Assembly: GCA_002780795.1 (NCBI GenBank)
Contig: PEUF01000041.1
Location: 3,826 to 67,825, forward strand
Length of the DNA: 64,000 bases
Direction of reading: 5' to 3'
DNA from: Candidatus Roizmanbacteria bacterium CG02_land_8_20_14_3_00_36_15
GTDB taxonomy: Bacteria > Patescibacteriota > Microgenomatia > UBA1406 > GWC2-37-13
Shown: in pieces, positions 1 through 64,000 of the stretch
How positions within the stretch are numbered: position 1 is the first letter of the stretch
Layout of the letters: each line of letters starts with the position of its first letter
Notes under the pieces: model-generated
What the model saw: only the letters and a program-made list of their open reading frames with translations
Database searches by the model: none
What the model was told of the DNA's origin: nothing
Program-made: the position numbers and the translations under genes

Positions 1-42
1 TTTGGCGGCTGTCTGGGAGTATAAAAAAATAAAGAATTGAGA

Positions 43-1479
43 CTATTTTTTAACTATCTTATAAATCGTTATCCCGGGCAAACTATATTTTTTAGCCGAA
101 GGAAAATATTGCTTGCCAAACTGCTCGGCCTCCCAGGAGTCAAATTGACTGATATCTTGATACGGTATTTCGGAAAAAACAATCAGCTCTTTTGATTGTG
201 AGTATAAAAATTCCGAGTCAGCGATATAACCAGCCTTGCGAAAAAAATATCGATACTCATAACCGATGGTGGCTAACAAATTTTGCTTGGTGATCTGAAT
301 AATATTAAAGTTCGTTGGGCTAACCAGCTTATTTTTAATTACAAAATCGACAGCTTTCTCAAATCGCTCCGGCGTCCTCCAGGAAGGTTGATACAAAGTC
401 TTAGGAAAGTAAAATAACTGAAAAGCAATCATCAAGGAAAAAAATATCATTGATAAAAGATTATTTTTAAAACTTAAAAAGATAAAAATAAGGTTAAAGA
501 ACAAATAAAAAGCCAGGCCAAAAAGATAGTGGGGAATGAATTGAAATCGTAAAATGACCGCGGCCAATAATAAGGTCAATAGGGAATTTAAATAGATTAT
601 TTTTATTTTACAATCTGGTTTCCGAAAATGAAAAATTATTCCGAGAATAAAATAGATAAATAAAGGATTAATTAAAACATAGCTCTTCATGCTTTCTGAT
701 AAAAACCAGATATTGGCTAAAACGTTTTTTTTGCCTGATAAACCGCCGGGAATATTGGTATTGTTTACCCACTTTAGATAAGACTTGTCAATAAAGGTGT
801 TTTTTAGCATGACAAAGTGATGAGTTAATTCAAAGATCGCTAGAGGCAGAAAACTCAAAATTAAACCGAGCAAAAAAATTCTTAGGCGTTTTTTTTCTTT
901 GGTAATTTTCCAGAAATAAATAATTAATCCTGGAAAAAAAATAAAAATAATAAAATGGAAATTGACAACGACACCGTATAGGAAACCTAAAAACCCCAGC
1001 CAAAGATCGTTTTTTGAATTAAAAAAATAGACTTCGGTTAACAAAAATAAAAATAGCGGAATAAAAGAATAAGCGTTACTGGGATTGCGACTACCAATAA
1101 GAAATAAGGTTGAAAGAGCTAAAACTAAACCAGCTGATAATCTTTGAATAAACTTAAATTTCTTGGCGCTGCGGACAAAAAAATAGCCAACGGCTAAAAT
1201 AAACAAAAGAGCATTAAAAAAATGAATAGAAATAAGCTGTCTTCCCGATAAAAGGTACGCCGGGACAAAAAGGTAAAAATAATATGGACCAAGATACAAG
1301 CCGCCAAAAGTAAGTTTCGGCCCAAGCCAGACAATCTTTCCTTGCGAAATTCTTAAGATTTCATGGGCGTCTCGGGCGAAGTCGGGATGGTAAAATAAAG
1401 ATTGTTTTAATTTATATGAATAAAGTAAAAAAACTAAAAGACAAATAATCGCCGGCAATAATATCTTTATTTTTTTCAT
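43..1479 (-). CDS. Integral membrane glycosyltransferase, ArnT/PMT (GT39/GT83)-like
   Basis: Long ORF with many hydrophobic helices and aromatic-rich loops, typical of polyprenyl-phosphate-dependent glycosyltransferases. ATG at 1479 (MKKIKILLP) preferred over the TTG at 1518. Confidence 0.5.
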   Translation of the reverse strand: MKKIKILLPAIICLLVFLLYSYKLKQSLFYHPDFARDAHEILRISQGKIVWLGPKLTFGGLYLGPYYFYLFVPAYLLSGRQLISIHFFNALLFILAVGYFFVRSAKKFKFIQRLSAGLVLALSTLFLIGSRNPSNAYSFIPLFLFLLTEVYFFNSKNDLWLGFLGFLYGVVVNFHFIIFIFFPGLIIYFWKITKEKKRLRIFLLGLILSFLPLAIFELTHHFVMLKNTFIDKSYLKWVNNTNIPGGLSGKKNVLANIWFLSESMKSYVLINPLFIYFILGIIFHFRKPDCKIKIIYLNSLLTLLLAAVILRFQFIPHYLFGLAFYLFFNLIFIFLSFKNNLLSMIFFSLMIAFQLFYFPKTLYQPSWRTPERFEKAVDFVIKNKLVSPTNFNIIQITKQNLLATIGYEYRYFFRKAGYIADSEFLYSQSKELIVFSEIPYQDISQFDSWEAEQFGKQYFPSAKKYSLPGITIYKIVKK

Positions 1480-1611
1480 AGCGGTCTTATAAAGTTCGTA
1501 GAATACGGATTTGAGCAAATGGCACGCGTGGCTGCCAAGTCTATAATCTGACCCTACGCCTACTAGCTTGCTGCATTTGCGAAAAGACGTATCTAAGAAC
1601 TTTTAATAATA

Positions 1612-3189
1612 TTACTGTTTTAGTTGTAACTGATAAATATTACAGACATTATAACAACCTGACTGCCTCAAAATTAACTCAAAATCGTTTTTCAAATCAT
1701 CAAATCTTTCCTGCCAATTGCGTAAATTTGCCACATAGTAATTGGAAACAAATACTGACTGGTTGGTTTTTAAAAGTTTTCGATAATATTCTCTTAAATT
1801 AGTCACTCCCATCTGCTCTAAAAATCCGTTTCTGCCGGGAAAAAAATCTTGGCTTTCCATCAGCGGTAGATAACGAAACTGTTGGTTATAGAAGAAATTG
1901 ATATAAAACGGGGGTAAAAAGGTCCCTAGGTAACTACCGCGAAACTCTTTTTGTTTAAAGAATTGGTTAAATTTTTGTACCGCTAAATAGTTCCACGGAT
2001 CCTCCTTATATTTGAAATTCAAGCTCAGCTGTTTTTTAAAGGTGATGATTAAACGTTCGTTTGGCCGATAACCGAAACTTTTCGCCGTTAATAAAATTGC
2101 TAACAAAACAATAATCAAAATAGTCGTCAACAACCGACCAAGCTTTCTTTGTATATACTCAACCAAGAAACCAAGTGGAACCAACCATAAAGGGAAAACA
2201 ACTAATAAATAGCGAGCGTCCTGAACATAAAAAAATGACATAAAAATAATCAAGCCGGCAATGAACGTTAATAACGTCACCATTGCCAACCTCGAACCCT
2301 TCTTTAATAAACCAATAAATAAACCGATTAAAATAAAAAAGCCGGCGAAAGGAACAAAAAAATGTTCTTGGAACCAAAGATAATGAGTTTGACCACCGAA
2401 TAAATTACCTAAGTAGAGTTTTAAATTAGGAATAAAATAAGCAACGGAAAAAATTTTTGCGCCGCCTACATCTTTTTGAACCAATAAAATTTTGCTGAAA
2501 TAAAGATAAGAAATAAAAACCAAGCCGATGACGACCGATGAATAAATAAATGTCTTACGGAATGGTTTCCCCGTTTTCTTCAGAAATATTTTTATCATGA
2601 CAAATAAATAGAAAGTCAGTCCTAAAGGAAGGTTGGAAAATTTAATTAACCAAAGAAGCACACCCCACACAGCTAACAAAATAACGTTGATTTTTGTCGT
2701 TTTGCTTAAAAGAAGATATAAACCGCTCATCAAAAAAAACAAACTGATATTCTCTGCCATTAACAAAGACGGTAGATTATAAATATAAAAATTAGTGACA
2801 AACATAAATGATAGTAGAGCGACTACTAACAGATTTTCCCTGAATATTTTTTTTAGAATTAAATTGAAAAATATAATTGTTCCTAACAGTAATAGAATAT
2901 TGGCATAGTAAAAAGCGCGGACGTCGCAAAGGACGGCAAAAAATGGCACCAGATAAAAAGAGTATAAGGGAGGAACAATCTGCTCGGCCCGCCAACTAAA
3001 AACGCTCATATTAAAACCTTTTCCATGAATTAGATTCCAGGCCGGCGCCGAGTAATAGAGAGCGTCAGGGAATGGTTCCAGATTAGCCACAAGAGACCTG
3101 ACTCCGAACGGGTTTTTAAAACTCAGACCAAGAAAGATTAATATGCTAATAAAAACTATCAACCAAAATAATCGAGTTTTACTAAGCAT
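1612..3189 (-). CDS. Integral membrane glycosyltransferase, ArnT/PMT-like paralog
   Basis: 525-aa polytopic membrane ORF, tandem with two similar genes. N-terminal loop reads PFPDALYYSAPAWN. Confidence 0.45.
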   Translation of the reverse strand: MLSKTRLFWLIVFISILIFLGLSFKNPFGVRSLVANLEPFPDALYYSAPAWNLIHGKGFNMSVFSWRAEQIVPPLYSFYLVPFFAVLCDVRAFYYANILLLLGTIIFFNLILKKIFRENLLVVALLSFMFVTNFYIYNLPSLLMAENISLFFLMSGLYLLLSKTTKINVILLAVWGVLLWLIKFSNLPLGLTFYLFVMIKIFLKKTGKPFRKTFIYSSVVIGLVFISYLYFSKILLVQKDVGGAKIFSVAYFIPNLKLYLGNLFGGQTHYLWFQEHFFVPFAGFFILIGLFIGLLKKGSRLAMVTLLTFIAGLIIFMSFFYVQDARYLLVVFPLWLVPLGFLVEYIQRKLGRLLTTILIIVLLAILLTAKSFGYRPNERLIITFKKQLSLNFKYKEDPWNYLAVQKFNQFFKQKEFRGSYLGTFLPPFYINFFYNQQFRYLPLMESQDFFPGRNGFLEQMGVTNLREYYRKLLKTNQSVFVSNYYVANLRNWQERFDDLKNDFELILRQSGCYNVCNIYQLQLKQ

Positions 3190-3200
3190 AATTGATAAAT

Positions 3201-4571
3201 TTAATCATGAACCCAAATTTCGAGATTCAGTTCACGAAAGGATTTTTCTTCTTGCAAATGAAAATGGTAATCGACCAATGTCTTTTTATAATCATATCCA
3301 TAAATTTCGGCTGAGTAGGGAATAATGATGATTTTTTGCGGTAAACTCGTTGAACTCTCCAAACTCGTCAACTCGTTAACCTTTAAATCCTTTCTATAAT
3401 ATAACAAAGGGTCTGATGACGATTTAATCATATAGACTGGTTGGTCTTTCGGTAGAGTTTGCGCCAAACTTTTCCAGTCCTCTCGATGAAACTTAGCGCC
3501 AGTAAGATATAAACACGAAAAAACAAAAAAACCAATCAAGACAATCTTTCTAAACATTGGATTGTCCTTTAACGAAAAAGAAAGTAATAAACACATGATC
3601 GGAATCAGATAGAGGAATCTAAAATATTGAAGTAGGGGAGTGACGAAGGAAACGGCAAAACCCAAAACTAATGGAAAAATAAATAAATAAATAAATAAAT
3701 TAACGGCATTGAGATTTGATATGTGGATTTGAGATATAACAAATATGCTCCATCCACCCGCCATTAAGTAGTATAGCCACTTTGGATAAAAGTCGATTCT
3801 GCCGATCGAAAACTTAATCGGTATCAATAATAAATTTTTAATATTCGCTTTCCCCAAAACCAACGACCAGTTGGTCACATTGGATAAAGATATTTTGGCA
3901 TTAATAAGTTGTTGATAAAGTAGGGGAGAGATTGCTAAAAAATAAACAAATACTGCAAATAAACAAATAAAGAAATTTCTAAATTGCTTTTTATATAAAA
4001 AATAAAGTAAGAAAGCTGTAATCAAAAATATCGATCCATAAAAAGTCATCAACGATAAAAATACAAATAAATTAAACAAGATTTGAGATTTAAGATTTGG
4101 ATTTACGTTTTGACTTTTGCCTTTTGACTTTTGAATTCGCAACATTTTTTCGAAATAATACAAGGCTACGGTGAGAAAAAATGTTGTCGCCATGTACATT
4201 CTTGCTTCCTGACTGTAATAAACAATCAGCGGATTGAAAAGAAAAAAAACCGCCGCAAACAAGCCGGCTCTATAGCCATACATCCATCTAACCATTTTAT
4301 ATATAACGTATCCTGTAGCCAAACTAAATAAAACCGACGGCATCCTAAGTGAAATTTCCGAGTAGCCGAAAAAATTAGTCCACAGTTTCATAAACCAGTA
4401 GTAGAGCGGGGGATGAAAATCGTTCAGTAAGAATCTACTAACAATCTGTGTCAATTTGTATTCTTGAACCACTCGCGCCGTCGTCGCCTCATCCAGCCAG
4501 AGAGATTGGTTAAGTCCAATAAGACGAACTAAAAATGCTAAAGTAAATATAAATATTAATTTCTTCTTCAT
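3201..4571 (-). CDS. Integral membrane glycosyltransferase, ArnT/PMT-like paralog
   Basis: First loop contains SLWLDEATT, an acidic DE motif of the ArnT/PMT family. Polytopic. Carries an (AAAT)n run and heptamer arrays in frame. Confidence 0.55.
   Translation of the reverse strand: MKKKLIFIFTLAFLVRLIGLNQSLWLDEATTARVVQEYKLTQIVSRFLLNDFHPPLYYWFMKLWTNFFGYSEISLRMPSVLFSLATGYVIYKMVRWMYGYRAGLFAAVFFLFNPLIVYYSQEARMYMATTFFLTVALYYFEKMLRIQKSKGKSQNVNPNLKSQILFNLFVFLSLMTFYGSIFLITAFLLYFLYKKQFRNFFICLFAVFVYFLAISPLLYQQLINAKISLSNVTNWSLVLGKANIKNLLLIPIKFSIGRIDFYPKWLYYLMAGGWSIFVISQIHISNLNAVNLFIYLFIFPLVLGFAVSFVTPLLQYFRFLYLIPIMCLLLSFSLKDNPMFRKIVLIGFFVFSCLYLTGAKFHREDWKSLAQTLPKDQPVYMIKSSSDPLLYYRKDLKVNELTSLESSTSLPQKIIIIPYSAEIYGYDYKKTLVDYHFHLQEEKSFRELNLEIWVHD
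3711..3738. repeat. Heptamer array (GAGATTT family) inside an ArnT-like ORF
   Basis: gagattt|gatatgt|ggatttg|agatata. Shares the 15-mer ATGTGGATTTGAGAT with 46636-46650. (AAAT)5 lies adjacent at 3679-3700. Confidence 0.7.
4081..4137. repeat. Composite heptamer array inside an ArnT-like ORF
   Basis: atttgag|atttaag|atttgga|tttacgt|tttgact|tttgcct|tttgact|tttgaat. Confidence 0.75.
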
Positions 4572-4620
4572 TTGTTATAATTTTATAACACTAATAATCA
4601 ATAGCCAACAACTAGTTTAT

Positions 4621-4692
4621 GCGGTGGTAGTTCAGTGGTAGAATGTCTCCCTTCCAAGGAGAAGGTCAGGGGTTCAAATCCCCTCCACCGCT
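4621..4692 (+). tRNA. tRNA-Gly (anticodon UCC)
   Basis: Cloverleaf read by eye: acceptor GCGGTGG/CCACCGC, D arm GTTC-AGTGGTA-GAAT, anticodon arm TCTCC-CTTCCAA-GGAGA, T arm AGGGG-TTCAAAT-CCCCT. No encoded CCA. Confidence 0.9.
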
Positions 4693-4697
4693 CAAAA

Positions 4698-4943
4698 ATG
4701 ATTATTTTCATCAAGGGATCAATTAATTCTGGCAAGTCCTACTGTCTCCAAGATATTAGCTAAAAAAATAACCAACACAGTAATCCTGGAAATTGATGTA
4801 TTAAGAAAGTTTTATTGATTGGTTACTATTAGAAGAATCAATACCCATAAATCTTGAGAATGCTTGTTCATTAATAAGAAACTTTGCCAAAAAAAATATA
4901 AATGGTAAATCGACCGAAGAAGTACGATGTCATTCTTCCTAAA
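4698..4943 (+). pseudogene. Degraded P-loop NTPase/kinase-like gene remnant
   Basis: ATG at 4698 gives MIIFIKGSINSGKSYCLQDIS then TAA. Walker A GxxxxGKS is present. Downstream frames continue with short kinase-like fragments (KKITNTVILEIDVLRKFY*) broken by stops. Confidence 0.35.
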
Positions 4944-5112
4944 CATTTTTTTATATCAATAGCCTTATTGTAACCCTTTATTTATGTCTAGGTTGCCATA
5001 TCGAGATATATAAAAGCTTGACAGTTTGTAAAATTTATAGTTAAATATAAGTAAAGGTTCCCGCTTGATAACAAGAGCCCCTGGGCTCTTCCCAAAAGGA
5101 TAGTCAGGCGGG

Positions 5113-5823
5113 TCAATTGTTATAAGGATAATATTCAGTAATTCCTCTTTGAAATATTGAAAATTCACTCTTAATTTTTGATTTAATTTGATTGATCGGT
5201 CTTAGTTCTTTTCTTTCATTTTTGACATAGATTGCCCAACCACAATAATCTGCTATTTGACAATTCAAATCTGCTTTTGATTGATGAAAATAAATATAGA
5301 AAGGTTTTTGACAGTGCTGTTTAAGATATGTTTTTAATGATTTCAGAATTGTTTGTCTTTTGTTGTCTGTAAAAAGGTTGTCTAAAACAACAACGATTTT
5401 TTCTATAGAGGTTGAATTAAATCTTTTGAAAATATATTGCAAGAGCGTTTGACATACAATACGGTAAAATTCTGCCCCAATAATTCTTGACATAATTTTC
5501 CCTTTTTTTGAACACATCTCACTATAAAGGCTTGGATTGGCCTTATTTTTTTGTGCAACAACAGAATCAACATAAAAATCATCATATCCAGAAATTAAAC
5601 CATAAATTCCATCTCTCACAATTTGTTTATCTTCAGTAGCATGAAAATATTCTTGATCTGTTTTTTCTGATAAAAGTTGATAACGATATTCTAATAATTT
5701 TTCGCGTTCATTAAGAGGTCTAATTGTGCTGATTGCAGTCAATATAAAATATTTTGTTCCATCTGAGGAAAAATCAAAATTGCCTGATTCGTCTATAAAA
5801 ATAAATAATGTTTTATTATTCAT
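5113..5823 (-). CDS. DUF3800 family protein
   Basis: N-terminus LFIFIDESGNFDFS matches the DUF3800 signature (hydrophobic strand followed by DESG). Confidence 0.65.
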   Translation of the reverse strand: MNNKTLFIFIDESGNFDFSSDGTKYFILTAISTIRPLNEREKLLEYRYQLLSEKTDQEYFHATEDKQIVRDGIYGLISGYDDFYVDSVVAQKNKANPSLYSEMCSKKGKIMSRIIGAEFYRIVCQTLLQYIFKRFNSTSIEKIVVVLDNLFTDNKRQTILKSLKTYLKQHCQKPFYIYFHQSKADLNCQIADYCGWAIYVKNERKELRPINQIKSKIKSEFSIFQRGITEYYPYNN

Positions 5824-6179
5824 GGTTTTTCTTTTGGATGGACAAAAAACTTAGGATCTACTATAACTATTCCTTCTTCGTTACTACAAAAAACTCCATT
5901 CTCCACAGGTATTTGATTATCCGATTCTTCAAAGCGTTTCTTTGTAAATGACAATGCAAACTTTCGAGCATTATTCATATCAGCAGAAAGTTTGGCTTTA
6001 TCTTCAAGATATTCACCGGTAACCCATACAAAATATTCCTTGACTAATTTATTATTTTCAGGGTAATCGCTAATGAATGAAATAATAATACGCCAAGTTT
6101 CAACGTTTTCTTTTACAGGTACAGCATGGAGAATTTTTATACGTATATTATACGTAAGTCCAATTTCATCGGTTTTCAT
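5820..6179 (-). CDS. Hypothetical protein, translationally coupled to the DUF3800 gene
   Basis: 119-aa ORF whose stop overlaps the DUF3800 start by 4 nt (ATGA). No recognisable motif. Confidence 0.45.
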   Translation of the reverse strand: MKTDEIGLTYNIRIKILHAVPVKENVETWRIIISFISDYPENNKLVKEYFVWVTGEYLEDKAKLSADMNNARKFALSFTKKRFEESDNQIPVENGVFCSNEEGIVIVDPKFFVHPKEKP

Positions 6180-6361
6180 AGTCTTGTTTTTAATTATTTT
6201 ATCAGAAAAATAAAGATCATTAAAACTTAATACTTGTTTCTTTAGTTATTTTCTGATCTATATTTTATAAATCATCAAAATTTGGTATATAATACTTCTT
6301 AGCGGATTGTTGATAAAAGGTTCTAATTTTGTTCACTAGCCCGCTCAGAAGATAAAGTTGT

Positions 6362-7393
6362 TCATTTGTCCCAACCATTCGGATGAACTTTATACCACTT
6401 AACCAAGGATTCGATCGAATCCTTGATCGTCCTCTTCGGCTCCCAGTTTAAGACCTTTTTGGCTTTTTTTACTGAAGCGATTTTCTTCGGATCATCACCC
6501 TGCCGTGGCGTTGTTTTCTTAAGTGAGAACTTAACGCCAGTTACTTCTTGTACTTGATTAACAACTTCCAAAACGGAGCTTCCTGTCCCTGTCCCCAGAT
6601 TAATTATCTCGCCGAATCTGTCTTTGTCCTCCGAAGCTTTAGCGAAGAAGGATAATTTTTTAACCGCTAGTAAATGCGCCTTATTGAGGTCAACGACGTT
6701 GATATAGTCGCGAATCGGAGTCTCATCCGGCGTGTTAACCTCGGGACAGGTTAGATAAAAAGGTTCTATGCCTAAAGCACCACGAACGGCATTTTGCACT
6801 AACAACGTGGACGGTTTTTTTGAATCACCAATCAACCCATCGTCTGAGGCACCGCAAACATTGAAGTAACGGAGGATATAATACTGTAATCCTTTTAGTT
6901 TTCCAAACCACTGAATTATTTCTTCAACCATTTTTTTGGAAACACCATAAGGGCTGGAAGGATTAAGCGGGTGTTTCTCGTCGATAGGAAAGTATTCGGC
7001 CTCGCCATAAACAGCGCAGGTTGAGGAAAAAATAATTTTTTTTATATTATATTTATCCATCGTTTGCAGTAAATTTAACGATCCGCAAACATTATTAGAA
7101 AAATATTTTTCCGGATATTTCATCGACTCATCAACCACACATGAAGCCGCGTAATGAACAACTGCGTTAAATGAAGATTCTTTTTTAAAGATAGGGGAAA
7201 TGTCTTCGTTCAAATCAGCTTCATACACCCTTAGAGTGTCTGAACCGAACTTTTTCTGAAGTAACTCTAAAGGCTGACGGTAACCGGTAGAAAAATTGTC
7301 CAGCGCCACCACTTCATAGCCATTCTGAAGAAATAGATAGACAGCCACCGAACCAATATAACCCCCCGCGCCTGTGATTAAAATTTTTTCCAT
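6362..7393 (-). CDS. galE: UDP-glucose 4-epimerase
   Basis: ILITGAGGYIGS Rossmann motif, STCAVYG, catalytic YGVSK (YxxxK). Start at MEKILITG (7393) avoids overlap with the upstream gene. Confidence 0.85.
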   Translation of the reverse strand: MEKILITGAGGYIGSVAVYLFLQNGYEVVALDNFSTGYRQPLELLQKKFGSDTLRVYEADLNEDISPIFKKESSFNAVVHYAASCVVDESMKYPEKYFSNNVCGSLNLLQTMDKYNIKKIIFSSTCAVYGEAEYFPIDEKHPLNPSSPYGVSKKMVEEIIQWFGKLKGLQYYILRYFNVCGASDDGLIGDSKKPSTLLVQNAVRGALGIEPFYLTCPEVNTPDETPIRDYINVVDLNKAHLLAVKKLSFFAKASEDKDRFGEIINLGTGTGSSVLEVVNQVQEVTGVKFSLKKTTPRQGDDPKKIASVKKAKKVLNWEPKRTIKDSIESLVKWYKVHPNGWDK

Positions 7394-7400
7394 ATCTACA

Positions 7401-8324
7401 TTATAAAACTTTTGACTTTTCACTTCTAACTTTTAACTTATTTATTGGGTGCCAGTGGATTCTTCCTTCCGCCAAATAAATTCCTCCAAAAATTAAAATT
7501 CCTCCAAGAATATAAAATATATTCGGATATTCATGAAGTAAGGGAGCAGCTACAACTATAGCAGCCAAAGGATCAATATAGGTAAAGACTCCTATCTCTT
7601 GAGCTTTAAGTTTTGAAACTCCATAATAAAAAAGAAAGTAGGAGAGGGCGGAAGAAAAAAATACTCCAAATATTATTCCTGTCCATCCAGCAATATTAAG
7701 AAAGGAAATATCCCAACCGGCAAATTCTTTTGGTATAAATGGTATGAAAGTCAGACTACCAAATAAAAATGCGATAGCTGAAACTTGAATGGGTTTTATT
7801 TTTTTTAGAACATCATGTCCGATAATTGTCTGAAATACTGTCCCTAAGGTAGCTATCAAAATAAAGACATTTCCTTCAACAGCGCCTATGGCTAATTCTT
7901 TTCCATTTAAAATAAGTGGAGATAAAATGATAAATAATACACCTGATAAAGCGATTAACATACCTGTCAACACTCTTAACTTTGGTCTCTCCTTCAGAAA
8001 TATTATTGATAACAAATAAATAAATATTGGTCCGGAGGAAGCTATAACCGGCACATTAATACTTTCCGTTTTTTCTAATCCCAAAAAGAAAAAGGAAATA
8101 TTTATAGTAATCCCAAAAAATCCTACGAGAAGAACCTCCAGCCATTGACGTAGCGTCAATTTTTGCCATTTTCCGATTGCTAATGGTAAAAAAATTAAAC
8201 CGGCGAAAGAAAACCTGATAAATGCCAGTATAAAAGGGGGAATATTTGTTAGGGAAAACTTAAAAATTGGCGAGGCCATACCCCAGATAAAATTAGCGAT
8301 GATGAGGGCAAGAATTGGATTCAT
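7401..8324 (-). CDS. EamA/DMT family transporter
   Basis: About 10 TM helices arranged as two EamA-like halves. The C-terminal tail (KLKVRSEKSKVL) is encoded by a heptamer array. Confidence 0.7.
   Translation of the reverse strand: MNPILALIIANFIWGMASPIFKFSLTNIPPFILAFIRFSFAGLIFLPLAIGKWQKLTLRQWLEVLLVGFFGITINISFFFLGLEKTESINVPVIASSGPIFIYLLSIIFLKERPKLRVLTGMLIALSGVLFIILSPLILNGKELAIGAVEGNVFILIATLGTVFQTIIGHDVLKKIKPIQVSAIAFLFGSLTFIPFIPKEFAGWDISFLNIAGWTGIIFGVFFSSALSYFLFYYGVSKLKAQEIGVFTYIDPLAAIVVAAPLLHEYPNIFYILGGILIFGGIYLAEGRIHWHPINKLKVRSEKSKVL
7408..7442. repeat. Heptamer array ACTTTTN x5 (EamA C-terminus / galE upstream)
   Basis: acttttg|acttttc|acttcta|actttta|acttatt. Confidence 0.8.
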
Positions 8325-8327
8325 TAA

Positions 8328-8400
8328 ATAAGTTTATAAAGTTTTTAAAGTTTGTAAAGTTCTTAAAGACATTTCTTTATAAACTTTATGGACTTTACTA
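8328..8400. repeat. Intergenic inverted arms of ATAAAGTTT-type repeats
   Basis: ataaagtttataaagtttttaaagtttgtaaagttcttaaag ... ctttataaactttatggactttac. The left and right arms are complementary. Confidence 0.7.
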
Positions 8401-8401
8401 A

Positions 8402-9310
8402 CTAGTTTTTCTTCTTCTGAAAAAAAACTATCAACTCTCCAATCATTCCCGTCATCACCACCTGTATGCCGACGATGACAAGAAGCATTCCTAAAAATAG
8501 TATTGGCCGACGATATAAGAGAACGTGATAGAAAAGCCGTTCTACCGCCAAATACATAAGGATAACGTTTCCCATAAAAAATAAAATTGTTCCAAATATG
8601 CCGAAAAAATGAAGCGGTTTTTCCGAAAATTGGTAAAGGAAATAAGCGGTTAAAGTATCAAGAATTCCGATGAAGAGCTTTGATTTACCAAACTTAGATT
8701 TACCAAACTGCCTGGGATGGTTTTTTACCTCAATCTCAACCACCTTGTATCCTTTGTAAAAAGCATATAGAGGAAAAAAACGAAAGTTATTTCCATAGAA
8801 GGTAAAGTCCTGTAATACTTCTTTTTTAAACGCCTTAAAACCACAGTTAATATCGGTAAAAGGTGAACGAAAAAATATTTTTAAAAAAAGTTTGGCTATG
8901 AATGAATAGGTTTTAATAATAAAATTATCCTGTCTGTCTTGTCTTATTCCGTTGACAAGATCGTAACCTTGACCTATTTTTTCTAGTAATCGAAGAAGAT
9001 CATTCGGCTCGTCTTGAAGGTCAGCATCCATAAAAATAATTACCTCGCCGGATGAATTTTCTATGCCGGTCTGCAAAGCCTTTCCTTTCCCAAACCTCTT
9101 CCGGTGGCTAATTAGTTTAATTTGGTAATTTTGAGTTTTGAACTGCAATTTTGAATTTTGAATTTTGAATTTTGAACTATCATCGCTTCCATCATCAACC
9201 AATATAATCTCTGCTTCTTTTTTTATCTTTTCTAAAACTTCAATTAAATGTTTAATTAAAGTAGGCAGGCTTTCCGCCTCGTTGTAAAAGGGAATTATTA
9301 TAGATAACAT
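8402..9310 (-). CDS. Family 2 glycosyltransferase (polyprenyl-phosphate sugar synthase type, two C-terminal TM helices)
   Basis: SIIIPFYNE, VDDGSDD and MDADLQDEP motifs plus C-terminal TM helices, as in GtrB/ArnC/DPM-synthase-like enzymes. Confidence 0.8.
   Translation of the reverse strand: MLSIIIPFYNEAESLPTLIKHLIEVLEKIKKEAEIILVDDGSDDSSKFKIQNSKLQFKTQNYQIKLISHRKRFGKGKALQTGIENSSGEVIIFMDADLQDEPNDLLRLLEKIGQGYDLVNGIRQDRQDNFIIKTYSFIAKLFLKIFFRSPFTDINCGFKAFKKEVLQDFTFYGNNFRFFPLYAFYKGYKVVEIEVKNHPRQFGKSKFGKSKLFIGILDTLTAYFLYQFSEKPLHFFGIFGTILFFMGNVILMYLAVERLFYHVLLYRRPILFLGMLLVIVGIQVVMTGMIGELIVFFQKKKN
9127..9177. repeat. Heptamer array AATTTTG x6-7 inside a GT2 ORF
   Basis: aattttg|agttttg|aactgc|aattttg|aattttg|aattttg|aattttg. 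Confidence 0.85.
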
Positions 9311-9315
9311 GGTTT

Positions 9316-9369
9316 AACTTTATGAACTTTATAAACTTTATAAACTTTATGGACTTTATGACTTTATAA
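9316..9369. repeat. Intergenic nonamer array AACTTTATR x6
   Basis: aactttatg|aactttata|aactttata|aactttatg|gactttatg|actttataa. Confidence 0.85.
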
Positions 9370-10842
9370 CTTCTTATAAACTTCAATTCCTTCTTTTTCT
9401 TCAAACACCTTTTTAAAACTCTTGTTGGTAAGCAAATGTTTATAAAACACAACTGGTAAATTATCTTTATCTAAACTACCAATTTCATCTTTGTTAATAA
9501 TAACATAATCAGCCTGTTGATATTTATTAATCCTGCTTAAAATGTTTGCCGTGGGAACTTTAGCTGAGATATAGGCTGGGTCGTAAAGGAAGTTGTAATA
9601 ATAGCGCCGGCTAGTAAAAAATGGGGCCAGCTTTGGTGTGGTGGCCACTTTATACTTATCACCGGCTAAAATATTTTTCCATCGATAGATAATAAAAAGC
9701 TTTTTTTGGTCAAGCTTATCCAAACGGTAGGGCTCTTTCATCAGCTTCAGCGGCAAAGGATTATATCGGCGAATAGAGACATAACTCATATAAATAAAAA
9801 GGGCCAAAATCACAATGCTCCATCGATATTTTTTTATTCGGGCGGCACCGTTGACAGCCGACAAAACAAGAAAGGGAACGATTAAACTGTTGTAATGAAA
9901 ATAGATGCTTCTCATATTAGGATTAGAACTAAGAATATTGATTGCCAGTTCAGGTAAACTGATCAAAAATACAAGCGGTGAGAAAAAGAAAAATGGAAAG
10001 TAAGGATAAATCAGTCGATAAAGATAATTTTTAGTATCAGTACGAGTTAAATAATTTATCACTAAACCGGGCTTTTTAATAATATTGATTATTACTTTAG
10101 TCGGTGTATCACCAAAATCGTCGAAATACTGCAAAGCAAAATGGCTATGTTGCCGGAAATAGGGGATAATAATAAAAAAAGATGTAATAAAAAAAACCAG
10201 CCCAGACAGCCCGATAATTAACCCCAATCTTCTGTTCTTATAAAATAGGACGATATAAATCCCGAACAAAAAAACAATCATGCCAACATGCTCTTTTGTC
10301 AAAAGCGACAAAAGGATGAACAAAATAACCAGTTTATCTTTCTTTTTGAGAAGAAAGTAATAAGCCCAAAGGAAAAAACTGGTGGCCAGGAGTACGCCGT
10401 GAAAATCAAAAAGAGTAGCACGTTGGACCGGGAAGAAAAATAAAAAAGATAGACAAAAAACCAATCCCATCAACTTATTTTTTAACAGTTTTTCTGAGAT
10501 TAGATAGATAGCTAGCCCTCCCAAAGCCAGAATAACTGTCTGCCCAACTAATAGAATGGCTGGATTAGGATAAAACCAATAAAAAGGAGTAAATAAAACT
10601 AGGATCGGGTCAAAATGAATTGCTAGCCGCGACATATTCTGACGGAATTCCTGATTGGTCATCTCTAAAAAATGACCCCGCGAAGTATTGTAAACCACCT
10701 GATTCATGATCCCCAGATCATAGTAGTGAGAGTTTAAACTTAACATCCGGTGAATTGATAGATAAGAAAAGAGAATTATATAACCAACAATCAACAAACC
10801 AAGAATCACTTCAATTCCATAACTTTTAATAATATATTTCAT
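9364..10842 (-). CDS. DUF2079-like polytopic membrane protein
   Basis: N-terminal HYYDLGIMNQVVYNTSRGHFL resembles the DUF2079 signature. Many TM helices. Confidence 0.55.
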   Translation of the reverse strand: MKYIIKSYGIEVILGLLIVGYIILFSYLSIHRMLSLNSHYYDLGIMNQVVYNTSRGHFLEMTNQEFRQNMSRLAIHFDPILVLFTPFYWFYPNPAILLVGQTVILALGGLAIYLISEKLLKNKLMGLVFCLSFLFFFPVQRATLFDFHGVLLATSFFLWAYYFLLKKKDKLVILFILLSLLTKEHVGMIVFLFGIYIVLFYKNRRLGLIIGLSGLVFFITSFFIIIPYFRQHSHFALQYFDDFGDTPTKVIINIIKKPGLVINYLTRTDTKNYLYRLIYPYFPFFFFSPLVFLISLPELAINILSSNPNMRSIYFHYNSLIVPFLVLSAVNGAARIKKYRWSIVILALFIYMSYVSIRRYNPLPLKLMKEPYRLDKLDQKKLFIIYRWKNILAGDKYKVATTPKLAPFFTSRRYYYNFLYDPAYISAKVPTANILSRINKYQQADYVIINKDEIGSLDKDNLPVVFYKHLLTNKSFKKVFEEKEGIEVYKKL

Positions 10843-10875
10843 TATTTTTTACCGTCTAATCTTAACATTGGGAAC

Positions 10876-10914
10876 TGAAAATTCAATGAAAATTGCAAAT
10901 TAAAAATTGGAAAT
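10876..10914. repeat. Heptamer array TGNAAAT between the xer gene and the DUF2079 gene
   Basis: tgaaaat|tcaa|tgaaaat|tgcaaat|taaaaat|tggaaat. Confidence 0.75.
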
Positions 10915-11864
10915 TACTGATTACCTGAATGATACTTCTCATGTATCTCTCTTAATCTTGTATTGGTCACATGAGTATAGATCTGGGTGGTGGAAATATT
11001 TTTATGACCGAGCATTTCCTGAACGGCGCGCAAATCAGCCCCATGATTCAATAGATCTGTGGCAAATGAATGTCTTAAGGCATGGGGACCTAGACGATCA
11101 ACCAATCCGGCTTTTTTTCTATATTTTTCAACTAGACGTTCAATCGATCTTGCTGACAAACGCAATTTCTCATCGGTCAAACCAAGTTTGGACTTTGGAC
11201 CTGAATATCTGATGAAAAGTGGGCGATAGGAATCGTCTCTTTTGCGTAGATATTGGTTTAACCATTCCTTAGCTTTTTTAGACAAAAAAACTACTCTGCG
11301 TTTGCCGCCCTTACCCAAAACACTGAACTCCCCTGTTTTAATATTCGCCTCATCGCGATTCAAAGAAACTAGTTCCGAGACACGCAGGCCGGTAGAGAAA
11401 AGCACCTCTAATATAGCTCTGTCACGAAGCCCCATAATCTCTCGAGTATCGACAATGTTAAACAGTCTATTCAGGTTTTCCGGACTTAAAAATTTTATGT
11501 TACGGTCTCGTTGTTTTCCCAGTTCAATCATCTCAGGCGAGATGACTTTGACGTGCTGTTTTATCAAATAGCGAAGCATGCTTCTGATTGCTACCAGAAA
11601 GTAAGTTTGCGTTTGGCGCGCCAAGACACCCTTAAATGGATTTTTATACTGATGAGAAAGATATAATCGGAAGTTTCTGATCGTCTCTTCATTAATATCT
11701 TCAATGTTTGCATCTTCACTTTGATTTTTGATTTTTGCACTTTGAACTACCCAGTTCTGAAAGAACTGGAGATAGTACCCATACATTTTCACCGTCTTTA
11801 ACGAAAGATTTTTATCCAGTTCGCAGTATTCTAAAAATCTAAGTACCGCTTCCTTGATTGACAT
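10914..11864 (-). CDS. Tyrosine recombinase, XerC/XerD family
   Basis: C-terminal catalytic region HALRHSFATDLL...GHKNISTTQIYTHV. N-terminal SAM-like core-binding domain. Confidence 0.85.
   Translation of the reverse strand: MSIKEAVLRFLEYCELDKNLSLKTVKMYGYYLQFFQNWVVQSAKIKNQSEDANIEDINEETIRNFRLYLSHQYKNPFKGVLARQTQTYFLVAIRSMLRYLIKQHVKVISPEMIELGKQRDRNIKFLSPENLNRLFNIVDTREIMGLRDRAILEVLFSTGLRVSELVSLNRDEANIKTGEFSVLGKGGKRRVVFLSKKAKEWLNQYLRKRDDSYRPLFIRYSGPKSKLGLTDEKLRLSARSIERLVEKYRKKAGLVDRLGPHALRHSFATDLLNHGADLRAVQEMLGHKNISTTQIYTHVTNTRLREIHEKYHSGNQ
11716..11747. repeat. Heptamer array inside the xer ORF
   Basis: cactttg|atttttg|atttttg|cactttg, encoding SAKIKNQSE. Confidence 0.65.
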
Positions 11865-11910
11865 ACTTCAATATTAAACGACGTTATAAATAAAATCAAG
11901 ACGAACGCGG

Positions 11911-13263
11911 CTATAAGTTTTCCCAATTAGCTTTTACCCAAAGATAGGTACCTAAGGCCATAGTAAAGTTAAAAGGCGCCCTATAACCATTAAAAACCCC
12001 TCCTCTTCCTGGTGTACCGTCGGCGAAATAGATTTCATGCAAGCCTTTATGTCTTATTATTAAATCTTCGATCTTTCCTAAAGCTTCTTTTGCTTCCAAT
12101 TCTTTACCGGTTTTTTTTAAAGCTGCCGCAAATAAGATGGATACTTCGGGCCAAAAAATGCCTTTATCTCCGCTGTTATACCACTGGCTAAACCTTAATA
12201 TTCTCAAACCTCTGTCAATCAATCTATCCGGGTATCCTGGATGATTAACGGTTTCTACCAATTGATACTGTCCGAAGCGCATATTTCCATTTGATACTTC
12301 AGCCAATATTTTTTCCGCTCTGGCTTGATCAGCTATGCCGGTAACGATGGCCCAAAAATTAGCTAAGCTATCAAAATAGTCGTATCTTTCACCTTTTTCA
12401 TCAACCCAATCGAGGTAATGACTCCTTGTTTCATCTAGTTGCGGCCAAAATAATTTATTTATATTATTTTTCAGAATATTTGTCATTGCTATCAATTGCT
12501 TCGACCATTCATCATTACCCGCAACAATTACGCCATCTCTCAAATCCAATAATGTTTTGTACCAAAGAACGTTTGTTAATAGTACATTTCCCGATTTGCA
12601 AATAGAGTCTTGACGAGTCGAAAGGGCAGCTTCAGTTATCAAAGATGTACTATCATTGACAAATTCATCTAAATAACTTCTGAAAAAATCTTTTAGATGG
12701 TTTTGATGTGCCTGCCAAAATTCTTTTTTTTCGTCGTTAGATACATTCTGCGACGACAAATAATTACCAGCTAACATTAAAATTAAAAAATTATCAGCCA
12801 TATGTTGAGACTTACCTGCTAAAATATCTGGGTTTAAGAGTATTTTAGCTAGAGGTATTGTTCTGTCTTTTTCTAGATGAGCTGGAATTTTTAATTTAGC
12901 GTGGCTCAACATATACAGAGCGTGAATATAAGACATGCTTCGGTAAGGAATGAGTGGAGACTGATCGAGAAAAAAATTTAAACTGGCCCGAACCGTTTGT
13001 AATTTCTTCTCGTCGGCTGTAGATAAACTACCTAATCCTCCCCAGACAGCGTCTCTTAACCAAACACCCTGGTCAAAATGACCCTCCTTTTTACCACAAG
13101 CAGCATAACCAATAGATCTAGCGCAGCGATCTAATCCCGCAGAAGCAATATAAACAGGATTTTCTTCACTCATAGCTTTAATTAAAGTATACCTGAACGT
13201 GTCGAAGGACGAAGTTGGAAAAACGATTGTTAGTGCTCTGTTTATTCGCAAATCCGAACGCAT
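11911..13263 (-). CDS. (alpha/alpha)6-barrel glycoside hydrolase-like protein (GH100/GH133/debranching-enzyme-like)
   Basis: WLRDAVWGG and a C-terminal GYRAPFNFTMALGTYLWV-type pattern, typical of six-hairpin glycosidases. The true start may be the internal MSEENP. Confidence 0.45.
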   Translation of the reverse strand: MRSDLRINRALTIVFPTSSFDTFRYTLIKAMSEENPVYIASAGLDRCARSIGYAACGKKEGHFDQGVWLRDAVWGGLGSLSTADEKKLQTVRASLNFFLDQSPLIPYRSMSYIHALYMLSHAKLKIPAHLEKDRTIPLAKILLNPDILAGKSQHMADNFLILMLAGNYLSSQNVSNDEKKEFWQAHQNHLKDFFRSYLDEFVNDSTSLITEAALSTRQDSICKSGNVLLTNVLWYKTLLDLRDGVIVAGNDEWSKQLIAMTNILKNNINKLFWPQLDETRSHYLDWVDEKGERYDYFDSLANFWAIVTGIADQARAEKILAEVSNGNMRFGQYQLVETVNHPGYPDRLIDRGLRILRFSQWYNSGDKGIFWPEVSILFAAALKKTGKELEAKEALGKIEDLIIRHKGLHEIYFADGTPGRGGVFNGYRAPFNFTMALGTYLWVKANWENL

Positions 13264-13330
13264 TTTGTTAAGCTCGCCCGCCCGCCACCGGGTTCGCTAT
13301 AGCTCCGGCGTGGCTGACGCCGGGCCTCCG

Positions 13331-13347
13331 AAAAAGTCGGCTCGAAC
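13331..13347. repeat. 17-bp direct repeat AAAAAGTCGGCTCGAAC, copy 1
   Basis: Identical 17-mer at 14305-14321. The two copies bracket the Fic gene. Confidence 0.8.
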
Positions 13348-13414
13348 AGGTAAAATCCGAAAGGATTTTACTTAAAGAGAAAGCGCGAAAATTTTTAAAG
13401 TACAAGATTAATCA

Positions 13415-14194
13415 TTAAAAATTACACCAACTAAGATCAGAATCCACGACCATAAAACGGATAAATTCTTCTTTTAATTTATCTTTTGGTGTACCAATTT
13501 TTTGAGCTAATAATTCTAGACCTTGCTCCGGTAATGCTCCATTCAATTTAAGCTCTTTAGTTACTATCTCAGCGGACAACCCCTTATGTAAGCCGAAATA
13601 GACCACTCCCAAAACTAATCTCTCAAAATCAGAATTAAAATTTATTTGAAATTTATTTTCACCAGTTTGAGTAATACCTTTTCTACCAATACCAAGTATT
13701 TGTTTTATATCATCTTCCGTTAATTCTGACGTGTCACCGCTTTTATCAACTAAAGTTTTTAAAGCTCTTGCAACTCTACCATTACCATCTTTATATTTGT
13801 GCAGTAAAACTTCTAGGAAATAAACACCTTTTGCTAACCTACTTCTGTCTATAGAACCGTCTACTAAGCCACCAGTTAAGGCAACTAGATTTTCATTTTC
13901 CAGTTTTGAACTTTCAGCGGGTTTTCTCCAAAGAACCATTCCTAAAGCATGCATTATTACTGTATCTGGAGTTGAGGAGATATTGTTTTGGGCACTTGCG
14001 CCAACAACAGATCTATTTATATCGTCTGTTGAATCAGTAACAAATCTTTGGAGAAGAGTATTATCCTTACTTTTTACAATTCCTCTTAAATCAATAAGCT
14101 TCTGCCGTAGCACAGAACCAACTTGAGGAAGCGAAAATTCCCGAAAGGCTTGAGAGTCGATATCTTTTGCTGAAGGAGGGTTATTAAAATCCAT
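13415..14194 (-). CDS. Fic/DOC family protein (putative AMPylase)
   Basis: Fic motif HKYKDGNGRVAR (HxFx[D/E]GNGRxxR). An upstream SSKLEN matches the [S/T]xxxE[G/N] inhibitory motif. Confidence 0.8.
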   Translation of the reverse strand: MDFNNPPSAKDIDSQAFREFSLPQVGSVLRQKLIDLRGIVKSKDNTLLQRFVTDSTDDINRSVVGASAQNNISSTPDTVIMHALGMVLWRKPAESSKLENENLVALTGGLVDGSIDRSRLAKGVYFLEVLLHKYKDGNGRVARALKTLVDKSGDTSELTEDDIKQILGIGRKGITQTGENKFQINFNSDFERLVLGVVYFGLHKGLSAEIVTKELKLNGALPEQGLELLAQKIGTPKDKLKEEFIRFMVVDSDLSWCNF

Positions 14195-14267
14195 ATGTTA
14201 TAATTATTCTATCAAATTTTATTAATTTTTTCTAAGTGCTCGCGGTAGCGAGCACAAAATCGCGCGC

Positions 14268-14302
14268 GCAAAAAATAATTGCAAAGATCTGGCGATCTTT
14301 GC
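14268..14302 (-). terminator. Rho-independent terminator-like hairpin downstream of tRNA-Leu
   Basis: Minus strand reads GCAAAGATC-GCCA-GATCTTTGC (9-bp stem) followed by AATTATTTTTTG. Confidence 0.5.
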
Positions 14303-14304
14303 AA

Positions 14305-14321
14305 AAAAAGTCGGCTCGAAC
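14305..14321. repeat. 17-bp direct repeat AAAAAGTCGGCTCGAAC, copy 2
   Basis: Identical to 13331-13347. A partial third copy (CGGCTCGAA) lies at 14340-14348. Confidence 0.8.
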
Positions 14322-14426
14322 TACTTCTTAAATGATAAACGGCTCGAATTTTCCCTGTCCGAAGCCTCTGCGGCGCTGGCCGCGAGGGCGGGCGCGGCCA
14401 GCGCCTACCCCGACGATCTCTTTTTG

Positions 14427-14509
14427 TGCCGGGGAGAGGAGTTGAACCCCCACGTCCTTGCGGACACAAGGTCCTAAACCTTGCGCGTCTGCCATTCCGC
14501 CACCCCGGC
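14427..14509 (-). tRNA. tRNA-Leu (anticodon UAG), class II with long variable arm
   Basis: Minus strand GCCGGGG...CAAGG-TTTAGGA-CCTTG, variable arm TGTCCGCAAGGACGT, T loop TTCAACT, acceptor CCCCGGC-A. Confidence 0.9.
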
Positions 14510-14655
14510 ATGAATTAATTATAACATGTGAATCTAAGATCGTCTTATTAACTAAATAACTATAGGACTGAACTCCAAACATAATTAAATTGTGGACAAC
14601 TTCTAAAAACTAACTCACTATAAGTTAAAGATTGCTTTTGTGATATAATATTTTT

Positions 14656-16005
14656 ATGTCACCACCATCTGAAGCTGCATTACTAGCTGAAGTTGGAGAA
14701 AAAAAACCCCATAAAGAAGTGGAAGAAAATTATTTGGTTATTCGGGCTTTTGCCCCGCCTGATTTTCATCTTCGTGGAAAAGGAATGATTAGATTTTTAA
14801 GGAAATTGACCGAGGCTGGTGAAATGGAAGTATTTGAAAGACCAAGAGCATTAGATCAATCTAATTATCTACATAATATTGATGCTATTCCTCATCCTCT
14901 TTTTGGAAGACTAGAACCGCATGATGAAAACGGTGAGATCGGCTGGAGGAACTCCTGGTGTACGACGTGCGTCTATAATGAAACACGGGATGAAAATGGC
15001 GTTCAGGTGACGATCTTGGCTCATTCCTGCGGAGTCAATTTTCCTCAAGAAAGATTTCTTAGAACGGTCTATTCTAGTTTAACACCCTCTGAAATGTCAT
15101 ACGCATTCCTCTCTTCCAAACCAGGACAGATACATGAGTTTAAACCGTATCAACCAAAGGGAGACGAACAATTTTTGCAGATTATCAACTTATTAAATGA
15201 ACACCCAAGGAGTAATGATGAAAAGGTTAAACTTGGACAGCGACTGGAGAGTCTAGTTTTTGAAAGAAATCGTCTTAGAAAATTAATGAAAGATCAGTTC
15301 AATGAACATCTGCAATACTTAGATGAATTATTAACTACGGATGAGCTAGAAAAACTGCAAAGGATATTTGGCGATTACGAAGGAATTTTAGAGCAAAGAA
15401 CGGCCAAAAGAATCATAGAAACTAAGGGTAAAATTGGATTAAAAGATTTTCCTTATTATGATCGTTATGATGTGTTAACCGATATAGAACTAGCCAAAAC
15501 AATAAGAGGAAGCGGTTTTAACAAAATCTGTATGATTGGAGGAGGATGGCTGCCGATATCGGCAATCATGTATGCCCAAAAAACCAACGCTCACATAACT
15601 ATCATTGAAAAAAGTGCCTACCGAGCTGAAATCACTCAACAAGTGATCCAAGCTTTGGGGTTACAGGAAAGAATAACCATTATCAACAAAAAAGCTGAGC
15701 TTGTAGATTATAGTCATATGGATATTATTGTTTTCGCCGCCATGGCCGACCCAAAAAATCAAATTTTCGGAAAAGCATCTGAAACAGACTATCCGGCAAC
15801 AATTGTGCTAAGAACACCTTTTGGTGATGCCAGGGCTTTGTATAAAGGCTTCCCTGATTTTTTACATGCAATACGGGCGGGTAACGTAGATGGTATTAAT
15901 CATTGGCCGCGCTGGGGATCAGAGGTCCAGGGACAGTTTGCCGACCCAGATGGAATATTCACTCTATACTTCCTTGATAGCAAAAGAGGATTAGAAGAAC
16001 CTTAA
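14656..16005 (+). CDS. Nicotianamine synthase (NAS)-like protein with an uncharacterised ~230-aa N-terminal extension
   Basis: The C-terminal half matches NAS family landmarks: FPYYDRYDVLTDIE, ICMIGGGWLPISAIMYA, DIIVFAAMADPK. Confidence 0.5.
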   Translation: MSPPSEAALLAEVGEKKPHKEVEENYLVIRAFAPPDFHLRGKGMIRFLRKLTEAGEMEVFERPRALDQSNYLHNIDAIPHPLFGRLEPHDENGEIGWRNSWCTTCVYNETRDENGVQVTILAHSCGVNFPQERFLRTVYSSLTPSEMSYAFLSSKPGQIHEFKPYQPKGDEQFLQIINLLNEHPRSNDEKVKLGQRLESLVFERNRLRKLMKDQFNEHLQYLDELLTTDELEKLQRIFGDYEGILEQRTAKRIIETKGKIGLKDFPYYDRYDVLTDIELAKTIRGSGFNKICMIGGGWLPISAIMYAQKTNAHITIIEKSAYRAEITQQVIQALGLQERITIINKKAELVDYSHMDIIVFAAMADPKNQIFGKASETDYPATIVLRTPFGDARALYKGFPDFLHAIRAGNVDGINHWPRWGSEVQGQFADPDGIFTLYFLDSKRGLEEP

Positions 16006-16058
16006 CAGACTATAATATTATTCAATCTAAAATACACCTCAGAGGCTGGTTTTTTATT

Positions 16059-16661
16059 TTATTGAAGCTCTAAACTTGCCCAAAGAATGCGGGAAGCATA
16101 GGTTTTATAGGGTGACCATCTCTGGACGATCGACCCAACTTTGTTCTTTGACGGTTCTTTTTTAAATTTATATATTTTCTTCAGCGCCTTCCTTAAACCC
16201 AGGTCACCGTGAGAAAAAACATTTTCACGTCCCAATGTGAACATTAAAAACATCTCGGCTGTCCAAGGCCCGATCCCTTTAACGCTGGTTAACCTTTTAA
16301 TTATCTCTTCATCCGACAACGAATCAAATATGTTGAAATCCAATACTTTCTTATCGATGGCTTCGGCTAGATTCCTCACATAACGGGCTTTGGCATGAGA
16401 CATACCGGTGGCGCGCAGTTTTTCATGGGAAGTTTTAATCAGGTATTTTGACTTTAAACCTTTTGGGAACAATTTTTCAAACCGAGTGAATATTGCCATG
16501 CCGGCGCGGTCAGAAAGCTGTTGGCAAACGATCTCCCGACACAACCGATAAAAATAATTTTCCTGTTTGTCCTTGATAATCGTTTCCAGCTTGCCTACCT
16601 TCACCGTCCATGAGTAGAGAATAGGGTCGACTTTTTTAAAGTGTGCCAGGATTTTTTTCAT
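16059..16661 (-). CDS. DNA-3-methyladenine glycosylase II-like, HhH-GPD superfamily
   Basis: VCQQLSDRAG, HhH GIGPWTAEMFLMF and a downstream GDLGLRKAL (catalytic Asp region). Confidence 0.75.
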   Translation of the reverse strand: MKKILAHFKKVDPILYSWTVKVGKLETIIKDKQENYFYRLCREIVCQQLSDRAGMAIFTRFEKLFPKGLKSKYLIKTSHEKLRATGMSHAKARYVRNLAEAIDKKVLDFNIFDSLSDEEIIKRLTSVKGIGPWTAEMFLMFTLGRENVFSHGDLGLRKALKKIYKFKKEPSKNKVGSIVQRWSPYKTYASRILWASLELQ

Positions 16662-16927
16662 TTTTTCTTATAAATATACCTTCTCCAAAGATCTTTGAAG
16701 TAGGGGAGAGTCAAGGTTGAAAGAAGAAAACCAATACTGGGGACGACCGCATTTAACCAAGGATCTTTTATATTCATAGCATTCAGATATAAACCAATCG
16801 ACAAATAAGTAAAAACCAGCAAAAGAATTTTACGAACTATACTCGTTTCCCAAGCTTTATCTATTTCGACTCGTTGGTTTCTTTTTTTTATTAAGTCTAT
16901 TTCCTGTGCCAATTCCTCGATTTTCAT
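16658..16927 (-). CDS. Small membrane protein, hypothetical
   Basis: 89 aa with two hydrophobic helices. 4-nt overlap with the downstream glycosylase gene. Confidence 0.4.
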   Translation of the reverse strand: MKIEELAQEIDLIKKRNQRVEIDKAWETSIVRKILLLVFTYLSIGLYLNAMNIKDPWLNAVVPSIGFLLSTLTLPYFKDLWRRYIYKKK

Positions 16928-16985
16928 GAGATTTATTATATAAAAAGATTGGGGGTGAAAGTGAAGCTTCGGGGTCTGGAACTTT

Positions 16986-17299
16986 TTAATCCTTATAGTT
17001 TCTTAGCTCTTTGTCAATTCTCTTTTCAAGCTTATCCATATTTTCTTGGAAGGATTGTTCAATATTAATATTAAATTCACCAGCCAATACTAAAACTGAC
17101 CAAAGACAATCAGAAAGTTCGTGTTTGAGTTTTTCTTTATCGAAATCAGATTTAACCAAATTAAATAAATCATTGACGTCTTTCATAAACCCTCTAATAA
17201 GTTGTTCTGTTGACCATTTACTCCCGTCTTTTTTGATCTCCAGTTTTTATATTTCTCTCTAATTACTAAACTTCGTTTTTGTAAATCAATAATATCCAT
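16986..17299 (-). pseudogene. MazG-like nucleotide pyrophosphohydrolase, frameshifted at an A5 run
   Basis: Two ORF-track fragments join into one ~104-aa MazG-like protein (MDIIDLQKRSLVIREKYK|LEIKKDGSKWSTEQLIRGFMKDVNDL...) if one A is added to TATAAAAACTGG near 17236-17240. Confidence 0.6.
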
Positions 17300-17306
17300 A
17301 AATACA

Positions 17307-17546
17307 TTATATAAAATCATGTTTTTTAATAAAAGCTCTTCCTGAACCAGATTTGAGATACTTTTCAAAGTTATAAGCAGTGTATTTATTGGAGAAAGCA
17401 AAATAGGAGATGAGTTTTACTGGTAATAATGGTTTAGTTACTCGGACATAACCCTTGTTATGTCTTTCAATTCTTTCTTTTAAATTATCAGTAGAACCAA
17501 TATAAGTTTTCTTATTCAAACAGAAAAGAATATAAACATAATACAT
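17307..17546 (-). CDS. GIY-YIG nuclease superfamily protein (small, stand-alone)
   Basis: YYVYIL...TYIGSTDNLKERIERHN matches GIY-YIG motifs. 79 aa with no extra DNA-binding domain. Confidence 0.8.
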   Translation of the reverse strand: MYYVYILFCLNKKTYIGSTDNLKERIERHNKGYVRVTKPLLPVKLISYFAFSNKYTAYNFEKYLKSGSGRAFIKKHDFI

Positions 17547-17635
17547 AGGCGGACTTCGTCTCGCCGAAGCCGAGCCGAATTATTATTATGAATCCCGCCT
17601 TCATCCCGCGAAGCGGGATTTCGGCGAGGCGAAGG
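17547..17635 (-). other. GC-rich structured element between tRNA-Ser and the GIY-YIG start codon
   Basis: Minus strand: outer 15-bp stem CTTCGCCTCGCCGAA / TTCGGCGAGACGAAG (one mismatch) encloses hairpin ATCCCGC-TTC-GCGGGAT and an alternative partner GCGGGATT. Confidence 0.5.
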
Positions 17636-17723
17636 CGGAGGAGGCGAGATTCGAACTCGCGATGACCTTGCGGTCATACAGACTTTCCAGATCTGCGCCA
17701 TAAACCAGCTAGGCGACTCCTCC
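17636..17723 (-). tRNA. tRNA-Ser (anticodon GGA), class II
   Basis: Acceptor GGAGGAG/CTCCTCC, anticodon arm CAGAT-CTGGAAA-GTCTG, long variable arm TATGACCGCAAGGTCATC, T arm GCGAG-TTCGAAT-CTCGC. Confidence 0.9.
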
Positions 17724-17794
17724 TGTTGGTCGGTTTAGCAATAAAATTATATCACGATTATTAACAAACATTTTTATTCTGATAAAATACAACT

Positions 17795-18079
17795 ATGTCC
17801 CCGGATTCAATATACAGAAAATCAGAGAAAATAACCGAAAGAGGAGTTGGCTCATGTGTCATCTATTACATTAAACCAGGAACGATTGAAAAAGCATTAT
17901 CATGATGCAATCGAAGTTGCATATGTGGTAAAAGGAAGTTGCAAGACACACAAGTAAAGATACGTATATGTTTATCAAAAAGGCGAAGTTCACGAGGTAA
18001 TCAATGATTCAAAAAATGAACTTGTTTTTGTCTGTTTAACAATCCCTCCTGAATCTAAAAAAAACACGCACTATGTATA
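17795..18079 (+). pseudogene. Cupin-domain gene remnant (one frameshift and one in-frame TAA)
   Basis: MSPDSIYRKSEKITERGVGSCVIYYIKPGTIE, a shift at GAAAAAG, then KHYHDAIEVAYVVKGSCKTHK*RYVYVYQKGEVHEVINDSKNELVFVCLTIPPE. This follows the cupin pattern H.H...E...G...G..H. Confidence 0.5.
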
Positions 18080-18118
18080 GAACAAAGAGCGGGGTAAGCG
18101 TTCTACAAATAAGAAAAT

Positions 18119-18409
18119 TTAATTATTTAATGTAAGAATTCTCGTTTCTATTTTTCTAAGGCGCGCTTCGTGATCAACGACCTTATCATCAAAAAAATCT
18201 ATAACTTCATTAAATTTTGTTATCATCCTGTTTTCCATCGCTCGGAGATCTTTTTTAGTTACGAATGCTTGAAGGTCTTTTTTTGTCACAAAAACTTTTT
18301 TCATTTCTTTTAGATCGTCCTTAGTTGTAAAAATAACTTTTATTTTGTCAATATCATCGTTAGTAATCATAAGATGATTTATTAAATCAATTTCTAACAA
18401 TTTATTCAA
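18119..18409 (-). CDS. Hypothetical coiled-coil protein with an internal TKKDL repeat
   Basis: 96-aa ORF with a TTG start in the track. Contains VTKKDLQAFVTKKDLRAME repeats. No family recognised. Confidence 0.3.
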   Translation of the reverse strand: MNKLLEIDLINHLMITNDDIDKIKVIFTTKDDLKEMKKVFVTKKDLQAFVTKKDLRAMENRMITKFNEVIDFFDDKVVDHEARLRKIETRILTLNN

Positions 18410-18622
18410 CTTTATATTATTAACGATTTTTTGTCAACGGATTATACGCTACAAAATTAACAATATAGATTGCTAAAACAACATAGCGGAATAATATATA
18501 AAACCTGCGCTTTCAGAATTCTTTGGGAAGTTTAGAGATTAATTAATAAAAAAAGGATTAAAAAGTTCCAGACTGAGTGCTCCGCCACGTAAAAAATATT
18601 TCAGATTTGATATCATTATTTT

Positions 18623-19306
18623 ATGATCTACGTACTTATTGATATTGATGAAACAATACTTTCTGTTCCAAAAGGTATTAACGCTAAGGCCTCATCAATA
18701 ATGTTTAAAAAAGTTTTTGGAATCGATGCCCATGAAGAGATGATTGATAACGTCGGAAAAACAGAGATGGGAATAATTCCAGAAGTGCTTGAAAAAGTAG
18801 GGTTGAAGACAAAAGACGTGCCTGAAAAAGCATATAAAGTATGGGGAGAGGCTACTGACGAACTACTTAACAAGACTCCAGCTCGAGTTTTACCAGGAAT
18901 ACCGGAATTTTTAGAAACTTTGTCCAATGATCCAAGAATTAAACTAGAACTTTTAACCGGTAATTCTCCATGGCGAGCAGAAGCGAAATTAAAATCCGTC
19001 CATCTAGATAAATTTTTTTGCAATTCAGATACGAAGCAGTTGAATGGTGTATTTGGCAATATGACTAGTAAACGGGATGAATTATTTAATATTTTTAAAA
19101 AACAAGCAAGATTTGAAGATCGGTTTATCATCGTTGATGATTCAATCATCGGTGCAAGAATGGCAAAGATAAATAATGTACTGACGATTATGGTTGCAAC
19201 TGGAAGGGCGACTGAAGAACAACTTAAAATTTTTTCAGCAAATGTATTTTCTAATTTAGGAGACAATCGATGGAAGACAGCCATCTCTATTATTAATAAA
19301 CTATAA
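18623..19306 (+). CDS. HAD superfamily hydrolase
   Basis: Motif I VLIDIDETIL (DxD) and a late VDDS motif. The antisense ORF 18628-19284 is judged a shadow ORF. Confidence 0.65.
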   Translation: MIYVLIDIDETILSVPKGINAKASSIMFKKVFGIDAHEEMIDNVGKTEMGIIPEVLEKVGLKTKDVPEKAYKVWGEATDELLNKTPARVLPGIPEFLETLSNDPRIKLELLTGNSPWRAEAKLKSVHLDKFFCNSDTKQLNGVFGNMTSKRDELFNIFKKQARFEDRFIIVDDSIIGARMAKINNVLTIMVATGRATEEQLKIFSANVFSNLGDNRWKTAISIINKL

Positions 19307-19316
19307 AGATTAAAAA

Positions 19317-19847
19317 ATGAATTTTGACATATCTCTTTGGCTTATACCTAAGAAAGAACAAGAAAAACAAATCGAAAAAACTATTAACTCACTTACAATT
19401 AAATATTCGGTTTTTTCTTTCATTCCTCATATCACAATCTATCATTTTGGGACAACTTCAATTTTGAATGACATTAATAGTTTTATCGACAAAAAATTAG
19501 CCAAAACTCACCGGTTTAATCTTGATTTTGAACGCATTGATTTTTCTGACATATTTACAAAGACACTGTTTGCTAAATACAAAATAAATACATCATTAAT
19601 AGATTTATACAAAACATTTCATAATAAATATAAAGGTATAAAAGATTATCAGCTTACTCCGCATTTAAGCTTAATTTATAAAACAAATATGAATAAGGGT
19701 GATAAATTGAAGGAGGCTCAAAATATAACATTACCATTAAAAATAACAATTGACCGCTTATATGTAATCACAAAAAAGAACGGAGATATAAAAATAGATA
19801 AAGATGTTTTACAATGGAAAATCGTTCATAAACTATATTTAAAGTAA
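19317..19847 (+). CDS. 2H phosphoesterase / LigT-like cyclic phosphodiesterase
   Basis: Two HxT/S motifs at the expected spacing: PHITIYH and PHLSLIY. Confidence 0.6.
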   Translation: MNFDISLWLIPKKEQEKQIEKTINSLTIKYSVFSFIPHITIYHFGTTSILNDINSFIDKKLAKTHRFNLDFERIDFSDIFTKTLFAKYKINTSLIDLYKTFHNKYKGIKDYQLTPHLSLIYKTNMNKGDKLKEAQNITLPLKITIDRLYVITKKNGDIKIDKDVLQWKIVHKLYLK

Positions 19848-19961
19848 GAAGACAAAAAATCCAAACACGACCATTTTATCATCTTGTAAAATGATTACAA
19901 CGATAATATAATAAACTGCATATATTACAATTAAAATTCTTAAAATTTAGTTTTAATTACT

Positions 19962-21059
19962 ATGACCAAATATACTAATAAAAGAATACTAGTTATTTTT
20001 ACAGGAGGGACAGTGGCAGGAAATGTCGCCAAGAGCAATGTTTCGCAAAATGTCAAATCTGATCCAAACAGCTTTATGACGATATTGGATAATTCCGTAG
20101 ATGTTATCAAAAAAAATTAGAATATTGAGATTAAACCTTCAATTATTGAACTTTTCAATGTCGACAGCTCAAATATCCAGCCGGAAAATTGGACAGCAAT
20201 TGTAGAAAAAATTCAGGAAAAATATGATGATTTTGATTCTTTTGTCGTACTACATGGTACCAATACCATGGGTTATACTGCCTCAGCTCTCTCTTTTGCT
20301 CTGGAAAATATTAATAAACCGGTGATAATGACAGGAGCACAAGTCCCTTTAGGATATCTTGGGACCGATGCAGTAACTAATTTAGTTAACTCTTTGCGGT
20401 TAGCCGTCTGGGAATACCATGATGTTAAGGGAGTGATTGCTGTTTTTGGAAGCAAGATTATCTCTGGAACAAGAGTAAAAAAGGGTACGGATTTTGACTA
20501 TGATCCTTTTAATTCTTTTCAAGCAGGCGCTCTGGGTCAAATCGGACGCTTTATGAGGATAGATGAGGCGGCCTTAAGAAAACACGTCAATTATTTATCA
20601 AAATATAAACCCTTGGCGATTCAATCAAGGGTGTTAAGCGTAAAAAAAGACTTTGATACAAAAAGCATTGCCTCACTGACAGAATTTCCCGGAATGTCTG
20701 TCGATCTTTTCAAATCTTTGGTAGAAAATAACGGTATTAAAGCCTTTATTTTCAGAGCTTTCGGCGCCGGAGATCCAAGCGCTCATTTATTTCCTGCTTT
20801 TGAATATTTAAAAACGAAAAAAATTCCGATCATCGTGACCACTCAAGCTCCTGGCGGAGTTGCAAGCTTTCAAGTCAACGAGACCGGCCAGTATCTAAAG
20901 GAACATGACTTGGCCATCCCAGCTTTTGACATGAGTATGGAATCAATGACAGCAAAACTTGCTTGGCTATTGGCTCAAAAAATGGATTATGAGCAAATAA
21001 AAATCAAAATGTCAGAAGATCTGCACGGAGAAATAAATATTGAGAATGAATTAATATAG
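19962..21059 (+). pseudogene. Type I L-asparaginase / GatD-like amidohydrolase interrupted by one in-frame TAG
   Basis: ATG at 19962 gives ...ILVIFTGGTVAG...VIKKN*NIEI...VVLHGTNTMGYT..., in frame with track ORF 20268-21059. TAG at 20118-20120. Both asparaginase signatures (TGGT, HGTxTM) are present. Confidence 0.7.
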
Positions 21060-21134
21060 TTATTTTCACATCTAATCAAACTCAATATTAGAAAATTACT
21101 GTCTATAGTTATTATCAATAACATTTCTTAATTT

Positions 21135-22163
21135 GTGAAAGATGATTTTTTTTATGTTGGCGGTGGTGCGGCAAAAACATTAGAGGAGGTTGCCTTCCTT
21201 AAGAAAAAATACGACCTGTTTAATATTCATATAATTAAAGAAATATTCAAGGATGTCTTAAATGCTCAAGTCGAAAAAATCACCAAACCGACCATTGTCG
21301 GGCTTCCCCACGTCACATATTTTGTCAGAACCAAGGACAAAAAAGAATATTGCTTCCGCGCCAATCTAGGCAATGAGAAACCTGAGATCGAGTTGATTAT
21401 TGAAAAACTCGCCTCTGATTTGGCCGCTAAAAACGGAGTACCAACCAATAAAATTTTATCGGTCGACTGTTCGAGAAAAAACTATCCCTTTGATTTCCAA
21501 ATTCAAGAAAGACTATTTGGTGAAAATCCGGAATATAATTTCACCGGCACGCAAAAAGATTATGACAAATTATCCTTTCAGCTTGGTCAAATCATTGCTA
21601 AACTCTCCGAAATCAAGACGACAAAATTTGGCCGGTTTTCTAAAAAAATTGCCGAGAAAAAAAATCAATTAACTGGTCGCCTTAACTCGAACTTCGATTA
21701 CATAATCCTCGAACTAGAAAATCAGTTGCAATATATTATCAATGCAGGATACATTAATAAATCTCAATTTAATAAAATTCTTAAACTTTTTTATGATTCA
21801 AAACCGCTGGTTAATATTAAGACGGGTTCTTTAGTTCATTATGACCTGGCCGATCATAACTTTTTTTATCATCCTAAAACATTCAAAATTACCGGTATAT
21901 TTGATTGGGAAGCGGTCTGTTCTTCTGACCCGGTGTTGGACATCGGTTCTGCCCCTACCTGGAAAACCCTTTATGAAAGAGAAACTAAACTGATTGAAGG
22001 CTATCAATCGTTAAAAAAACTGCCAGATAATTATCAGGAGAAGATAAATCTGTATCGATTACGCACGATAATTTGGAAGGTGGTCCATAACATCAAATTT
22101 GATATGCTGACTAAAGAAAGACTGGTTAGGTTAACCAAAGCTTTAGCGCCTTTTAAGATTTGA
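21135..22163 (+). CDS. Aminoglycoside phosphotransferase / protein-kinase-like fold protein
   Basis: Catalytic loop HYDLADHNFF and downstream IFDWE, as in APH/choline-kinase family. GTG start in the track. Confidence 0.6.
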   Translation: MKDDFFYVGGGAAKTLEEVAFLKKKYDLFNIHIIKEIFKDVLNAQVEKITKPTIVGLPHVTYFVRTKDKKEYCFRANLGNEKPEIELIIEKLASDLAAKNGVPTNKILSVDCSRKNYPFDFQIQERLFGENPEYNFTGTQKDYDKLSFQLGQIIAKLSEIKTTKFGRFSKKIAEKKNQLTGRLNSNFDYIILELENQLQYIINAGYINKSQFNKILKLFYDSKPLVNIKTGSLVHYDLADHNFFYHPKTFKITGIFDWEAVCSSDPVLDIGSAPTWKTLYERETKLIEGYQSLKKLPDNYQEKINLYRLRTIIWKVVHNIKFDMLTKERLVRLTKALAPFKI

Positions 22164-22198
22164 ATAAATAAATAGTTGAAGAATTATGATTGAGTAGA

Positions 22199-22780
22199 TT
22201 AAGTAGGCATGAAAAAACTAGTTTTACTATACACTTCTTGTGGATTTATTCTGGCGATCATTAAAGACTGTTCTGGTTGAACTAGTCTACTTTTATCCAG
22301 ACTAGCTAAAAGAAAGGCTTCATCATATGCCGGTGGCAGTCCAGAAAGCGCACACAACATTTCTACTTGGTTGTCTACTTCTCCAAACCTGATTCGTAAA
22401 CCTCCAGCTGGAACCTCTTCATCAGCAAGCAAACTCCCATCAGGTCTCCTATAAGTGGAGTAGTGGATTCTTGCTCTCTCGCCTGCGGGAAGGGTGGCAT
22501 TTTCTGCGCTTGAGACCCAATCTGGATGTTGTTTTAAAGCAGATATCTTTCCTTTAGCTGCCTCTATATATTTTAATGGATCTTTTACATCACCTATTTC
22601 AATCTCTTGATAGTTATCTGACGCCGGATCATAGATCACCAGAACAAAACCTTTTTTACCTTTGACTCTTATTTCCTCTACTTGATCTAAATAAGGAAGC
22701 ATATTTCCGCAAGCGTCTTGAAGAGCGGCAATTGCGTCAGTTAATGTTTTTGGTTCGCTTAGTGTAAGACTTTCTGACAT
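22199..22780 (-). CDS. Hypothetical protein
   Basis: 193-aa ORF with no recognisable motif. Visibly richer in G+C and in Ala/Pro/Gly codons than its neighbours. Confidence 0.4.
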   Translation of the reverse strand: MSESLTLSEPKTLTDAIAALQDACGNMLPYLDQVEEIRVKGKKGFVLVIYDPASDNYQEIEIGDVKDPLKYIEAAKGKISALKQHPDWVSSAENATLPAGERARIHYSTYRRPDGSLLADEEVPAGGLRIRFGEVDNQVEMLCALSGLPPAYDEAFLLASLDKSRLVQPEQSLMIARINPQEVYSKTSFFMPT

Positions 22781-22868
22781 ATTGATATAATACCACTTTT
22801 TTATTACAACTCAAGGTTTTCTAATCTCTTATGGTCTTTAATGATCATATTTTATCTGTTAAAATATA

Positions 22869-23627
22869 GTGTCTATGATCCAAGTCTGGTTTTATTCGCT
22901 TACTAGTGTTTTTATCGTCAGTTTAATATCTCTTGTTGGTGTTTTTACTTTGGCTATCAAAGAAAAAAAACTCCGCGAGATTCTTATTTATTTTGTCAGT
23001 TTTTCCGCCGGCGCACTTTTTGGCGATGTTTTCATTCACCTTTTGCCCGAAATTACTAAAGGAAGCGGTTTTACCATCACCATTTCGCTAGCAGTTCTTG
23101 CCGGGATTGTCATTTCTTTTTTAACCGAAAAAATTATCTGCTGGCGCCACTGCCACCTCCCGGTTACCAAAACCCATGTCCACCAGTTTGCCTATATGAA
23201 TTTGTTTGGCGACGCCATCCATAATTTTCTTGACGGAATTACGATTGCTGTTAGTTTCTTAGTCAGCATTCCGGTCGGTTTGGCGACGACTCTTGCCGTC
23301 GTTTTCCACGAGATTCCCCAGGAAATTGGCGATTTTGGCGTCCTTCTTCATGGCGGCTTTACTAAAAGACGGGCCGTTTGGTATAACTTTCTGACAGCGC
23401 TGAGCGCTGTTGTCGGTACCATCGTTACCTTGACTTTAAGCTATTATGTCAAAAACCTGACTCCATTTTTGATTCCTTTTGCCGCCGGCAACTTTATCTA
23501 TATTGCCGGATCAGACCTTATCCCGGAGCTTCACAAAGAAGTTGCTCTTAAAAAGGGATTAATTCAACTCATGTTCTTTATTTTTGGAATCGCTATAATG
23601 ATGGGGATTTTGTTTTTTTCTGAGTAA
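22869..23627 (+). CDS. zupT: ZIP family divalent metal transporter (ZupT-like)
   Basis: HNFLDGITIAVSF and VFHEIPQEIGDFGVLLHGG motifs. About 8 TM helices. Confidence 0.8.
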   Translation: MSMIQVWFYSLTSVFIVSLISLVGVFTLAIKEKKLREILIYFVSFSAGALFGDVFIHLLPEITKGSGFTITISLAVLAGIVISFLTEKIICWRHCHLPVTKTHVHQFAYMNLFGDAIHNFLDGITIAVSFLVSIPVGLATTLAVVFHEIPQEIGDFGVLLHGGFTKRRAVWYNFLTALSAVVGTIVTLTLSYYVKNLTPFLIPFAAGNFIYIAGSDLIPELHKEVALKKGLIQLMFFIFGIAIMMGILFFSE

Positions 23628-23631
23628 AACT

Positions 23632-24852
23632 ATGTCTTCATATCAACCAAAAGGAATAAAAAAGATTTTTCATTCGATAAGACGAACGCTTGCCAGAAAC
23701 TGGTTGTCTTTATTTCACCCCGTCCAGATTGCCATCACCGGCAGCCAGGGAAAAACCAACACGGCTCAAACCTTAGGTCAAGTTCTATCTCGGTTTGGAC
23801 CAACTCTAGTCACTGATATCAATCTTGACACAATTTACAACGTCCCAATAACCGCTTTAAAAAATAGACCTTGGACAAAGTATTTGATTTGGGAGTTGGG
23901 AGTTGATCATTCTGATGAAATGGATCTTCACCTTGAAATCGCCCGACCAACCATTGCTATTATCACCGGCATCTCACCGGTCCATACAGACAAAGAACAT
24001 CTTGGTTCCTTGGAAAGGTTGATTAAAGAAAAAAGGAAACTAATTGAAGCATTACCTAATAACGGAATCGCCATCCTAAACTATGACGACAACAATGTTA
24101 GACAGATGGCTAATTATACTCAAGCGCAGATTTTGTTTTACGGTACTGACAAAAAATGTGATGTTTATGCAACTGACATTAAGGTTTCTTTAGAAAAAAC
24201 TAGCTTCGTTCTTCACGACAAAAAAAATATTCTAGATATGGCCACAAAATTAATAGGTACTCAGCATATTTATACAATTATGTCAACCTATCTTGTTGTC
24301 AGAACTTTGTTTCCCAAAAATGATCAAGCCGTTGTTACTTTTAGAAAAGTTGTGGCCAATCTTAGTCCACTTAAGAGCAGAATGAGCGTTGAGCCTGGTC
24401 CAATAGGAACAACGGTTTTAAATGATTCTTTACGAGCTAATCCAGAAAGCGTTCGTGCCGGTCTGGAAACGTTATCAGTAATTAATTATAAACTTGGTAA
24501 AAAAATTGCTGTTCTCGGTGTGATGGGGGAGTTAGAAAATCCTCGGCTAGAGCATGAAAGAAGCGGAAAACAAATTATTGATTACCCACCGGATATAGTC
24601 ATTTGTCTTGGAGATTGGCGTAAATATACCTATGAAATAGCTGTTAAATCTGGCCATCCCACAAATAAAATTTTTTTTGCCAAAGACGTTTTCGATGCTG
24701 CCGATATCTTAAAAACAGTTATTAAAAAAGGTGACCTTATCTATCTTAAGGGTTCCTTTTTACGCAATCTAAAGCGAATTCTGCAAATCCTTGACGGCCA
24801 AAAAGTTTGTTGCCACGCCGATATTTGCCCTTATGAACACTGTGGTTACTAA
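23632..24852 (+). CDS. Mur ligase family protein (MurF-like, short form)
   Basis: ATP-binding ITGSQGKTNT, central domain, NDSLRANPESV (MurF-like DDSYNANP). Cys-rich C-terminus CCHADICPYEHC. Confidence 0.65.
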   Translation: MSSYQPKGIKKIFHSIRRTLARNWLSLFHPVQIAITGSQGKTNTAQTLGQVLSRFGPTLVTDINLDTIYNVPITALKNRPWTKYLIWELGVDHSDEMDLHLEIARPTIAIITGISPVHTDKEHLGSLERLIKEKRKLIEALPNNGIAILNYDDNNVRQMANYTQAQILFYGTDKKCDVYATDIKVSLEKTSFVLHDKKNILDMATKLIGTQHIYTIMSTYLVVRTLFPKNDQAVVTFRKVVANLSPLKSRMSVEPGPIGTTVLNDSLRANPESVRAGLETLSVINYKLGKKIAVLGVMGELENPRLEHERSGKQIIDYPPDIVICLGDWRKYTYEIAVKSGHPTNKIFFAKDVFDAADILKTVIKKGDLIYLKGSFLRNLKRILQILDGQKVCCHADICPYEHCGY

Positions 24853-25651
24853 AATTTCTTTTAGCTTTCCAAAAAAGAGGGGAGACTATCTTGTTTTTTC
24901 TCTTCCCCAAACTAACCATTATCAAAATATTATTAATTTAGCCATAACACCTTCAGGGTGTAAAAAAACAGCGGACAAATGTTGGGGCAACAAGATAGTT
25001 ATTTTAACATTAAACGACGTTAAGAAGGAAGTAAAAATAGATTTTCAGATCAAACTAAAACCCTATTCTGTGACTATTAACAAAAACTATAAGATAACTA
25101 ATTATTCAAAAAATGTCTTTTCTCCCAATCGTTTCATCAATGGACAAGATCAAAAAATAGTAAAAATAGCCAAGGGGGTTGTTGGGAAAGAAAGAAATCT
25201 AGAAACGATAATAAAAAATCTATATTTATTTACTAGAAATTATTTAACCTATGGCAAACCAACCGCTGGACTCTATAGTTACAAACAGGCAATAGAGGAG
25301 AGGATGACCGACTGCGGAGGCTTTTCAACCTTTCTAGCCTCACTTTTGCAGACAGTAAATATACCTAGTCGTTTAGTAGTTGGTTTCTTGATAAAAAAAG
25401 ATTGGGTCTCACGAATATTAACTTTTAATTTCTCACTTTTAACTTTTAACTTTCTAAAAATTCATGCTTGGCTTGAAGTTATGCTACCAAACAAGAGTTG
25501 GTTTCCAATTGATGCCTCGACCAGCAAATTTGGCCAAATACCAGCCAATCGATTGGTTACTTCATTTGGTTGCGATTTTAATATCAAAATAAATAATAGT
25601 AATTATCAAATTGATTTGTTACAAAAACCTGTTTATTTATCGAAAAATTAA
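24833..25651 (+). CDS. Transglutaminase-like cysteine peptidase domain protein
   Basis: TDCGGFSTF (Cys), HAWLEV (His) and PIDAS (Asp) form the triad pattern. A heptamer-array insert (LTFNFSLLTFNF) sits between Cys and His. Start at MNTVVTK. Confidence 0.65.
   Translation: MNTVVTKISFSFPKKRGDYLVFSLPQTNHYQNIINLAITPSGCKKTADKCWGNKIVILTLNDVKKEVKIDFQIKLKPYSVTINKNYKITNYSKNVFSPNRFINGQDQKIVKIAKGVVGKERNLETIIKNLYLFTRNYLTYGKPTAGLYSYKQAIEERMTDCGGFSTFLASLLQTVNIPSRLVVGFLIKKDWVSRILTFNFSLLTFNFLKIHAWLEVMLPNKSWFPIDASTSKFGQIPANRLVTSFGCDFNIKINNSNYQIDLLQKPVYLSKN
25421..25455. repeat. Heptamer array ACTTTTA x5 inside the transglutaminase-like ORF
   Basis: actttta|atttctc|actttta|actttta|actttct. Confidence 0.8.
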
Positions 25652-25653
25652 TT

Positions 25654-26976
25654 ATGATCAGTTGTGACTTTGCACCAAATGAGGCTTGGGATGACGCCTG
25701 GATCGCTTTTAAGCTAATCCTTCAACCTTGGAAATGGAAAAAAGGTAAAGAGCTTGATTTAATTAAAGAAATATTATTGCAGAAAATTTATGGATCCTGT
25801 CAGAAGTTTCCTTCCCGCCAGTGCTCGACTTGCGTTGAAAGACCCCAAGATCTCTGCGCTGTCGGGATCCCTCCTTCTTCTGCCACCCATAAATTTTCTG
25901 CAAACTTGTTTCTATCTGGCAGATCAGCACTCAACTATCTACTAAAATCACTCAACTTACCGAAAGAATCCGAGATAATTGTCCAGGGTTTCACCTGCGA
26001 GGCCGTCGTCCTACCAATATTGGCCAATAATTTAAGGCCTGTTTATGTTGATATTGAGACTGAGTCATTTTCCTTTGATCCTATAGATTTAGAAAAAAAG
26101 ATAACTAGCAAAACCCGGACAATCATCCTTCAGCATAGTTTTGGCATAACACCAAAGCACCGAGAAATAATCATTTCCATTGCCAAACAACATCGTTTAC
26201 TGCTAATCGAGGATATAGCACATGGATTTCAAAGTCAAAAGTTAAAAGTTAAAAGTCAAAAGTCTATTTATTTAATGTCTTTTGGCCGGTCCAAAGCCAT
26301 ATCGTCGGTCTTCGGTGGAGCGATTGTCACTAATAATAAATCAATTGCCAGAAAATTAGAATTAATTGAAAAAAATCTACCAAAACCCAATCTTTTTTTT
26401 ATCTTCAGAACTTTAATTTATAAACCGTTATCTATGGTTATTAGATTAACTTACGATTTTTTACTGGGGAAAATTATCCATAAATTAATAAATTTGTTTG
26501 CGATTTTTCCTCCAGAAATCACCAAAAAAGAAAAAAGGGGAGAGTATAGTAGTTTTTTCGATAAAGCATATCCCAATGCTCTAGCGATTCTTTTACTCCA
26601 TCAGTTAAATAAAGTTGATCAAGTTAACAAACAAAGGGCTAAAATATGCCAAGTGTATCAAAGGAAAATCTCAAATCTTAAATCTAAAATCTCAAATTTA
26701 GCATTAAGTCGTTATCCTTTGTTAGTCAAAAATCGGTCACCAATAATAACAAAAGCGCAGAAACAAAATATTTTTCTAGGTAACTGGTACAACCAACCAG
26801 TTGGACCAGCTAGCCTTAATCTCGCTAAAGTACAGTATCAACTTGGCAGTTGCCCAGTAGCGGAGGAAGTTTGTCAACATATTATTAATCTACCAACTAA
26901 TATAACTATAGTAAGCGCTAAACGAATAATCACTTTGATTTTAAATAAGAAAAGTGTAAAGTGTGCGGATTTTTAA
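25654..26976 (+). CDS. DegT/DnrJ/EryC1/StrS family aminotransferase-like protein
   Basis: IEDIAHG and SFGRSKAISSVFGGAIV (PLP-lysine region). Contains one GC-rich insert and two heptamer arrays in frame. Confidence 0.65.
   Translation: MISCDFAPNEAWDDAWIAFKLILQPWKWKKGKELDLIKEILLQKIYGSCQKFPSRQCSTCVERPQDLCAVGIPPSSATHKFSANLFLSGRSALNYLLKSLNLPKESEIIVQGFTCEAVVLPILANNLRPVYVDIETESFSFDPIDLEKKITSKTRTIILQHSFGITPKHREIIISIAKQHRLLLIEDIAHGFQSQKLKVKSQKSIYLMSFGRSKAISSVFGGAIVTNNKSIARKLELIEKNLPKPNLFFIFRTLIYKPLSMVIRLTYDFLLGKIIHKLINLFAIFPPEITKKEKRGEYSSFFDKAYPNALAILLLHQLNKVDQVNKQRAKICQVYQRKISNLKSKISNLALSRYPLLVKNRSPIITKAQKQNIFLGNWYNQPVGPASLNLAKVQYQLGSCPVAEEVCQHIINLPTNITIVSAKRIITLILNKKSVKCADF
25792..25870. repeat. 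GC-rich segment bounded by GGATCC-containing imperfect inverted repeats, in frame in the DegT-like ORF
   Basis: GGATCCTGTCAG ... CTGTCGGGATCC (10/12 complementary). Encodes GSCQKFPSRQCSTCVERPQDLCAVGIP. Confidence 0.5.
26231..26265. repeat. Heptamer array AAAGTYA x5 inside the DegT-like ORF
   Basis: aaagtca|aaagtta|aaagtta|aaagtca|aaagtct. Confidence 0.85.
26666..26700. repeat. Heptamer array AAATCTN x5 inside the DegT-like ORF
   Basis: aaatctc|aaatctt|aaatcta|aaatctc|aaattta. Confidence 0.85.
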
Positions 26977-27119
26977 TCGCCCACTTGCGTCGAAGAGTTC
27001 GTGTTTCAACAACCAACTATTTCGCATTGGTAGGCTTGCCCCGTAGCGAATGCTACTGGGGTATTAAAAAGATGCATACGAGCACTTTTCATAAATTATT
27101 ATTTTTATAGAAATTAATA

Positions 27120-28292
27120 ATGATCATTAAAGAAATAGAAGATTATAAAACCTGGACTAAGTTTTTTAATCAAAACGGTTCGCCGTCGTTTTTGCAATCC
27201 TGGGGGTGGGGAGAGATACAAAAAAAACTGGGTTATAATATCTTGCGTCTAGGCCTTTATGATAAAGATAAACTTACTGCCATCACTTTGGTTGTTAAGA
27301 TTAGAGCTAAAAGAGGCAATTTTTTATTTATTCCAAATGGGCCAATAACACAATCTCAAATCTCAAATCTCAAAACTCAAAACTACATCTCAAATCTAAA
27401 ATCTTATTTCATCAAGCTGGCAAGGAAAGAAGATTTTTCTTTCATAAGGATTGCGCCTATTCTTGAAAACACTCCTGAAAATCAAAAAATATTTAAACAT
27501 TTAAACTTTAAAACCGCTCCAATCTATATGCATGCGGAAACGGTGTGGCAACTACCGTTAACCGCCGCGGTTGAGGAGCGGAGCGGGAAAACCGCGGCGG
27601 TTTATTGCTTGACCGATAATCAGTTGCTTTCAAACATGCGCAAAACAACTCGTTACTTAATCCGCAAAGCGATCCGCGACGGTGTTATTATCGAAAAACG
27701 AACCGATGAAAAAGCGGTTGAGGATTTTTACCAAATTTATCAAGAAACTGCAAAAAGAGAATATTTTGTCCCGTTCTCAAAAAAATATATTAAAGAGGAG
27801 TTTAAGGCGTTTAACAAAACCGGAAACGCAATATTTTTGTTTGGAAAAATAAATAAACAGGCGACGGGTGTTGAGAAGAAAGGGTTCCTGACAGCGCGTA
27901 GCGATTTTTCCAGCCCGCCGCTGGTCGCGAGCACTGACGGGAATGAATTCGAAACAGGCCCCGTCGCCTCAGCACTTATTCTTTTTACTAAATCTACTGC
28001 ATTTTACCATCAAGGCGCTTCAATTCATACCAAGGTTCCGGCTACTTATCTTCTCCAGTGGGAAGCCATAAAAGAAGCCAAAAAACGTGGTTGCTCATTA
28101 TATAATTTTTGGGGAATATATGATGAGAACTCGGGCAGGATGCCCAAAGCCTGGCAAGGGTTAACTCTTTTTAAAACCGGTTTTGGCGGTAAAAAGATTT
28201 GTTATTTGCCCACCCAAGATTATATAATCTCTTCAAGATATTTTTTAACAGTTATCTGGGAAAAACTATTAGCTTGGAAAAGAGTAATATAA
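27120..28292 (+). CDS. FemAB family peptidoglycan interpeptide-bridge peptidyltransferase
   Basis: FLQSWGWGEIQKKLGY N-terminal signature and FYHQGAS in the C-terminal half. Carries three apparent in-frame inserts. Confidence 0.7.
   Translation: MIIKEIEDYKTWTKFFNQNGSPSFLQSWGWGEIQKKLGYNILRLGLYDKDKLTAITLVVKIRAKRGNFLFIPNGPITQSQISNLKTQNYISNLKSYFIKLARKEDFSFIRIAPILENTPENQKIFKHLNFKTAPIYMHAETVWQLPLTAAVEERSGKTAAVYCLTDNQLLSNMRKTTRYLIRKAIRDGVIIEKRTDEKAVEDFYQIYQETAKREYFVPFSKKYIKEEFKAFNKTGNAIFLFGKINKQATGVEKKGFLTARSDFSSPPLVASTDGNEFETGPVASALILFTKSTAFYHQGASIHTKVPATYLLQWEAIKEAKKRGCSLYNFWGIYDENSGRMPKAWQGLTLFKTGFGGKKICYLPTQDYIISSRYFLTVIWEKLLAWKRVI
27352..27403. repeat. Heptamer array AATCTCA x7 inside the FemAB ORF
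   Basis: aatctca|aatctca|aatctca|aaactca|aaactac|atctcaa|atctaaa. Confidence 0.85.
27560..27602. repeat. Perfect 13-bp GC-rich inverted repeat with a 17-nt loop, in frame in the FemAB ORF
   Basis: AACCGCCGCGGTT-gaggagcggagcgggaa-AACCGCGGCGGTT. Encodes LTAAVEERSGKTAAV. Confidence 0.8.
27859..27969. repeat. GC-rich ~110-bp segment bounded by a 10-bp inverted repeat, in frame in the FemAB ORF
   Basis: AGGCGACGGG (27859-27868) and CCCGTCGCCT (27960-27969). AAACAGGC precedes both arms. Confidence 0.7.
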
Positions 28293-28985
28293 ATGAATAA
28301 CAGCTGTACTGCTCTCATTCCTTTTCATAATGAAAAAAAACGTATCCTTAATGTCCTTAATGTCCTCTTCAAGATTGAAACCCTTTCTCAAATCATCTGT
28401 GTTGACGATGGTTCATCTGACAAAACCTATTCTCTTATTAAAAAACAGTGTCCACTAATTACAGTCGTCCGATTAAAAAAGAACATGGGAAAAAGCGCTG
28501 CTGTGGCCGCCGGACTAAGAAAAGTAAGAACCAAATACGTTTTTTTATGCGATGCCGATCTCCATCATCTTAAAAAATCAGAGGTGGAAAGAGCCATTAG
28601 ATCCGCCCTAAAAAGCAGGGTAATCGACTTGCTGATTTTGCGACGTACTCACTCTATCTTCCAAACCAAACTGTCTCGTGGAGATATTCTTTTTTCTGGA
28701 GAAAGAATTATGAAAACTAAAGATTTAATCAATGTTTTTAAAAGCCACCCTAGAAAATACCAACTGGAAATTGCTATTAATAAATACATGATTGATAATA
28801 AGAAGAGTGTTAGATGGCTACCTTCATCGGCTTTAAGCACTTTTAAAATTTATAAGGTCGGCCTATTTTTAGGAACGATGAACGAATGGAAGATGATAAC
28901 CAGTATGTTTACCTATGCCGGTTGGCATGAATATTGGCGGCAGTTTCTACTTTTTTGCCACGAAAAACATTCTAGAATAGCTTGA
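28293..28985 (+). CDS. Family 2 glycosyltransferase
   Basis: ALIPFHNEKKRI, CVDDGSSDKT and CDADL motifs. Confidence 0.7.
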   Translation: MNNSCTALIPFHNEKKRILNVLNVLFKIETLSQIICVDDGSSDKTYSLIKKQCPLITVVRLKKNMGKSAAVAAGLRKVRTKYVFLCDADLHHLKKSEVERAIRSALKSRVIDLLILRRTHSIFQTKLSRGDILFSGERIMKTKDLINVFKSHPRKYQLEIAINKYMIDNKKSVRWLPSSALSTFKIYKVGLFLGTMNEWKMITSMFTYAGWHEYWRQFLLFCHEKHSRIA

Positions 28986-29756
28986 CCAAACCCTTCCTCA
29001 AAATTTTATCAAAACTCTTCCTTAACCAAACAATGGCTAAAACCAGATAAACGATATTTAACAAAAAACTGATCAAAATCTTGTGCCAATCGAGATAACC
29101 CTGCGCCAGAACGAGACGAGCCCCTTCAAAAATATAACTGGTGGGAATAAAACTGGCTATCTTCTGAGCCCAAAGTGGTAAGACCGATAAGGGATAGTAA
29201 ATGGCGGAAAAGGGAGAAATGACTGCCACCGCCGCCCAGGCCAATGTCTGAATCCGCGTCCCCCCTCTTAAAATAAGACCGGCGACTAAGAAACCGACCC
29301 ACCAACCAGTCATAATCAGACATAAAATAAAAGGAATTAAAGAAAATCCGTATACAAAAAAATTATATTTATAAAGAAAAAAAGCCAATACTAAAGCAAA
29401 AGAAAGACTTAAGAAGGCTTTTATCAATCCGATTATAATCACCGACACCATCCATTCGTCTAGATTTAAAGGCGAACAAATAAATTAATCAAATTCTTAT
29501 TCCAGAGTTCTTCTAACAGGTTAACCGTAATTTCATACTGACCTCGCCAAACGATTATCCAAAACAAAATACCGGAAATAATCATGATCATGATTGTTGA
29601 GTTACCACCGCTCATCTTTTTAAAATAACTACCGGTCAACCCCCAGAGTAAAAGATCCATCACCGGCCAGTAGAAAGCGTCGGACATCCTATCTAAGCTT
29701 TGTCTAAAATAGTAAAAATATCTTAGAACCATGGCATAAATTCTTGATGTTTTCAT
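28972..29756 (-). pseudogene. ABC-2 type transporter permease, split by a single-nucleotide frameshift
   Basis: The N-terminal 96 aa end ...NLINLFVRL*. The second frame reads upstream of its ATG as GSPLNLDEW-MVSVIII, so LFV|SPLNLDEW is restored by re-reading one T near 29475. Confidence 0.65.
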
Positions 29757-30661
29757 TTTTTTTTAGCTACTTGTAAAAAGTAATCTTCCAGGTCGGGTTT
29801 CTCAATTGATATCTGATCATAATAGACCCCTTTGCTCATCAGATTACGCAAAAATTCAGGAATTTCTTTTTCTTTGACATCAATAATGATATTTCTACCG
29901 CTTAATTCATAATGCGTTTGGCTGTTCTCGCAGATTTCAATTGTTCTTTTCAAGCCATCGGCAACATTGAGTTCGATGTGACAGATCTCTATTGATTTAG
30001 CCAAATTTTGCGGCCTATCGTCGGCAATAATCTTCCCCTGGTTTATAAATATTACCCGATCGCACAGTTCTTCAATTTCGCTCATATTGTGAGAAGTAAA
30101 AATTATTGAAACTTGGAAGTTTTCTCTTTGTTCTTTAAGAAAAGATCTGATATAACTGGCAATTTCTGGATCAAGCGAAGCTGTCGGCTCATCTAATAAT
30201 AAAACTTTGGGGAAGTTTATAAAAGCCTTAGCTAAATTTACCCTGGTCACTTGACCGGACGATAATTGTTCAACTTGTTGATTCAATAGTTTATTTAGTC
30301 TAAAAATATTGGCTATTCTATTGATCCTTTCCTTCCTGTTTTTAATATTATAAAGACAGCTCATAAAGTTCAAATTTTCCTTAACGGTTAAATTCCAGGG
30401 TAGATTGGTGTAGGTAGAGGAAAAATTGACTTGCTCCAAAATCTCCTCGCGATGATTTTGAAAATTCTTACTAAAGTAATTCACTTCACCAGATGTTGGT
30501 ATTAAAACGCCTAAGAGCATCTGAATGGTGGTGGTTTTTCCGGCGCCGTTTGGACCCAAAAAACCCAGTATTTCACCCTCCCGCAGATTAAACGAGATAT
30601 TATCAACCGCCGTAAACTGTTGGAATTTTTTGGTCAGATTTTTTACCCCTAAAATATCCAT
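29753..30661 (-). CDS. ABC transporter ATP-binding protein
   Basis: Walker A GPNGAGKTT, signature LSSGQ, Walker B LLLDEPT. 4-nt overlap with the permease gene. Confidence 0.9.
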   Translation of the reverse strand: MDILGVKNLTKKFQQFTAVDNISFNLREGEILGFLGPNGAGKTTTIQMLLGVLIPTSGEVNYFSKNFQNHREEILEQVNFSSTYTNLPWNLTVKENLNFMSCLYNIKNRKERINRIANIFRLNKLLNQQVEQLSSGQVTRVNLAKAFINFPKVLLLDEPTASLDPEIASYIRSFLKEQRENFQVSIIFTSHNMSEIEELCDRVIFINQGKIIADDRPQNLAKSIEICHIELNVADGLKRTIEICENSQTHYELSGRNIIIDVKEKEIPEFLRNLMSKGVYYDQISIEKPDLEDYFLQVAKKK

Positions 30662-30758
30662 AAGGTTATTATACTGCTAAACAGCCTTTTTGTTATAATA
30701 AATAAATTCTATATGACTAGAAGAGGAAGAAAAGATGATCAATAATTTAGAAGCCGCT

Positions 30759-31802
30759 TTATAATCTGGTCAGTTCGTCTCTAATTCTGCCTATTATTTC
30801 CTTTCTATATTTCGGATTTCTATATACTTTTATCGGGTCAACCACCAAATTCAGAAAATTGACGTCTTTCTTTTCTGACACAAAATCAGACATAATTGCT
30901 AAAACAATCATTGTTTGTTCTCTAAGATATTTAATATTATGAGTAAACCTTTTTTCCTGGCTTCTGCTTTTCACTTTTTTTAATCGTCGATTAACGCCAG
31001 TGATTAGTTTTTCCGCGTATTCGTCGACTCCTTCAAGACTATTCTTTTCTGGAGTAAAGATTACCAGAAGATCTAGTTGGGGAAAAACAGGTGTCAATAG
31101 TTTAAACAACCTTTCATATATGGCATATTCATCTTTGTCAAAATACCCAAAATTTCTATACCAGCGAGCCCACATCAAGGCGTCGGTATAGATACTTGTG
31201 TCACAAATCAATAAAGTCGGATTATTTCTTGCCGTATTATTGTTTTTCTCAAGCTGAGATAATAAATTGGTTAACAAAAAGAAAACTTGAGAACGAAGCA
31301 TAAATTTCTTGTCTTTTTGAGATCTCCGCCAAAAAGGATTACCTAAATAAGGCTCCTTTTTGAAAAGGACATTCTCTCCATCTTTTTTTAATTTCCGGAC
31401 TAAAGCCCTTGAGACAATGCTTTTACCAGCGCCAAGAGTGGCTAAAAAACCTATTCGTTTGATTGGAGTTTCTTGTTTTTTGGTTTGAAGTTCGTTTTTC
31501 AAGGAAGAAAGTTTAAAGATCTTTTGAAAAATCTTCATCTCTGCTTGTCTATCTGCTCTTTCTTTTTTATTACCGGTTTTTATCGAAGACTCTTGACATA
31601 AATCTTGCCAAAAATCCTCCAAAAAACGAGAAATAAACTGTTGTTTCTGTGGGCCGGCAGGAATATTTTGATAGGTTCTTTCACAGGCTGACAGTAGGTC
31701 AATCGTTCTAACCAATCTTTCTCTGAATAAAACATTGGGTGGCTTTAATCGTTCTTTAATCTTTATCCATCTATCCTGTAGATGCTGTCGAATTTCTTTC
31801 AT
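30759..31802 (-). CDS. Deoxynucleoside kinase-like P-loop protein with a ~110-aa N-terminal extension
   Basis: Walker A LGAGKS. KEPYLGNPFW...RSQVFFLL resembles the dNK motif EPV..NPYL...Q..FL. Confidence 0.5.
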   Translation of the reverse strand: MKEIRQHLQDRWIKIKERLKPPNVLFRERLVRTIDLLSACERTYQNIPAGPQKQQFISRFLEDFWQDLCQESSIKTGNKKERADRQAEMKIFQKIFKLSSLKNELQTKKQETPIKRIGFLATLGAGKSIVSRALVRKLKKDGENVLFKKEPYLGNPFWRRSQKDKKFMLRSQVFFLLTNLLSQLEKNNNTARNNPTLLICDTSIYTDALMWARWYRNFGYFDKDEYAIYERLFKLLTPVFPQLDLLVIFTPEKNSLEGVDEYAEKLITGVNRRLKKVKSRSQEKRFTHNIKYLREQTMIVLAIMSDFVSEKKDVNFLNLVVDPIKVYRNPKYRKEIIGRIRDELTRL

Positions 31803-31933
31803 AAAAAAATCAGGAAAGCAAAGACAATTAAACTAATCAATCATTAACACTCTTATATGAGAAATTTCTAATTGTTTTGCTAAATCAATCCAAATTTTAG
31901 ACTGTGGATTAAATATCATAAAATTTCTATCGA

Positions 31934-33211
31934 TTATTGAGGAATTAAGGTGTATTCGCCATTTGATGAAAACTGTTGAAATAAATCAGCAGACGCCATT
32001 ACTCTCAAGAGACCGCTGGTTTCTGTTAAAATGTCAAAGCCATAATTTCTAATAAGGTTTTCTCGAATTTGTTTTAAAATCTTAAATTGAGAACTGTTGC
32101 TGGTCACCCTATCAAGTTTCTGTCTATTAACCAAACTGCCTATTTCTTTTGTTATAAATTCTTGTAAGGGAATCAGTCTGCTTTTTAGGTCTTGCGGATT
32201 AATGTCCGGAATAAGATTCATCCCTCTAAGAACATAAAAAGCCCCTAGTAAGTTAAATGCCTGACTAATTCTAACATTCTCATTAAATCGTCTTCCAAAA
32301 TGATTACAATCTTTATTCCAAATAAGATTTTCTACATCCTCTTTTCTCAAAATTTCACCAACGTTAGCCGTACCTATTTGTTCTTTAATAAACTCTCTAG
32401 CTTCTAAAAACATCATCCAAGCATATTCTTTTTCCTCTTTCGTATAGGCATCTAACAAACATTTTTTTGCCGCTAAGATAACATTGGCTAAAGCCGAATG
32501 CTGCCACATCGGCATACCAATCCCTTTTATATTGTCTCCATCGTCAGTCGCGACTGGTACCCCGCGTCCCACAGAAAAATTAAAAGTCCTTTGAAAATCG
32601 CCTAATCTAGCATCGGCTTCTTGAACAATCTGTAAAATTGTATAAAACTTTTCTGAAGAAATCTGTTCTCATATTTCTTCAGTAATTTCCGACCAATTGG
32701 CTAAAATCCCAGGTGTCCGGCTAGGAATACCAAAAACATCAGGGAAGCCAAATCTATCTATCTCTGTCTTTCCCATAATGGCTGGAAAAGAATGGTTGGT
32801 GGCGTCATGATTTAAAACCACTAATTTTATTATCGCTCTTTCTACCGCATAAAACTGAGGAAACATTTTATCCACTTCACTTAAAGCGCTGTATGGATGT
32901 TCCCACTGAACAGTTGACCAAAAAGGCTCTTGCTTTAAATAACCAAGGTCATGAACTAAAGATGAAGCTTCAGTTAAATCACGATCTCTATCATTAATAA
33001 GATCTTTATATTCGGGTAGATAACTGATTTGTAAGGCTAAATCAGCGGTTTGAATAGCGTGTTCTCTTCCGTGAGCGTCATTAAGAGGAAATTTGTCTAA
33101 AATCGCCGTTCTTTCGATTGACATATTATAACGTTGGCTCACAGAATAGCGAAAAAGTCTTTTACTGTCAAGAATAATTAAATAAATATCTAATAACTCA
33201 AAGTCACTCAC
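31934..33211 (-). pseudogene. HD-domain protein, one reading frame interrupted by a single in-frame TGA
   Basis: ORF 32669-33211 (H...HD: HGREHAIQ, VHDLGY) stops at TGA 32669-32671. The next 32 codons are open (EQISSEKFYTILQIVQEADARLGDFQRTFNFS) and run in frame into ORF 31934-32572. Confidence 0.55.
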
Positions 33212-33693
33212 CCATCAATTAAAAAAATAGGGAAGTGAGGTATTATATATTATTCCAACAACCTAGACACCATAAAATAAAGTCGGGGAGACCTCTAAAA
33301 AACCCAGAAAACTACTAAGAAAGTCTGAGGGAAGAATAGAGGAATAATTAACAATTAATTAGTTTATTAATTTTTATTTTTCAGTAATTTTCAAAATTTA
33401 GATTGATATAACAAAGTAACCCTTCTCTTCCGTCGCCCACGGTTAACATCGTAAAAGGTACAATTTACGACGTTATATGCTTTCCTTCTCTCTACGTTAT
33501 CTATCTCGAATTAACCAGTTCCCAAATTTTCTCAATGGTTACATATATCATAGAGGATAAAATTCTTCGTCTTTATCAATACATTTGTTGTCTACAATCA
33601 TCATTCACTCCTTTTTCTCCAATAATTTCTGCTTATTTTCTCTCGATCTAACTCTTCTCCCTTTAGATTTTTTTGTTTTATTTACTTTTATTT

Positions 33694-34110
33694 TTTAGAT
33701 TATTTTATTGCGCCAAACATAAAAAAATGAGGCTAAAAATAATGCTATTTAAAAGACTAATTAAGTTTAGAGTGTAATAACAATCTGTATTATAATTTAT
33801 GAGGCTAAATTAATCCATAGGCTTGCCGAAAGGGAAAGGTATTTAGATTGTTACGTCCCTCTATAGTTTAATTTCCAAGGCTAATGCGAATATAAATATG
33901 TGTTTAACACAATAATAGTTTAGGCTGTAAAGACATTCTGAAAATCTAATTTCAAGGCTAAAATAATAGCAGAACCACCCATTATATATTTACGATTTAG
34001 ATTGCTATTATAATCTAAGTTTAAAATTTAGCTTGGTTTTTTATTAGTTATCCACAGAGATAGATGTCTAATCTTAGAGTGTAGTAATAACCCATCTCAA
34101 TGATTCAGCC
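33694..34110 (+). repeat. Degenerate tandem array, 5-6 units of 72-77 nt, with two conserved boxes per unit
   Basis: Box A (TTTAGAKTGT-like) at 33694, 33766, 33842, 33919, 33996 and 34073. Box B (AATTTnnAAGGCTAA / ATGAGGCTAA) core AGGCT at 33730, 33802, 33878 and 33955. Sequence between boxes diverges. Confidence 0.6.
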
Positions 34111-34147
34111 TCATTTTCCATAGAGGTTTGACTCTTTGTATATTTTA

Positions 34148-34176
34148 TCATGAACCGAATTTATTCTGGTTCATGA
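34148..34176 (+). other. Perfect 9-bp-stem hairpin followed by a T-rich tract (terminator-like on the plus strand)
   Basis: TCATGAACC-gaatttattct-GGTTCATGA then cctatagtttttta. No plus-strand ORF lies upstream. Confidence 0.3.
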
Positions 34177-34388
34177 CCTATAGTTTTTTATAAATACTAT
34201 AAGATAATTACTCACGTCCGTGGATCTATCTCTAAGATCTAATCTTTAGAAACATCATTCCCCTCTCCTCTACTTTTATATCCACCCAGATTTTTTGGAG
34301 TCTGTGTTTTCAATAACTAATATCAAATCCATCTAAATACTTTATGAGGTTTCAAGATACTTGTTTTGAGCAATTACCAGGTGATTTT

Positions 34389-35201
34389 TTATTTCATCGA
34401 CAAAATCATTATCAAAAAAACAAATCCCCAAACGAACAGATACTCACGGATTGTTTCACGGAATAACCGCTGATCCAAATAACTGCAAACCAAGCCGGAA
34501 AAACTATAATAGGAGGCTGCCATAAACAAAGCCAGAATTGTTCCCGGCAAGGCAGTAAAAGAAAAGATTACCACTAACTCGGTCACCAACAAAGATGTTA
34601 AAACTGAATAACTAATGATTTCTCTCTCAAGAAAAGATGGCATTTTTACGCTCCAATATAACTGCAAACTTAAAAGAAAAACAACTACTCCTGAAACTAA
34701 ACCATCAGTTATAAAACCAAAATGGAAAGAGAATATGCTATTAAAGATTAAAAAAACAACTAAGGTTTGAAAGAAAAAATTAACAGAAAAAGCGGCTCTA
34801 TAAAGTTGAAGACTCTTCTCTACTTTTACATTAAAAATGTTGGCTATAAGAAAATTGGCATAAATTGAAATGGCATAAATAATTATAAAAGGCAACCTGG
34901 TAAGCCATCTGCCTGGGAAAAGAAAGTAGAATAGATAAAAAGCAAGACTTAGCACAATCGGCATCAAAAAAAGAGTAAACCACTCTACCCTTTCAATTCC
35001 CTCGATAATAGCAAAATAAGTTAAAAAGTATCCAGCAACAAGAAACGAAATAATAAAGATTGGGGCTTTATCAAAGAAAAAAAATGTCGCCACAAACATC
35101 AAAAAAGTCAAAACTAAACTACTGACGATAAAGCGAACTCGTTTTTCTATCTTTAGGGCTTTTTTATTAAATAAATTAAGAAAAGATTTTAACTTTCGCA
35201 T
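34389..35201 (-). CDS. Polytopic membrane protein, hypothetical
   Basis: 270 aa with about 8 hydrophobic helices. Overlaps the yebC end by 13 nt. Confidence 0.45.
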   Translation of the reverse strand: MRKLKSFLNLFNKKALKIEKRVRFIVSSLVLTFLMFVATFFFFDKAPIFIISFLVAGYFLTYFAIIEGIERVEWFTLFLMPIVLSLAFYLFYFLFPGRWLTRLPFIIIYAISIYANFLIANIFNVKVEKSLQLYRAAFSVNFFFQTLVVFLIFNSIFSFHFGFITDGLVSGVVVFLLSLQLYWSVKMPSFLEREIISYSVLTSLLVTELVVIFSFTALPGTILALFMAASYYSFSGLVCSYLDQRLFRETIREYLFVWGFVFLIMILSMK

Positions 35202-35920
35202 ACAAAATTGAGATTAGAAAAAACTTTATGAACTTCATCTAGGTCTTCCATTGCGTCGATCAAATTTACAATCCTTTGCCTCATAGCTTTATCACTGATA
35301 GTAATTATTGAATTGGGTTTATAATCAAGCTCGGGCGGATTTGCTTTAAGGCCGGCCAAAAAATCATCTACTTTTCCCAGATTTTCAAAGGAGAAATAAA
35401 CAGAAAAAGTTTCTTCATCTTCATCAATATCAAAGGCATCTATTTTTTCGGCAAACTCTAACACTTGTTCTTGTTTAGCCTTGTTTTTTTCAAAAACAAC
35501 TAAACCACAACGCTGAAAAAGATAGTTTACTGAGCCTGAACTACCCAGTTTACCTTGATGTTTTTCCAAAATATTTCTAATCTCAGATAAGGTACGATTG
35601 GCATTATCGGTAGTTGCTTGGATAATCAGCGCCACACCACCAGGAGCAAAACCTTCATAAAATACCTCTTTTAACTGTGCCCTATCAGGACCACTGGCTC
35701 GTTCAATTGCTCGGTTGATATTGTCTTTAGGCATATTGAACTGTTTGGCTTTATCAACAGCTAAACGAAGTTTTATATTATTAGCCTGATCACCAATTCC
35801 TCCGCCTTCGATTACCGCCAAAGTAATCAATCTTGAGAACTTGGAAAATATATTACCTCGAGCTTTATCTTTGCTCTCTTTCCCCCTTTTTATCTTTGAC
35901 CATTTATTATGCCCGGACAC
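35189..35920 (-). CDS. yebC: YebC/PmpR family DNA-binding transcriptional regulator
   Basis: MSGHNKWSKIKRGK...NMPKDNINRAI, the full-length YebC signature. Confidence 0.9.
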   Translation of the reverse strand: MSGHNKWSKIKRGKESKDKARGNIFSKFSRLITLAVIEGGGIGDQANNIKLRLAVDKAKQFNMPKDNINRAIERASGPDRAQLKEVFYEGFAPGGVALIIQATTDNANRTLSEIRNILEKHQGKLGSSGSVNYLFQRCGLVVFEKNKAKQEQVLEFAEKIDAFDIDEDEETFSVYFSFENLGKVDDFLAGLKANPPELDYKPNSIITISDKAMRQRIVNLIDAMEDLDEVHKVFSNLNFVCES

Positions 35921-35926
35921 AATGAA

Positions 35927-35957
35927 AATATTAAATATTAAATATCAAATATTAAAT
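35927..35957. repeat. Intergenic heptamer array AATATTA x4-5 (upstream of yebC)
   Basis: aatatta|aatatta|aatatca|aatatta|aatt. Confidence 0.8.
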
Positions 35958-36036
35958 TCTCTTTGATAGTGTTATTATACTTGACATTGACGAAAATTAA
36001 AATATACTTGAATGAAGTTTAATTTTATTAGTCATT

Positions 36037-36837
36037 ATGAATACAATGGAAATTCTGGAACAGGAGGCAATTGACGCCGCTATGAATTTTCAATGGTCAG
36101 AGGCGATAAAAATAAACAAAAAAATTCTCAAAAACAATAAGAAAAATCTTCCCGCTCTTTTAAGAATGGCTTTTGCTTATTTTCAAATAGAGGATTTCGG
36201 ACGGGCCAAAAAATATTACCAACAGGTGGTTAAACTTCACCCGATGAGCTCAGTTGCTAAAGAGAACCTCGAAAGGATTCAGATTCTTCAAAAACAAAAA
36301 ATAAAAAAAAATAAGAAAACCAGAATTATTCTTGATCCTGATTTATTTCTTGAGACGGCCGGCAGAACTAAAAGCGTCAAACTTGTTAATCTTGGTCAAA
36401 AAACCAATTTAGCTCGCTTGATGATTGGAGAAGAAGTATTTCTTAAGACAAAAAAACGAAAGGTTGAAATTAGAACTAGAACAAATGATTACATTGGTAG
36501 TCTTCCTGACGATCTTTCTAAAAGACTAAGGCTTTTTTTAAAGGCGAAAAGTCAGTACCGTGCTTATATAAAAGAAACTAACTTAAATAACTTAATTATT
36601 TTTATTCAGGAGGAAAAAAAAGGCAAAAGGGTTACCAATTATGCTTCTTTTCCCTTAAACCTATCGAAAAATATTACCCAAATTGGCGAAGAAATCGATA
36701 AGGACCCGTCCGTTGATGGAGAAGAGAGTTTTGATGATCCATCGGAACTTGATTTAGAGAAAATTGCTGACTCTATCGCTGCAGAAGATAAAGAAAGTTT
36801 ACCTTATGAGACCGATGAAGAAAATGAGGAAGATTAA
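36037..36837 (+). CDS. TPR-repeat protein with an acidic C-terminal tail
   Basis: N-terminal TPR-like helices (AFAYFQIEDFGRAKKYYQQVVKLHP) and a C-terminal D/E-rich tail. Confidence 0.4.
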   Translation: MNTMEILEQEAIDAAMNFQWSEAIKINKKILKNNKKNLPALLRMAFAYFQIEDFGRAKKYYQQVVKLHPMSSVAKENLERIQILQKQKIKKNKKTRIILDPDLFLETAGRTKSVKLVNLGQKTNLARLMIGEEVFLKTKKRKVEIRTRTNDYIGSLPDDLSKRLRLFLKAKSQYRAYIKETNLNNLIIFIQEEKKGKRVTNYASFPLNLSKNITQIGEEIDKDPSVDGEESFDDPSELDLEKIADSIAAEDKESLPYETDEENEED

Positions 36838-36999
36838 TTAATGATAATGTTTGGTCCTATTTTTGAAAAAAACGATTGAGCCCTTAATTTTATTTAAATC
36901 CAACATCTTCTTAAAATCTTTCGGCGGTTCAAAATCAACCATCGATCGAATAGCTAAAATAATAGATAAAACAGCAATCGTCAGAATGACAAAAACCAT
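36838..36999 (-). CDS. Possible 53-aa single-pass membrane protein (below the ORF-track cutoff)
   Basis: Minus strand TAAAAAAATG: the ATG lies 4 nt after the upstream gene's stop. Reads MVFVILTIAVLSIILAIRSMVDFEPPKDFKKMLDLNKIKGSIVFFKNRTKHYH*. Confidence 0.3.
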   Translation of the reverse strand: MVFVILTIAVLSIILAIRSMVDFEPPKDFKKMLDLNKIKGSIVFFKNRTKHYH

Positions 37000-37003
37000 T
37001 TTT

Positions 37004-37891
37004 TTATTCCACCCTCCAGTCTTCTTCTTTTTTTCCTAGCTTAAAAATTATATCATAGGCACCGGTCTTGCCTTTGGTTATGGGACAATCAAAGAAACGA
37101 TTTAAGGCTCGGGCCGTTTGTGATAAATCAACCTCACTAATAATTATTTGACACTTATTAATAGTAGTAGCAGGCTGGTAACTGAGATCAACCACTCTTA
37201 TTCCCTCCCCTTCAATAATGTTTGCCAATAAAGAAGCGTTGTTCTCCTTTTTTGTATAAATGATTTGAACTGTATCTTCTTCATTTCTATAGGTCTTCTT
37301 ATAAAAAAAACCTATCAGTCGGTCAAAAAATAGCTTTTCATCTAAAATCTCTTCATTAGTATTTTCTTTAAGCGCTAAATTAGTTAATTGAATAAACTGA
37401 TTTTTTTGTTGCATTAAAAATAAGAAAAAAATATAGGTTTTATCAAAAAGGTTAGCATTACTCTTTGAGATCCAAATTTGCTTAACTGTTGGTAAAAAAA
37501 TCTGACTGGGTGTCTTTTTGCCAAAAAAAATTTCATTATTCGGTGGATAAAAATAAAAGTCTAAAAAGCTTGAGGTAATAGCAGAAAAACTTTTCTGATA
37601 AAGAAGAGGTTTTTTCTCCAACTCGACTAACTTGCCTAAAGCACCCAACCGATAATAACCAAATCCTCCAGGAATTAAAACTTTGATATCAGCCGGAAAG
37701 GGAATAAAATAATTAACACCATCGGCAAAGCCGAATGAATAAAAGGCGGTTTTTTGGTTATAAAAAAGAATGTTTAAACGATCTTTTTTTTTGACAAAGA
37801 GCGAATCACGCAGGTTAATAAAAAAAAAGTAAATCAGAATGATAAAAAAAATGATATAAAGGACGTTTTTCTTTTTGATATTCTTTTTCAT
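37004..37891 (-). CDS. Membrane-anchored protein, weakly LytR-CpsA-Psr (LCP)-like
   Basis: N-terminal TM helix. LNILFYN...IPFPADIKVLIPGGFGYYRLGALG loosely follows the LCP pattern. 4-nt overlap with the antiporter gene. Confidence 0.3.
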   Translation of the reverse strand: MKKNIKKKNVLYIIFFIILIYFFFINLRDSLFVKKKDRLNILFYNQKTAFYSFGFADGVNYFIPFPADIKVLIPGGFGYYRLGALGKLVELEKKPLLYQKSFSAITSSFLDFYFYPPNNEIFFGKKTPSQIFLPTVKQIWISKSNANLFDKTYIFFLFLMQQKNQFIQLTNLALKENTNEEILDEKLFFDRLIGFFYKKTYRNEEDTVQIIYTKKENNASLLANIIEGEGIRVVDLSYQPATTINKCQIIISEVDLSQTARALNRFFDCPITKGKTGAYDIIFKLGKKEEDWRVE

Positions 37892-39615
37892 ATCATTCCG
37901 TGTTCTATTTTTAATCTTTTAATTTTTCTTGAAATTTCTTCTTTATCTAATCCTTTCCAAAGAAGAATTTTTCTAATAATTGATAATGAAGCTTCAAACT
38001 CCGGATGAATAACTACGTCAACTCCTAAATCTTTCATCCTTCTTTGCTCCCCTTCTTGTTGGACTCGGTTGAAAATGATAATTTTCGGATTAAGTCTTTT
38101 GGCATTCAAAATAATTGCCTCTTGGGAAAACTTTCCAGGAACGACAGAAATTAATGCTCTCGCTTCATCAACTTGGACATAATCTAATATATCAATATCA
38201 GTCGGGTCACCATAAATAATATTCACGCCCTCCTTTCTTGCTTGCTCTACGATGTGAAAGTCGTAGTCAACGGCAATAAAAGGGATATTAGCTAGCATTA
38301 GCGCCCGCCCAACATATCTTCCTACTCGACCATAACCGCAGATAACAATGTGATCCTTTAAGTCAAGAATGTCAACGGGAGAACTGTCTTGGTCTAATCG
38401 ATATTTAATATAGTTTTCCAAGAAAGGAAGATATTTTTTGGTAAATTTTCTGATCAGTAGATAAATTCCATCCTTGTTTTTGATTAGAATCGGCGTCAAG
38501 ATCAGAGTAATGACAGTGTTGCCAATGATAAACGAGTAGTCTCTGGAAGAAATCACTTTATTTAAATAAGCCTGAGACATTAAGATAAAAGCGTCCTCGT
38601 CGATTTGAAATAGATAGGTCGATAAAGAAAAAGCCGTCCGCGAATGGAATTTCAAGAACAAAAAAATAATCAAAACAATCAACCCCTTAAGCAAACTAAT
38701 CAAAGTACTAAAAACAAAAAGCGAAGGAATGATATTAACAATAGGCGCCAGTTTTAAATTCAACCCAATAAAAACGAAAAAAAGGACGGCTAAAATGTCA
38801 CGTGTCGATCTTATTTGTGAAAAAACATGATGATGTTCGACGGTCTGCCCTACAAGTATTCCGGCGATAAAAACCCCAATAAGAATCGGTATTTGAAAAA
38901 TAGTCGAAAGGTAGGTAACAAAAAAAATAAAAAGGATAATAAAAAAGTTTAAAAGTTCTCGTGAGATCCTGGCCACATAATTAAATAAGGGAGGAATTAT
39001 CTTTCGCCCAATATAGATAAGGCCGGTCACAATCAAAGCTGACTTTAATAAGCTTAATAAGATTGTTGGGCCGATCTGGAAAAATGATTCTGCCTTACCC
39101 GTAACCGAAGCAAAGATAATCAGAAAAGGAATAAAGGCGATGTCCTGAAACATGAGAATTCCCAGCGTCAATTCACCTAAGAATGACCCCTCCTCGCCTT
39201 TATCCTGAATAATTTTAGCAACCAAAGTAGTTGAAGATGAAGAAAAAGCGATACCGATTAAGAAAGAAACTAGTAAAGAAAAACGAAATAATAGGCTTAG
39301 AATAGTAATACAAAAAATCGATAAGATAATTTGTAGTGTTCCACCAATAATAATAAATTTCTTTAAACTTAACAGTCGAGAGAAATTTATCTCCAAACCA
39401 ACGGCAAAAAGCAATAAAATAATACCAAAATAAGCAAAATTATTAATAATTTCTTTGGAGTAAATTCCTTGGAGAAAATTACCTAGAAAAAGGCCACTGA
39501 CGATATAGCCGACAACGGGAGAAACTTTTATTTTTCTAGCCAAAAGGGCAAAAAAGAAGGTCGAAGACAAAAAGATCAGAAAATTTAAAAATATCTGTGA
39601 AGGAACCTCGGTCAT
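37888..39615 (-). CDS. CPA2 family monovalent cation:proton antiporter with a C-terminal RCK/TrkA-N domain (Kef-type)
   Basis: About 12 TM helices followed by the Rossmann motif IVICGYGRVGRYVGRAL. Confidence 0.8.
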   Translation of the reverse strand: MTEVPSQIFLNFLIFLSSTFFFALLARKIKVSPVVGYIVSGLFLGNFLQGIYSKEIINNFAYFGIILLLFAVGLEINFSRLLSLKKFIIIGGTLQIILSIFCITILSLLFRFSLLVSFLIGIAFSSSSTTLVAKIIQDKGEEGSFLGELTLGILMFQDIAFIPFLIIFASVTGKAESFFQIGPTILLSLLKSALIVTGLIYIGRKIIPPLFNYVARISRELLNFFIILFIFFVTYLSTIFQIPILIGVFIAGILVGQTVEHHHVFSQIRSTRDILAVLFFVFIGLNLKLAPIVNIIPSLFVFSTLISLLKGLIVLIIFLFLKFHSRTAFSLSTYLFQIDEDAFILMSQAYLNKVISSRDYSFIIGNTVITLILTPILIKNKDGIYLLIRKFTKKYLPFLENYIKYRLDQDSSPVDILDLKDHIVICGYGRVGRYVGRALMLANIPFIAVDYDFHIVEQARKEGVNIIYGDPTDIDILDYVQVDEARALISVVPGKFSQEAIILNAKRLNPKIIIFNRVQQEGEQRRMKDLGVDVVIHPEFEASLSIIRKILLWKGLDKEEISRKIKRLKIEHGMI

Positions 39616-39647
39616 AAAATAAATATAGCAGAAAAAAGTTTTTTATC

Positions 39648-40010
39648 CTACACTCTTAGTTTCTTTTCGCAGATGACACAAAATCTCGCTTCTGGTATCA
39701 ATTTTAATCGCGCTTTGGCAATTTGTTGCCCGCATCTTTCACAACAACCATAACTTTTATTTATTCGCGTCAGTACTAACTTTATGTCTTTGATTCTCCG
39801 CTGCAAATCTTTTACTTGTGCTTCAATTGTCTCGTGACCGACCTGTTCTCTAACGTCAGTATCAACCGCTGCATTATCAGAAACATGATCGGGGTCAGCA
39901 AAAGGATCGTCTTTCTTTAGCGTCTCAACTTGAAGCAGAATTCTTTTTAGCTCTGTTTGCAGTTTTCCTTTTTGTAAGGTGATAAATTCTTTGAGTAATT
40001 TTTTTGACAT
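39648..40010 (-). CDS. DksA/TraR family C4-type zinc-finger protein
   Basis: A coiled-coil N-terminus plus CERCGQQI...FCVICE. Confidence 0.7.
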   Translation of the reverse strand: MSKKLLKEFITLQKGKLQTELKRILLQVETLKKDDPFADPDHVSDNAAVDTDVREQVGHETIEAQVKDLQRRIKDIKLVLTRINKSYGCCERCGQQIAKARLKLIPEARFCVICEKKLRV

Positions 40011-40836
40011 GTTGATAAAAAAAATTAATAATCATGCTAAACCTTTCCCAAATAGCGGTTCTAAAATAGTATAGGAAATAACCGGTGATTGTCAAGAACA
40101 AAATCGCCGAGACAATTTCATTAAAACTTTTATTACCTAAGTATAGATGATTAAATTTAAATTTGTCTAATAATAGGTAAACCAGAGCAAAGTACCCGAA
40201 TATGAAATAAAAATTAAGTCCAGTCGTCAATTTTTCTTTTCTTATCTCAAACACCAGCCGATAAGCCAAGTAGGCACCTAATAAGAATAAAATCGCTTCA
40301 TAAAAAGGCGTCAAATGACGGAACCCATCAAAACCGATATATTTGACAGCCAGTAAAAACTTTGTCTTTGTTCCTACCTCTGCACCAGAGAAAAAACTAC
40401 CGAGCTTGCCCAGAGCCAAGGCAATAAATAGTGGAGGAACGAAATAATCAATCGCCTCGGAAAATTTAATTTTTTTTACCAGAAAATAAATGAAGATCGT
40501 TAAAAAACCACCAAAAAAACCTCCATAAAGAGATAGTCCCGGATAACCGTTAATAAGAATAAATTTTAAAAAATTAAAACCAAACTCTTTGAAATTAAGG
40601 ATAACATAAACTAATCGTCCCCAGAAAAGACCTCCAGCCAAACTCCAAAACAGTCCGTCAAAAATTTCCTCTTCTTTATAAGACGTAAGTCTAATTAAAC
40701 GCCAAAGTAGAAAACTCCCCCAGAAAAAAGCCAACATTAAAAAAACGCCGAAGGTATAAATTTTAACGAATTTAAAATCTAAAAGTATTGGTAACATAAA
40801 ATTAGTCTGTAAAGTTGTAAAGTTCTTAAAGTTCAT
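39925..40836 (-). CDS. lgt: Prolipoprotein diacylglyceryl transferase
   Basis: Lgt-like pattern: GGLFWGRLVYV, YGGFFGGFL, LGKLGSFFSGAEVGTKT. The tail overlaps the next gene by 86 nt. Confidence 0.65.
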   Translation of the reverse strand: MNFKNFTTLQTNFMLPILLDFKFVKIYTFGVFLMLAFFWGSFLLWRLIRLTSYKEEEIFDGLFWSLAGGLFWGRLVYVILNFKEFGFNFLKFILINGYPGLSLYGGFFGGFLTIFIYFLVKKIKFSEAIDYFVPPLFIALALGKLGSFFSGAEVGTKTKFLLAVKYIGFDGFRHLTPFYEAILFLLGAYLAYRLVFEIRKEKLTTGLNFYFIFGYFALVYLLLDKFKFNHLYLGNKSFNEIVSAILFLTITGYFLYYFRTAIWERFSMIINFFYQHVKKITQRIYHLTKRKTANRAKKNSASS

Positions 40837-40890
40837 AAAGAAAAATTGTTGTCTACTTTATAGGCTTTTGAGTTTATGGACTTTATGAAC
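40809..40890. repeat. Intergenic inverted arms of GTAAAGTT/ACTTTAT repeats (upstream of lgt)
   Basis: gtaaagttgtaaagttcttaaagttcataaag ... ctttataggcttttgagtttatggactttatgaac. Confidence 0.7.
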
Positions 40891-41002
40891 TATTTTAAAG
40901 TATAATTTATCCTAATTTTATACCCCTATTCTTTCAAATTGCAAGGGTTTATACCTAACGGAGTCCCGAGATTTTCGGGACGGAGTGGTATAAAAGCAAC
41001 TT

Positions 41003-41572
41003 ATGGCTCAAAAAACTTTAAAAGTCGGATTTGATCTCGATGGGGTCATTCTTTATAACCCATTCCGCATTGTCAGACCATTTATTGCTATCTTTAAAAA
41101 AATTGTTTTAGGTTTCGATCATCGCCCCCTGAAGTTCTATTACCCGAAAACTAGATTAGAAAGGTATTTTTGGCGTGTGGCTCACAAATCCAGTTTCTTT
41201 ATTGGTTATGGTTTCTGGGAAATACTTACTCTCATTAAAAAAAGAAGGATCAAAGCTTATATCATCACCGCTCGATTTAGTTTTTTAGAGAATGATCTCA
41301 ATCGAAAAATAAAACAGCTTGGTATAAAGAAATATTTTTCTGCCATCTACTTTAATAGAAAAGACGAACAACCCCATCTATTTAAAGAAAAAATGATAAA
41401 GAAATTAGGTCTTGATGTTTATGTCGAAGACAATTGGGATATAGTAAGATATCTAAACTTAAAAGTCAAAAGTCAAAAGTCAAAAGTTTATTGGATATAT
41501 AATATCCTTGATAGAAAGATTAAATACCAATATAAATTTTCATCTTTAAAAAAAGTGGCAAAAAAATTATGA
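41003..41572 (+). CDS. HAD-like hydrolase
   Basis: Motif I VGFDLDGVI and a late VEDNWD motif. Heptamer array in frame (KVKSQKSKV). Confidence 0.5.
   Translation: MAQKTLKVGFDLDGVILYNPFRIVRPFIAIFKKIVLGFDHRPLKFYYPKTRLERYFWRVAHKSSFFIGYGFWEILTLIKKRRIKAYIITARFSFLENDLNRKIKQLGIKKYFSAIYFNRKDEQPHLFKEKMIKKLGLDVYVEDNWDIVRYLNLKVKSQKSKVYWIYNILDRKIKYQYKFSSLKKVAKKL
41461..41488. repeat. Heptamer array AAAAGTC x4 inside the HAD-like ORF
   Basis: aaaagtc|aaaagtc|aaaagtc|aaaagtt. Confidence 0.9.
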
Positions 41573-42552
41573 ATATTTTAATTACTGGTGGTGTTGGCTT
41601 TATTGGGACTAATGCGGCAATATATTTTTCTAAAAATAAAAAAAACAAAATTACTCTTATTGACAATTTTTCAAGAGTAGGAGTAGATAAAAATGCTCAG
41701 TTTTTAAAAGAAGATTTTCCTAAGATTAAAATTATCAATTCTTATGTTGGTGCAATAAAAAATTATGAAGAAGAAATAAAAACTGCTAATGCCATTATCC
41801 ATCTTGCTGGCCAAACCGCTGTCACAATGTCAATTAAAAAACCTCACTATGATTTTAAAAATAATCTTTTAGAAAGCTTTATTTTATTAGACTTTATAAG
41901 AAGAAAAAATCCAAAAGCAACAATCCTCTATTCTTCGACAAATAAAGTCTATGGTGACTTAAAACGTCGTCTTTATTCTCGTCATCAGAAGCCCATCGAC
42001 GAAGATGAAAAACTCGATTTTATCTCGCCCTACGGATGTTCCAAAGGGGCCGCTGATTTATATTTCTTGGACTACGGAAGAATTTATGGATTAAAAACTG
42101 TTGTATTTCGTCAATCTTGTATTTACGGTCCCCATCAAATTGGAGTTGAAGATCAAGGTTGGGTCGCCCATTTTGCTAAACAGTTTTTATTGAAAAAACC
42201 AATTACAATTTTTGGCGACGGGCATCAAGTAAGAGATCTTTTATATGTTAAAGATTTAATTAAAGCCTATCAGTTAGCCATTAAGAATATCGATAAAGTC
42301 AAAGGTCAACCATTTAATATTGGCGGAGGAATAAATAATACCTATTCTCTACTCCAAGTTATAAACATCCTTGACAAATATTTTAAATATAAAATGAAGC
42401 TATCTTATCAACCAATAAGAGTCGGTGACCAAAAATACTTTGTTTCTGCCAATAAAAAAATTAAAAAACTTCTTGGTTGGCAACCAACTACGGATTTTAA
42501 TAAGGGAATAAAAAGATTAATTTATTGGCAGAAAAACAATATAGCCGTATAA
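41569..42552 (+). CDS. NAD-dependent sugar epimerase/dehydratase (SDR family)
   Basis: ILITGGVGFIGTN and catalytic YGCSKGAAD (YxxxK). Confidence 0.8.
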   Translation: MNILITGGVGFIGTNAAIYFSKNKKNKITLIDNFSRVGVDKNAQFLKEDFPKIKIINSYVGAIKNYEEEIKTANAIIHLAGQTAVTMSIKKPHYDFKNNLLESFILLDFIRRKNPKATILYSSTNKVYGDLKRRLYSRHQKPIDEDEKLDFISPYGCSKGAADLYFLDYGRIYGLKTVVFRQSCIYGPHQIGVEDQGWVAHFAKQFLLKKPITIFGDGHQVRDLLYVKDLIKAYQLAIKNIDKVKGQPFNIGGGINNTYSLLQVINILDKYFKYKMKLSYQPIRVGDQKYFVSANKKIKKLLGWQPTTDFNKGIKRLIYWQKNNIAV

Positions 42553-42562
42553 CAATATAGCC

Positions 42563-43720
42563 ATGGAAATTTTATTTTTCTCCCCTTATTTTTACCCTTA
42601 TATTTCTGGTTTGACTACTTATCCGTACAAAATTTTAACTCATCTCTCTAAAAAACATAAAATAACTGTTCTTACCTTTCCCTATCAAAAAGAATTAACA
42701 ATTAACAATCAACAATTAACAATTAAATATCTTCCCTACTTTTTTCGTTTTTCCAAAGGTTTCATTTCCCCCCCATCAATATTTTATTTTTATTATTATG
42801 CAAAAAAATCCGATTTAATAATTTTAAACCAGCCGAATTTTGAGGGTCTTTTTTTAGCAATAATAGGAAAAATTCTTCATAAAAAAATTGTTTCAATTTT
42901 GCACTGTCAGGTATTCTTAGATAGTGGTTTTTTTAACCAAATCATAAACTCATTCCTAAACCTATCAGTCTTTATTCAACTTTGGCTCTCCAATAATATT
43001 ATTGCTTATACTGAAGACTACTTTAAAAGTTTAAAAATTAGCCGTTTCTTTCTTAAAAAAACCAGGTTTGTTTTACCACCGATTGAATTTTTAAAAATAA
43101 ATCAGAAAAAACTCAAAGAGTTCGATAGATTAAAAACTGATAAAATTTGGCTCGGCTATGCCGGGCGGATTGCCTCCGAAAAAGGATTGGAATATCTTGT
43201 ACAATCGATTAATCAACTATATGCCAAAAACAAGGTTGAGTTAGTTTTTGCTGGCCCTTATGGAAAAGACGTTTCTGGCGAAGATAAATATTATAAAAGA
43301 ATTATCAACCTTCTCGAAACCAATGTCGTCAAGCACCATTTCTTTGGAAATTTATCGGATGGCGATTTGAGCGCTTTTTATAAAGCTATTGATCTCTTAG
43401 TATTACCTTCAATCAATCAAACTGAAGCTTTTGGCATGGTTCAGGCTGAAGCGATGCTTACCGGCACTCCTGTCATCGCTTCTAATTTACCGGGAGTTAG
43501 AGTTCCAATCCGATTAACAAAAATGGGGGAAATAGTTAAGCCAAAAAATCCACAACAAATAAGCAAGGCAATTATAAAAATTTTAAAAAATAAAAACAAA
43601 TTCTCTAATAATTTTTTAATTAATAAGGCAAAAAAAATCTTTGATATTAATAAAACCTATCAATTTTATGATAATTTAGTGTGTCAGAGCCACCCGAATT
43701 TGACCGAAGCGGTCAAATAA
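42563..43720 (+). CDS. Family 4 (GT-B) glycosyltransferase
   Basis: The C-terminal EAFGMVQAEAMLTGTPVIASNLPG motif is typical of GT4. Confidence 0.8.
   Translation: MEILFFSPYFYPYISGLTTYPYKILTHLSKKHKITVLTFPYQKELTINNQQLTIKYLPYFFRFSKGFISPPSIFYFYYYAKKSDLIILNQPNFEGLFLAIIGKILHKKIVSILHCQVFLDSGFFNQIINSFLNLSVFIQLWLSNNIIAYTEDYFKSLKISRFFLKKTRFVLPPIEFLKINQKKLKEFDRLKTDKIWLGYAGRIASEKGLEYLVQSINQLYAKNKVELVFAGPYGKDVSGEDKYYKRIINLLETNVVKHHFFGNLSDGDLSAFYKAIDLLVLPSINQTEAFGMVQAEAMLTGTPVIASNLPGVRVPIRLTKMGEIVKPKNPQQISKAIIKILKNKNKFSNNFLINKAKKIFDINKTYQFYDNLVCQSHPNLTEAVK
42693..42727. repeat. Heptamer array AATTAAC x5 inside the GT4 ORF
   Basis: aattaac|aattaac|aatcaac|aattaac|aattaaa. Confidence 0.9.
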
Positions 43721-43742
43721 AGATTGGTATAACAATCTAAAT
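43684..43742 (+). repeat. Solo copy of the hairpin element that flanks the Y1 transposase gene
   Basis: GACCGAAGCGGTC + AA + 7 nt + TTGGTATAACAATCTAAA. Compare 59760-59800 and 60561-60595. Confidence 0.7.
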
Positions 43743-44516
43743 ATGGCTAAAAATGTTGATTTTCTTATAAAGAAATACTTGGAAAACCGACCGATGTTTT
43801 TGGCGCTGATTAGAACTTCGGAGACGCTATTATTTCTAAAACATTCAAATTTAATTAAGAAACCCGTCCTCGATTTCGGTTGCGGCGATGGTTTTTTTAC
43901 CGAAACTGTGTTCAATAAGAAGAATATTAACGTCGGCTTAGATATTCATGATAGCCGAATAAGAATCGCAGAAAAAGAAAAAATCTATAAACAAGTTGCC
44001 GTTTATGACGAGTTAAGAATTCCGTTTCCAGATAATTATTTTACAACCATAATCTCAAACTGCGTTCTTGAACATATTCCTAATTTAGACTTAGCACTGG
44101 CGGAAATTTATCGAGTTTTAAAGCCTGGCGGCTATTTCTTAACAACGCTTATGACAAATAAATGGAACGACTACTTATTTGGAAAAAAATTATTGGGCAA
44201 ATGGTATGTCGAATATATGAAGAAAAAACAAGCCCACTATAATCTATTTTCTTATCAGCAATGGTTTGACCTATTTGAACGATCTAAATTCAAAATTATA
44301 AAAAGTATTGGCTATTTAAATAAAAAAAATTCTCTGTTTATTGACTTAGCTCATTACCTCTCTCTCCCCTCTTTAATAACCTATAAGCTCTTCAATAACT
44401 GGCAACTGTTTCCAAAATTAACTAATTTATTATGGCAACCATATATAAGCAAAAATATTAACATTGACGTTAAAGTTAATGAATCCAGCGCTTTATTTTT
44501 TATTTTAAAAAAATGA
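43743..44516 (+). CDS. Class I SAM-dependent methyltransferase
   Basis: VLDFGCGDGFF motif I and downstream LKPGGYF. Confidence 0.75.
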   Translation: MAKNVDFLIKKYLENRPMFLALIRTSETLLFLKHSNLIKKPVLDFGCGDGFFTETVFNKKNINVGLDIHDSRIRIAEKEKIYKQVAVYDELRIPFPDNYFTTIISNCVLEHIPNLDLALAEIYRVLKPGGYFLTTLMTNKWNDYLFGKKLLGKWYVEYMKKKQAHYNLFSYQQWFDLFERSKFKIIKSIGYLNKKNSLFIDLAHYLSLPSLITYKLFNNWQLFPKLTNLLWQPYISKNINIDVKVNESSALFFILKK

Positions 44517-45220
44517 AAAAAATCAGCATTATTATTCCAGCATATAATGAAGAAAAATTTATCAAAGAAACGTTAAAAAGAGTCATAAAGGCAAACACTC
44601 TTGGCTTAACCAAAGAAATTATCATTATAAACGATGGTTCTACAGACAAAACTCTTCATGTCTTAAAGAAAATTAAAAAGGATAAACGAGTGAAAATTAT
44701 TTCTAATAATAAAAATCAAGGAAAAGGATCAGCGATTAAAAAAGGTTTGCTTCTTTCAAATGGAAATATCGTGATTATCCAGGACGCCGATCTAGAGTAC
44801 GATCCAAAAGATTATGTCTTGTTAATTGCTCCTTTTTTAGAAAAAAAAGCCGATGTAGTTTATGGGTCAAGATTTATCTCAGGTCAACCTCACCGAGTCT
44901 TATATTTTTGGCATTACGTTGTTAATATATTTCTAACTGGTCTATCAAATATATTGACAAATCTTAACTTAACTGATATGGAAACTGGATATAAGGCTTT
45001 TAAAGGTAATATTATAAGGTCAATCGCGCCAAATCTAGAAAGTAAACGTTTCGGTTTTGAATCAGAGATAACCGCTAAGATTGCTAAAATTAAAAATATA
45101 AGAATTTATGAAGTTGGTATTTCTTACCAGGGACGGACTTATGAAGAAGGAAAAAAAATTAACTGGATCGACGGTTTAAAAAACCTAATCGATATTATTC
45201 TATTTAATCTTTTTAGATAG
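44513..45220 (+). CDS. Family 2 glycosyltransferase (dolichyl/polyprenyl-phosphate sugar synthase-like)
   Basis: ISIIIPAYNEEKFI, INDGSTDKT and QDADLEYDP motifs. Confidence 0.85.
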   Translation: MKKISIIIPAYNEEKFIKETLKRVIKANTLGLTKEIIIINDGSTDKTLHVLKKIKKDKRVKIISNNKNQGKGSAIKKGLLLSNGNIVIIQDADLEYDPKDYVLLIAPFLEKKADVVYGSRFISGQPHRVLYFWHYVVNIFLTGLSNILTNLNLTDMETGYKAFKGNIIRSIAPNLESKRFGFESEITAKIAKIKNIRIYEVGISYQGRTYEEGKKINWIDGLKNLIDIILFNLFR

Positions 45221-45898
45221 TTATTTTTCGGCAACAACTATCATTCTGTAGGCAAATATTTTTATTAATGACAAATTGCCTAAAAAATAATTAATTTTTG
45301 CAAAAAAAGGATATTTGTTAAAAAATATTGTTGGGAATAAACCTAATCCAGAAATTTTAATATTACTAAACCCTGATTTTTTCAATCCTCTTTCTAAGGA
45401 AAAATATGAACATTGAACCAGTCCTTTTTCTTCTTTAAAGTTAAGAAATAAAAAAATAAACAACCACCAAAATAAATGCCAAGCATTAGGTTCAGAAAAA
45501 ATTATTTGACCATCAATGTTTAGATGTTTATAAAATATTGGTAACCAATCCTCCAAATTAATATGATGGAGAATGTCGCTACCAGTAATAAGATTAAATT
45601 TAATTTTTTCGGGTAGCTTGTTAACAGTCTTTAATTTATTAAATTTATTAATTATCTTTGCTGATTTTATTAATTCTTTTAAAGACTTATTATCAATATC
45701 AACGGCCAAAACTCGATAATTGTTTCTTAATAAAGCGATAGTCAGTCGACCCGTACCAGCGCCGAAATCAACTATTATCTTTGACTTATTTATTCTGTTA
45801 ATTCTTCTTAAGATTTCTCTTATTTCTTCCTTTGTATATTGAGGTGGGTTAAGAACTTTTTCTGAAGGATAATATTCGAGATTATGATTTTTTGGCAT
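45221..45898 (-). CDS. Class I SAM-dependent methyltransferase
   Basis: IVDFGAGTGRLT motif I. Confidence 0.7.
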   Translation of the reverse strand: MPKNHNLEYYPSEKVLNPPQYTKEEIREILRRINRINKSKIIVDFGAGTGRLTIALLRNNYRVLAVDIDNKSLKELIKSAKIINKFNKLKTVNKLPEKIKFNLITGSDILHHINLEDWLPIFYKHLNIDGQIIFSEPNAWHLFWWLFIFLFLNFKEEKGLVQCSYFSLERGLKKSGFSNIKISGLGLFPTIFFNKYPFFAKINYFLGNLSLIKIFAYRMIVVAEK

Positions 45899-47618
45899 TT
45901 TTATAAATTAAGACTTTGGGATGATCATAGACGGTGAAAGTCTCTTCGGACCATGAATCATTAATTTGAAATTTAAAATTTAAAATTTTTAATTCTGGAT
46001 ACGCCGAAAATTCCATAATTTTTTTATAATTCGTCTTCCCATCAAACAAATTTTTGTAGAACTTACTCATTATTGGATATCTGGTCGGCGCATCCATGAT
46101 GCTCCCCCATCCTCTGTTTGACGATAAGATATAATAGTCAGCCCGTTTCATTTGTTCTTTAATTTTTTCCATCTTCTCGGGACCGTCCGGATCAAAAATA
46201 TTTATCGCTTCTAACTTGAAAGTCTTTCCGTAATTCTTTTCCAAAGATAAAGGTAATGGATCATCCCAATGCTCCCAAAGAATCGTCGAATTATTAGGTA
46301 GATTTTTAAAGACCCATTCGGAAGCAACAACCCGGCTGTGTTTTTGCCGATAAATTGAAGTAAAGGCAATCGGCCAAAGTAATAGAAAAATAATTAAAAT
46401 AAAATCCGAAACAAATACCAATGTTTTTAATTTTAAAAATTTGAGTTTAAACATTGTTTCGAATTTCGATATTTGCGCCCCGAATTTACTTATTCCTATC
46501 CCCGAAAATATCGCAAAAAACGGATAAAGATAAATGGTGTAACGGATGGATTTGACAAACTGAACAGATTGATAAACAAAATAGCCCAAAACCCAAAGTA
46601 ATATTCCTGAGAATAAATAGTTTTTAGATTTTAGATGTGGATTTGAGATTATCCACCCGATGCCAATAATCATAAATATAAAGTAAGGTAACCCTACTCC
46701 GAAAAACATCAAATTTGTTAAAAGAAAGCTTACCGGTTTTCCAATCCACTGAACCGCCGGCGGATACCAGATATCTGGCCGGCTAAGCTGAGTTAACGAC
46801 TTTAAACTATCAACAAATAACTTATTTAATCTTGGGTCAAAAAAATTAGAGCTTTGAAAATAATAAGGATCGCTAAAACGTAAGGTTAAATAACCAACTA
46901 TAAGATATGTGACTGAAAGGAAAAGTATCTTAATCAAATCTTTTAAAGATTGTCTTTTATAAAGACAGTCTTTAAATAAAAAAAACAGAATTAAAGGGAG
47001 AATATAAAAGGCACTAACTTTGCAGGCTAAAGCGAAACCGAAAAAGATAGCGGATAAAAAATTTTTTTTACGTAACGCACAGTAAAACGACGCAAACATA
47101 AAAAAATTTAAAAAGCTATCAACGGTAAAAAAGTGAGAGGCTTGAATTGGGCAGACGGCAATAGCATAAAAAAAGGCAGACCAAAAAGGAATTGTCGAAA
47201 CTGGTTGAAATTTGTTGAAATTAGCTTTATGAAATTTAATCGTTAATAACTCTGCCGACTTATAAACTAAAATAACAATCAAGAAATCAAAAAAGGCTGA
47301 CAGTATCCTTCCTTGGATGGTAAAAAAATTATAACTATCTGCTCCAGTCGTTAATGCTAATAATTTATTTAAAACCAGTGGAAAAATTCCATAAACATAG
47401 AATTTGTAACCAATGTTGTTAGGATTGAAAGTTGAGCGTTGAACGTCTAAATAATCCTTGAAGGAATCGGGAACTTTCATCGCCTCTCCCACCATGGTTA
47501 AAAATCTTTCATCAGGGTGAAGATGGTAATTACTATCCCAGTTAGGATTATTAAAGCGGAAAACTATTGCGGAAAAAAGAATTAACAGTAATAAAATCCA
47601 TCGCATAATTGAATTCAT
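45882..47618 (-). CDS. Large polytopic membrane glycosyltransferase-like protein (ArnT/PMT- or DUF2298-type)
   Basis: First loop HLHPDERFLTM, many TM helices and a soluble C-terminal domain. Three heptamer arrays in frame. Confidence 0.5.
   Translation of the reverse strand: MNSIMRWILLLLILFSAIVFRFNNPNWDSNYHLHPDERFLTMVGEAMKVPDSFKDYLDVQRSTFNPNNIGYKFYVYGIFPLVLNKLLALTTGADSYNFFTIQGRILSAFFDFLIVILVYKSAELLTIKFHKANFNKFQPVSTIPFWSAFFYAIAVCPIQASHFFTVDSFLNFFMFASFYCALRKKNFLSAIFFGFALACKVSAFYILPLILFFLFKDCLYKRQSLKDLIKILFLSVTYLIVGYLTLRFSDPYYFQSSNFFDPRLNKLFVDSLKSLTQLSRPDIWYPPAVQWIGKPVSFLLTNLMFFGVGLPYFIFMIIGIGWIISNPHLKSKNYLFSGILLWVLGYFVYQSVQFVKSIRYTIYLYPFFAIFSGIGISKFGAQISKFETMFKLKFLKLKTLVFVSDFILIIFLLLWPIAFTSIYRQKHSRVVASEWVFKNLPNNSTILWEHWDDPLPLSLEKNYGKTFKLEAINIFDPDGPEKMEKIKEQMKRADYYILSSNRGWGSIMDAPTRYPIMSKFYKNLFDGKTNYKKIMEFSAYPELKILNFKFQINDSWSEETFTVYDHPKVLIYKNAKKS
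45963..45997. repeat. Heptamer array AATTTNA x5 inside the large membrane GT ORF
   Basis: aatttga|aatttaa|aatttaa|aattttt|aattctg. Confidence 0.8.
46626..46653. repeat. Heptamer array (AGATTTT family) inside the large membrane GT ORF
   Basis: agatttt|agatgtg|gatttga|gattatc. Shares a 15-mer with 3721-3735. Confidence 0.7.
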
Positions 47619-47631
47619 TAATCTTGTTAGT

Positions 47632-48720
47632 CTACTTTTCTTTTTTAACTCTTTTCAGGATTTTTGAAAAAAGATCTAGAACTTTGAAAAGATTTTTTCC
47701 TTCTTTTTTAATCACTTTTGGTTGTCCTTTCTTAGGAATCAAGGAAAACACCGCTTCGAATAATCCCCCACTTTTTTCTTCCTTGACAAAAAGCTTAGCT
47801 TTAACTAAATCTGGTTCTTTTTTCAGAAAAAAACTAAAGCGTTGAAAAAAACCGCCGACGAGACGGCGGTTATTTTGGGAAAGATTTTTTGAGCTAATCT
47901 CTATTTTGTTTTCATCTTTGAGATTGAAAAAAAATCTCAAAAAATCCTGGGTAGTGATAATACCTAATGGCCGTCGCCGATCATCAACAATAACCACGCT
48001 GCCTATTTCTTTAGCTAATATCAAATTCAAGGCTTCGCTCATCAAATGGATCGGTGTTAAAGTCAGAATATAATTTTTGGCAAAGTTTTTAACCTGGTAA
48101 TGATAAAAATTAATCTTATCACCAACTCGATCGCCTCGACGTTCAACGTTCCTGGGTTTTATTAAATAAGATATTAAGTCATAATAAGTCAATATGCCTT
48201 TTAGTTTTAAATACTTACTAAGCACTAACAGTTTGGAAACTTTTTTTTCTTTGAATAGTGTCAGAGCCCTGGAAACAAGATCATTTTCATAGACCGATAT
48301 CAACAGATTTTTTTTTGTTTTTAAGTAATCGCCGATTTTAATCTTAAATAGCGGGGAATCTTTATTCGCTTCGATTAATCTCCGAGCAGAAATAATACCG
48401 ATAAATTTATCTTGATTGTCAAAAACTGGTAGATAATGTATTTTTGATTCGATGAACAGACGAGCTACTTTATTAATTGGAGTATTTATTTTTATTCTTG
48501 GAGCGTGAAAAAGACAGTTTTCTACTTTGGCATTATAAGGGTATGAGGTTTTAAACAGACAATAATATGGGTTGATTATCCCCAAATATTTATTTTCGCC
48601 GGAAAAAACAAATGCTCCATCATGTGAAGTAGATAGTTTGGCTAAGGCTGAAGATAAGGTATCTTGTGAACTAACTCTAATAATATTTTCATTTTTAATT
48701 ATGTCTTTTAGTCTAACCAT
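47632..48720 (-). CDS. Four-CBS-domain protein with a C-terminal RaiA/HPF-like domain
   Basis: Four CBS repeats recognisable. The last ~90 aa (IEISSKNLS...AKLFVKEEKSGGLFEAVFSLIPKKGQPKVIKKEGKNLFKVLDLFSKILKRV) follow the ribosome hibernation factor pattern. Confidence 0.5.
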   Translation of the reverse strand: MVRLKDIIKNENIIRVSSQDTLSSALAKLSTSHDGAFVFSGENKYLGIINPYYCLFKTSYPYNAKVENCLFHAPRIKINTPINKVARLFIESKIHYLPVFDNQDKFIGIISARRLIEANKDSPLFKIKIGDYLKTKKNLLISVYENDLVSRALTLFKEKKVSKLLVLSKYLKLKGILTYYDLISYLIKPRNVERRGDRVGDKINFYHYQVKNFAKNYILTLTPIHLMSEALNLILAKEIGSVVIVDDRRRPLGIITTQDFLRFFFNLKDENKIEISSKNLSQNNRRLVGGFFQRFSFFLKKEPDLVKAKLFVKEEKSGGLFEAVFSLIPKKGQPKVIKKEGKNLFKVLDLFSKILKRVKKEK

Positions 48721-48773
48721 GGATTAAAAAAAAGAATAAGCCATATTTAATGGCTTGTCAACAAGAGAATCAA

Positions 48774-49973
48774 TCAGATTAGAAACTTCCCGTCTTGATA
48801 CAATTTTTTACAAATATTATTTTTCAAAATTACTTCTACTAAACGGGGCCCGGTAGCAATGATATCAGTGTGTTCCGTCGATTGATTAAAACCTAGTTTC
48901 CACCATTGCTTTTCCGTTAACGATTTTACCTCACCCTGATAACAATCATGATATGAAGATCCAAGAGCTAGATGAGTGTTGCCAAACTTTCCACCAAAGT
49001 TTTCGTCAAATAAAGTATCAGCCATAAACCGGCTGATTTTAGAGAAACGATTGTCGGTCAAAGAGAACTCACCAATTTTGTCCGCGTTTTTTTGGGAAAT
49101 AATCGCTCTTAAAAGTTTTTCGTTTTCTTTAGCTTTAACTTTAACAACCTTTCCATCCTTGAACTCGAGATAGATTCCTTTAATTAAGTTGCCATAACGA
49201 TATAAAGGAAAGTCAAAATAAATATGACCGTTAGTCCCTCGCCAATCAGGCGAAGTAAAGATTTCAAAAGAAGGAATATTACATCCATCTCCTCCTCGCC
49301 ATCGTCTTTTTTCACCAATTTTAATCCAAAGATCAGTATCCTTGGCTGTTAGATGCAGTTTGTCAATCGACAAACTATTAAGTTTAGTTTTTATTTTGTT
49401 TATTTCTGTAAAAACTTCCTGCCATTTTTTAATCGGATCAACTTCAGCCAAATAACAGGCATTAAAAATCTCTTGCCAAAACTCTTTCAACGTTAATCCT
49501 GCTTCCTTAGCCGTACCTGCAGTCCCGTATAAACAAAGAGTCCATGTTAATTTACCTTTATCTTCTTTTTCAAAAAGCCATCGGCGAAGCATTTGTTTTT
49601 CGGAATTAGCAGTGACAATCCTTTTGGGGTCAACGTTTTTAAGTAAAAAAGGATTTGTGGGAGCAATCAAATAAATTCTATGGTCAATGGTGTCGACTAA
49701 AGTTTTTGTATATTTTTTGGGAAAGAATTTTAGCTGATCATCTGTCGCCACATCAAACATAGCTTTTTGGAACCGTTCCTCGATTCCTCTTACCATTGGA
49801 TAACCGCCTTTTTCCAAGATTCGTTTAAAAACGGTTAGAGCTAATGGTAAGGCTTCGGTATCATATTGAAGATAAACCACTTCTTTCTCCTTAATCCCTT
49901 TCCCCTTCCCAAGGGCAAAATCCACCATCACTTTGGCATAGTTTTCGAGAATTTTTTGGGAAGGAACAAACAT
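48774..49973 (-). CDS. Aminopeptidase, M29 (AmpS/PepS) family
   Basis: About 400 aa. FGNTHLALGSSY and the TEHTDI region are typical of M29. Confidence 0.75.
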   Translation of the reverse strand: MFVPSQKILENYAKVMVDFALGKGKGIKEKEVVYLQYDTEALPLALTVFKRILEKGGYPMVRGIEERFQKAMFDVATDDQLKFFPKKYTKTLVDTIDHRIYLIAPTNPFLLKNVDPKRIVTANSEKQMLRRWLFEKEDKGKLTWTLCLYGTAGTAKEAGLTLKEFWQEIFNACYLAEVDPIKKWQEVFTEINKIKTKLNSLSIDKLHLTAKDTDLWIKIGEKRRWRGGDGCNIPSFEIFTSPDWRGTNGHIYFDFPLYRYGNLIKGIYLEFKDGKVVKVKAKENEKLLRAIISQKNADKIGEFSLTDNRFSKISRFMADTLFDENFGGKFGNTHLALGSSYHDCYQGEVKSLTEKQWWKLGFNQSTEHTDIIATGPRLVEVILKNNICKKLYQDGKFLI

Positions 49974-50010
49974 AAGAATAATAGTATACCATCTGATAAA
50001 ATATATTTAT

Positions 50011-50217
50011 ATGAGTAATATTTGGGACTATGATAAAAAGGAGTTGGAGAAAACTGAAGAAGGAAGAATCAAAATACTGGAGCGGAAAATAAACTTTGGA
50101 GTTTATTTGAAAGATAAAGAAAAGGTCCCTGTTAATGAAGTAAAAAAATATTGGAACAGATTGAAACTCGATTCAGGAAGGAAAAATTTTCTCAAATTTA
50201 TCATATGGGGAAAATAG
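50011..50217 (+). CDS. Small protein upstream of, and overlapping, the AbiEii-like gene (candidate cognate partner)
   Basis: 68 aa. Its stop overlaps the likely AbiEii start by 13 nt. No wHTH motif recognised. Confidence 0.35.
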   Translation: MSNIWDYDKKELEKTEEGRIKILERKINFGVYLKDKEKVPVNEVKKYWNRLKLDSGRKNFLKFIIWGK

Positions 50218-50861
50218 GTTTTACTCCTTTTCAAAAATTAGTTTTTAACAAAATTTCTCAAGAAAAGTCTTTAAGAGAAGCGTTTTATTTTGGTGGCGGA
50301 ACCGCTTTAAATGTCTTTTATTTTAATCATCGTTATTCTGTAGACCTGGACTTTTTTTCTGAAAAAGAGTTTGATAAAGACGTTATTATTAAATTCATAA
50401 ATTCTTTATCAGTTAAATTAAGAACTTTTGTAAAAATGACCAAAAAAGAAATGGCCATGTGGTTTGAGCTGGAAAAAGACAACGAAACTCTTAAAGTTGA
50501 TTTTCTTAATTTCCCCTATTCAAGAATCGCTAAAGGTTCTGTCTATCAAAATATCGACATTGACAGTCTTCTCGATATTGGTACCAATAAATTGCTGTTG
50601 TTAAATCTAACTGCAGAACCCAAGGATTATGTCGATCTTTATTTCATCTTAAAAGAAAAATATTCTATCTGGGATTTGATTGAAGGCGCAAAAATTAAAT
50701 TTAAACTTGATCTTGACCTAATTTCTTTGGGGGAAGATTTTATGAACGCGGGGACAATTAAAGTCCTTCCTCAAATGATTAAACCGTTAACTTTAGACGA
50801 ATTAAAATCTTTCTTTAAATTACAAGCTATCAAACTTGGAGCGAAAATAGTGAAAAAATAA
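50205..50861 (+). CDS. Nucleotidyltransferase AbiEii/AbiGii toxin family (DUF1814) protein
   Basis: FYFGGGTALNVFYFNHRYSVDLDFF matches the GGTAL...HR.S.DlDf signature. Start taken at MGKIGFTPF. Confidence 0.7.
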   Translation: MGKIGFTPFQKLVFNKISQEKSLREAFYFGGGTALNVFYFNHRYSVDLDFFSEKEFDKDVIIKFINSLSVKLRTFVKMTKKEMAMWFELEKDNETLKVDFLNFPYSRIAKGSVYQNIDIDSLLDIGTNKLLLLNLTAEPKDYVDLYFILKEKYSIWDLIEGAKIKFKLDLDLISLGEDFMNAGTIKVLPQMIKPLTLDELKSFFKLQAIKLGAKIVKK

Positions 50862-50880
50862 ATAGTTTTCAAGGATTTTT

Positions 50881-51798
50881 TTAAGTTTTAACGATTAGCC
50901 TAGCAAAATCACTAGGTTCAAAATTAGGCGGATAACCATCACGAGCAATTTGTATAACTTTATCCCAAGTTCCCTGAAAGTCTATTCTGTGAGGAACGAC
51001 TAATTCATAAGGAAACCCTAATCTTTTGAATCTTGCTCTTTCTCTAGTTATTGAAACTTCATCATCAAAATAAAAATAATCTGAATATTCATTTTGCGAT
51101 ACAGTTTCGCCATTTTCGTTGTATTCAAAATTCATTCCAGTATTTCTTCTATCAGGACTAGTATAGCTATTAATATATATTATTCTCTCGACTTCTCCTT
51201 CTAATGGAGTAAATGTAGCTAAAGAAATAATATTCTTATCTACATCTTTTCCGTCTCCATTTCTTAACGACAAACTTTCATATAGCCCTCCATGATTTCT
51301 TCTTGGTTGGCCAGAAAATAATGGATCAAAACTAAATTCTGCATTATATTTTACTGCTAATCCATTTGTTTCGGGCGGAATGTACGGTGAACTATCTATT
51401 TTTCCACTGTTATCTTTCACTATGTAATCTCCTATTTTTAATATGGGATCATCATCTAACCACTCGATTCCAGAAAAGCTAAAAGGAATATGAATCGGAG
51501 CAAGGATAACGCTTAATAATCGCTCTCTAATTTCATAAATTTGTTTCCAGTTTTTTTTGTTTTTTTCCTCAATCTGTTTACATACTAGAAAAAAATTATC
51601 TGCAGCTCTTAGAACTTTTCTTACGCTTAATAAATCAGTTAATTTACCTCTATCTAATACACTAAGATTATTATTTACTACTTCAATAATTCTCGCTTCA
51701 ATTAAGGGGTTAGTTGATTCAACATAAGCGTCACCTATCTCTCTTTGTAACGAGGTAAAATTATCTTCTCCAATTTCTCCGTTATCTTCTATTGACAT
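50881..51798 (-). CDS. Hypothetical protein
   Basis: 305-aa ORF with no recognisable motif. Confidence 0.4.
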   Translation of the reverse strand: MSIEDNGEIGEDNFTSLQREIGDAYVESTNPLIEARIIEVVNNNLSVLDRGKLTDLLSVRKVLRAADNFFLVCKQIEEKNKKNWKQIYEIRERLLSVILAPIHIPFSFSGIEWLDDDPILKIGDYIVKDNSGKIDSSPYIPPETNGLAVKYNAEFSFDPLFSGQPRRNHGGLYESLSLRNGDGKDVDKNIISLATFTPLEGEVERIIYINSYTSPDRRNTGMNFEYNENGETVSQNEYSDYFYFDDEVSITRERARFKRLGFPYELVVPHRIDFQGTWDKVIQIARDGYPPNFEPSDFARLIVKT

Positions 51799-51852
51799 AT
51801 ATTTGTATTCTATAGGATACTTATTAAATTAACTTGACTCTTATCTGACTTT

Positions 51853-53283
51853 TTGATATCTTATAGTAATATGAAAATATTAAGTTATTTGGAGACTTAC
51901 CAATTGATTGATAAGCTGGCGAAAAAAGTCAATTTAAAATTAACCGATGATCTTCCCTCAAAAATTGTAATATGCTCTGGGCTTTTAGACGATTGGGTCG
52001 AAGCTCTGGTTATTTTAGCTTCGGAAAAAGGTGATTTTAGCGAAGGTCAGGCCTATGAATATCTTGAGCAGAAGGGCTATTTTACGACTTTTCTGAACCA
52101 AGTTCCCAAAAACCAGCAAGTTTACCTTATCAATCCCCGCCTCGCCTCAAATACAGACTGGATTAAAATCAATAAAATTATCAACAACAAAAACCGCCTT
52201 TTTTCTCCCCTTTTTACCAAATGGCTAAAAAAACAAAATCTATTTGATTCTTTGATTAACGACGACCAACCAACCACGTTTTCCGAAGATAAAGTCATCA
52301 GGCTTCTTTTCAGTAAAATCAACCACCTTGTCAAAAGAGATGATATCGCTCAAGCTTTATGGAACAAATCGTGGCTGGAGAAGTATTCTGATTATATGAT
52401 CGATAAAATTATTTCCCGCCTGCGCAAAAAAATCACTAAGCCGTATAAAATAATTACCTTAAAAAACCGTGGTTTTATATTCTCAAAAAAACCTGAGTTT
52501 TCTTTAGATTTGGACAAAGTTTTGCCAACTATCCCTCCTCAAGGGATATACGCACATTCGGAATATATCGAGTATATGAACAACCCAAAAAATCTCAGAA
52601 AAACCCTCTTTGATCTGTTTATATCTCTAGAAACAGAGTTGGTCGAATCAAAATTAAAAGCTGTTCTGTCTTCTCAAAAACCCTTATCAATTCTTGTGAT
52701 TAACTCCTACTCTTATGACAATATTGACGTTATCGTCAGTTGGCTATCAAAAAGGGGGGCAAAAGACAGAATAATTTTCAGCCATCTGGATGATCGATCG
52801 CTAAAACTCCATCAAAAAAGAATTTTTGATCTGGGGCTTGACCACCTTGAAACTATCTATGACGATATCCGTAAAACCAGACTGACACCAAAGTCATTTG
52901 ATCTGATTATTAATGACTTTCGCTTAAATTTTAATACTTCCCATCAGCAAAATTTATCAGCCATGAAAAACATACGTAAGATTGTCAAATCAGACGGTTT
53001 TGTCCTTATTTCAGTTGTTGTTGACCCTCGTTTTGAATCAGAAAGATTTGGTCACGATCAGGAAAAAGCACCCTTAAATAAATTTTCTCCATCAACATTT
53101 ATCTTCACGGAAGGTCTTCAAAGATACTGTTATACCGTCCCTTATTACAAAAAACTGTTTAAGAACAGTGGATTTATTATTGTCAAGGAATTTGATATCA
53201 AAGAAGGTAAATCATGGTTTAAAAAATATCAGTATACTCAACATCAAGAACCAGCCTTCAGAAGATTTTTACTTCGTCCTTGA
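51853..53283 (+). CDS. OmpR/PhoB-type winged-helix domain fused to a methyltransferase-like C-terminal domain
   Basis: The central KRDDIAQALWNKSWLEKYSDYMIDKIISRLRKKI...ITLKNRGFIF matches Trans_reg_C. The C-terminal region (FDLIINDFRLNF, DGFVLISVV) looks like a class I MTase fold. No receiver domain. Confidence 0.5.
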   Translation: MISYSNMKILSYLETYQLIDKLAKKVNLKLTDDLPSKIVICSGLLDDWVEALVILASEKGDFSEGQAYEYLEQKGYFTTFLNQVPKNQQVYLINPRLASNTDWIKINKIINNKNRLFSPLFTKWLKKQNLFDSLINDDQPTTFSEDKVIRLLFSKINHLVKRDDIAQALWNKSWLEKYSDYMIDKIISRLRKKITKPYKIITLKNRGFIFSKKPEFSLDLDKVLPTIPPQGIYAHSEYIEYMNNPKNLRKTLFDLFISLETELVESKLKAVLSSQKPLSILVINSYSYDNIDVIVSWLSKRGAKDRIIFSHLDDRSLKLHQKRIFDLGLDHLETIYDDIRKTRLTPKSFDLIINDFRLNFNTSHQQNLSAMKNIRKIVKSDGFVLISVVVDPRFESERFGHDQEKAPLNKFSPSTFIFTEGLQRYCYTVPYYKKLFKNSGFIIVKEFDIKEGKSWFKKYQYTQHQEPAFRRFLLRP

Positions 53284-53561
53284 GATGTAATTAATTGAGG
53301 TGTATTAAAATTTAGAGAGTCTACCTGTTCAAAAAAGGCTGCGACCGTCCTTTCAAAATTAATATTCAGTGGATAAGTCTTGGAAGACTCCACCTGTTCA
53401 ATCTTTCCCATGTGAGCTAAACCTTTGTAAACTTTCTGTAAAATTCCTTTATCGTTATAAATTAAATTATAGGAAGAATCATTCTCAACAATAATATATT
53501 TAACTCCTTCTTGGTTATGGAAAATTACTGGACCAAAATCGAGCGTATTTCCTTCGACCAT
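53244..53561 (-). CDS. Hypothetical protein
   Basis: 105-aa ORF, convergent with and overlapping the previous gene's end by 40 nt. Confidence 0.3.
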   Translation of the reverse strand: MVEGNTLDFGPVIFHNQEGVKYIIVENDSSYNLIYNDKGILQKVYKGLAHMGKIEQVESSKTYPLNINFERTVAAFFEQVDSLNFNTPQLITSQGRSKNLLKAGS

Positions 53562-53591
53562 ATTATAAATAGTATAGTATAATTCTTCAAG

Positions 53592-54674
53592 CTAAATCAA
53601 AAAGTTAAGTAGATTACTGTCAAAACCTTTGATTAATACTCCATAGTTAAATTTTTTCTCATCTGACCAAACTCTTTTAGCAGAAAAAATAATTTGATTA
53701 TGGGCATCATCTTTGGGATTTAATAGATGATAAAAGGCTTTTAACAGATAACCGCCATTAGATAAATATAAGATGGATGGTTTAGTTAGATTAAATGGTA
53801 ATGGAGGTATTTCAGGTTTCGCCTCTACCCTATCTCCATGAAGATCGTTCCTGAATTTATTCCAAGGATAACGATCATCATATTCTCTAGGCAGACTTTT
53901 GCTAAAGTCACCCATATCGCCAACAACATAACCTTTATTTTTGTCTCCTGATGTCAACTCACCGGCATAGACTATATAGTTGGCATGCTTTTTTATTCCG
54001 ACATATTTTCTGATACTTTCACCCTCTGACAAACCAAGACCAAGATAACCGACGTTAATCTCTATCTCTATCTGATTATCCCTGGCAAATCTTTTTAAGA
54101 CGGCAATTCCCTGCGGTGTGGCAACGATGACGTCTATTCTTACCTTTTTATTAACTATCGATAATCTATCGTATTGGTAAAACAGAGATAAAACACCGAC
54201 AATCGAATCACCGGAGGCAAGACAGTCTTCTATTATCCTTAGGTTATATTGCGAACGTTTCTTAATCAATACTTTACTTAGTTGGAAAAGATATTTTTGA
54301 TATTGAGCTCTCTTTTCCGGTTTATCAGTCGCTCCATTCTCATTAGCCAAACAAGCAATGTGACAAGGAACAGGGTCAAAAGAGTCATAAAAAATTTTAA
54401 TAGAAAAACCATCCTCTTTTTTAAAAAGTTGTTCAATGAATCTAGTGGCCAAGAGACTGCCCGGCAAAAACTCAGCCAATATTGGCGGAAGGCTGATAAA
54501 AAATTGAGCTCTTCTTTCTTGTTTTCCTTTTTCAAGTGAAGGATCATGAACCGTAAAAAGATTTCGACTGTCGCCATGGATAACAAGGCGTTTTGCCAAT
54601 AAGAAATTATGTTGTTTTAATAACTTAAGCAACATTTTACCTTTCTGATAAGAAGATCTCATTTGCTTTTCCAT
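53592..54674 (-). CDS. Uracil phosphoribosyltransferase-like (type I PRTase) protein with N- and C-terminal extensions
   Basis: PRPP loop RIIEDCLASGDSIVG, VIVATPQGIAVL and GYVVGDMGDF (compare UPRT YIVPGLGDAGDR). Confidence 0.45.
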   Translation of the reverse strand: MEKQMRSSYQKGKMLLKLLKQHNFLLAKRLVIHGDSRNLFTVHDPSLEKGKQERRAQFFISLPPILAEFLPGSLLATRFIEQLFKKEDGFSIKIFYDSFDPVPCHIACLANENGATDKPEKRAQYQKYLFQLSKVLIKKRSQYNLRIIEDCLASGDSIVGVLSLFYQYDRLSIVNKKVRIDVIVATPQGIAVLKRFARDNQIEIEINVGYLGLGLSEGESIRKYVGIKKHANYIVYAGELTSGDKNKGYVVGDMGDFSKSLPREYDDRYPWNKFRNDLHGDRVEAKPEIPPLPFNLTKPSILYLSNGGYLLKAFYHLLNPKDDAHNQIIFSAKRVWSDEKKFNYGVLIKGFDSNLLNFLI

Positions 54675-54708
54675 CGTGTTTATTATTTAAACTTTTCTCC
54701 TGAATATT

Positions 54709-54755
54709 GATTTTTATAAACTTAATAAGCTTTACGAACTTTATAGACTTTTATA
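54709..54755. repeat. 47-bp ACTTTAT-type repeat element flanked by a 13-bp direct repeat
   Basis: TCTCCTGAATATT at 54696-54708 and again at 54756-54768. The second copy contains the guaB stop codon. Confidence 0.75.
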
Positions 54756-56184
54756 TCTCCTGAATATTATGTGATTTGCTTTCACGGAAACCGGCTTCGG
54801 TGATTTTGATAAATCTGGCGTTTTTCCAAAGCTCGGGAATCGTTTTTGCATTACAATAACTCATCCCGCTCTTCAACGCCCCTAAAAGTTGATAAATGAC
54901 ATCGGCCACCTTTCCTTTATAAGGAACTAGGGCCTCAATCCCCTCCGGAACAATGGTATTTAACTGTTTTTCTGTATGATTTTCTAACTCAATCTTTCGA
55001 TCGGCCGTCGCCAAAAAAGAGGCTGAACCACGATGAATTTTATATTTAGCGCCGTTTCTTAAGATTATTCCACCCGGGCTCTCGTCGGTGCCGGCAAACC
55101 AACCGGCTAACATACAGGTCGAACCACCGGCGGCTAAGGCTTTTGTCAGATCTCCCGGATAGTTGGTTCCCCCGTCGGCAATGATCGGCACTCCTTTTCT
55201 TTTAGCGAACTTTGAACATTCCGAAACCGCGGTAAATTGAGGAACTCCAACTCCAGTGACTACTCTTGTAGTACAAAGACCGCCCGGGCCAATCCCGACC
55301 TTCACCGCATCCACTCCTCGAGCGATTAAATCTTTCGCTCCATCGGCCGTCGCCACATTACCACCGATTAGATCGATCTTCTTGAACTTTTTTCGCAATT
55401 GAGAAACGGCCTTTAGAGCAATTTCGTTATGACCATGGGCAACGTCAACCACTAATACATCAACACCCGAAGAAACTAACGCCTCAGCCCGATCCAGGTA
55501 ATCATTGACTACTCCAACCGCGGCTCCAACACAATATCTCCCGTGAGAGTCTTTAGTGGAATAAGGAAATTTTTCAAAGTTTCTCACCGTCCTGGCCGTA
55601 ATTAATCCCTCAAGTTTTCCTTGCCGATTAACTAAAGGCAGTCTTTCAATTTTATACCGATGGAAAATCTTTTTTGCCTCATTGAGTTTAATATCAACTC
55701 TTTCGGTGATTAATTTTTTTAAAGGCGTCATCAGTTGGCCGACTTTTTTATTGAGATTTGCTTCAAAAGAATAGTCCCGTTTACTTAATATTCCTAATAG
55801 TTTATTTTTTTCATCGACAACCATAAAACCATTGATTGACGCCTTTCGCGCTTTATCAATGACTTCTTTTAAGCTCATCCGCGGACCGACGGTGTAAGGA
55901 TTTCCCACAACAAAACCGACAAAACGCTTGACCTTTTTTATCTGTTCAACTTCTTCATCAATCGTCATAAATCGGTGAATAATACCGATTCCTCCTTCTC
56001 TGGCTAAGGCGATCGCCATATCTGCTTCGGTGACCGTATCCATATTGGCCGAGATTAAAGGCATATTGAGATTGATATTCCGAGTTAATTTAGTTTTTAA
56101 AGAAATGTCGAATCGATGATTAATATAAGATTTTTGAGGAACAAGTAAAACATCATCGTAAGTCAAACCCTCTGGAATTTTCAT
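54751..56184 (-). CDS. guaB: IMP dehydrogenase
   Basis: Catalytic loop [11 protein letters not shown], an inserted CBS pair, IADGG and the GSASF region. Confidence 0.92.
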
Positions 56185-56187
56185 AAA

Positions 56188-57625
<1,438 letters not shown>

Positions 57626-59070
57626 ATTTATTCACTATCTCTTCTGCATAACCGGTATATTTTTCCGGTAATAAACCAATCAATTTTTCTTCGTCTCCTT
57701 CTTCTAGTTTAAAGTTTTTGATAAACTTTTTTATACTAGTCAGATCGACATCTTTTCCTCGAAAAAATTTCTTTGTTTTATCATAGGCGTCTTTATAATC
57801 TTTTGTCCTAAGAAAATTCTGAATCGCTTCGGAAATCACCTCCGGATGTCTGGTTAAATCATATTTTATATTGTCATAATCAGCCTCAATCCGATTTAAT
57901 CCCTCATTAATACTTTGATATGATAAGAGACAGTAGCCAAAAGCAATACCAAATGAACGACGAACCGTAGAGTCTGAAAGATCCCTCTGGAGCCTTGAAT
58001 ATGAAAGTTTACGGCAATAAAACTCAAGTAGACTATTGGCAATCCCGAATCCTCCTTCGGCTCCTTCGAAATAAATTGGATTAATTTTATGAGGTAGCGC
58101 GGTGGAACCAACTTCAGTCTTAATTAATTTTTGTTTAAAGTATCCCAAGCTAATGTAATACCAAAAATCGATCGACAATCCCAGAAGAATGTTGTTAATG
58201 CACAATAATGAATTAAAAATTCTTATTAAACTATCGTAAGGCTCTATTTGCGTGGTTACCAAATCCTGTTCTAAACCTAGAGAGGCAATAAACTCTTCGC
58301 TAAACTTTAGCCAATTGATTTTAGGAAAAACAAATTTATGAGCATTAAGATTGCCACTGTTGCCGGTCAGTTTTCCCTTAAACAGCAAATTTTTCAGTAT
58401 CTTAATTTCCTCTTTCAATCTTTGACGGTAAACAAGAAATTCTTTGCCTACAGTCGTTGGCGCGGCCGGTTGACCATGAGTACGAGCCAACATAGGAATA
58501 TTTTTATATTTTCTTGATTTTTCTTTTAGGTTCTCTTCGATTTTTTCCAATTCAGGAATAATGATTTTCTTCAAACTCCCCTTAATCATTAAGACGTAAG
58601 CTAAATTATTGATGTCGTCCGAAGTTAGACTAAAATGAATCATCTCGACGACATCCTTTAGCGATGTCTTCTTTAAACTATCTCTGATAAACTCTTCCAC
58701 CGCTTTAAGATCATGGTTGGTTTTTTTTTCAATCTCTCTGATTTTTTCGTAATCTTTAAGGCTAAATGCTTTGATTTTTCGAAAAATTGTAGTCAGTTCT
58801 CTGTTAGTCAATCTTCTTATCACTTTGTATTGAGAAAGTTTTTTTAGGTAGCTTAATTCGATCAATAAACGAAATTTATCCAGGGCTTTTTCGGAAAAGA
58901 AATAAGAGAGTTCTCTGATCTTGTGTTTATTTCTTCCGTCTAGCGGGGTAATTGCTTCGCCGATGTGATAAAGGAAGGAAAGTTTTTTATTCATGAAACG
59001 ATATATTTTAATCAAAGTTGATCGAATTAGTCAAACACAAAATGTTATAATTTATTAAATTCTTTTGCTT

Positions 59071-59155
59071 GGGCGAGTGCTGAAACTGGTATACAGACTA
59101 GTCTCAAAAACTAGTGGTCGCAACGGCCGTGAGGGTTCGACTCCCTCCTCGCCCA
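59071..59155 (+). tRNA. tRNA-Leu (anticodon CAA), class II
   Basis: Acceptor GGGCGAG/CTCGCCC, anticodon arm CTAGT-CTCAAAA-ACTAG, variable arm TGGTCGCAACGGCCGT, T arm GAGGG-TTCGACT-CCCTC. Confidence 0.9.
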
Positions 59156-59191
59156 CATTGGTAATTACTCCAATAACCGTTTCCAACTGAA

Positions 59192-59737
59192 ATGATATTA
59201 ATCATCTCACTGCTAGTAATAACATTGATCATAATTATTCTTTTTTCTTTTCCCCAACTTTCTCCTGTTCCCTACTTTCCTACTAATAAAAAAGATCTGC
59301 CTCTGATCGTCAAAGCCCTTGGTTTGAAGAATAATCAAACGGTTTTAGATTTAGGCGCCGGCGATGGCATCGTCATTTTTGAAGCGGCAAAAAAAGCTTA
59401 TAAACGAAAGTTAAACACTAAGTTTGTGGCCGTGGAAATTAACCCAGTTTTAATTTTAATAATGAATATCCGCTACCTTTTCCACCCAAACAGAAAAAAT
59501 ATAAAAATCGTCTTTGGCGATATTTTTAAAATGAATTACAAAAAACTTTTAACTTCTAACTTTTCACTTTTAACTTTCTATCTTTATATTTCTCCCTGGT
59601 TTCTTGAAAGAGTAATTCCAAATTTAAAATTTAAAATTTCAAATTTTTCCATCGTTTCTTACATGTACCCGGTAAAAAGCCTAAAAAGCAAAGAAAAAAT
59701 TATTTGTGGAAAAAATAAGATTTTTGTATATAATTAA
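59192..59737 (+). CDS. Small class I SAM-dependent methyltransferase with an N-terminal TM helix
   Basis: VLDLGAGDGIVIFEAA motif I. Two heptamer arrays in frame. Confidence 0.55.
   Translation: MILIISLLVITLIIIILFSFPQLSPVPYFPTNKKDLPLIVKALGLKNNQTVLDLGAGDGIVIFEAAKKAYKRKLNTKFVAVEINPVLILIMNIRYLFHPNRKNIKIVFGDIFKMNYKKLLTSNFSLLTFYLYISPWFLERVIPNLKFKISNFSIVSYMYPVKSLKSKEKIICGKNKIFVYN
59545..59579. repeat. Heptamer array ACTTTTA x5 inside the small MTase ORF
   Basis: actttta|acttcta|acttttc|actttta|actttct. Confidence 0.85.
59614..59648. repeat. Heptamer array AATTTAA x5 inside the small MTase ORF
   Basis: aattcca|aatttaa|aatttaa|aatttca|aattttt. Confidence 0.85.
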
Positions 59738-59744
59738 AGCCTCA

Positions 59745-60595
59745 CAGCTATTCTTTCCCGACCGCTTCGGTCAAAAACGTGTTGGCATAACAATCTAAAA
59801 TTACTCCATAATGAGCTTTTTTATTAATTTTAATTTTCTCTGATAATCAATGTTATTTTCACAAAAATTTTTATATGAATCGGTATCGTTTATCGAAATT
59901 TCTGTTAAATAATTTTTTAGAATATTATTATTCAAATAATATTTATAAGAGGAAAAAATCCAATCTTCTGGTTTTTCTACTAAATAATTTGTAGTAGGAT
60001 TTATGTTAATATAACGAGAAATATGAAGAAGTTGTTCATTAGATTTTATTAGTATGAATTTAAAATTAGACTGCCATAATGGCCCTTTTCTGTTAAATTT
60101 TATGTTAAAAAATCTGGAATAACTGTTTTCTATATCATTAATATATTTTGAAAGGCAATTTTCTTTTAAAATCTCAATTAATAAATGATAATGGTCAGGC
60201 ATAATACAATAAGCTAAAAATTTAATTAATCTGTCGTCTTTAACTGTTAGTAATTCTGGTGAATAATTTTTATTAGTTTTTAAATAATTTCCTAAATTAG
60301 ATTGAACTAGCAGGTTATTGTAATAATCTAACACTTGAATAAATCTTTGTGAATTATTTAGGTCTTTAAATATTGGATAGTTGGCAATGCTTTTATTAAA
60401 CACGTGATATATTTTACCTTCGGGAAATTTTTTCATAGATTTAGTAATAAATTATTAACTTTAAAAAATTTATAGTTCATATAAATTCATTTGTCTATAG
60501 ACTATAGTCTACAAAAAGGTATTTTTGGCTTATTTTGGAGCGCTAAACCAACCTAATACCGACCGCTTCGGTCAAGAGAAGGTTGGTATAACAAG
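59745..60595 (-). mobile_element. IS200/IS605-like or RAYT-type unit: a Y1 HUH transposase gene bracketed by two copies of a hairpin element
   Basis: GACCGCTTCGGTC + AA + 7 nt + TTGG[C/T]ATAACAA at 59760-59795 and 60561-60595, both in the same orientation, immediately outside the ORF. No terminal inverted repeats, as expected for this family. Confidence 0.55.
59801..60436 (-). CDS. Y1 (HUH) transposase, IS200-like / REP-associated tyrosine transposase family
   Basis: HUH motif MPDHYHLLI. Catalytic Tyr region ISRYININPTTNYLVEKPEDWIFSSYKYY matches the Y..NP...LV..PedY.wSS pattern. Confidence 0.75.
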   Translation of the reverse strand: MKKFPEGKIYHVFNKSIANYPIFKDLNNSQRFIQVLDYYNNLLVQSNLGNYLKTNKNYSPELLTVKDDRLIKFLAYCIMPDHYHLLIEILKENCLSKYINDIENSYSRFFNIKFNRKGPLWQSNFKFILIKSNEQLLHISRYININPTTNYLVEKPEDWIFSSYKYYLNNNILKNYLTEISINDTDSYKNFCENNIDYQRKLKLIKKLIME

Positions 60596-61246
60596 TTAGC
60601 TGGAAATGATTTTAAGGATTTCGGAAGGTTTGGAGACGATAAAATCAGCGCCGTATTTTTTTAGAATATGTGCTTTGTTTAATCCCCAAGAAACGGCGAT
60701 TATCTTCATCTTGATTTTTTTACACGCCTCAATATCACGAATCTCGTCACCTACATAAACAGTTTTTTCTTCTTTAAAATTGTTTTTTTTTAATAGATTA
60801 TCAATAGCAGCCGCTTTTCCTAAAATATGGCTACCGCAGTCAATAAAATCAAAAAAGTCTATTTGGTTAACCAGTAGAAATTTTTTGACATTTTTTTCCA
60901 AATTAGAAGATAAAATCATCAAATTAATACCTCTTTTTTTCAAATCTTTAAGGAGTTTTTTAATGCCAGGAAATATTTTTATCGTCTCTATTTCCCCATA
61001 TAGTTCTTCCTGCATTTTTCTGATGATTCCCATAATCAAAGGCAGCTTAAACCAAGATAATTTCATACCACCCAAGGTCATCAGTTCTCGATAACTTTTT
61101 GTTCTTATTTCTTTAATAATTTGTTTTTCACTAAGATTATTTATTTTTAGAATTCTGGCTATTTTTATAACGTTCTTAAAACTAAAAGGCAACGTATCGG
61201 CGATTGTACCGTCAAAATCGAAGATAACCATTTTTATTTTTTGCAT
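60596..61246 (-). CDS. HAD superfamily hydrolase (phosphoglycolate phosphatase-like)
   Basis: MVIFDFDGTIADT motif I, LSSN motif II, VGDEIRDIEA motif IV. Start at MQKIKMVIF. Confidence 0.75.
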   Translation of the reverse strand: MQKIKMVIFDFDGTIADTLPFSFKNVIKIARILKINNLSEKQIIKEIRTKSYRELMTLGGMKLSWFKLPLIMGIIRKMQEELYGEIETIKIFPGIKKLLKDLKKRGINLMILSSNLEKNVKKFLLVNQIDFFDFIDCGSHILGKAAAIDNLLKKNNFKEEKTVYVGDEIRDIEACKKIKMKIIAVSWGLNKAHILKKYGADFIVSKPSEILKIISS

Positions 61247-61296
61247 ATTCCAAGGTTTGACCCTAATCGAGTTAGACCTTATTATATAATAATAGA

Positions 61297-61863
61297 ATGT
61301 CGTCAGTGTTAAAATTCGATCTCTACACAACCGTCTTACTACAAACCATTATTCCTCATAACGTTTTTTTCTCCTATTTTTTTTCTTTTTTTTCAATAAA
61401 GGGAATTTCTGTTGTCATCTGGCTTTTGATTGCTGCCTTTCTTATTTTTTTTGAAGAAAGGAAGCACCCGGGAATTCAGAAAAAAGACAAACAGTTTCTT
61501 TTATGCTTTACCATTAGTCTTCTAATCACTGCGACTTTAACTAACTTCGTTATTAAAAATATCATCCGCCGTCCCCGCCCGATTTTTCCACCTAACATCT
61601 ACCACCTAACCCCTAACATTTCTAGCTGTCCCGCCGACTTTTCCTTCCCCTCCGGCCACGCCGCTTCTTCTTTTGCCGCCGCTTGTATTCTATCTTATTT
61701 TGACAAAAAACGGCGCTGGTTTTATTACTTGGTAGCAATATTAATAAGTTATTCAAGAATCTACCTTGGTTGCCATTATTTTTTGGATGTAGTCGTTGGA
61801 GCACTAATTGGTTATCTAGTAAGTAAGGTCTTTCTTCAAATCCATAGTATAATAGGTAAATGA
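61297..61863 (+). CDS. PAP2 superfamily phosphatase (undecaprenyl-diphosphate / lipid phosphatase-like)
   Basis: KxxxxxRP (IIRRPRP), PSGHA and SRIYLGCHYFLDV motifs. A CACCTAA heptamer array lies in frame between motifs 1 and 2. Confidence 0.75.
   Translation: MSSVLKFDLYTTVLLQTIIPHNVFFSYFFSFFSIKGISVVIWLLIAAFLIFFEERKHPGIQKKDKQFLLCFTISLLITATLTNFVIKNIIRRPRPIFPPNIYHLTPNISSCPADFSFPSGHAASSFAAACILSYFDKKRRWFYYLVAILISYSRIYLGCHYFLDVVVGALIGYLVSKVFLQIHSIIGK
61589..61620. repeat. Heptamer array CACCTAA x4 inside the PAP2 ORF
   Basis: cacctaa|catctac|cacctaa|cccctaa. Confidence 0.8.
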
Positions 61864-62669
61864 TTGTAGCGCCTAAAGTTACCATAATAGATTTAGACAA
61901 TGTTCTGTTTGATGCCGTAGAGTTTAAAAAAGCTTTGTTTCCAAAGCTTGCCCGTTTTTATCAAAAACAACAAAAAAATATTTCAAGCGAAGCGATTGAA
62001 GAACTTTATGAATCGCATATAAAATCTAGGGGGATTCTTTCATTTTCCGAATTCGCGTTAAGTCTATCAAGAAGATTTGGCTTATCCCAAAAAGATTTAC
62101 TGGAACAAATAACTTCAATGGAATTAAATAATTTTCTTATGAAAGAAGCAAGAGAATTTTCTTCTTATCTAGCTGAAGAGTCCGATTTATTAATCGTATA
62201 TACTGCCGGAGCTTTAAGAACTCAAAGACAAAAAATCGAAAAAACCGATTTGAAGGACACTTTATATTCTCCTGAGTATCATCATATGGACAGATTACAA
62301 CGAGATGGTTATAGATTGATAAAAGAAAAACTAGCACAAATTTCTTCAGTTACTAAACCATCACCAATTGTTTTGGTCGACACCTATAAGCTTGGTTTAG
62401 AAGAATTAATTTCTATGATATCTGTAGTTAAGCCTAAGCTAACTCTAATTGATGATAAGCCGGAAATAATTGAAAGGGGAATAAAAGCAGCAAAAGAACA
62501 ATGTCTTGATTTGTTACCTATTTGGATGAAATATGGCAGATATAATCAAGAAAGAGATAAAATCGAAGGAGCCAGTACAATCGATTCATTGGTTAATAGT
62601 CAAGGAGAAGTTTTACGAATTAGACAGGAGACTAAAATAAATTACTGGCCTCCCCGCTCGAGAAGTTAA
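61860..62669 (+). CDS. HAD-like hydrolase, divergent
   Basis: IIDLDNVLFD (DxD), VYTAG and LIDDKPE are motif-like elements. Confidence 0.4.
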   Translation: MIVAPKVTIIDLDNVLFDAVEFKKALFPKLARFYQKQQKNISSEAIEELYESHIKSRGILSFSEFALSLSRRFGLSQKDLLEQITSMELNNFLMKEAREFSSYLAEESDLLIVYTAGALRTQRQKIEKTDLKDTLYSPEYHHMDRLQRDGYRLIKEKLAQISSVTKPSPIVLVDTYKLGLEELISMISVVKPKLTLIDDKPEIIERGIKAAKEQCLDLLPIWMKYGRYNQERDKIEGASTIDSLVNSQGEVLRIRQETKINYWPPRSRS

Positions 62670-62688
62670 TTGGTAAAATTGAGTTAAT

Positions 62689-63575
62689 ATGCTACAAAAA
62701 CCTGATGTTTTGAAAGTGGATATCGAGGGAGTAATACTGCCTAAACACCCTGAAAAAGATAGTCCTTCTACCTTAAGAATAGCATTTATTATTAAACAAA
62801 TTGAAAAGTATAGACAACAAAATAAACTAAAACCTTTAAGTCAATACCAACCTCCTACCGATTTTTTGTGGGATAGATTTCAAATGGAATTAGGTTGGGT
62901 GATAGATAGACTTTGCCCAAACCCTTTTTCATTATTTCAACAGGTTGTTTTTAAAAAAAACCAAGAAATTAATGAATTAATGCCAGTAGCAAAAGATATC
63001 ATTAAACGGTCCGTTAATTATTATCTAGAACTTGTTAAGGAGAGAAATATTAAATACGAACCTAATCCAGGCATTATTGAGTTGTTAATGAAGATAAAAA
63101 ATGAACTTAAAATTCCTTTTAGAGTACTTTCTGGCAATCCCAAACTGGTCGCAGAAGATAAATTAAGAAGAGTCGGGATTTTGGATTTATTTTTGGAAGA
63201 CAACCAGTTACCTGACCTATCGATTTACGGCGAAGACATCCTGACACGGGGCTCGGCAATCGATACTATTCATTATCAGCTATCTCAATCTTTAATTCTC
63301 CAAAACACTTATATCTAGCTGATAGGTAATCTGACATCAATACCGCTTATTTTAGTCAATTTCCTGACAATGTTAGTTTAATTGTTTTTGGAAACAATCC
63401 TTTGACATTCTTAAATAGACCAGATTTTGATTGGGCTAGATCTTATTTAAGCAGATTAATATCTGAAGAAAGGATATTATTTATGCCGCAGGGTTTAAAA
63501 AGTCAGAAAAATATCAAAGCAGCGATGGAATTTATAGGAGGGGAATCAACAACTCATATTGAAAGAAAAAGTTGA
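62689..63575 (+). pseudogene. HAD-like paralog disrupted by an in-frame TAG and a frameshift
   Basis: The ORF ends ...LQNTYI* (TAG 63316-63318) and continues LIGN. After a shift near 63328 it reads SDINTAYFSQFPDNVSLIVFGNNP...ERKS* (stop 63573-63575). IG[D/N]-SDI resembles HAD motif IV. Confidence 0.5.
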
Positions 63576-64000
63576 TTATTTTATTATCTTCTTTAAATAT
63601 TTTTTTACTTCATTTTCAAAAAAAGATTTTATCTCGTCATCAGTATATTTTTCTTTTAAAAATACCGTTGGGACAATGTTAATATCGCCAAAATATGAAA
63701 TTTGGCTCATAAATAATTTTTCATTAAATTCACCGCCGAATTTCTGTTTTGTTAATTTAACAATTTTATCAAGAGTATATATTTTATTTTTCATAAAGTA
63801 AAATAGATCAACATAGTCTCGCCAAGTATTACGGCGACCGACCGTATAAGCTTTACTTGCTACTAGATCGTCCAAATGAAATAGTCCGATTGAATCGGTT
63901 TTTACCACTGGCCGAAGTATTTTAAACGGATGAGAAACAAAACTTACATCAATTTTTTGTTCAGTAGACACAGTAATCATTTCAGATGTCTTTAATTTAA
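63576..64000 (-). CDS. AbiEii/DUF1814-like nucleotidyltransferase, C-terminal part (open to the window edge)
   Basis: LVASKAYTVGRRNTWRDYVDLFYFM resembles the DUF1814 C-terminal region. The frame stays open upstream of the track ATG to position 64000. Confidence 0.5.
   Translation of the reverse strand, partial: KLKTSEMITVSTEQKIDVSFVSHPFKILRPVVKTDSIGLFHLDDLVASKAYTVGRRNTWRDYVDLFYFMKNKIYTLDKIVKLTKQKFGGEFNEKLFMSQISYFGDINIVPTVFLKEKYTDDEIKSFFENEVKKYLKKIIK

Follow-up and report, generated by a model that had tools for sequence, protein, structure and literature searches.

The longest stretch without an open reading frame (ORF) in the 64-kb piece of Candidatus Roizmanbacteria DNA analysed here (the window) is one copy of a non-coding element of about 1 kb, found at a constant locus in at least 87 distinct Roizmanbacteria. 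The element is most likely a protein-bound DNA site and not a CRISPR array, a replication origin or a folded RNA, and the locus is best explained as a lineage-specific cis-acting DNA locus of these bacteria. Its most conserved part is a 34-bp core with the layout of a tyrosine-recombinase site, accompanied by an array of boxes repeated every 76–78 bp. We favour, tentatively and at somewhat less than an even chance, a recombination site that acts at the DNA level, is akin to lox, dif and cer, and has an accessory array in helical phase. No earlier description of the element was found in the literature searched.

A non-coding element downstream of yebC–DUF5656

The gap at 33212–34388 measures 1177 nt. 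No ORF of at least 40 amino acids (aa) lies within it, and the runner-up among window stretches lacking an ORF of at least 60 aa reaches 420 nt. The initial annotation had singled out this 1.18-kb gap as the longest ORF-free stretch, and its observation of the gap is correct in all details. Homologous collinear gaps occur downstream of yebC–DUF5656 in at least 87 non-redundant contigs of Candidatus Roizmanbacteria; every relative fetched through DUF5656 homologues carries one, and of the contigs retrieved by the core pattern, at least 117 in number, nearly all share the yebC–DUF5656 synteny. Two long contigs also carry the element: Ga0302252_1000003 (896,589 bp), with the core near 114.9 kb, and Ga0156625_11 (1,216,967 bp), with the locus at 676–680 kb. 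A contig search with YebC returned matches from distant phyla only. In more than 80 loci the element has yebC, DUF5656 and an ABC transporter as its conserved neighbours, and the flanking proteins are only 45–75% identical across the syntenic lineages. Collinear identity to the window element is 64% over 978 nt in relative L100 and 64% over 918 nt in L103; between close relatives, the differences consist of point changes and small indels. Some contigs end at the element. The comparisons draw on a seven-way alignment of relatives (A2) and on 87-sequence sets of elements (including A3). Looking for the boxes and their period in related genomes had been suggested initially, and both are conserved: the period of 76/77/78, the boxes and a DnaA-box 9-mer recur in about 87 independent relatives, and the observation is not a matter of chance. 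Genomes of CPR bacteria are streamlined, at about 1 Mb, and their spacers are very short; the lineage-wide retention of 0.7–1.3 kb of non-coding DNA in such genomes implies an important function.

The orientation of the element always matches that of the flanking genes. Among the 56 listed elements with an ACGRACGT motif, most have the 5′ purine box just upstream of it. The 3′ boundary is kept as ...CCCTA-T-run-GATAGGTGAGTG in relatives with differing downstream genes, and the element stops just ahead of the next gene's canonical promoter; the same TTGACA-17-TAnnnT arrangement also follows it in L100, L101 and L103. The gene after the element varies between genomes and is usually an ABC transporter gene. 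In the window genome an orphan gene of 150–180 aa follows the array, and other genomes carry different downstream genes; the 180-aa ORF of the window has homologues only in its own cluster, and its nominal start is GTG, the probable true start being the ATG at 33122–33124. The features, in the order of the minus-strand reading and followed by the candidate recombinase, are:

33205–34273, minus strand: whole conserved element, bounded by the 5′ purine box and the 3′ GGGTGAGTG motif, oriented as the flanking genes
34258–34273, minus strand: 5′ purine box GTAGAGGAGAGGGGAA, the family-wide 5′ boundary
34177–34221, minus strand: ACGGACGT (34214–34221), then the CTATAG motifs CTTATAGT (34196–34203) and ACTATAGG (34177–34184)
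34148–34176, unstranded: perfect 9-bp hairpin TCATGAACC/GGTTCATGA, a genome-specific insertion
34073–34117, minus strand: unit with inverted box B (GAGGCTGAA, 34104–34117) and a degenerate box A palindrome (34073–34096)
34048–34056, minus strand: perfect DnaA-box 9-mer TGTGGATAA
33766–34019, unstranded: four well-formed 24-bp box A palindromes, consensus TTTAGATTGTTAT.ACAATCTAAA, from a symmetric consensus scan
33727–33962, minus strand: box B copies TTTAGCCTC at 33952–33962, 33875–33885, 33799–33809 and 33727–33737
33694–33737, plus strand: degenerate first unit, box A at 33694–33717 and box B at 33727–33737
33480–33660, minus strand: purine-rich tract with GAGAAG-type boxes
33443–33476, unstranded: lox/dif-like core ATAACGTCGTAAA-TTGTACCT-TTTACGATGTTAA, with 12–13-bp inverted arms and an 8-bp asymmetric centre
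33397–33431, minus strand: purine box GGAAGAGAAGGG (33420–33431), then a box A palindrome (33397–33420), from alignment A3
33345–33400, unstranded: extremely AT-rich tract
33297–33348, minus strand: pyrimidine box ATTATTCCTCTATTCTTCCCTC (33327–33348) and weak terminator-like hairpin CTTAGTAGTTTTCTGGG followed by TTTTTT (33297–33319)
33205–33240, minus strand: 3′ boundary motif CCTCACTTCCCTATTTTTTTAATTGATGGGTGAGTG, overlapping the nominal start (GTG) of the 180-aa ORF
33122–33171, minus strand: promoter and start of the downstream gene, with TTGACA at 33166–33171 and TATTCT at 33143–33148, from a promoter scan
10914–11864, minus strand: gene for a 316-aa Xer-type tyrosine recombinase, candidate partner of the core (Pfam Phage_integrase, 7e-45)
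11878–11887, minus strand: ATAACGTCGT within the xer promoter, identical to the core-arm 10-mer (feature span with the gene, 10914–11887)

Core site, phased array and DnaA 9-mer

The family core of 34 bp, ATAACGTCGTAAA-TTGTAYCT-TTTACGAYGTTA, has a 13-8-13 layout and thus the inverted 11–13-bp arms and 6–8-bp centre of tyrosine-recombinase core sites. The initial annotation located the array but missed this core, the most conserved feature of all. It is invariant in seven of seven relatives that were found independently of it and whose DUF5656 proteins are only 55–75% identical, and it is more conserved than the neighbouring proteins. The core is single-copy per locus and in the window, and exact matches occur in at least 117 metagenome contigs, which makes the core pattern a precise and easily searched marker of the locus. 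No other 100-nt bin is strongly structured (the core bin has z −3.25 on the gene strand and −2.6 on the opposite one), and the core lies out of helical phase with the array. Composition changes at this point: across 87 elements the purine fraction of the gene strand is 56–64% at −250 to 0 from the core and 34–42% after it, so that the 250-nt pyrimidine-rich tract reported on the plus strand is real and family-wide. Past the core, the window palindrome at 33397–33420 is centred 52 bp from the core centre, a distance shared by 16 elements; mean GC falls to 21% at +50 to +150 in the family, and terminator-like hairpins at +150 to +300 are few, numbering 17 on the gene strand and one on the other across the 87 elements.

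Box A (TTTAGAKTG, at most one mismatch) occurs on the plus strand at 33397, 33662, 33694, 33766, 33842, 33996, 34027 and 34073, and position 33919 reads TTTAGGCTG. Its count across the whole window is at chance (64 observed, 62 expected), so the notable feature is the local same-strand cluster. Box B (AGGCTAA) lies at 33729, 33801, 33877 and 33954. The initially reported unit spacings of 72, 76, 77, 77 and 77 are exact, and the inverted box B placed near 34107 is TTCAGCCTCATTTT at 34104–34117, 93% complementary to 33724–33737. Box B is found in both orientations in the family, and the copy upstream of the 9-mer is inverted in most relatives. TRF makes no array call because the units are only about 50–65% alike; the mean column identity of the six units is 51%. 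Autocorrelation of the single window sequence gives 77 as the top lag and 154 as the second, with a signal at lag 77 that is modest in this one sequence (0.386, the maximum in shuffles being 0.361 ± 0.010).

The well-formed palindromes at 33996–34019, 33919–33942, 33842–33865 and 33766–33789 are spaced by 77, 77 and 76 bp, and each box B sits 21 bp before its palindrome's left arm in the minus-strand reading. Family-wide, the logo of the unit is a.aTTTAGCCTCAAAAaT.a..aTTTAGATTgTTAt.ACAatCTAAA, and palindromes are found to either side of the core. Their spacing is dominated by the 76–78 class (77 bp 43 times, 76 bp 29 times, 78 bp 25 times), with a second class at 86–88 bp, and the intervening sequence varies freely. 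The A/T tracts of the array show an 11.0-bp sub-period, with about seven A/T peaks per unit (77 = 7 × 11): AA/TT power at 11.0 bp is 0.783, as compared with 0.234 ± 0.019 in shuffles and 0.28–0.30 in the flanks.

The consensus DnaA box noted initially, TTATCCACA on the plus strand, is indeed present at 34048–34056. Its minus-strand form TGTGGATAA occurs in exactly one copy and in constant orientation in 69 of 78 elements (88%), about 100-fold enriched over the flanks; no cluster of DnaA boxes accompanies this one perfect box, and one-mismatch boxes stay at the background rate. The 9-mer lies between the arms of an inverted repeat with partial covariation, and in 46 of 73 elements the centre of the next palindrome follows it at a distance of 45–46 bp. 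Closer to the 5′ end, ACGRACGT is found in 56 of 79 elements, in many listed sequences within the context TT(T)ACG[GA]ACGTGAATAAATATCCTATAGT, and a second direct copy is frequent (ACGRACGT-N8-ACTATAGG). ACTATAGG bears a resemblance, and a resemblance only, to a T7-like promoter. Two promoter assignments were rejected: ACGRACGT...TATAGT as a TTTACG-17-TATAGT promoter, with its −35 TTG unconserved and a 14-nt spacing in one subfamily, and the array units themselves, which show no consistent sigma-70 hexamers and score at chance in a scan. The hairpin reported at 34148–34176 exists in the window, but relatives have gaps there in alignment A2, and it is not a feature of the family.

Candidate roles of the element

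We propose that the near-invariant site at 33443–33476, with the core layout of loxP, dif and cer, would be the active centre, where a single highly conserved Xer-type recombinase would bind both arms and exchange strands across the 8-bp centre. The array would be an architectural or accessory region, each 77-bp unit combining the 24-bp palindrome TTTAGATTGT...ACAATCTAAA with a third TTTAGCC half-site 21 bp off, and a putative dimeric DNA-binding protein would occupy both palindromes and half-sites. Since 77 equals 7 × 11 bp and A/T tracts recur every 11 bp, successive sites would lie on one face of the helix, and cooperative binding could then force the DNA into a bent or wrapped course within a defined nucleoprotein complex, which would adjoin the core and the 21%-GC tract. 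The array would give directionality or selectivity, the role of accessory sequences at cer/psi or res. Proteins probably bind the boxes, and candidate binders of the palindrome and of the TGTGGATAA hairpin include DnaA and YebC, the latter encoded just upstream; the outcome of recombination may be dimer resolution or another rearrangement.

The candidate recombinase matches the NCBIfam models for XerC, XerD and XerA below their equivalog cut-offs. Its homologues are 72–83% identical across the clade, more conserved than YebC or DUF5656, and in five genomes the gene lies 1.7–22 kb downstream of the core on the matching strand, a closeness that may reflect ordinary synteny. An invariant GTCGT just precedes the −10 box in six of six xer promoters; the promoter link is nevertheless weak because only YGTCGT is common to all six. 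From the geometry of the site, synteny in the region and a partial motif in the promoter we tentatively infer that the recombinase acts on the core. Against a recombination site stands the GC skew, which keeps its sign at the element in 16 of 16 loci and in the 64-kb window, whereas the classical FtsK-guided dif sits at the terminus. Transcript-like features (the purine/pyrimidine asymmetry, some compensatory changes and the gene-strand terminator-like hairpins) also count against it, as does a core that is out of helical phase with the array, and the resemblance to loxP, noticed post hoc, could be due to chance. A phage or plasmid origin or attachment site was considered and rejected: there is no viral or phage match, and the window holds no second core copy for attL/attR.

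It is possible, though doubtful, that the element represents an undescribed chromosomal class of about 1 kb, in which a lox-like core and a giant phased (7-turn) array assemble a wrapped nucleoprotein machine, or else a new modular, weakly structured RNA of about 0.9 kb. A possible role of such a machine is FtsK-independent, position-independent dimer resolution or other programmed recombination in ultra-small genomes, and the DnaA 9-mer would couple it to the cell cycle. If the element is a recombination site, it offers a lox-like system from nature whose architectural array is built in, a candidate recombinase–site pair, and a handle on chromosome resolution or rearrangement in uncultured organisms.

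The transcript-like features lead to the strongest rival, which we consider unlikely: a minus-strand transcript, be it a long non-coding RNA or the long 3′ UTR of a yebC–DUF5656 operon. Its 77-nt modules and purine boxes (GGAG/GAGAAG) would be sequence-specific protein- or ribosome-binding motifs, and the molecule would serve as a sponge or scaffold and not as a folded RNA. Constant orientation with the flanking genes, strand-asymmetric composition, the strand bias of the hairpins and an end just before the next gene's promoter all suit such a transcript; furthermore, most loci are without a strong terminator after DUF5656, and compensatory changes are seen in variable hairpins such as ATTCCTGAT.../ATCCCGAC... 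and around TGTGGATAA. The element, however, holds no conserved canonical promoter, and RNA-type signals are lacking in the palindromes. Pairing at their inner positions (0.73/0.53/0.76/0.46/0.57) is no more frequent than in shuffles (0.75/0.52/0.77/0.49/0.59) and shows no covariation; G·U and A·C counts are balanced (227 and 224 in palindromes, 42 and 39 in generic hairpins) and assign no strand. Outside the core there is no excess folding energy and no strand preference, the 3′ domain in the window giving z +0.24 and −0.36 on its two strands; RNAalifold finds structure in the core only, with no compensatory pairs, and the structured-RNA test confines partial covariation to the inverted repeat around TGTGGATAA. 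An RNA would offer no obvious reason for an A/T period of 11.0 nt or for spacing quantised at 77/88, and Rfam 15 (gathering threshold; E ≤ 1–10) gave no match in the gap for the window or for 13–19 relatives. Two further RNA candidates were rejected: long-range purine and pyrimidine boxes do not coevolve, cognate pairs scoring no better than non-cognate ones, and ARAGORN, in mitochondrial and relaxed modes as well, finds no tRNA-like units. The single positive box pair came from overlapping windows. The multi-hairpin non-coding RNA suggested in the initial annotation hence finds no support in folding energy, covariation or Rfam. Should an RNA be made after all, it would be a new large non-coding class specific to CPR. 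Among the ideas raised at the outset, iteron-type protein-binding sites come closest in spirit, as palindromic boxes in helical phase with neither covariation nor strand asymmetry would suggest.

Such boxes would equally suit a nucleoprotein locus that works at the DNA level but not in recombination, a reading less probable than the transcript, in which the core is a high-affinity operator. Examples would be a centromere-like partition or organising site (F sopC), a DnaA-titrating or -reactivating locus (datA, DARS, crtS) or a large operator. The DNA-level evidence is shared with the recombination reading, and one perfect, oriented DnaA 9-mer in 88% of elements fits as well. The architecture resembles that of sopC, where direct repeats stand in tandem (12 × 43 bp), every one of them with an inverted repeat of 16 bp (PMC3177203), and the half-sites TTTAGC/GCTAAA also occur in the KorB and KorA operators TTTAGCGGCTAAA and GTTTAGCTAAAC (PMC11790492), although they abut there and stand 12 bp apart in the element. 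No ParB/KorB-type, ParA-type or other DNA-binding gene is found among the conserved neighbours, the DnaA box is single and without a cluster, and the recombinase-site geometry of the core would be left unexplained.

A replication origin or terminus is very improbable. The perfect TTATCCACA, the 21%-GC tract and the repeated motifs recall an origin, and the breaking of some contigs at the element would fit either; an AT-rich region of 21% GC is not origin-specific. The GC-skew check proposed initially contradicts an origin, as there is no flip at the element: cumulative skew is monotonic across the 64-kb window, correction for gene strand leaves a component of −0.036 to the left and −0.068 to the right, skew at third codon positions is negative on either side, and both flanks are equal in sign at 16 of 16 loci. 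Of the usual marks of oriC, the element shows an AT-rich unwinding region but neither a skew sign change nor a DnaA cluster, its DnaA box being single, and no dnaA is present among the ten window ORFs of 436–525 aa tested.

Least probable of all is a guide-RNA array, decayed or atypical (CRISPR, TIGR or type III antitoxin-like), or else a protein-coding gene in decay. The comparison is invited by a fixed period in which some 45 nt are conserved and some 32 nt variable, and by the orphan gene of 150–180 aa after the array in the window genome. But the units are 50–65% alike, the 18 strain contigs have at most three differences over 8 kb and hence no spacer turnover, the locus is syntenic across lineages with diverged flanking proteins, the conserved neighbours include neither cas nor Tas, neither viral contigs nor phage genomes match the core, and the gene downstream changes from genome to genome. 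The period of 76–78 is not a multiple of 3, conserved blocks are kept at all three codon positions, and ORFs are absent from all seven relatives that were compared. The decayed or atypical CRISPR considered in the initial annotation is not supported, no cas gene being identified among the conserved neighbours in more than 80 loci.

Comparison with known systems

The element resembles CRISPR and TIGR arrays in that conserved and variable segments alternate regularly at a fixed period. Unlike in CRISPR, its repeats are not near-identical, show no turnover and have no cas gene among their conserved neighbours. TIGR units are about 36 nt long, with two 8–12-nt repeats and two 9-nt spacers, and adjoin a Tas gene with a Nop domain (PMC12045711). 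The element differs in its period of 76–78 nt, of which about 45 nt are conserved, and in the lack of a Nop domain among its conserved neighbours. Type III toxin–antitoxin loci have near-identical tandem repeats of 34–45 nt directly upstream of a ToxN/AbiQ-type toxin gene, whereas the units here are 77 nt long and degenerate, and the downstream gene varies, usually encoding an ABC transporter. With sopC and the KorB and KorA operators of RK2 (OB, OA) the element shares tandem direct repeats with an inverted-repeat site and the TTTAGC/GCTAAA half-sites; it differs in degenerate repeats, free spacers, half-sites 12 bp apart, a period of 77 bp and the lack of a ParB-family gene among its conserved neighbours.

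The core is close in form to loxP, the site of the phage P1 recombinase Cre, with which it shares 13-bp inverted arms and an 8-bp asymmetric spacer. Compared with the published loxP sequence (PMC1479339), identity is 11/13 in the arm (ATAACGTCGTAAA and ATAACTTCGTATA), 5/8 in the spacer (TTGTATCT and ATGTATGC) and 10/13 in the right arm, about 26/34 overall. In contrast to loxP, which needs no accessory sequence, the core has phased repeats at its flanks that extend over hundreds of bp; it is also chromosomal and conserved lineage-wide, and the only recombinase seen is of Xer type and not Cre. The dif sites of XerC/D and of the single-recombinase systems XerS, XerH and XerA likewise have inverted arms of about 11 bp around a 6–8-bp centre, occur once per locus and are extremely conserved. 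An Xer-family recombinase is encoded in the genome that carries the core as well, within 2–3 kb in some relatives; XerS and XerH adjoin their sites. The core departs from dif in a centre of 8 bp against 6 bp, in arms that form a perfect palindrome and in its position, which is not the GC-skew switch that marks the terminus.

The accessory region of cer/psi spans about 160–180 bp and binds PepA, ArgR or ArcA. That of the element would be larger, with 400–700 bp of 77-bp units, other motifs, and palindromes that flank the core on both sides. By analogy with cer/psi and Tn3 res, the element would nonetheless combine a core site with a long adjoining array of putative architectural-protein sites, and such an array could impose selectivity without FtsK.

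A conserved non-coding locus beside the DUF5656 gene

The gap at 33212–34388 wholly contains zero ORFs of ≥40 aa and, at 1177 nt, is the longest stretch of the window without ORF cover (≥60 aa), the runner-up measuring 420 nt. The next-largest ORF-free stretches are 17263–18118 (856 nt at an 80-aa threshold), which overlaps a tRNA-Ser (17634–17723), and 19848–20267 (420 nt). The neighbours of the 33212–34388 gap are all encoded on the minus strand, referred to here as the gene strand:

35189–35920, minus strand: YebC gene, flanking the gap
34389–35201, minus strand: DUF5656 membrane protein gene, bordering the gap (NCBI source name Candidatus Roizmanbacteria bacterium CG02_land_8_20_14_3_00)
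beyond the gap, on the other side from DUF5656, minus strand: orphan 180-aa ORF
30759–33211, minus strand: genes between the element and an ABC transporter, namely the 180-aa orphan, a 212-aa gene (no Pfam match) and a 347-aa dNK-like gene

The 180-aa ORF probably starts at a later ATG, 33122–33124 on the minus strand (MSIERTAILDK...), instead of its nominal GTG, which overlaps a conserved 3' motif of the element; a canonical promoter, TTGACA-17-TATTCT (33171–33143), lies inside the nominal minus-strand ORF. With this start, the non-coding stretch would extend to about 1265 nt. A word-indexed search found no homologues of the 180-aa protein outside its own cluster, and tblastn gave a 58% match in the relative L103. 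Further along, the ABC-2 permease gene 3' of the ABC ATPase (window 28972–29753) is intact at 261 aa in some strain contigs and split into 96-aa and 159-aa ORFs in others, apparently including the window; from the comparison of L001 with L003 (15446–16231), the split is a population-level frameshift or pseudogene.

Over 8 kb, eighteen contigs of the same population share 99.96–100% identity and an unaltered gap; being nearly identical, they are uninformative on conservation, and show no turnover. More distant relatives are informative: an ORF-free gap of 846–1269 nt lies 3' of the DUF5656 gene in all contigs carrying DUF5656 homologues of 55–75% identity. These gaps are homologous and collinear, with 64% identity between the window and L100 over 978 nt, 64% between the window and L103 over 918 nt, and 69% between L100 and L103 over 1200 nt. 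The genes 3' of the gap vary by genome, being an orphan pair and a dNK-like gene in the window, a dNK-TK fusion in L100, a 140-aa gene in L101 and directly the ABC transporter in L105. A seven-way alignment yielded an invariant block, TAACGTCGTAAATTGTAYCTTTTACGAYGTTA, and a pattern scan of public metagenome contigs with it returned at least 117 contigs, each with one match. Nearly all of them keep the order yebC, DUF5656, element, often with an ABC-transporter gene 266–390 nt past the core; YebC identity among these loci falls as low as 44%. After sequences more than 93% alike were dropped, 87 elements were left. No description of the element was found in the library of papers searched.

Within this family, genomes 98–100% alike in flanking genes can differ by 11–20% between positions −300 and +100 relative to the core (offsets run along the gene strand); conversely, one pair has elements 94–98% identical and genes 83–94% identical. 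In an alignment of four close relatives (L129, L132, L142 and L180), several hundred nucleotides of the element are 79–91% identical while flanking genes are 98–100% identical, and the alignment contains mosaic segments common to different pairs, unit duplications, one of them partial, and a hairpin module present in some and absent in others. This pattern suggests that the free segments undergo allelic recombination together with relaxed or diversifying change, the boxes and core remaining fixed. Several metagenome contigs (L099, L114, L139, L141, L146 and others) terminate inside the element or within about 100 nt of it, consistent with assembly breaks caused by repeats or strain heterogeneity.

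A helically phased palindrome array

The boxes, spacings, hairpin, DnaA-box 9-mer and pyrimidine-rich tract listed in the initial annotation were all recovered where it had placed them. The top autocorrelation in the gap falls at lag 77 (0.386; the maximum in shuffles is 0.361 ± 0.010), a modest signal in a single sequence, and TRF does not report the array because its units are only about 50–65% alike. On the gene strand the unit consensus reads TTTAGCCTCAAAAaT.a..aTTTAGATTgTTAt.ACAatCTAAA, after which about 32 nt are free, so that box A forms a palindrome of 24 bp. A third half-site of the TTTAG type, 21 bp from the palindrome, makes up box B, whose orientation is reversed upstream of the 9-mer. 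Elements carry 1–7 units, and these differing numbers account for the 394–1334 nt separating the DUF5656 stop from the core. Both boxes and period, known at first from one sequence, are kept in relatives: spacings of 77 (n = 43), 76 (n = 29) and 78 bp (n = 25) dominate, with a second class at 86–88 bp (n = 17), and the period of about 77 bp is a conserved property of the family despite the free intervening sequence.

The array also carries a DNA-like property, namely 11-bp A/T phasing. The spectrum of AA/TT dinucleotides peaks sharply at 11.0 bp, where the power is 0.783, compared with 0.234 ± 0.019 in shuffles and 0.28–0.30 in flanking regions; 11.0 bp is the seventh harmonic of 77, and the unit profile has about seven A/T-tract peaks. 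Taken together, these mean that 77 bp spans seven 11-bp turns of the helix and the 86–88 class eight, which places successive palindromes on the same face of the helix.

Two repeats or hairpins lie outside the array. In L100 (6942–7090) and L103 (3618–3770), the stretch from the DUF5656 stop to the element contains a strong, terminator-like bidirectional hairpin, AGAACGCGTTAGTTTTTT-CC-AAAAAAAACTAACGCGTTCT, which is weak or absent in the window; in L130, about four copies of a short tandem repeat, GCTGTTTAGTTTATA, come after the element, about 220–290 nt past the core.

The core site and a candidate recombinase

The core (33443–33476) is the invariant block with one base added per side and reads ATAACGTCGTAAA-TTGTAYCT-TTTACGAYGTTA. 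Its inverted arms of 12–13 bp around an 8-bp asymmetric centre have the geometry of tyrosine-recombinase core sites, and it matches loxP, ATAACTTCGTATA ATGTATGC TATACGAAGTTAT, at 11/13, 5/8 and 10/13 positions (PMC1479339). The window has no second core or partner site marking an integrated island, and searches of viral contigs and phage genomes returned nothing matching the core. The same window encodes a possible partner enzyme:

10914–11864, minus strand: Xer-type tyrosine recombinase, 316 aa (Pfam Phage_integrase, 7e-45)

Its NCBIfam scores (XerC 243, XerD 240 and XerA 199 bits) are all under the equivalog cut-offs. Homologues 72–83% identical occur in hundreds of Roizmanbacteria and Microgenomates sequences, a conservation exceeding that of YebC and DUF5656, which fits an invariant target. 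Core and xer gene share a strand, with xer downstream; the distance is 1.7 kb in L217, 2.8 kb in L182, about 12 kb in L191/L225, about 13 kb in L106/L226 and 21.6 kb in the window, a proximity that may be ordinary synteny. The synteny of xer with DUF2079, GT2 glycosyltransferase and EamA transporter genes is conserved (window 10914–11960, minus strand; L182, L217, L225–L227). The window xer promoter contains ATAACGTCGT, an exact core-arm 10-mer. Six compared xer promoters have TTGATT-N17-TAATAT with an invariant GTCGT ahead of the −10 box (6/6); the stretch shared by all six is limited to YGTCGT, which makes the promoter link to the core weak. The relatives L133, L191, L199 and L212 contain the 15-mer ATAACGTCGTTTAAT at other positions too, in the last three just 5' of an opposite-strand ATG.

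Alternatives and the favoured reading

A modular, weakly structured RNA is an unlikely account of the element. It would explain the constant orientation, the shift from a purine fraction of 0.56–0.64 before the core to 0.34–0.42 (pyrimidine-rich) after it, the compensatory changes in some variable hairpins, and the terminator-like hairpins, of which 17 lie on the gene strand at +150 to +300 among the 87 elements. The box A palindrome, however, shows no covariation, its five inner pairs being standard in 0.73/0.53/0.76/0.46/0.57 of cases (n = 177) against 0.75/0.52/0.77/0.49/0.59 in shuffles. In a strand-asymmetry scan of 328 instances, which handles both palindrome arms equally, non-Watson–Crick positions were G·U in 227 and A·C in 224, favouring neither strand; generic hairpins gave 42 and 39. 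Applied to 87 sequences spanning the core, RNAalifold returned the core hairpin only, with zero compensatory pairs. Across the family, strong structure is confined to the core bin (gene-strand z −3.25, opposite-strand z −2.6), the remaining bins lying at −0.2 to −1.5 without strand preference, and the 3' domain of the window's element folds at shuffle level on both strands (z +0.24, −0.36). Cognate long-range pairs of purine-rich and pyrimidine-rich boxes were no better than non-cognate ones, and Rfam had no match in the gap at E ≤ 10 or in 13 relatives at E ≤ 1. No conserved canonical promoter was found inside the element; canonical TTGACA-17-TAnnnT promoters stand directly past its 3' end. 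Thus, of the protein-site and ncRNA candidates raised initially, the former gains from the DNA-like phased palindromes, while the results of the palindrome covariation test, of Rfam and of folding outside the core go against the latter.

DNA-level roles other than recombination are likewise unlikely, and a replication origin or terminus, which the DnaA box had hinted at, is contradicted. The 9-mer TGTGGATAA is present as a single copy in constant orientation in 69/78 elements (0.73 per kb in elements, 0.007 per kb in flanks), and one-mismatch DnaA boxes are not enriched in elements. It sits between inverted-repeat arms that vary compensatorily (ATCACT/AGTGAT, ATCAGT/ACTGAT, TAGCAG/CTGCTA, ATCAA/TTGAT), with a Watson–Crick fraction of 0.42–0.58 against 0.24–0.34 in shuffles, a difference inflated by relatedness, and the next palindrome centre follows 45–46 bp later in 46/73 elements. 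The 9-mer belongs, as a conserved component, to a single specialised unit and does not form a box cluster. Along the window, cumulative GC skew declines monotonically; replication-associated skew, with genes split by strand, is −0.036 left and −0.068 right of the element, skew at third codon positions is negative to either side of it, and the sign is equal on both flanks in 16/16 loci with at least 3.5 kb each side. dnaA is absent from ten tested window ORFs of 436–525 aa. The decayed or atypical CRISPR array suggested earlier is contradicted by the low likeness of the units and the lack of turnover in the 18 same-population contigs. A TIGR array (PMC12045711) and a pseudogene are contradicted as well.

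The reading with the most support, possible rather than probable, is that the element is a DNA-level cis-acting locus combining a lox/dif-like core with the helically phased palindrome array. The core would probably be served by the lineage's Xer-type recombinase, and the array palindromes would be sites for a putative architectural protein, adjoining the core. The main objection to a recombination site is that the core lies away from a skew switch, which sets it apart from a classical dif guided by FtsK. The array beside the core is comparable to the accessory sequences that accompany cer, psi or res.

Follow-up and report, generated by a model that had tools for sequence, protein, structure and literature searches.

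Among bacterial systems, REP/RAYT is the best example of a transposase turned into a vertically inherited host gene that has retained a small population of non-autonomous repeats, and its benefit to the host is still debated. In E. coli, TnpA_REP (RayT or YafM; Quentin subclass 2.2; PDB 4ER8) is encoded by a single-copy gene lying between its cognate hairpins, with more copies of these elsewhere in the genome; the REPs of this REPtron flank the gene as inverted pairs, reach hundreds of copies, and carry a 5' GTAG foot that is recognised base-specifically. In the REPIN-RAYT systems of Pseudomonas, which belong to Bertels groups 2 and 3, a vertical, housekeeping-like RAYT co-evolves with palindromic repeats forming long hairpins; a genome has tens to hundreds of these repeats, and flanking 16-mers are found 57–140 times (Bertels & Rainey). 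The IS200/IS605 elements (IS200, IS608, and ISDra2; Quentin subclass 1.1) have the same catalytic fold and carry one Y1 gene between same-orientation subterminal hairpins in a unit of about 0.8 kb. The motif Y-x3-NP marks class 2 TnpA_Y1 proteins, while Y-x3-Q marks IS200, which also has a high copy number, near-identical copies, and a patchy horizontal distribution (Quentin 2018). The published RAYT surveys used complete genomes predating the CPR expansion, and we found none that covers CPR/Patescibacteria. Likewise, the literature searched gave no paper linking RAYTs or REPINs to these bacteria, in agreement with the original prediction for the present locus, which knew of no characterisation of such an arrangement in CPR-like genomes.

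Here, we describe a locus of this kind in a CPR genome, studied in a window of 64,000 nucleotides, by which we mean the whole stretch of DNA analysed. It is probably a REPtron-like locus, that is, a domesticated and vertically inherited gene for a RAYT-class (TnpA_REP-like) Y1 nuclease, placed between two same-orientation cognate hairpins and inherited together with them as one unit. The gene occupies 59801..60436 on the minus strand and was assigned to the RAYT/TnpA_REP class of Y1 HUH nucleases by means of Pfam, NCBIfam, alignment to 4ER8, and AF2/Foldseek. Its 211-aa product had been singled out by its HUH motif and RAYT-like tyrosine region, and both are there: the stretch MPDHYHLLI (D81-H82-Y83-H84) supplies the HUH histidines H82/H84, and RYININP...PEDWIFSSY supplies the catalytic Y142, the metal ligand N146, W159, and S162-S163, with the HUH, tyrosine, and asparagine residues all intact. 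These motif residues are invariant in 52 homologues, whose family motifs read DHYH / WQ / YIHLNP / DWxFSSY. In the HMMER alignment to 4ER8, H82/H84 pair with H59/H61, Y142 with Y115, and N146 with N119, and the catalytic tyrosine on which the original prediction depended is therefore present on alignment.

The profiles and the fold point in the same direction. Pfam Y1_Tnp matches the protein with an E of 6.7e-12, and NCBIfam gives 66.8 bits for REP_Tyr_transpos vs. 15.7 bits for transpos_IS200, the latter far under its cut-off of 55 bits; given that 66.8 bits also does not reach the REP_Tyr_transpos equivalog cut-off of 80 bits, the protein is a divergent relative and not an equivalog by NCBI. 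Across the family, REP_Tyr_transpos matches 52/52 members (best E 1e-22), whereas the IS200 profile matches only 4/52, and weakly. The tyrosine motif YININP carries the Y-x3-NP signature of class 2 (TnpA_REP) and not the Y-x3-Q of IS200. Furthermore, E. coli TnpA_REP with its REP hairpin bound (4ER8) is both the top PDB sequence match and the top fold match, since a Foldseek search with the AF2 model (pLDDT 93.5) places 4ER8_A first with an E of 1.5e-7, vs. 5e-5 for ISDra2, at a structural-alignment identity of only ~16%. Judged from its sequence, the window protein is of the RAYT class rather than IS200, and it has in common with the E. coli protein the Y1 HUH core, Y-x3-NP, the WQ/WE motif, and the DWxFS tail.

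The window protein is, however, ~45 aa longer than E. coli TnpA_REP, with a C-terminal three-helix tail in which no Pfam family is found even at E<=10. In a comparison of motifs with the published table of Quentin 2018 only, the consensus of subclass 2.1/TIRYT (NH[YF]H / Y[IV]HLNP / SS) is the closest to our family motifs (xHYH, YIHLNP, and an SS tail). In contrast, subclass 2.1 proteins have a DnaA_C/HTH-like C-terminal domain and no hairpins nearby, whereas in the window family hairpins always accompany the gene and no such domain is detectable; the idea of a C-terminal HTH/DnaA_C domain was dropped, with Pfam silent at this same threshold. Subclass 2.6 and class 3 resemble our system in that the secondary structures on either side are atypical, have no GTAG, and occur in few copies in the genome; the groups in which they have been reported include Bacteroidetes and Planctomycetes but not CPR (Quentin 2018).

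Exact copies of the hairpin GACCGCTTCGGTC lie at 59760-59772 (+) and 60561-60573 (+), and its loop-complement form lies at 43702-43714. Allowing up to 2 mismatches, there are 3 matches to this hairpin in the window vs. 0.35 expected, a count of 3 being reached in 0/100 shuffles. A tail, TTGGYATAACAA, starts 9 nt past the hairpin in all three copies, and its only exact matches in the window are those at 43724-43735, 59782-59793, and 60583-60594. A repeat search of the window groups the three copies as one family (D6), a further TCTAAA is common to copies 1 and 3, and BLAST against solo copies (other contigs) gives a repeated unit of ~42–48 nt (60553-60598, 59753-59799, and 43700-43741). The original prediction of a hairpin-plus-tail module at both gene ends and at 43702-43735 is thus borne out to within 1–2 nt, including the third copy with its inverted loop ~16 kb away. 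It was also right that the copies lie outside the gene on both sides but not that they do so immediately, given that the downstream hairpin begins 28 nt past the Y1 stop codon and the upstream one stands 124 nt ahead of the Y1 ATG, outside the gene's own promoter-like block.

Each copy has its own features. The downstream (“RE”) element (59753..59799, minus strand) has its core hairpin at 59760-59772 and an AT-rich arm at 59782-59800, which on the plus strand reads TTGG-CATAAC-9 nt and has the complement of the Y1 stop codon at its end; the opposite arm, beyond the hairpin, is decayed, the element is a direct repeat of the upstream one over 37 nt, and it scores 30.7 bits with the covariance model. 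The upstream (“LE”) element (60532..60598, minus strand) is a bipartite hairpin with its core at 60561-60573 and an outer stem pairing 60547-60554 with 60580-60587. Its outward arm, TTGGTATAACAAG (60583-60595), stops 1 nt short of the stop codon of a HAD hydrolase gene, and its inward arm (60532-60546) is a degenerate tail copy; it folds as DNA at -10.6 kcal/mol (z -2.9), scores 35.1 bits, and matches solo copies by BLAST over 60548-60598. The solo copy (43689..43742, plus strand; 36.9 bits, fold z -5.1) has an extended hairpin at 43698-43718 around the core 43702-43714 with the loop AAG, and it supplies the upstream glycosyltransferase gene with its final ~9 codons and its stop; the homologues of this glycosyltransferase stop 3–6 aa past YKFYxxL while the window protein runs on for 12 aa. 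It then continues with TTGG-TATAAC at 43724-43733 and 9 nt leading to a methyltransferase ATG at 43743. There is, in addition, a probable related doublet (27560..27602, plus strand), in which the core AACCGCCGCGGTT and its reverse complement AACCGCGGCGGTT are separated by 17 nt, within a 45-nt GC-rich in-frame insertion of a FemAB-family gene, the 15-aa insert being missing from most FemAB homologues. For the paired core pattern RACCN-NNN-NGGTY, the window has 5 occurrences vs. 0.33 expected; the membership of the doublet is nonetheless tentative because its region (27547-27585) reaches only 15.7 bits (E 0.5) with the covariance model.

This architecture is REPtron-like in having a single-copy gene between cognate hairpins with further copies elsewhere, and it departs from the E. 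coli arrangement in that the two gene-flanking copies are direct repeats sharing loop and arm asymmetry, with the tail on the plus strand both times and the Y1 gene on the minus strand. Direct repeats on one strand are, of course, what the ends of an IS200/IS605-type insertion sequence look like, with left and right subterminal hairpins and a ~835-bp unit that would itself transpose. The IS200-like size of the unit, the variety of its gene contexts in the family (at least 6), and the existence of one MAG with two divergent Y1 paralogues (66% identical) also speak for this reading. Nevertheless, the Y-x3-NP motif and the IS200 profile score of 15.7 bits against a cut-off of 55 oppose it, and so does the inheritance of the gene: there is one locus with identical context in 24/24 contigs read, tblastn gives one Y1 match per locus, no second copy was found in the window or the solo-bearing contigs, no near-identical second copy in any locus, and no tnpB gene is present. 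Moreover, the 82%-identical orthologue keeps the HAD/methyltransferase context, and the identity of the Y1 protein follows or exceeds that of the adjacent genes (82% vs. 51–65%, 67% vs. 66–76%, 77% vs. 74%, 63% vs. 60%, and 90% vs. 90%). A single locus diverging in step with host genes has the look of a domesticated gene and not of an active IS, and the many near-identical copies and patchy horizontal spread of IS200 are not seen. We therefore regard an IS200/IS605-type element as most improbable, and of the two arrangements originally offered, REP/RAYT or IS200/IS605, it is the former that is supported; the check for additional transposase copies that had been proposed likewise came out, in contig-level data, in favour of a single locus. 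Many metagenomes carry this population, with 114 blocks in all.

The REPtron-like reading is supported by the related loci. The family has ~900 homologues, and in 12/12 Microgenomates loci, taken from those that are at least 58% identical, the Y1 orthologue stands between direct repeats of a hairpin peculiar to the species, with the core RACCN-NNN-NGGTY. These lie at fixed positions of about -114..-100 and +24..+45, the repeat being 16–55 nt long. Within each of the 12 genomes, the left hairpin equals the right one, while between genomes they differ by means of compensatory changes (an example from another species is AACCGACTCGGTT), and the hairpins accompany the Y1 gene while the adjacent genes differ between loci. 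Over 28 elements, 89% of the cells are paired vs. 74% in shuffles, with 44 double-change cells vs. 16, values that 0/500 shuffles reached, and pairing in slid controls does not exceed 49%; one stem pair splits into A-U 13 and G-C 12. A covariance model trained without the L052 sequences recovers all three L052 copies. Inheritance of the gene and its two hairpins (~835 bp) as one unit across Microgenomates/Roizmanbacteria-type CPR bacteria is the best explanation of these observations. In the same 28 aligned elements, the GT[AG]G foot is absent, the 4–5 nt on either side of the stem being T-rich or A-rich and variable, and GTAG appears only in a separate promoter block and some distal arms. Like Pseudomonas REPINs, window-type elements are long bipartite hairpins, with the downstream element of locus L031 forming a full symmetric doublet; they differ in being only a handful, shorter, and with one arm promoter-like.

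The separate block just mentioned lies at 60469..60515 (minus strand) and comprises TTGTAG (60509-60514), a 14-bp palindrome, a -35-like TAGACA (60492-60497), and, after a spacer of 17 nt, a -10-like TATAAA (60469-60474). The palindrome is the perfect one noticed at the outset upstream of the gene, TAGACTATAGTCTA at 60498-60511, and it falls inside a family-conserved promoter/operator block, found upstream of orthologues in at least 10 loci with constant -35/17 nt/-10 spacing, whose palindromic nnTATAnn part covaries across the orthologous loci. The stretch 60469-60515 is therefore the putative promoter/operator of the Y1 gene. The genome appears to be leaderless, since an SD-like motif precedes 0/57 ORFs and -10-like hexamers cluster 6–11 nt ahead of the ATG, those that are TG-extended doing so at 6 and 9 nt. 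The tail of the element, TTGGYATAAC, looks like an extended -10 promoter in both sequence and spacing, and in the solo copy it fits this geometry 9 nt ahead of the methyltransferase ATG. A sigma-70 promoter with its -35 in the hairpin was rejected, and an extended -10 without a -35 is preferred because TTGACC is found in copy 3 only, ~20 nt from TATAAC. Small palindromic repeats whose ends can give promoter hexamers to adjacent genes are also known in Neisseria as Correia elements; the likeness lies in a small palindromic repeat with a predicted promoter at its end, whereas the Neisseria repeats differ by their terminal inverted repeats and TA duplications and by the lack of a linked Y1 enzyme. 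The promoter-like tail, the placement of the palindrome in a conserved block, the missing GTAG foot, the few copies, and the direct, IS200-like orientation were all additional to the original prediction.

These same signals raise the question of whether the hairpins are ordinary gene-boundary signals, a terminator hairpin plus the promoter of the next gene, functionally unlinked to the Y1 protein. The elements do start 1–8 nt past stop codons in gene orientation (HAD, Y1, and ORFs in L027 and L029), the tail does fit the extended -10 geometry of the genome, and hairpin-plus-promoter junctions of unrelated sequence are seen elsewhere, as ahead of the ORFs that start at 41003 (+) and 14194 (-). 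The position past stop codons suggests a 3'-end or terminator-like hairpin, and together with the promoter-like arm, it means that the conservation could be due in part to ordinary signals of gene expression. Against this, neither strand has a T/U-run after the hairpin and the terminator scan left the sites unflagged, a point on which the original prediction had staked itself and by which intrinsic terminators were rejected; a known RNA family was rejected as well, Rfam giving nothing at gathering thresholds in the window and nothing at E<=1 in 59650-60700. Left and right hairpins are identical in 12 genomes despite differing adjacent genes and change together between genomes, a concerted evolution not expected of independent terminators, and the 42–48-nt unit recurs at unrelated loci, including within coding sequences. 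Unlinked boundary signals are thus very improbable as an account of the hairpins.

Solo copies are rare, about one per 20–80 kb, and such low numbers, unusual in REP families, speak against the REPtron-like reading. The covariance-model search of ~270 kb of window and Y1-bearing loci gave 3 firm solo copies plus 1 borderline match (L048 12297-12335, E 0.07), the only new one besides the weak match in the FemAB gene. In a metagenome scan with 9 matches, four intergenic solo copies (L024, L026, L027, and L029) look real, and perhaps L025, whose match lies inside a 565-aa ORF on a 41% GC contig; the matches in L021, L022, L023, and L028 were set aside as chance, being in GC-rich or coding context. 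The four match the window over the 42–48-nt unit alone, and they represent three loci, since L026 and L029 are orthologous. In contig-level data, solo copies are thus known from the window, from L050 and L052, and from four contigs of metagenomes. A module scan of one genome per species found 13 matches, roughly as many as chance would give, and every one of them in an unrelated genome from outside the CPR; the three copies of the window are missing from the results of both scans, and its source genome evidently lies outside the scanned data.

It might be argued that the hairpins serve only as cis-regulatory sites for autoregulation of the Y1 gene, with an enzyme that no longer moves DNA and solo copies that are relics. 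The strict conservation of the gene-plus-hairpin unit with its fixed distances would suit this idea, as would the very low number of solo elements and the -10-like hexamer that sequence inspection finds on the antisense strand of every downstream element, which could yield antisense RNA. The solo copy at the glycosyltransferase/methyltransferase junction is, moreover, old: L052 has a solo copy at the orthologous junction, shared with the window although the proteins are 66% identical. However, pure DNA binding would not need the HUH, tyrosine, and asparagine residues that are invariant across the family. The L050 solo copy, in turn, is identical to the L050 flanking copies and absent from the L048 orthologue, and in both the window and L052, solo and flanking copies of one genome agree in their loops, which suggests continuing exchange. 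Overall, one solo copy keeps its position from species to species, another is lineage-specific, and some sit in frame within coding loops. We consider pure autoregulation quite improbable on this evidence.

A REPtron-like locus may work as its better-known relatives do. By analogy with E. coli TnpA_REP/REP and with IS608/ISDra2, the protein would bind the single-stranded RACCN-NNN-NGGTY hairpin, for example at the replication fork, and would cut and rejoin within the nearby AT-rich arm; such enzymatic action on the hairpins might occasionally copy the 45–65-nt element or homogenise copies already there. The elements may also have side functions at the level of the host, given that the outward arm, TTGG(T/C)ATAAC followed by 9 nt, fits the extended -10 promoters of this genome, so that the solo copy at 43689-43742 would give one gene its stop and the gene after it a promoter. 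A bolder version, which we hold to be unlikely, is that the domesticated RAYT keeps a small population of hairpin cassettes used by the Microgenomates host as gene-boundary modules, each one a 3'-end hairpin plus an outward extended -10 promoter with the right spacing for a leaderless mRNA. The enzyme would place or homogenise these cassettes between genes, and even in frame within protein loops, while the copy 3' of its own gene would fire an antisense transcript limiting its own expression. If true, a RAYT/REP system would have been selected for wiring transcription in a streamlined, Shine-Dalgarno-free genome.

In summary, the REPtron-like RAYT/REP system described here adds the CPR to the lineages that have this known kind of domesticated transposase, and it is atypical in its absent GTAG foot, direct orientation, low copy number, and promoter-like arm. 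It is a minimal version of such a system, with two home copies plus a handful of solos in a ~1-Mb genome having almost no intergenic space, and it is one in which the co-evolution of enzyme and hairpin is clear across many species of the CPR lineage. With its IS200-like direct ends, the system may stand midway between IS200-type elements and REPtrons, and both the hairpin cores and the protein, which is small, lend themselves to work on specificity in vitro. Finally, the combination of stop codon, hairpin, and leaderless promoter offers a testable host function for the repeats.

The Y1 protein, a 211-aa ORF by ORF call on the minus strand at 59801-60436, carries the HUH motif and tyrosine region of the original prediction, with H82/H84, Y142, and N146 being invariant throughout the family, as are H11, D81, W121, R141, W159, S162, and S163, within the consensus motifs DHYH, WQ, YIHLNP, and DWxFSSY. 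Pfam matched it with Y1_Tnp only, and in NCBIfam it scored 66.8 bits with REP_Tyr_transpos, below the 80-bit equivalog cut-off, versus 15.7 bits with the IS200 model; all 52 aligned homologues matched the REP model, and 4 of the 52 weakly matched IS200. Its best PDB sequence match was E. coli TnpA_REP (4ER8, E 3e-5), where H82/H84 align with H59/H61, N146 with the metal ligand N119, and Y142, invariant among the 52 homologues, with the catalytic Y115 (Messing 2012). The AlphaFold model (pLDDT 93.5) also had 4ER8_A as its top Foldseek match (E 1.5e-7, TM 0.69), above the ISDra2 and IS608 transposases, and it folds the C-terminal ~45 residues, which matched no Pfam family, into three helices. 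The tyrosine motif Y-x3-NP defines class 2 (TnpA_REP), and Y-x3-Q defines IS200 (Quentin et al. 2018). By its motifs, the protein would be nearest to subclass 2.1, reported as lacking associated hairpins (Quentin et al. 2018), and by repeat type the system is nearest to subclasses 2.6 and 3, whose structures are atypical.

The Y1 gene also behaves as a host gene. At least 24 contigs, drawn from many samples and including one of NCBI assembly GCA_002779965.1, encode the identical protein, invariably in the same context, and ~900 homologues of 211-216 aa were found, the named ones coming from Roizmanbacteria, Microgenomates, or Patescibacteria. Our locus sample comprised the window and eleven further species-level Y1-bearing loci from related Microgenomates, each of the eleven with one Y1 copy. 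At 82% Y1 identity, synteny is kept, with a HAD hydrolase on one side and a methyltransferase on the other, and partly farther out in the GatCAB or MptA/PMT neighbourhoods. In five species pairs, the Y1 identity tracks or surpasses that of the adjacent genes: 82% versus 51-65% between the window and L030, 67% versus 66-76% between the window and L052, 77% versus 74% between L031 and L052, 63% versus 60% between L048 and L050, and 90% versus 90% between L036 and L044. Divergence tracking that of host genes is the pattern of RAYTs as opposed to insertion sequences (Bertels et al. 2017). Of the two arrangements originally proposed, REP/RAYT is the one upheld. An IS200-type insertion sequence is contradicted by the profile scores and the tyrosine motif, by the gene being single-copy, and by its divergence in step with host genes; only the direct orientation of the flanking hairpins is IS-like. 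Loci L031 and L044 come from separate large contigs of a single MAG (GCA_040960375.1) and hold two Y1 paralogues, 65.6% identical, each with its own hairpin type (AACCGACTCGGTT and TACAACCG...CGGTTGTA, respectively); this is either one genome with two enzyme/hairpin pairs or a mixed bin. Locus L030 contains at 2049-4664 a DnaB helicase gene with an intein bearing a LAGLIDADG endonuclease domain, according to precomputed Pfam matches.

The hairpin module occurs in the window in three copies, far above chance. The 13-nt hairpin GACCGCTTCGGTC is found exactly at 59760-59772 and 60561-60573 and, with its loop complemented, ~16 kb away at 43702-43714, as had been noticed; these are three matches versus 0.35 expected with two mismatches tolerated. 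The 12-nt tail TTGGYATAACAA has only three exact sites in the 64 kb, each 9 nt past a module hairpin, and a repeat search placed the tail and hairpin copies in one family. The copies on either side of the gene form a direct repeat on the plus strand, the gene itself being on the minus strand. They had been described as lying immediately outside both ends of the gene, and they are indeed on both sides, but the upstream hairpin is 124 nt from the ATG rather than directly against the gene.

In 12 of 12 loci, the hairpin flanks the Y1 gene on both sides in the same orientation, as a direct repeat of 16-55 nt; relative to the ATG, the upstream core is at ~-114 to -100, and relative to the stop, the downstream one is at ~+24 to +45. 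The hairpin sequences are species-specific (GACCGAAGCGGTC, AACCGACTCGGTT, CGACCGCGTAGGTCG, TACAACCG...CGGTTGTA, GACCCCTGGGGTC, and AACCTACGAGGTT) around the common core RACCN-NNN-NGGTY. Covariation was tested at nine stem pairs in an alignment of 28 elements against 500 shuffles: 89% of the cells were paired versus 74% in the shuffles, 44 cells had changed on both sides versus 16, none of the 500 shuffles reached the observed pairing or double-change value, and stem registers slid by 1-3 columns gave at most 49% pairing. The outermost core pair is A-U in 13 elements and G-C in 12. Many elements fold as longer bipartite hairpins, such as the window upstream copy with its outer stem ACCAACCT/AGGTTGGT, and in L031 the downstream element forms a doublet of ~66 nt with full symmetry. 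The tetranucleotide GT[AG]G, the canonical REP signature (Messing 2012, Quentin et al. 2018), is absent from the hairpin foot in the aligned elements. Because the left and right hairpins are identical inside each of the 12 genomes while the neighbouring genes vary among species, the hairpins belong to the Y1 unit and evolve in concert with its gene. Ordinary terminators or promoters of the neighbouring genes cannot explain this identity, nor the stem covariation, nor why the unit recurs at other sites, some of them inside genes.

As to this recurrence, an element-derived covariance model scored the window solo copy (43689-43742) at 36.9 bits and found no further firm copies over 283 kb. A metagenome scan gave intergenic solo copies on the AT-rich contigs L024, L026, L027, and L029, which have only the 42-48-nt unit in common with the window; L026 and L029 are orthologous, so the four copies represent three loci. 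Between these two (L026 2132, L029 1072), the tail side of the element is 84-96% identical, with homology starting ~4 nt ahead of the hairpin, and the far side is unalignable; the element edge may have undergone a rearrangement or may be a boundary rich in indels. In L050, a solo copy equal to its own flanking hairpins (16481-16519) forms an in-frame part of a variable loop in a family-2 glycosyltransferase (KPFLTYEVKNG), and the L048 orthologue (3630-4400) has at that site unrelated sequence of nearly equal length without a hairpin. In L052, a solo copy sits at the junction orthologous to the glycosyltransferase/methyltransferase junction of the window, with loop AGT, as in L052's own flanking hairpins, and the window solo loop complements the window flanking loop exactly. 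Although the position is old, the hairpin matches the current version of each genome, which hints at continuing homogenisation of the copies. The window glycosyltransferase continues 12 residues after the conserved motif YKFYxxL, where its homologues end after 3-6, and the solo element encodes its last ~9 residues and stop codon. Solo-copy density in the window and Y1-bearing loci is ~1 per 20-80 kb, far below classical REP families. Purely autoregulatory binding sites would explain neither these lineage-specific solo copies nor the invariant catalytic residues.

Other repeats were observed in the window. A FemAB-family ORF (27120-28292, plus strand) has a 45-nt GC-rich in-frame insertion (27560-27602) encoding AAVEERSGKTAAVYC, whose cores AACCGCCGCGGTT and AACCGCGGCGGTT are reverse complements separated by 17 nt, as in a REPIN doublet; most homologues lack an insert at this site, and a few have others of up to ~60 aa in the same loop. 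Its core is unlike the Y1-flanking one, and it may be the element of a second RAYT paralogue or an older copy. At 59020-59059, just upstream of tRNA-Leu(CAA) (59071-59156), a stretch matching the module at 65% (GATCGAATTAGTCAAACACAAAATGTTATAAT...) is either a decayed element serving as tRNA promoter or a mere extended -10 promoter resembling the tail. AT-rich short-period repeats (units of AACTTTTA, AAAGTC, and AATTTAAA), unrelated to the module, form long imperfect inverted repeats in many intergenic spacers (57505-57631 and, e.g., 9305-9368, 26231-26268, and 59544-59645).

The module tail resembles a promoter in a genome that, judging by its start regions, looks leaderless. None of the 57 window ORFs of at least 150 aa has an SD-like motif (GGAG, GAGG, or AGGAG) within -18 to -3, and TATAAT-like hexamers cluster 6-11 nt upstream of the starts, several being TG-extended at 6 and 9 nt. 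The literature searched contained no paper on this pattern in Microgenomates, and Tsurumaki 2022 reports the loss of the anti-SD only for a Parcubacteria subgroup. The solo tail, TTGG-TATAAC followed after 9 nt by the ATG at 43743, exactly fits the extended -10 geometry, and its L052 orthologue is retained as TTGGCATAACAAGCTAAAT-ATG. Downstream of the Y1 gene, the arm points antisense and reaches as far as the complement of that gene's stop codon, and by inspection it has a -10-like hexamer with 6-9-nt spacing in all 12 species; 1 nt separates the end of the upstream arm from the HAD gene stop codon. Elements start 1-8 nt past stop codons in the orientation of the gene. These positions suggest that the elements may have been recruited as gene-boundary signals, and it is plausible that they serve gene expression in addition to their REP role. 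The 14-bp palindrome reported upstream of the Y1 gene (TAGACTATAGTCTA, 60498-60511) is present, and it lies in a family-conserved block (TTGTAG-nn-TATA-nn...T(A/T)GAC, 17 nt, TATAAA) that holds a correctly spaced -35/-10 pair and whose nnTATAnn part stays palindromic via paired changes (ACTATAGT, GGTTATAACC, and GATTATAATC); most simply, it would be the promoter and operator of the Y1 gene. In L046, the order at 9600-11100 is this same promoter block, a small XRE-type HTH ORF, a hairpin, the Y1 gene, a second hairpin, the promoter block again, and an HTH_3 gene, so that the HTH gene and its promoter are both duplicated around the Y1 gene, and the upstream hairpin is only ~36 nt from the ATG.

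In summary, the best reading, and one that we consider quite probable, is a REPtron-like RAYT/REP system. By analogy, it would likely work as E. coli TnpA_REP/REP and Pseudomonas RAYT/REPIN do, in contrast to which it lacks the GTAG foot, has direct instead of inverted flanking copies, a very low copy number, and a promoter-like arm, and encodes a longer protein with a C-terminal tail without Pfam match. The literature searched contained no link between RAYT/REPIN and CPR/Patescibacteria, in line with the original prediction, which knew of no characterisation in CPR-like genomes, and the finding is of moderate interest for work on REP/RAYT evolution and on CPR genome organisation.
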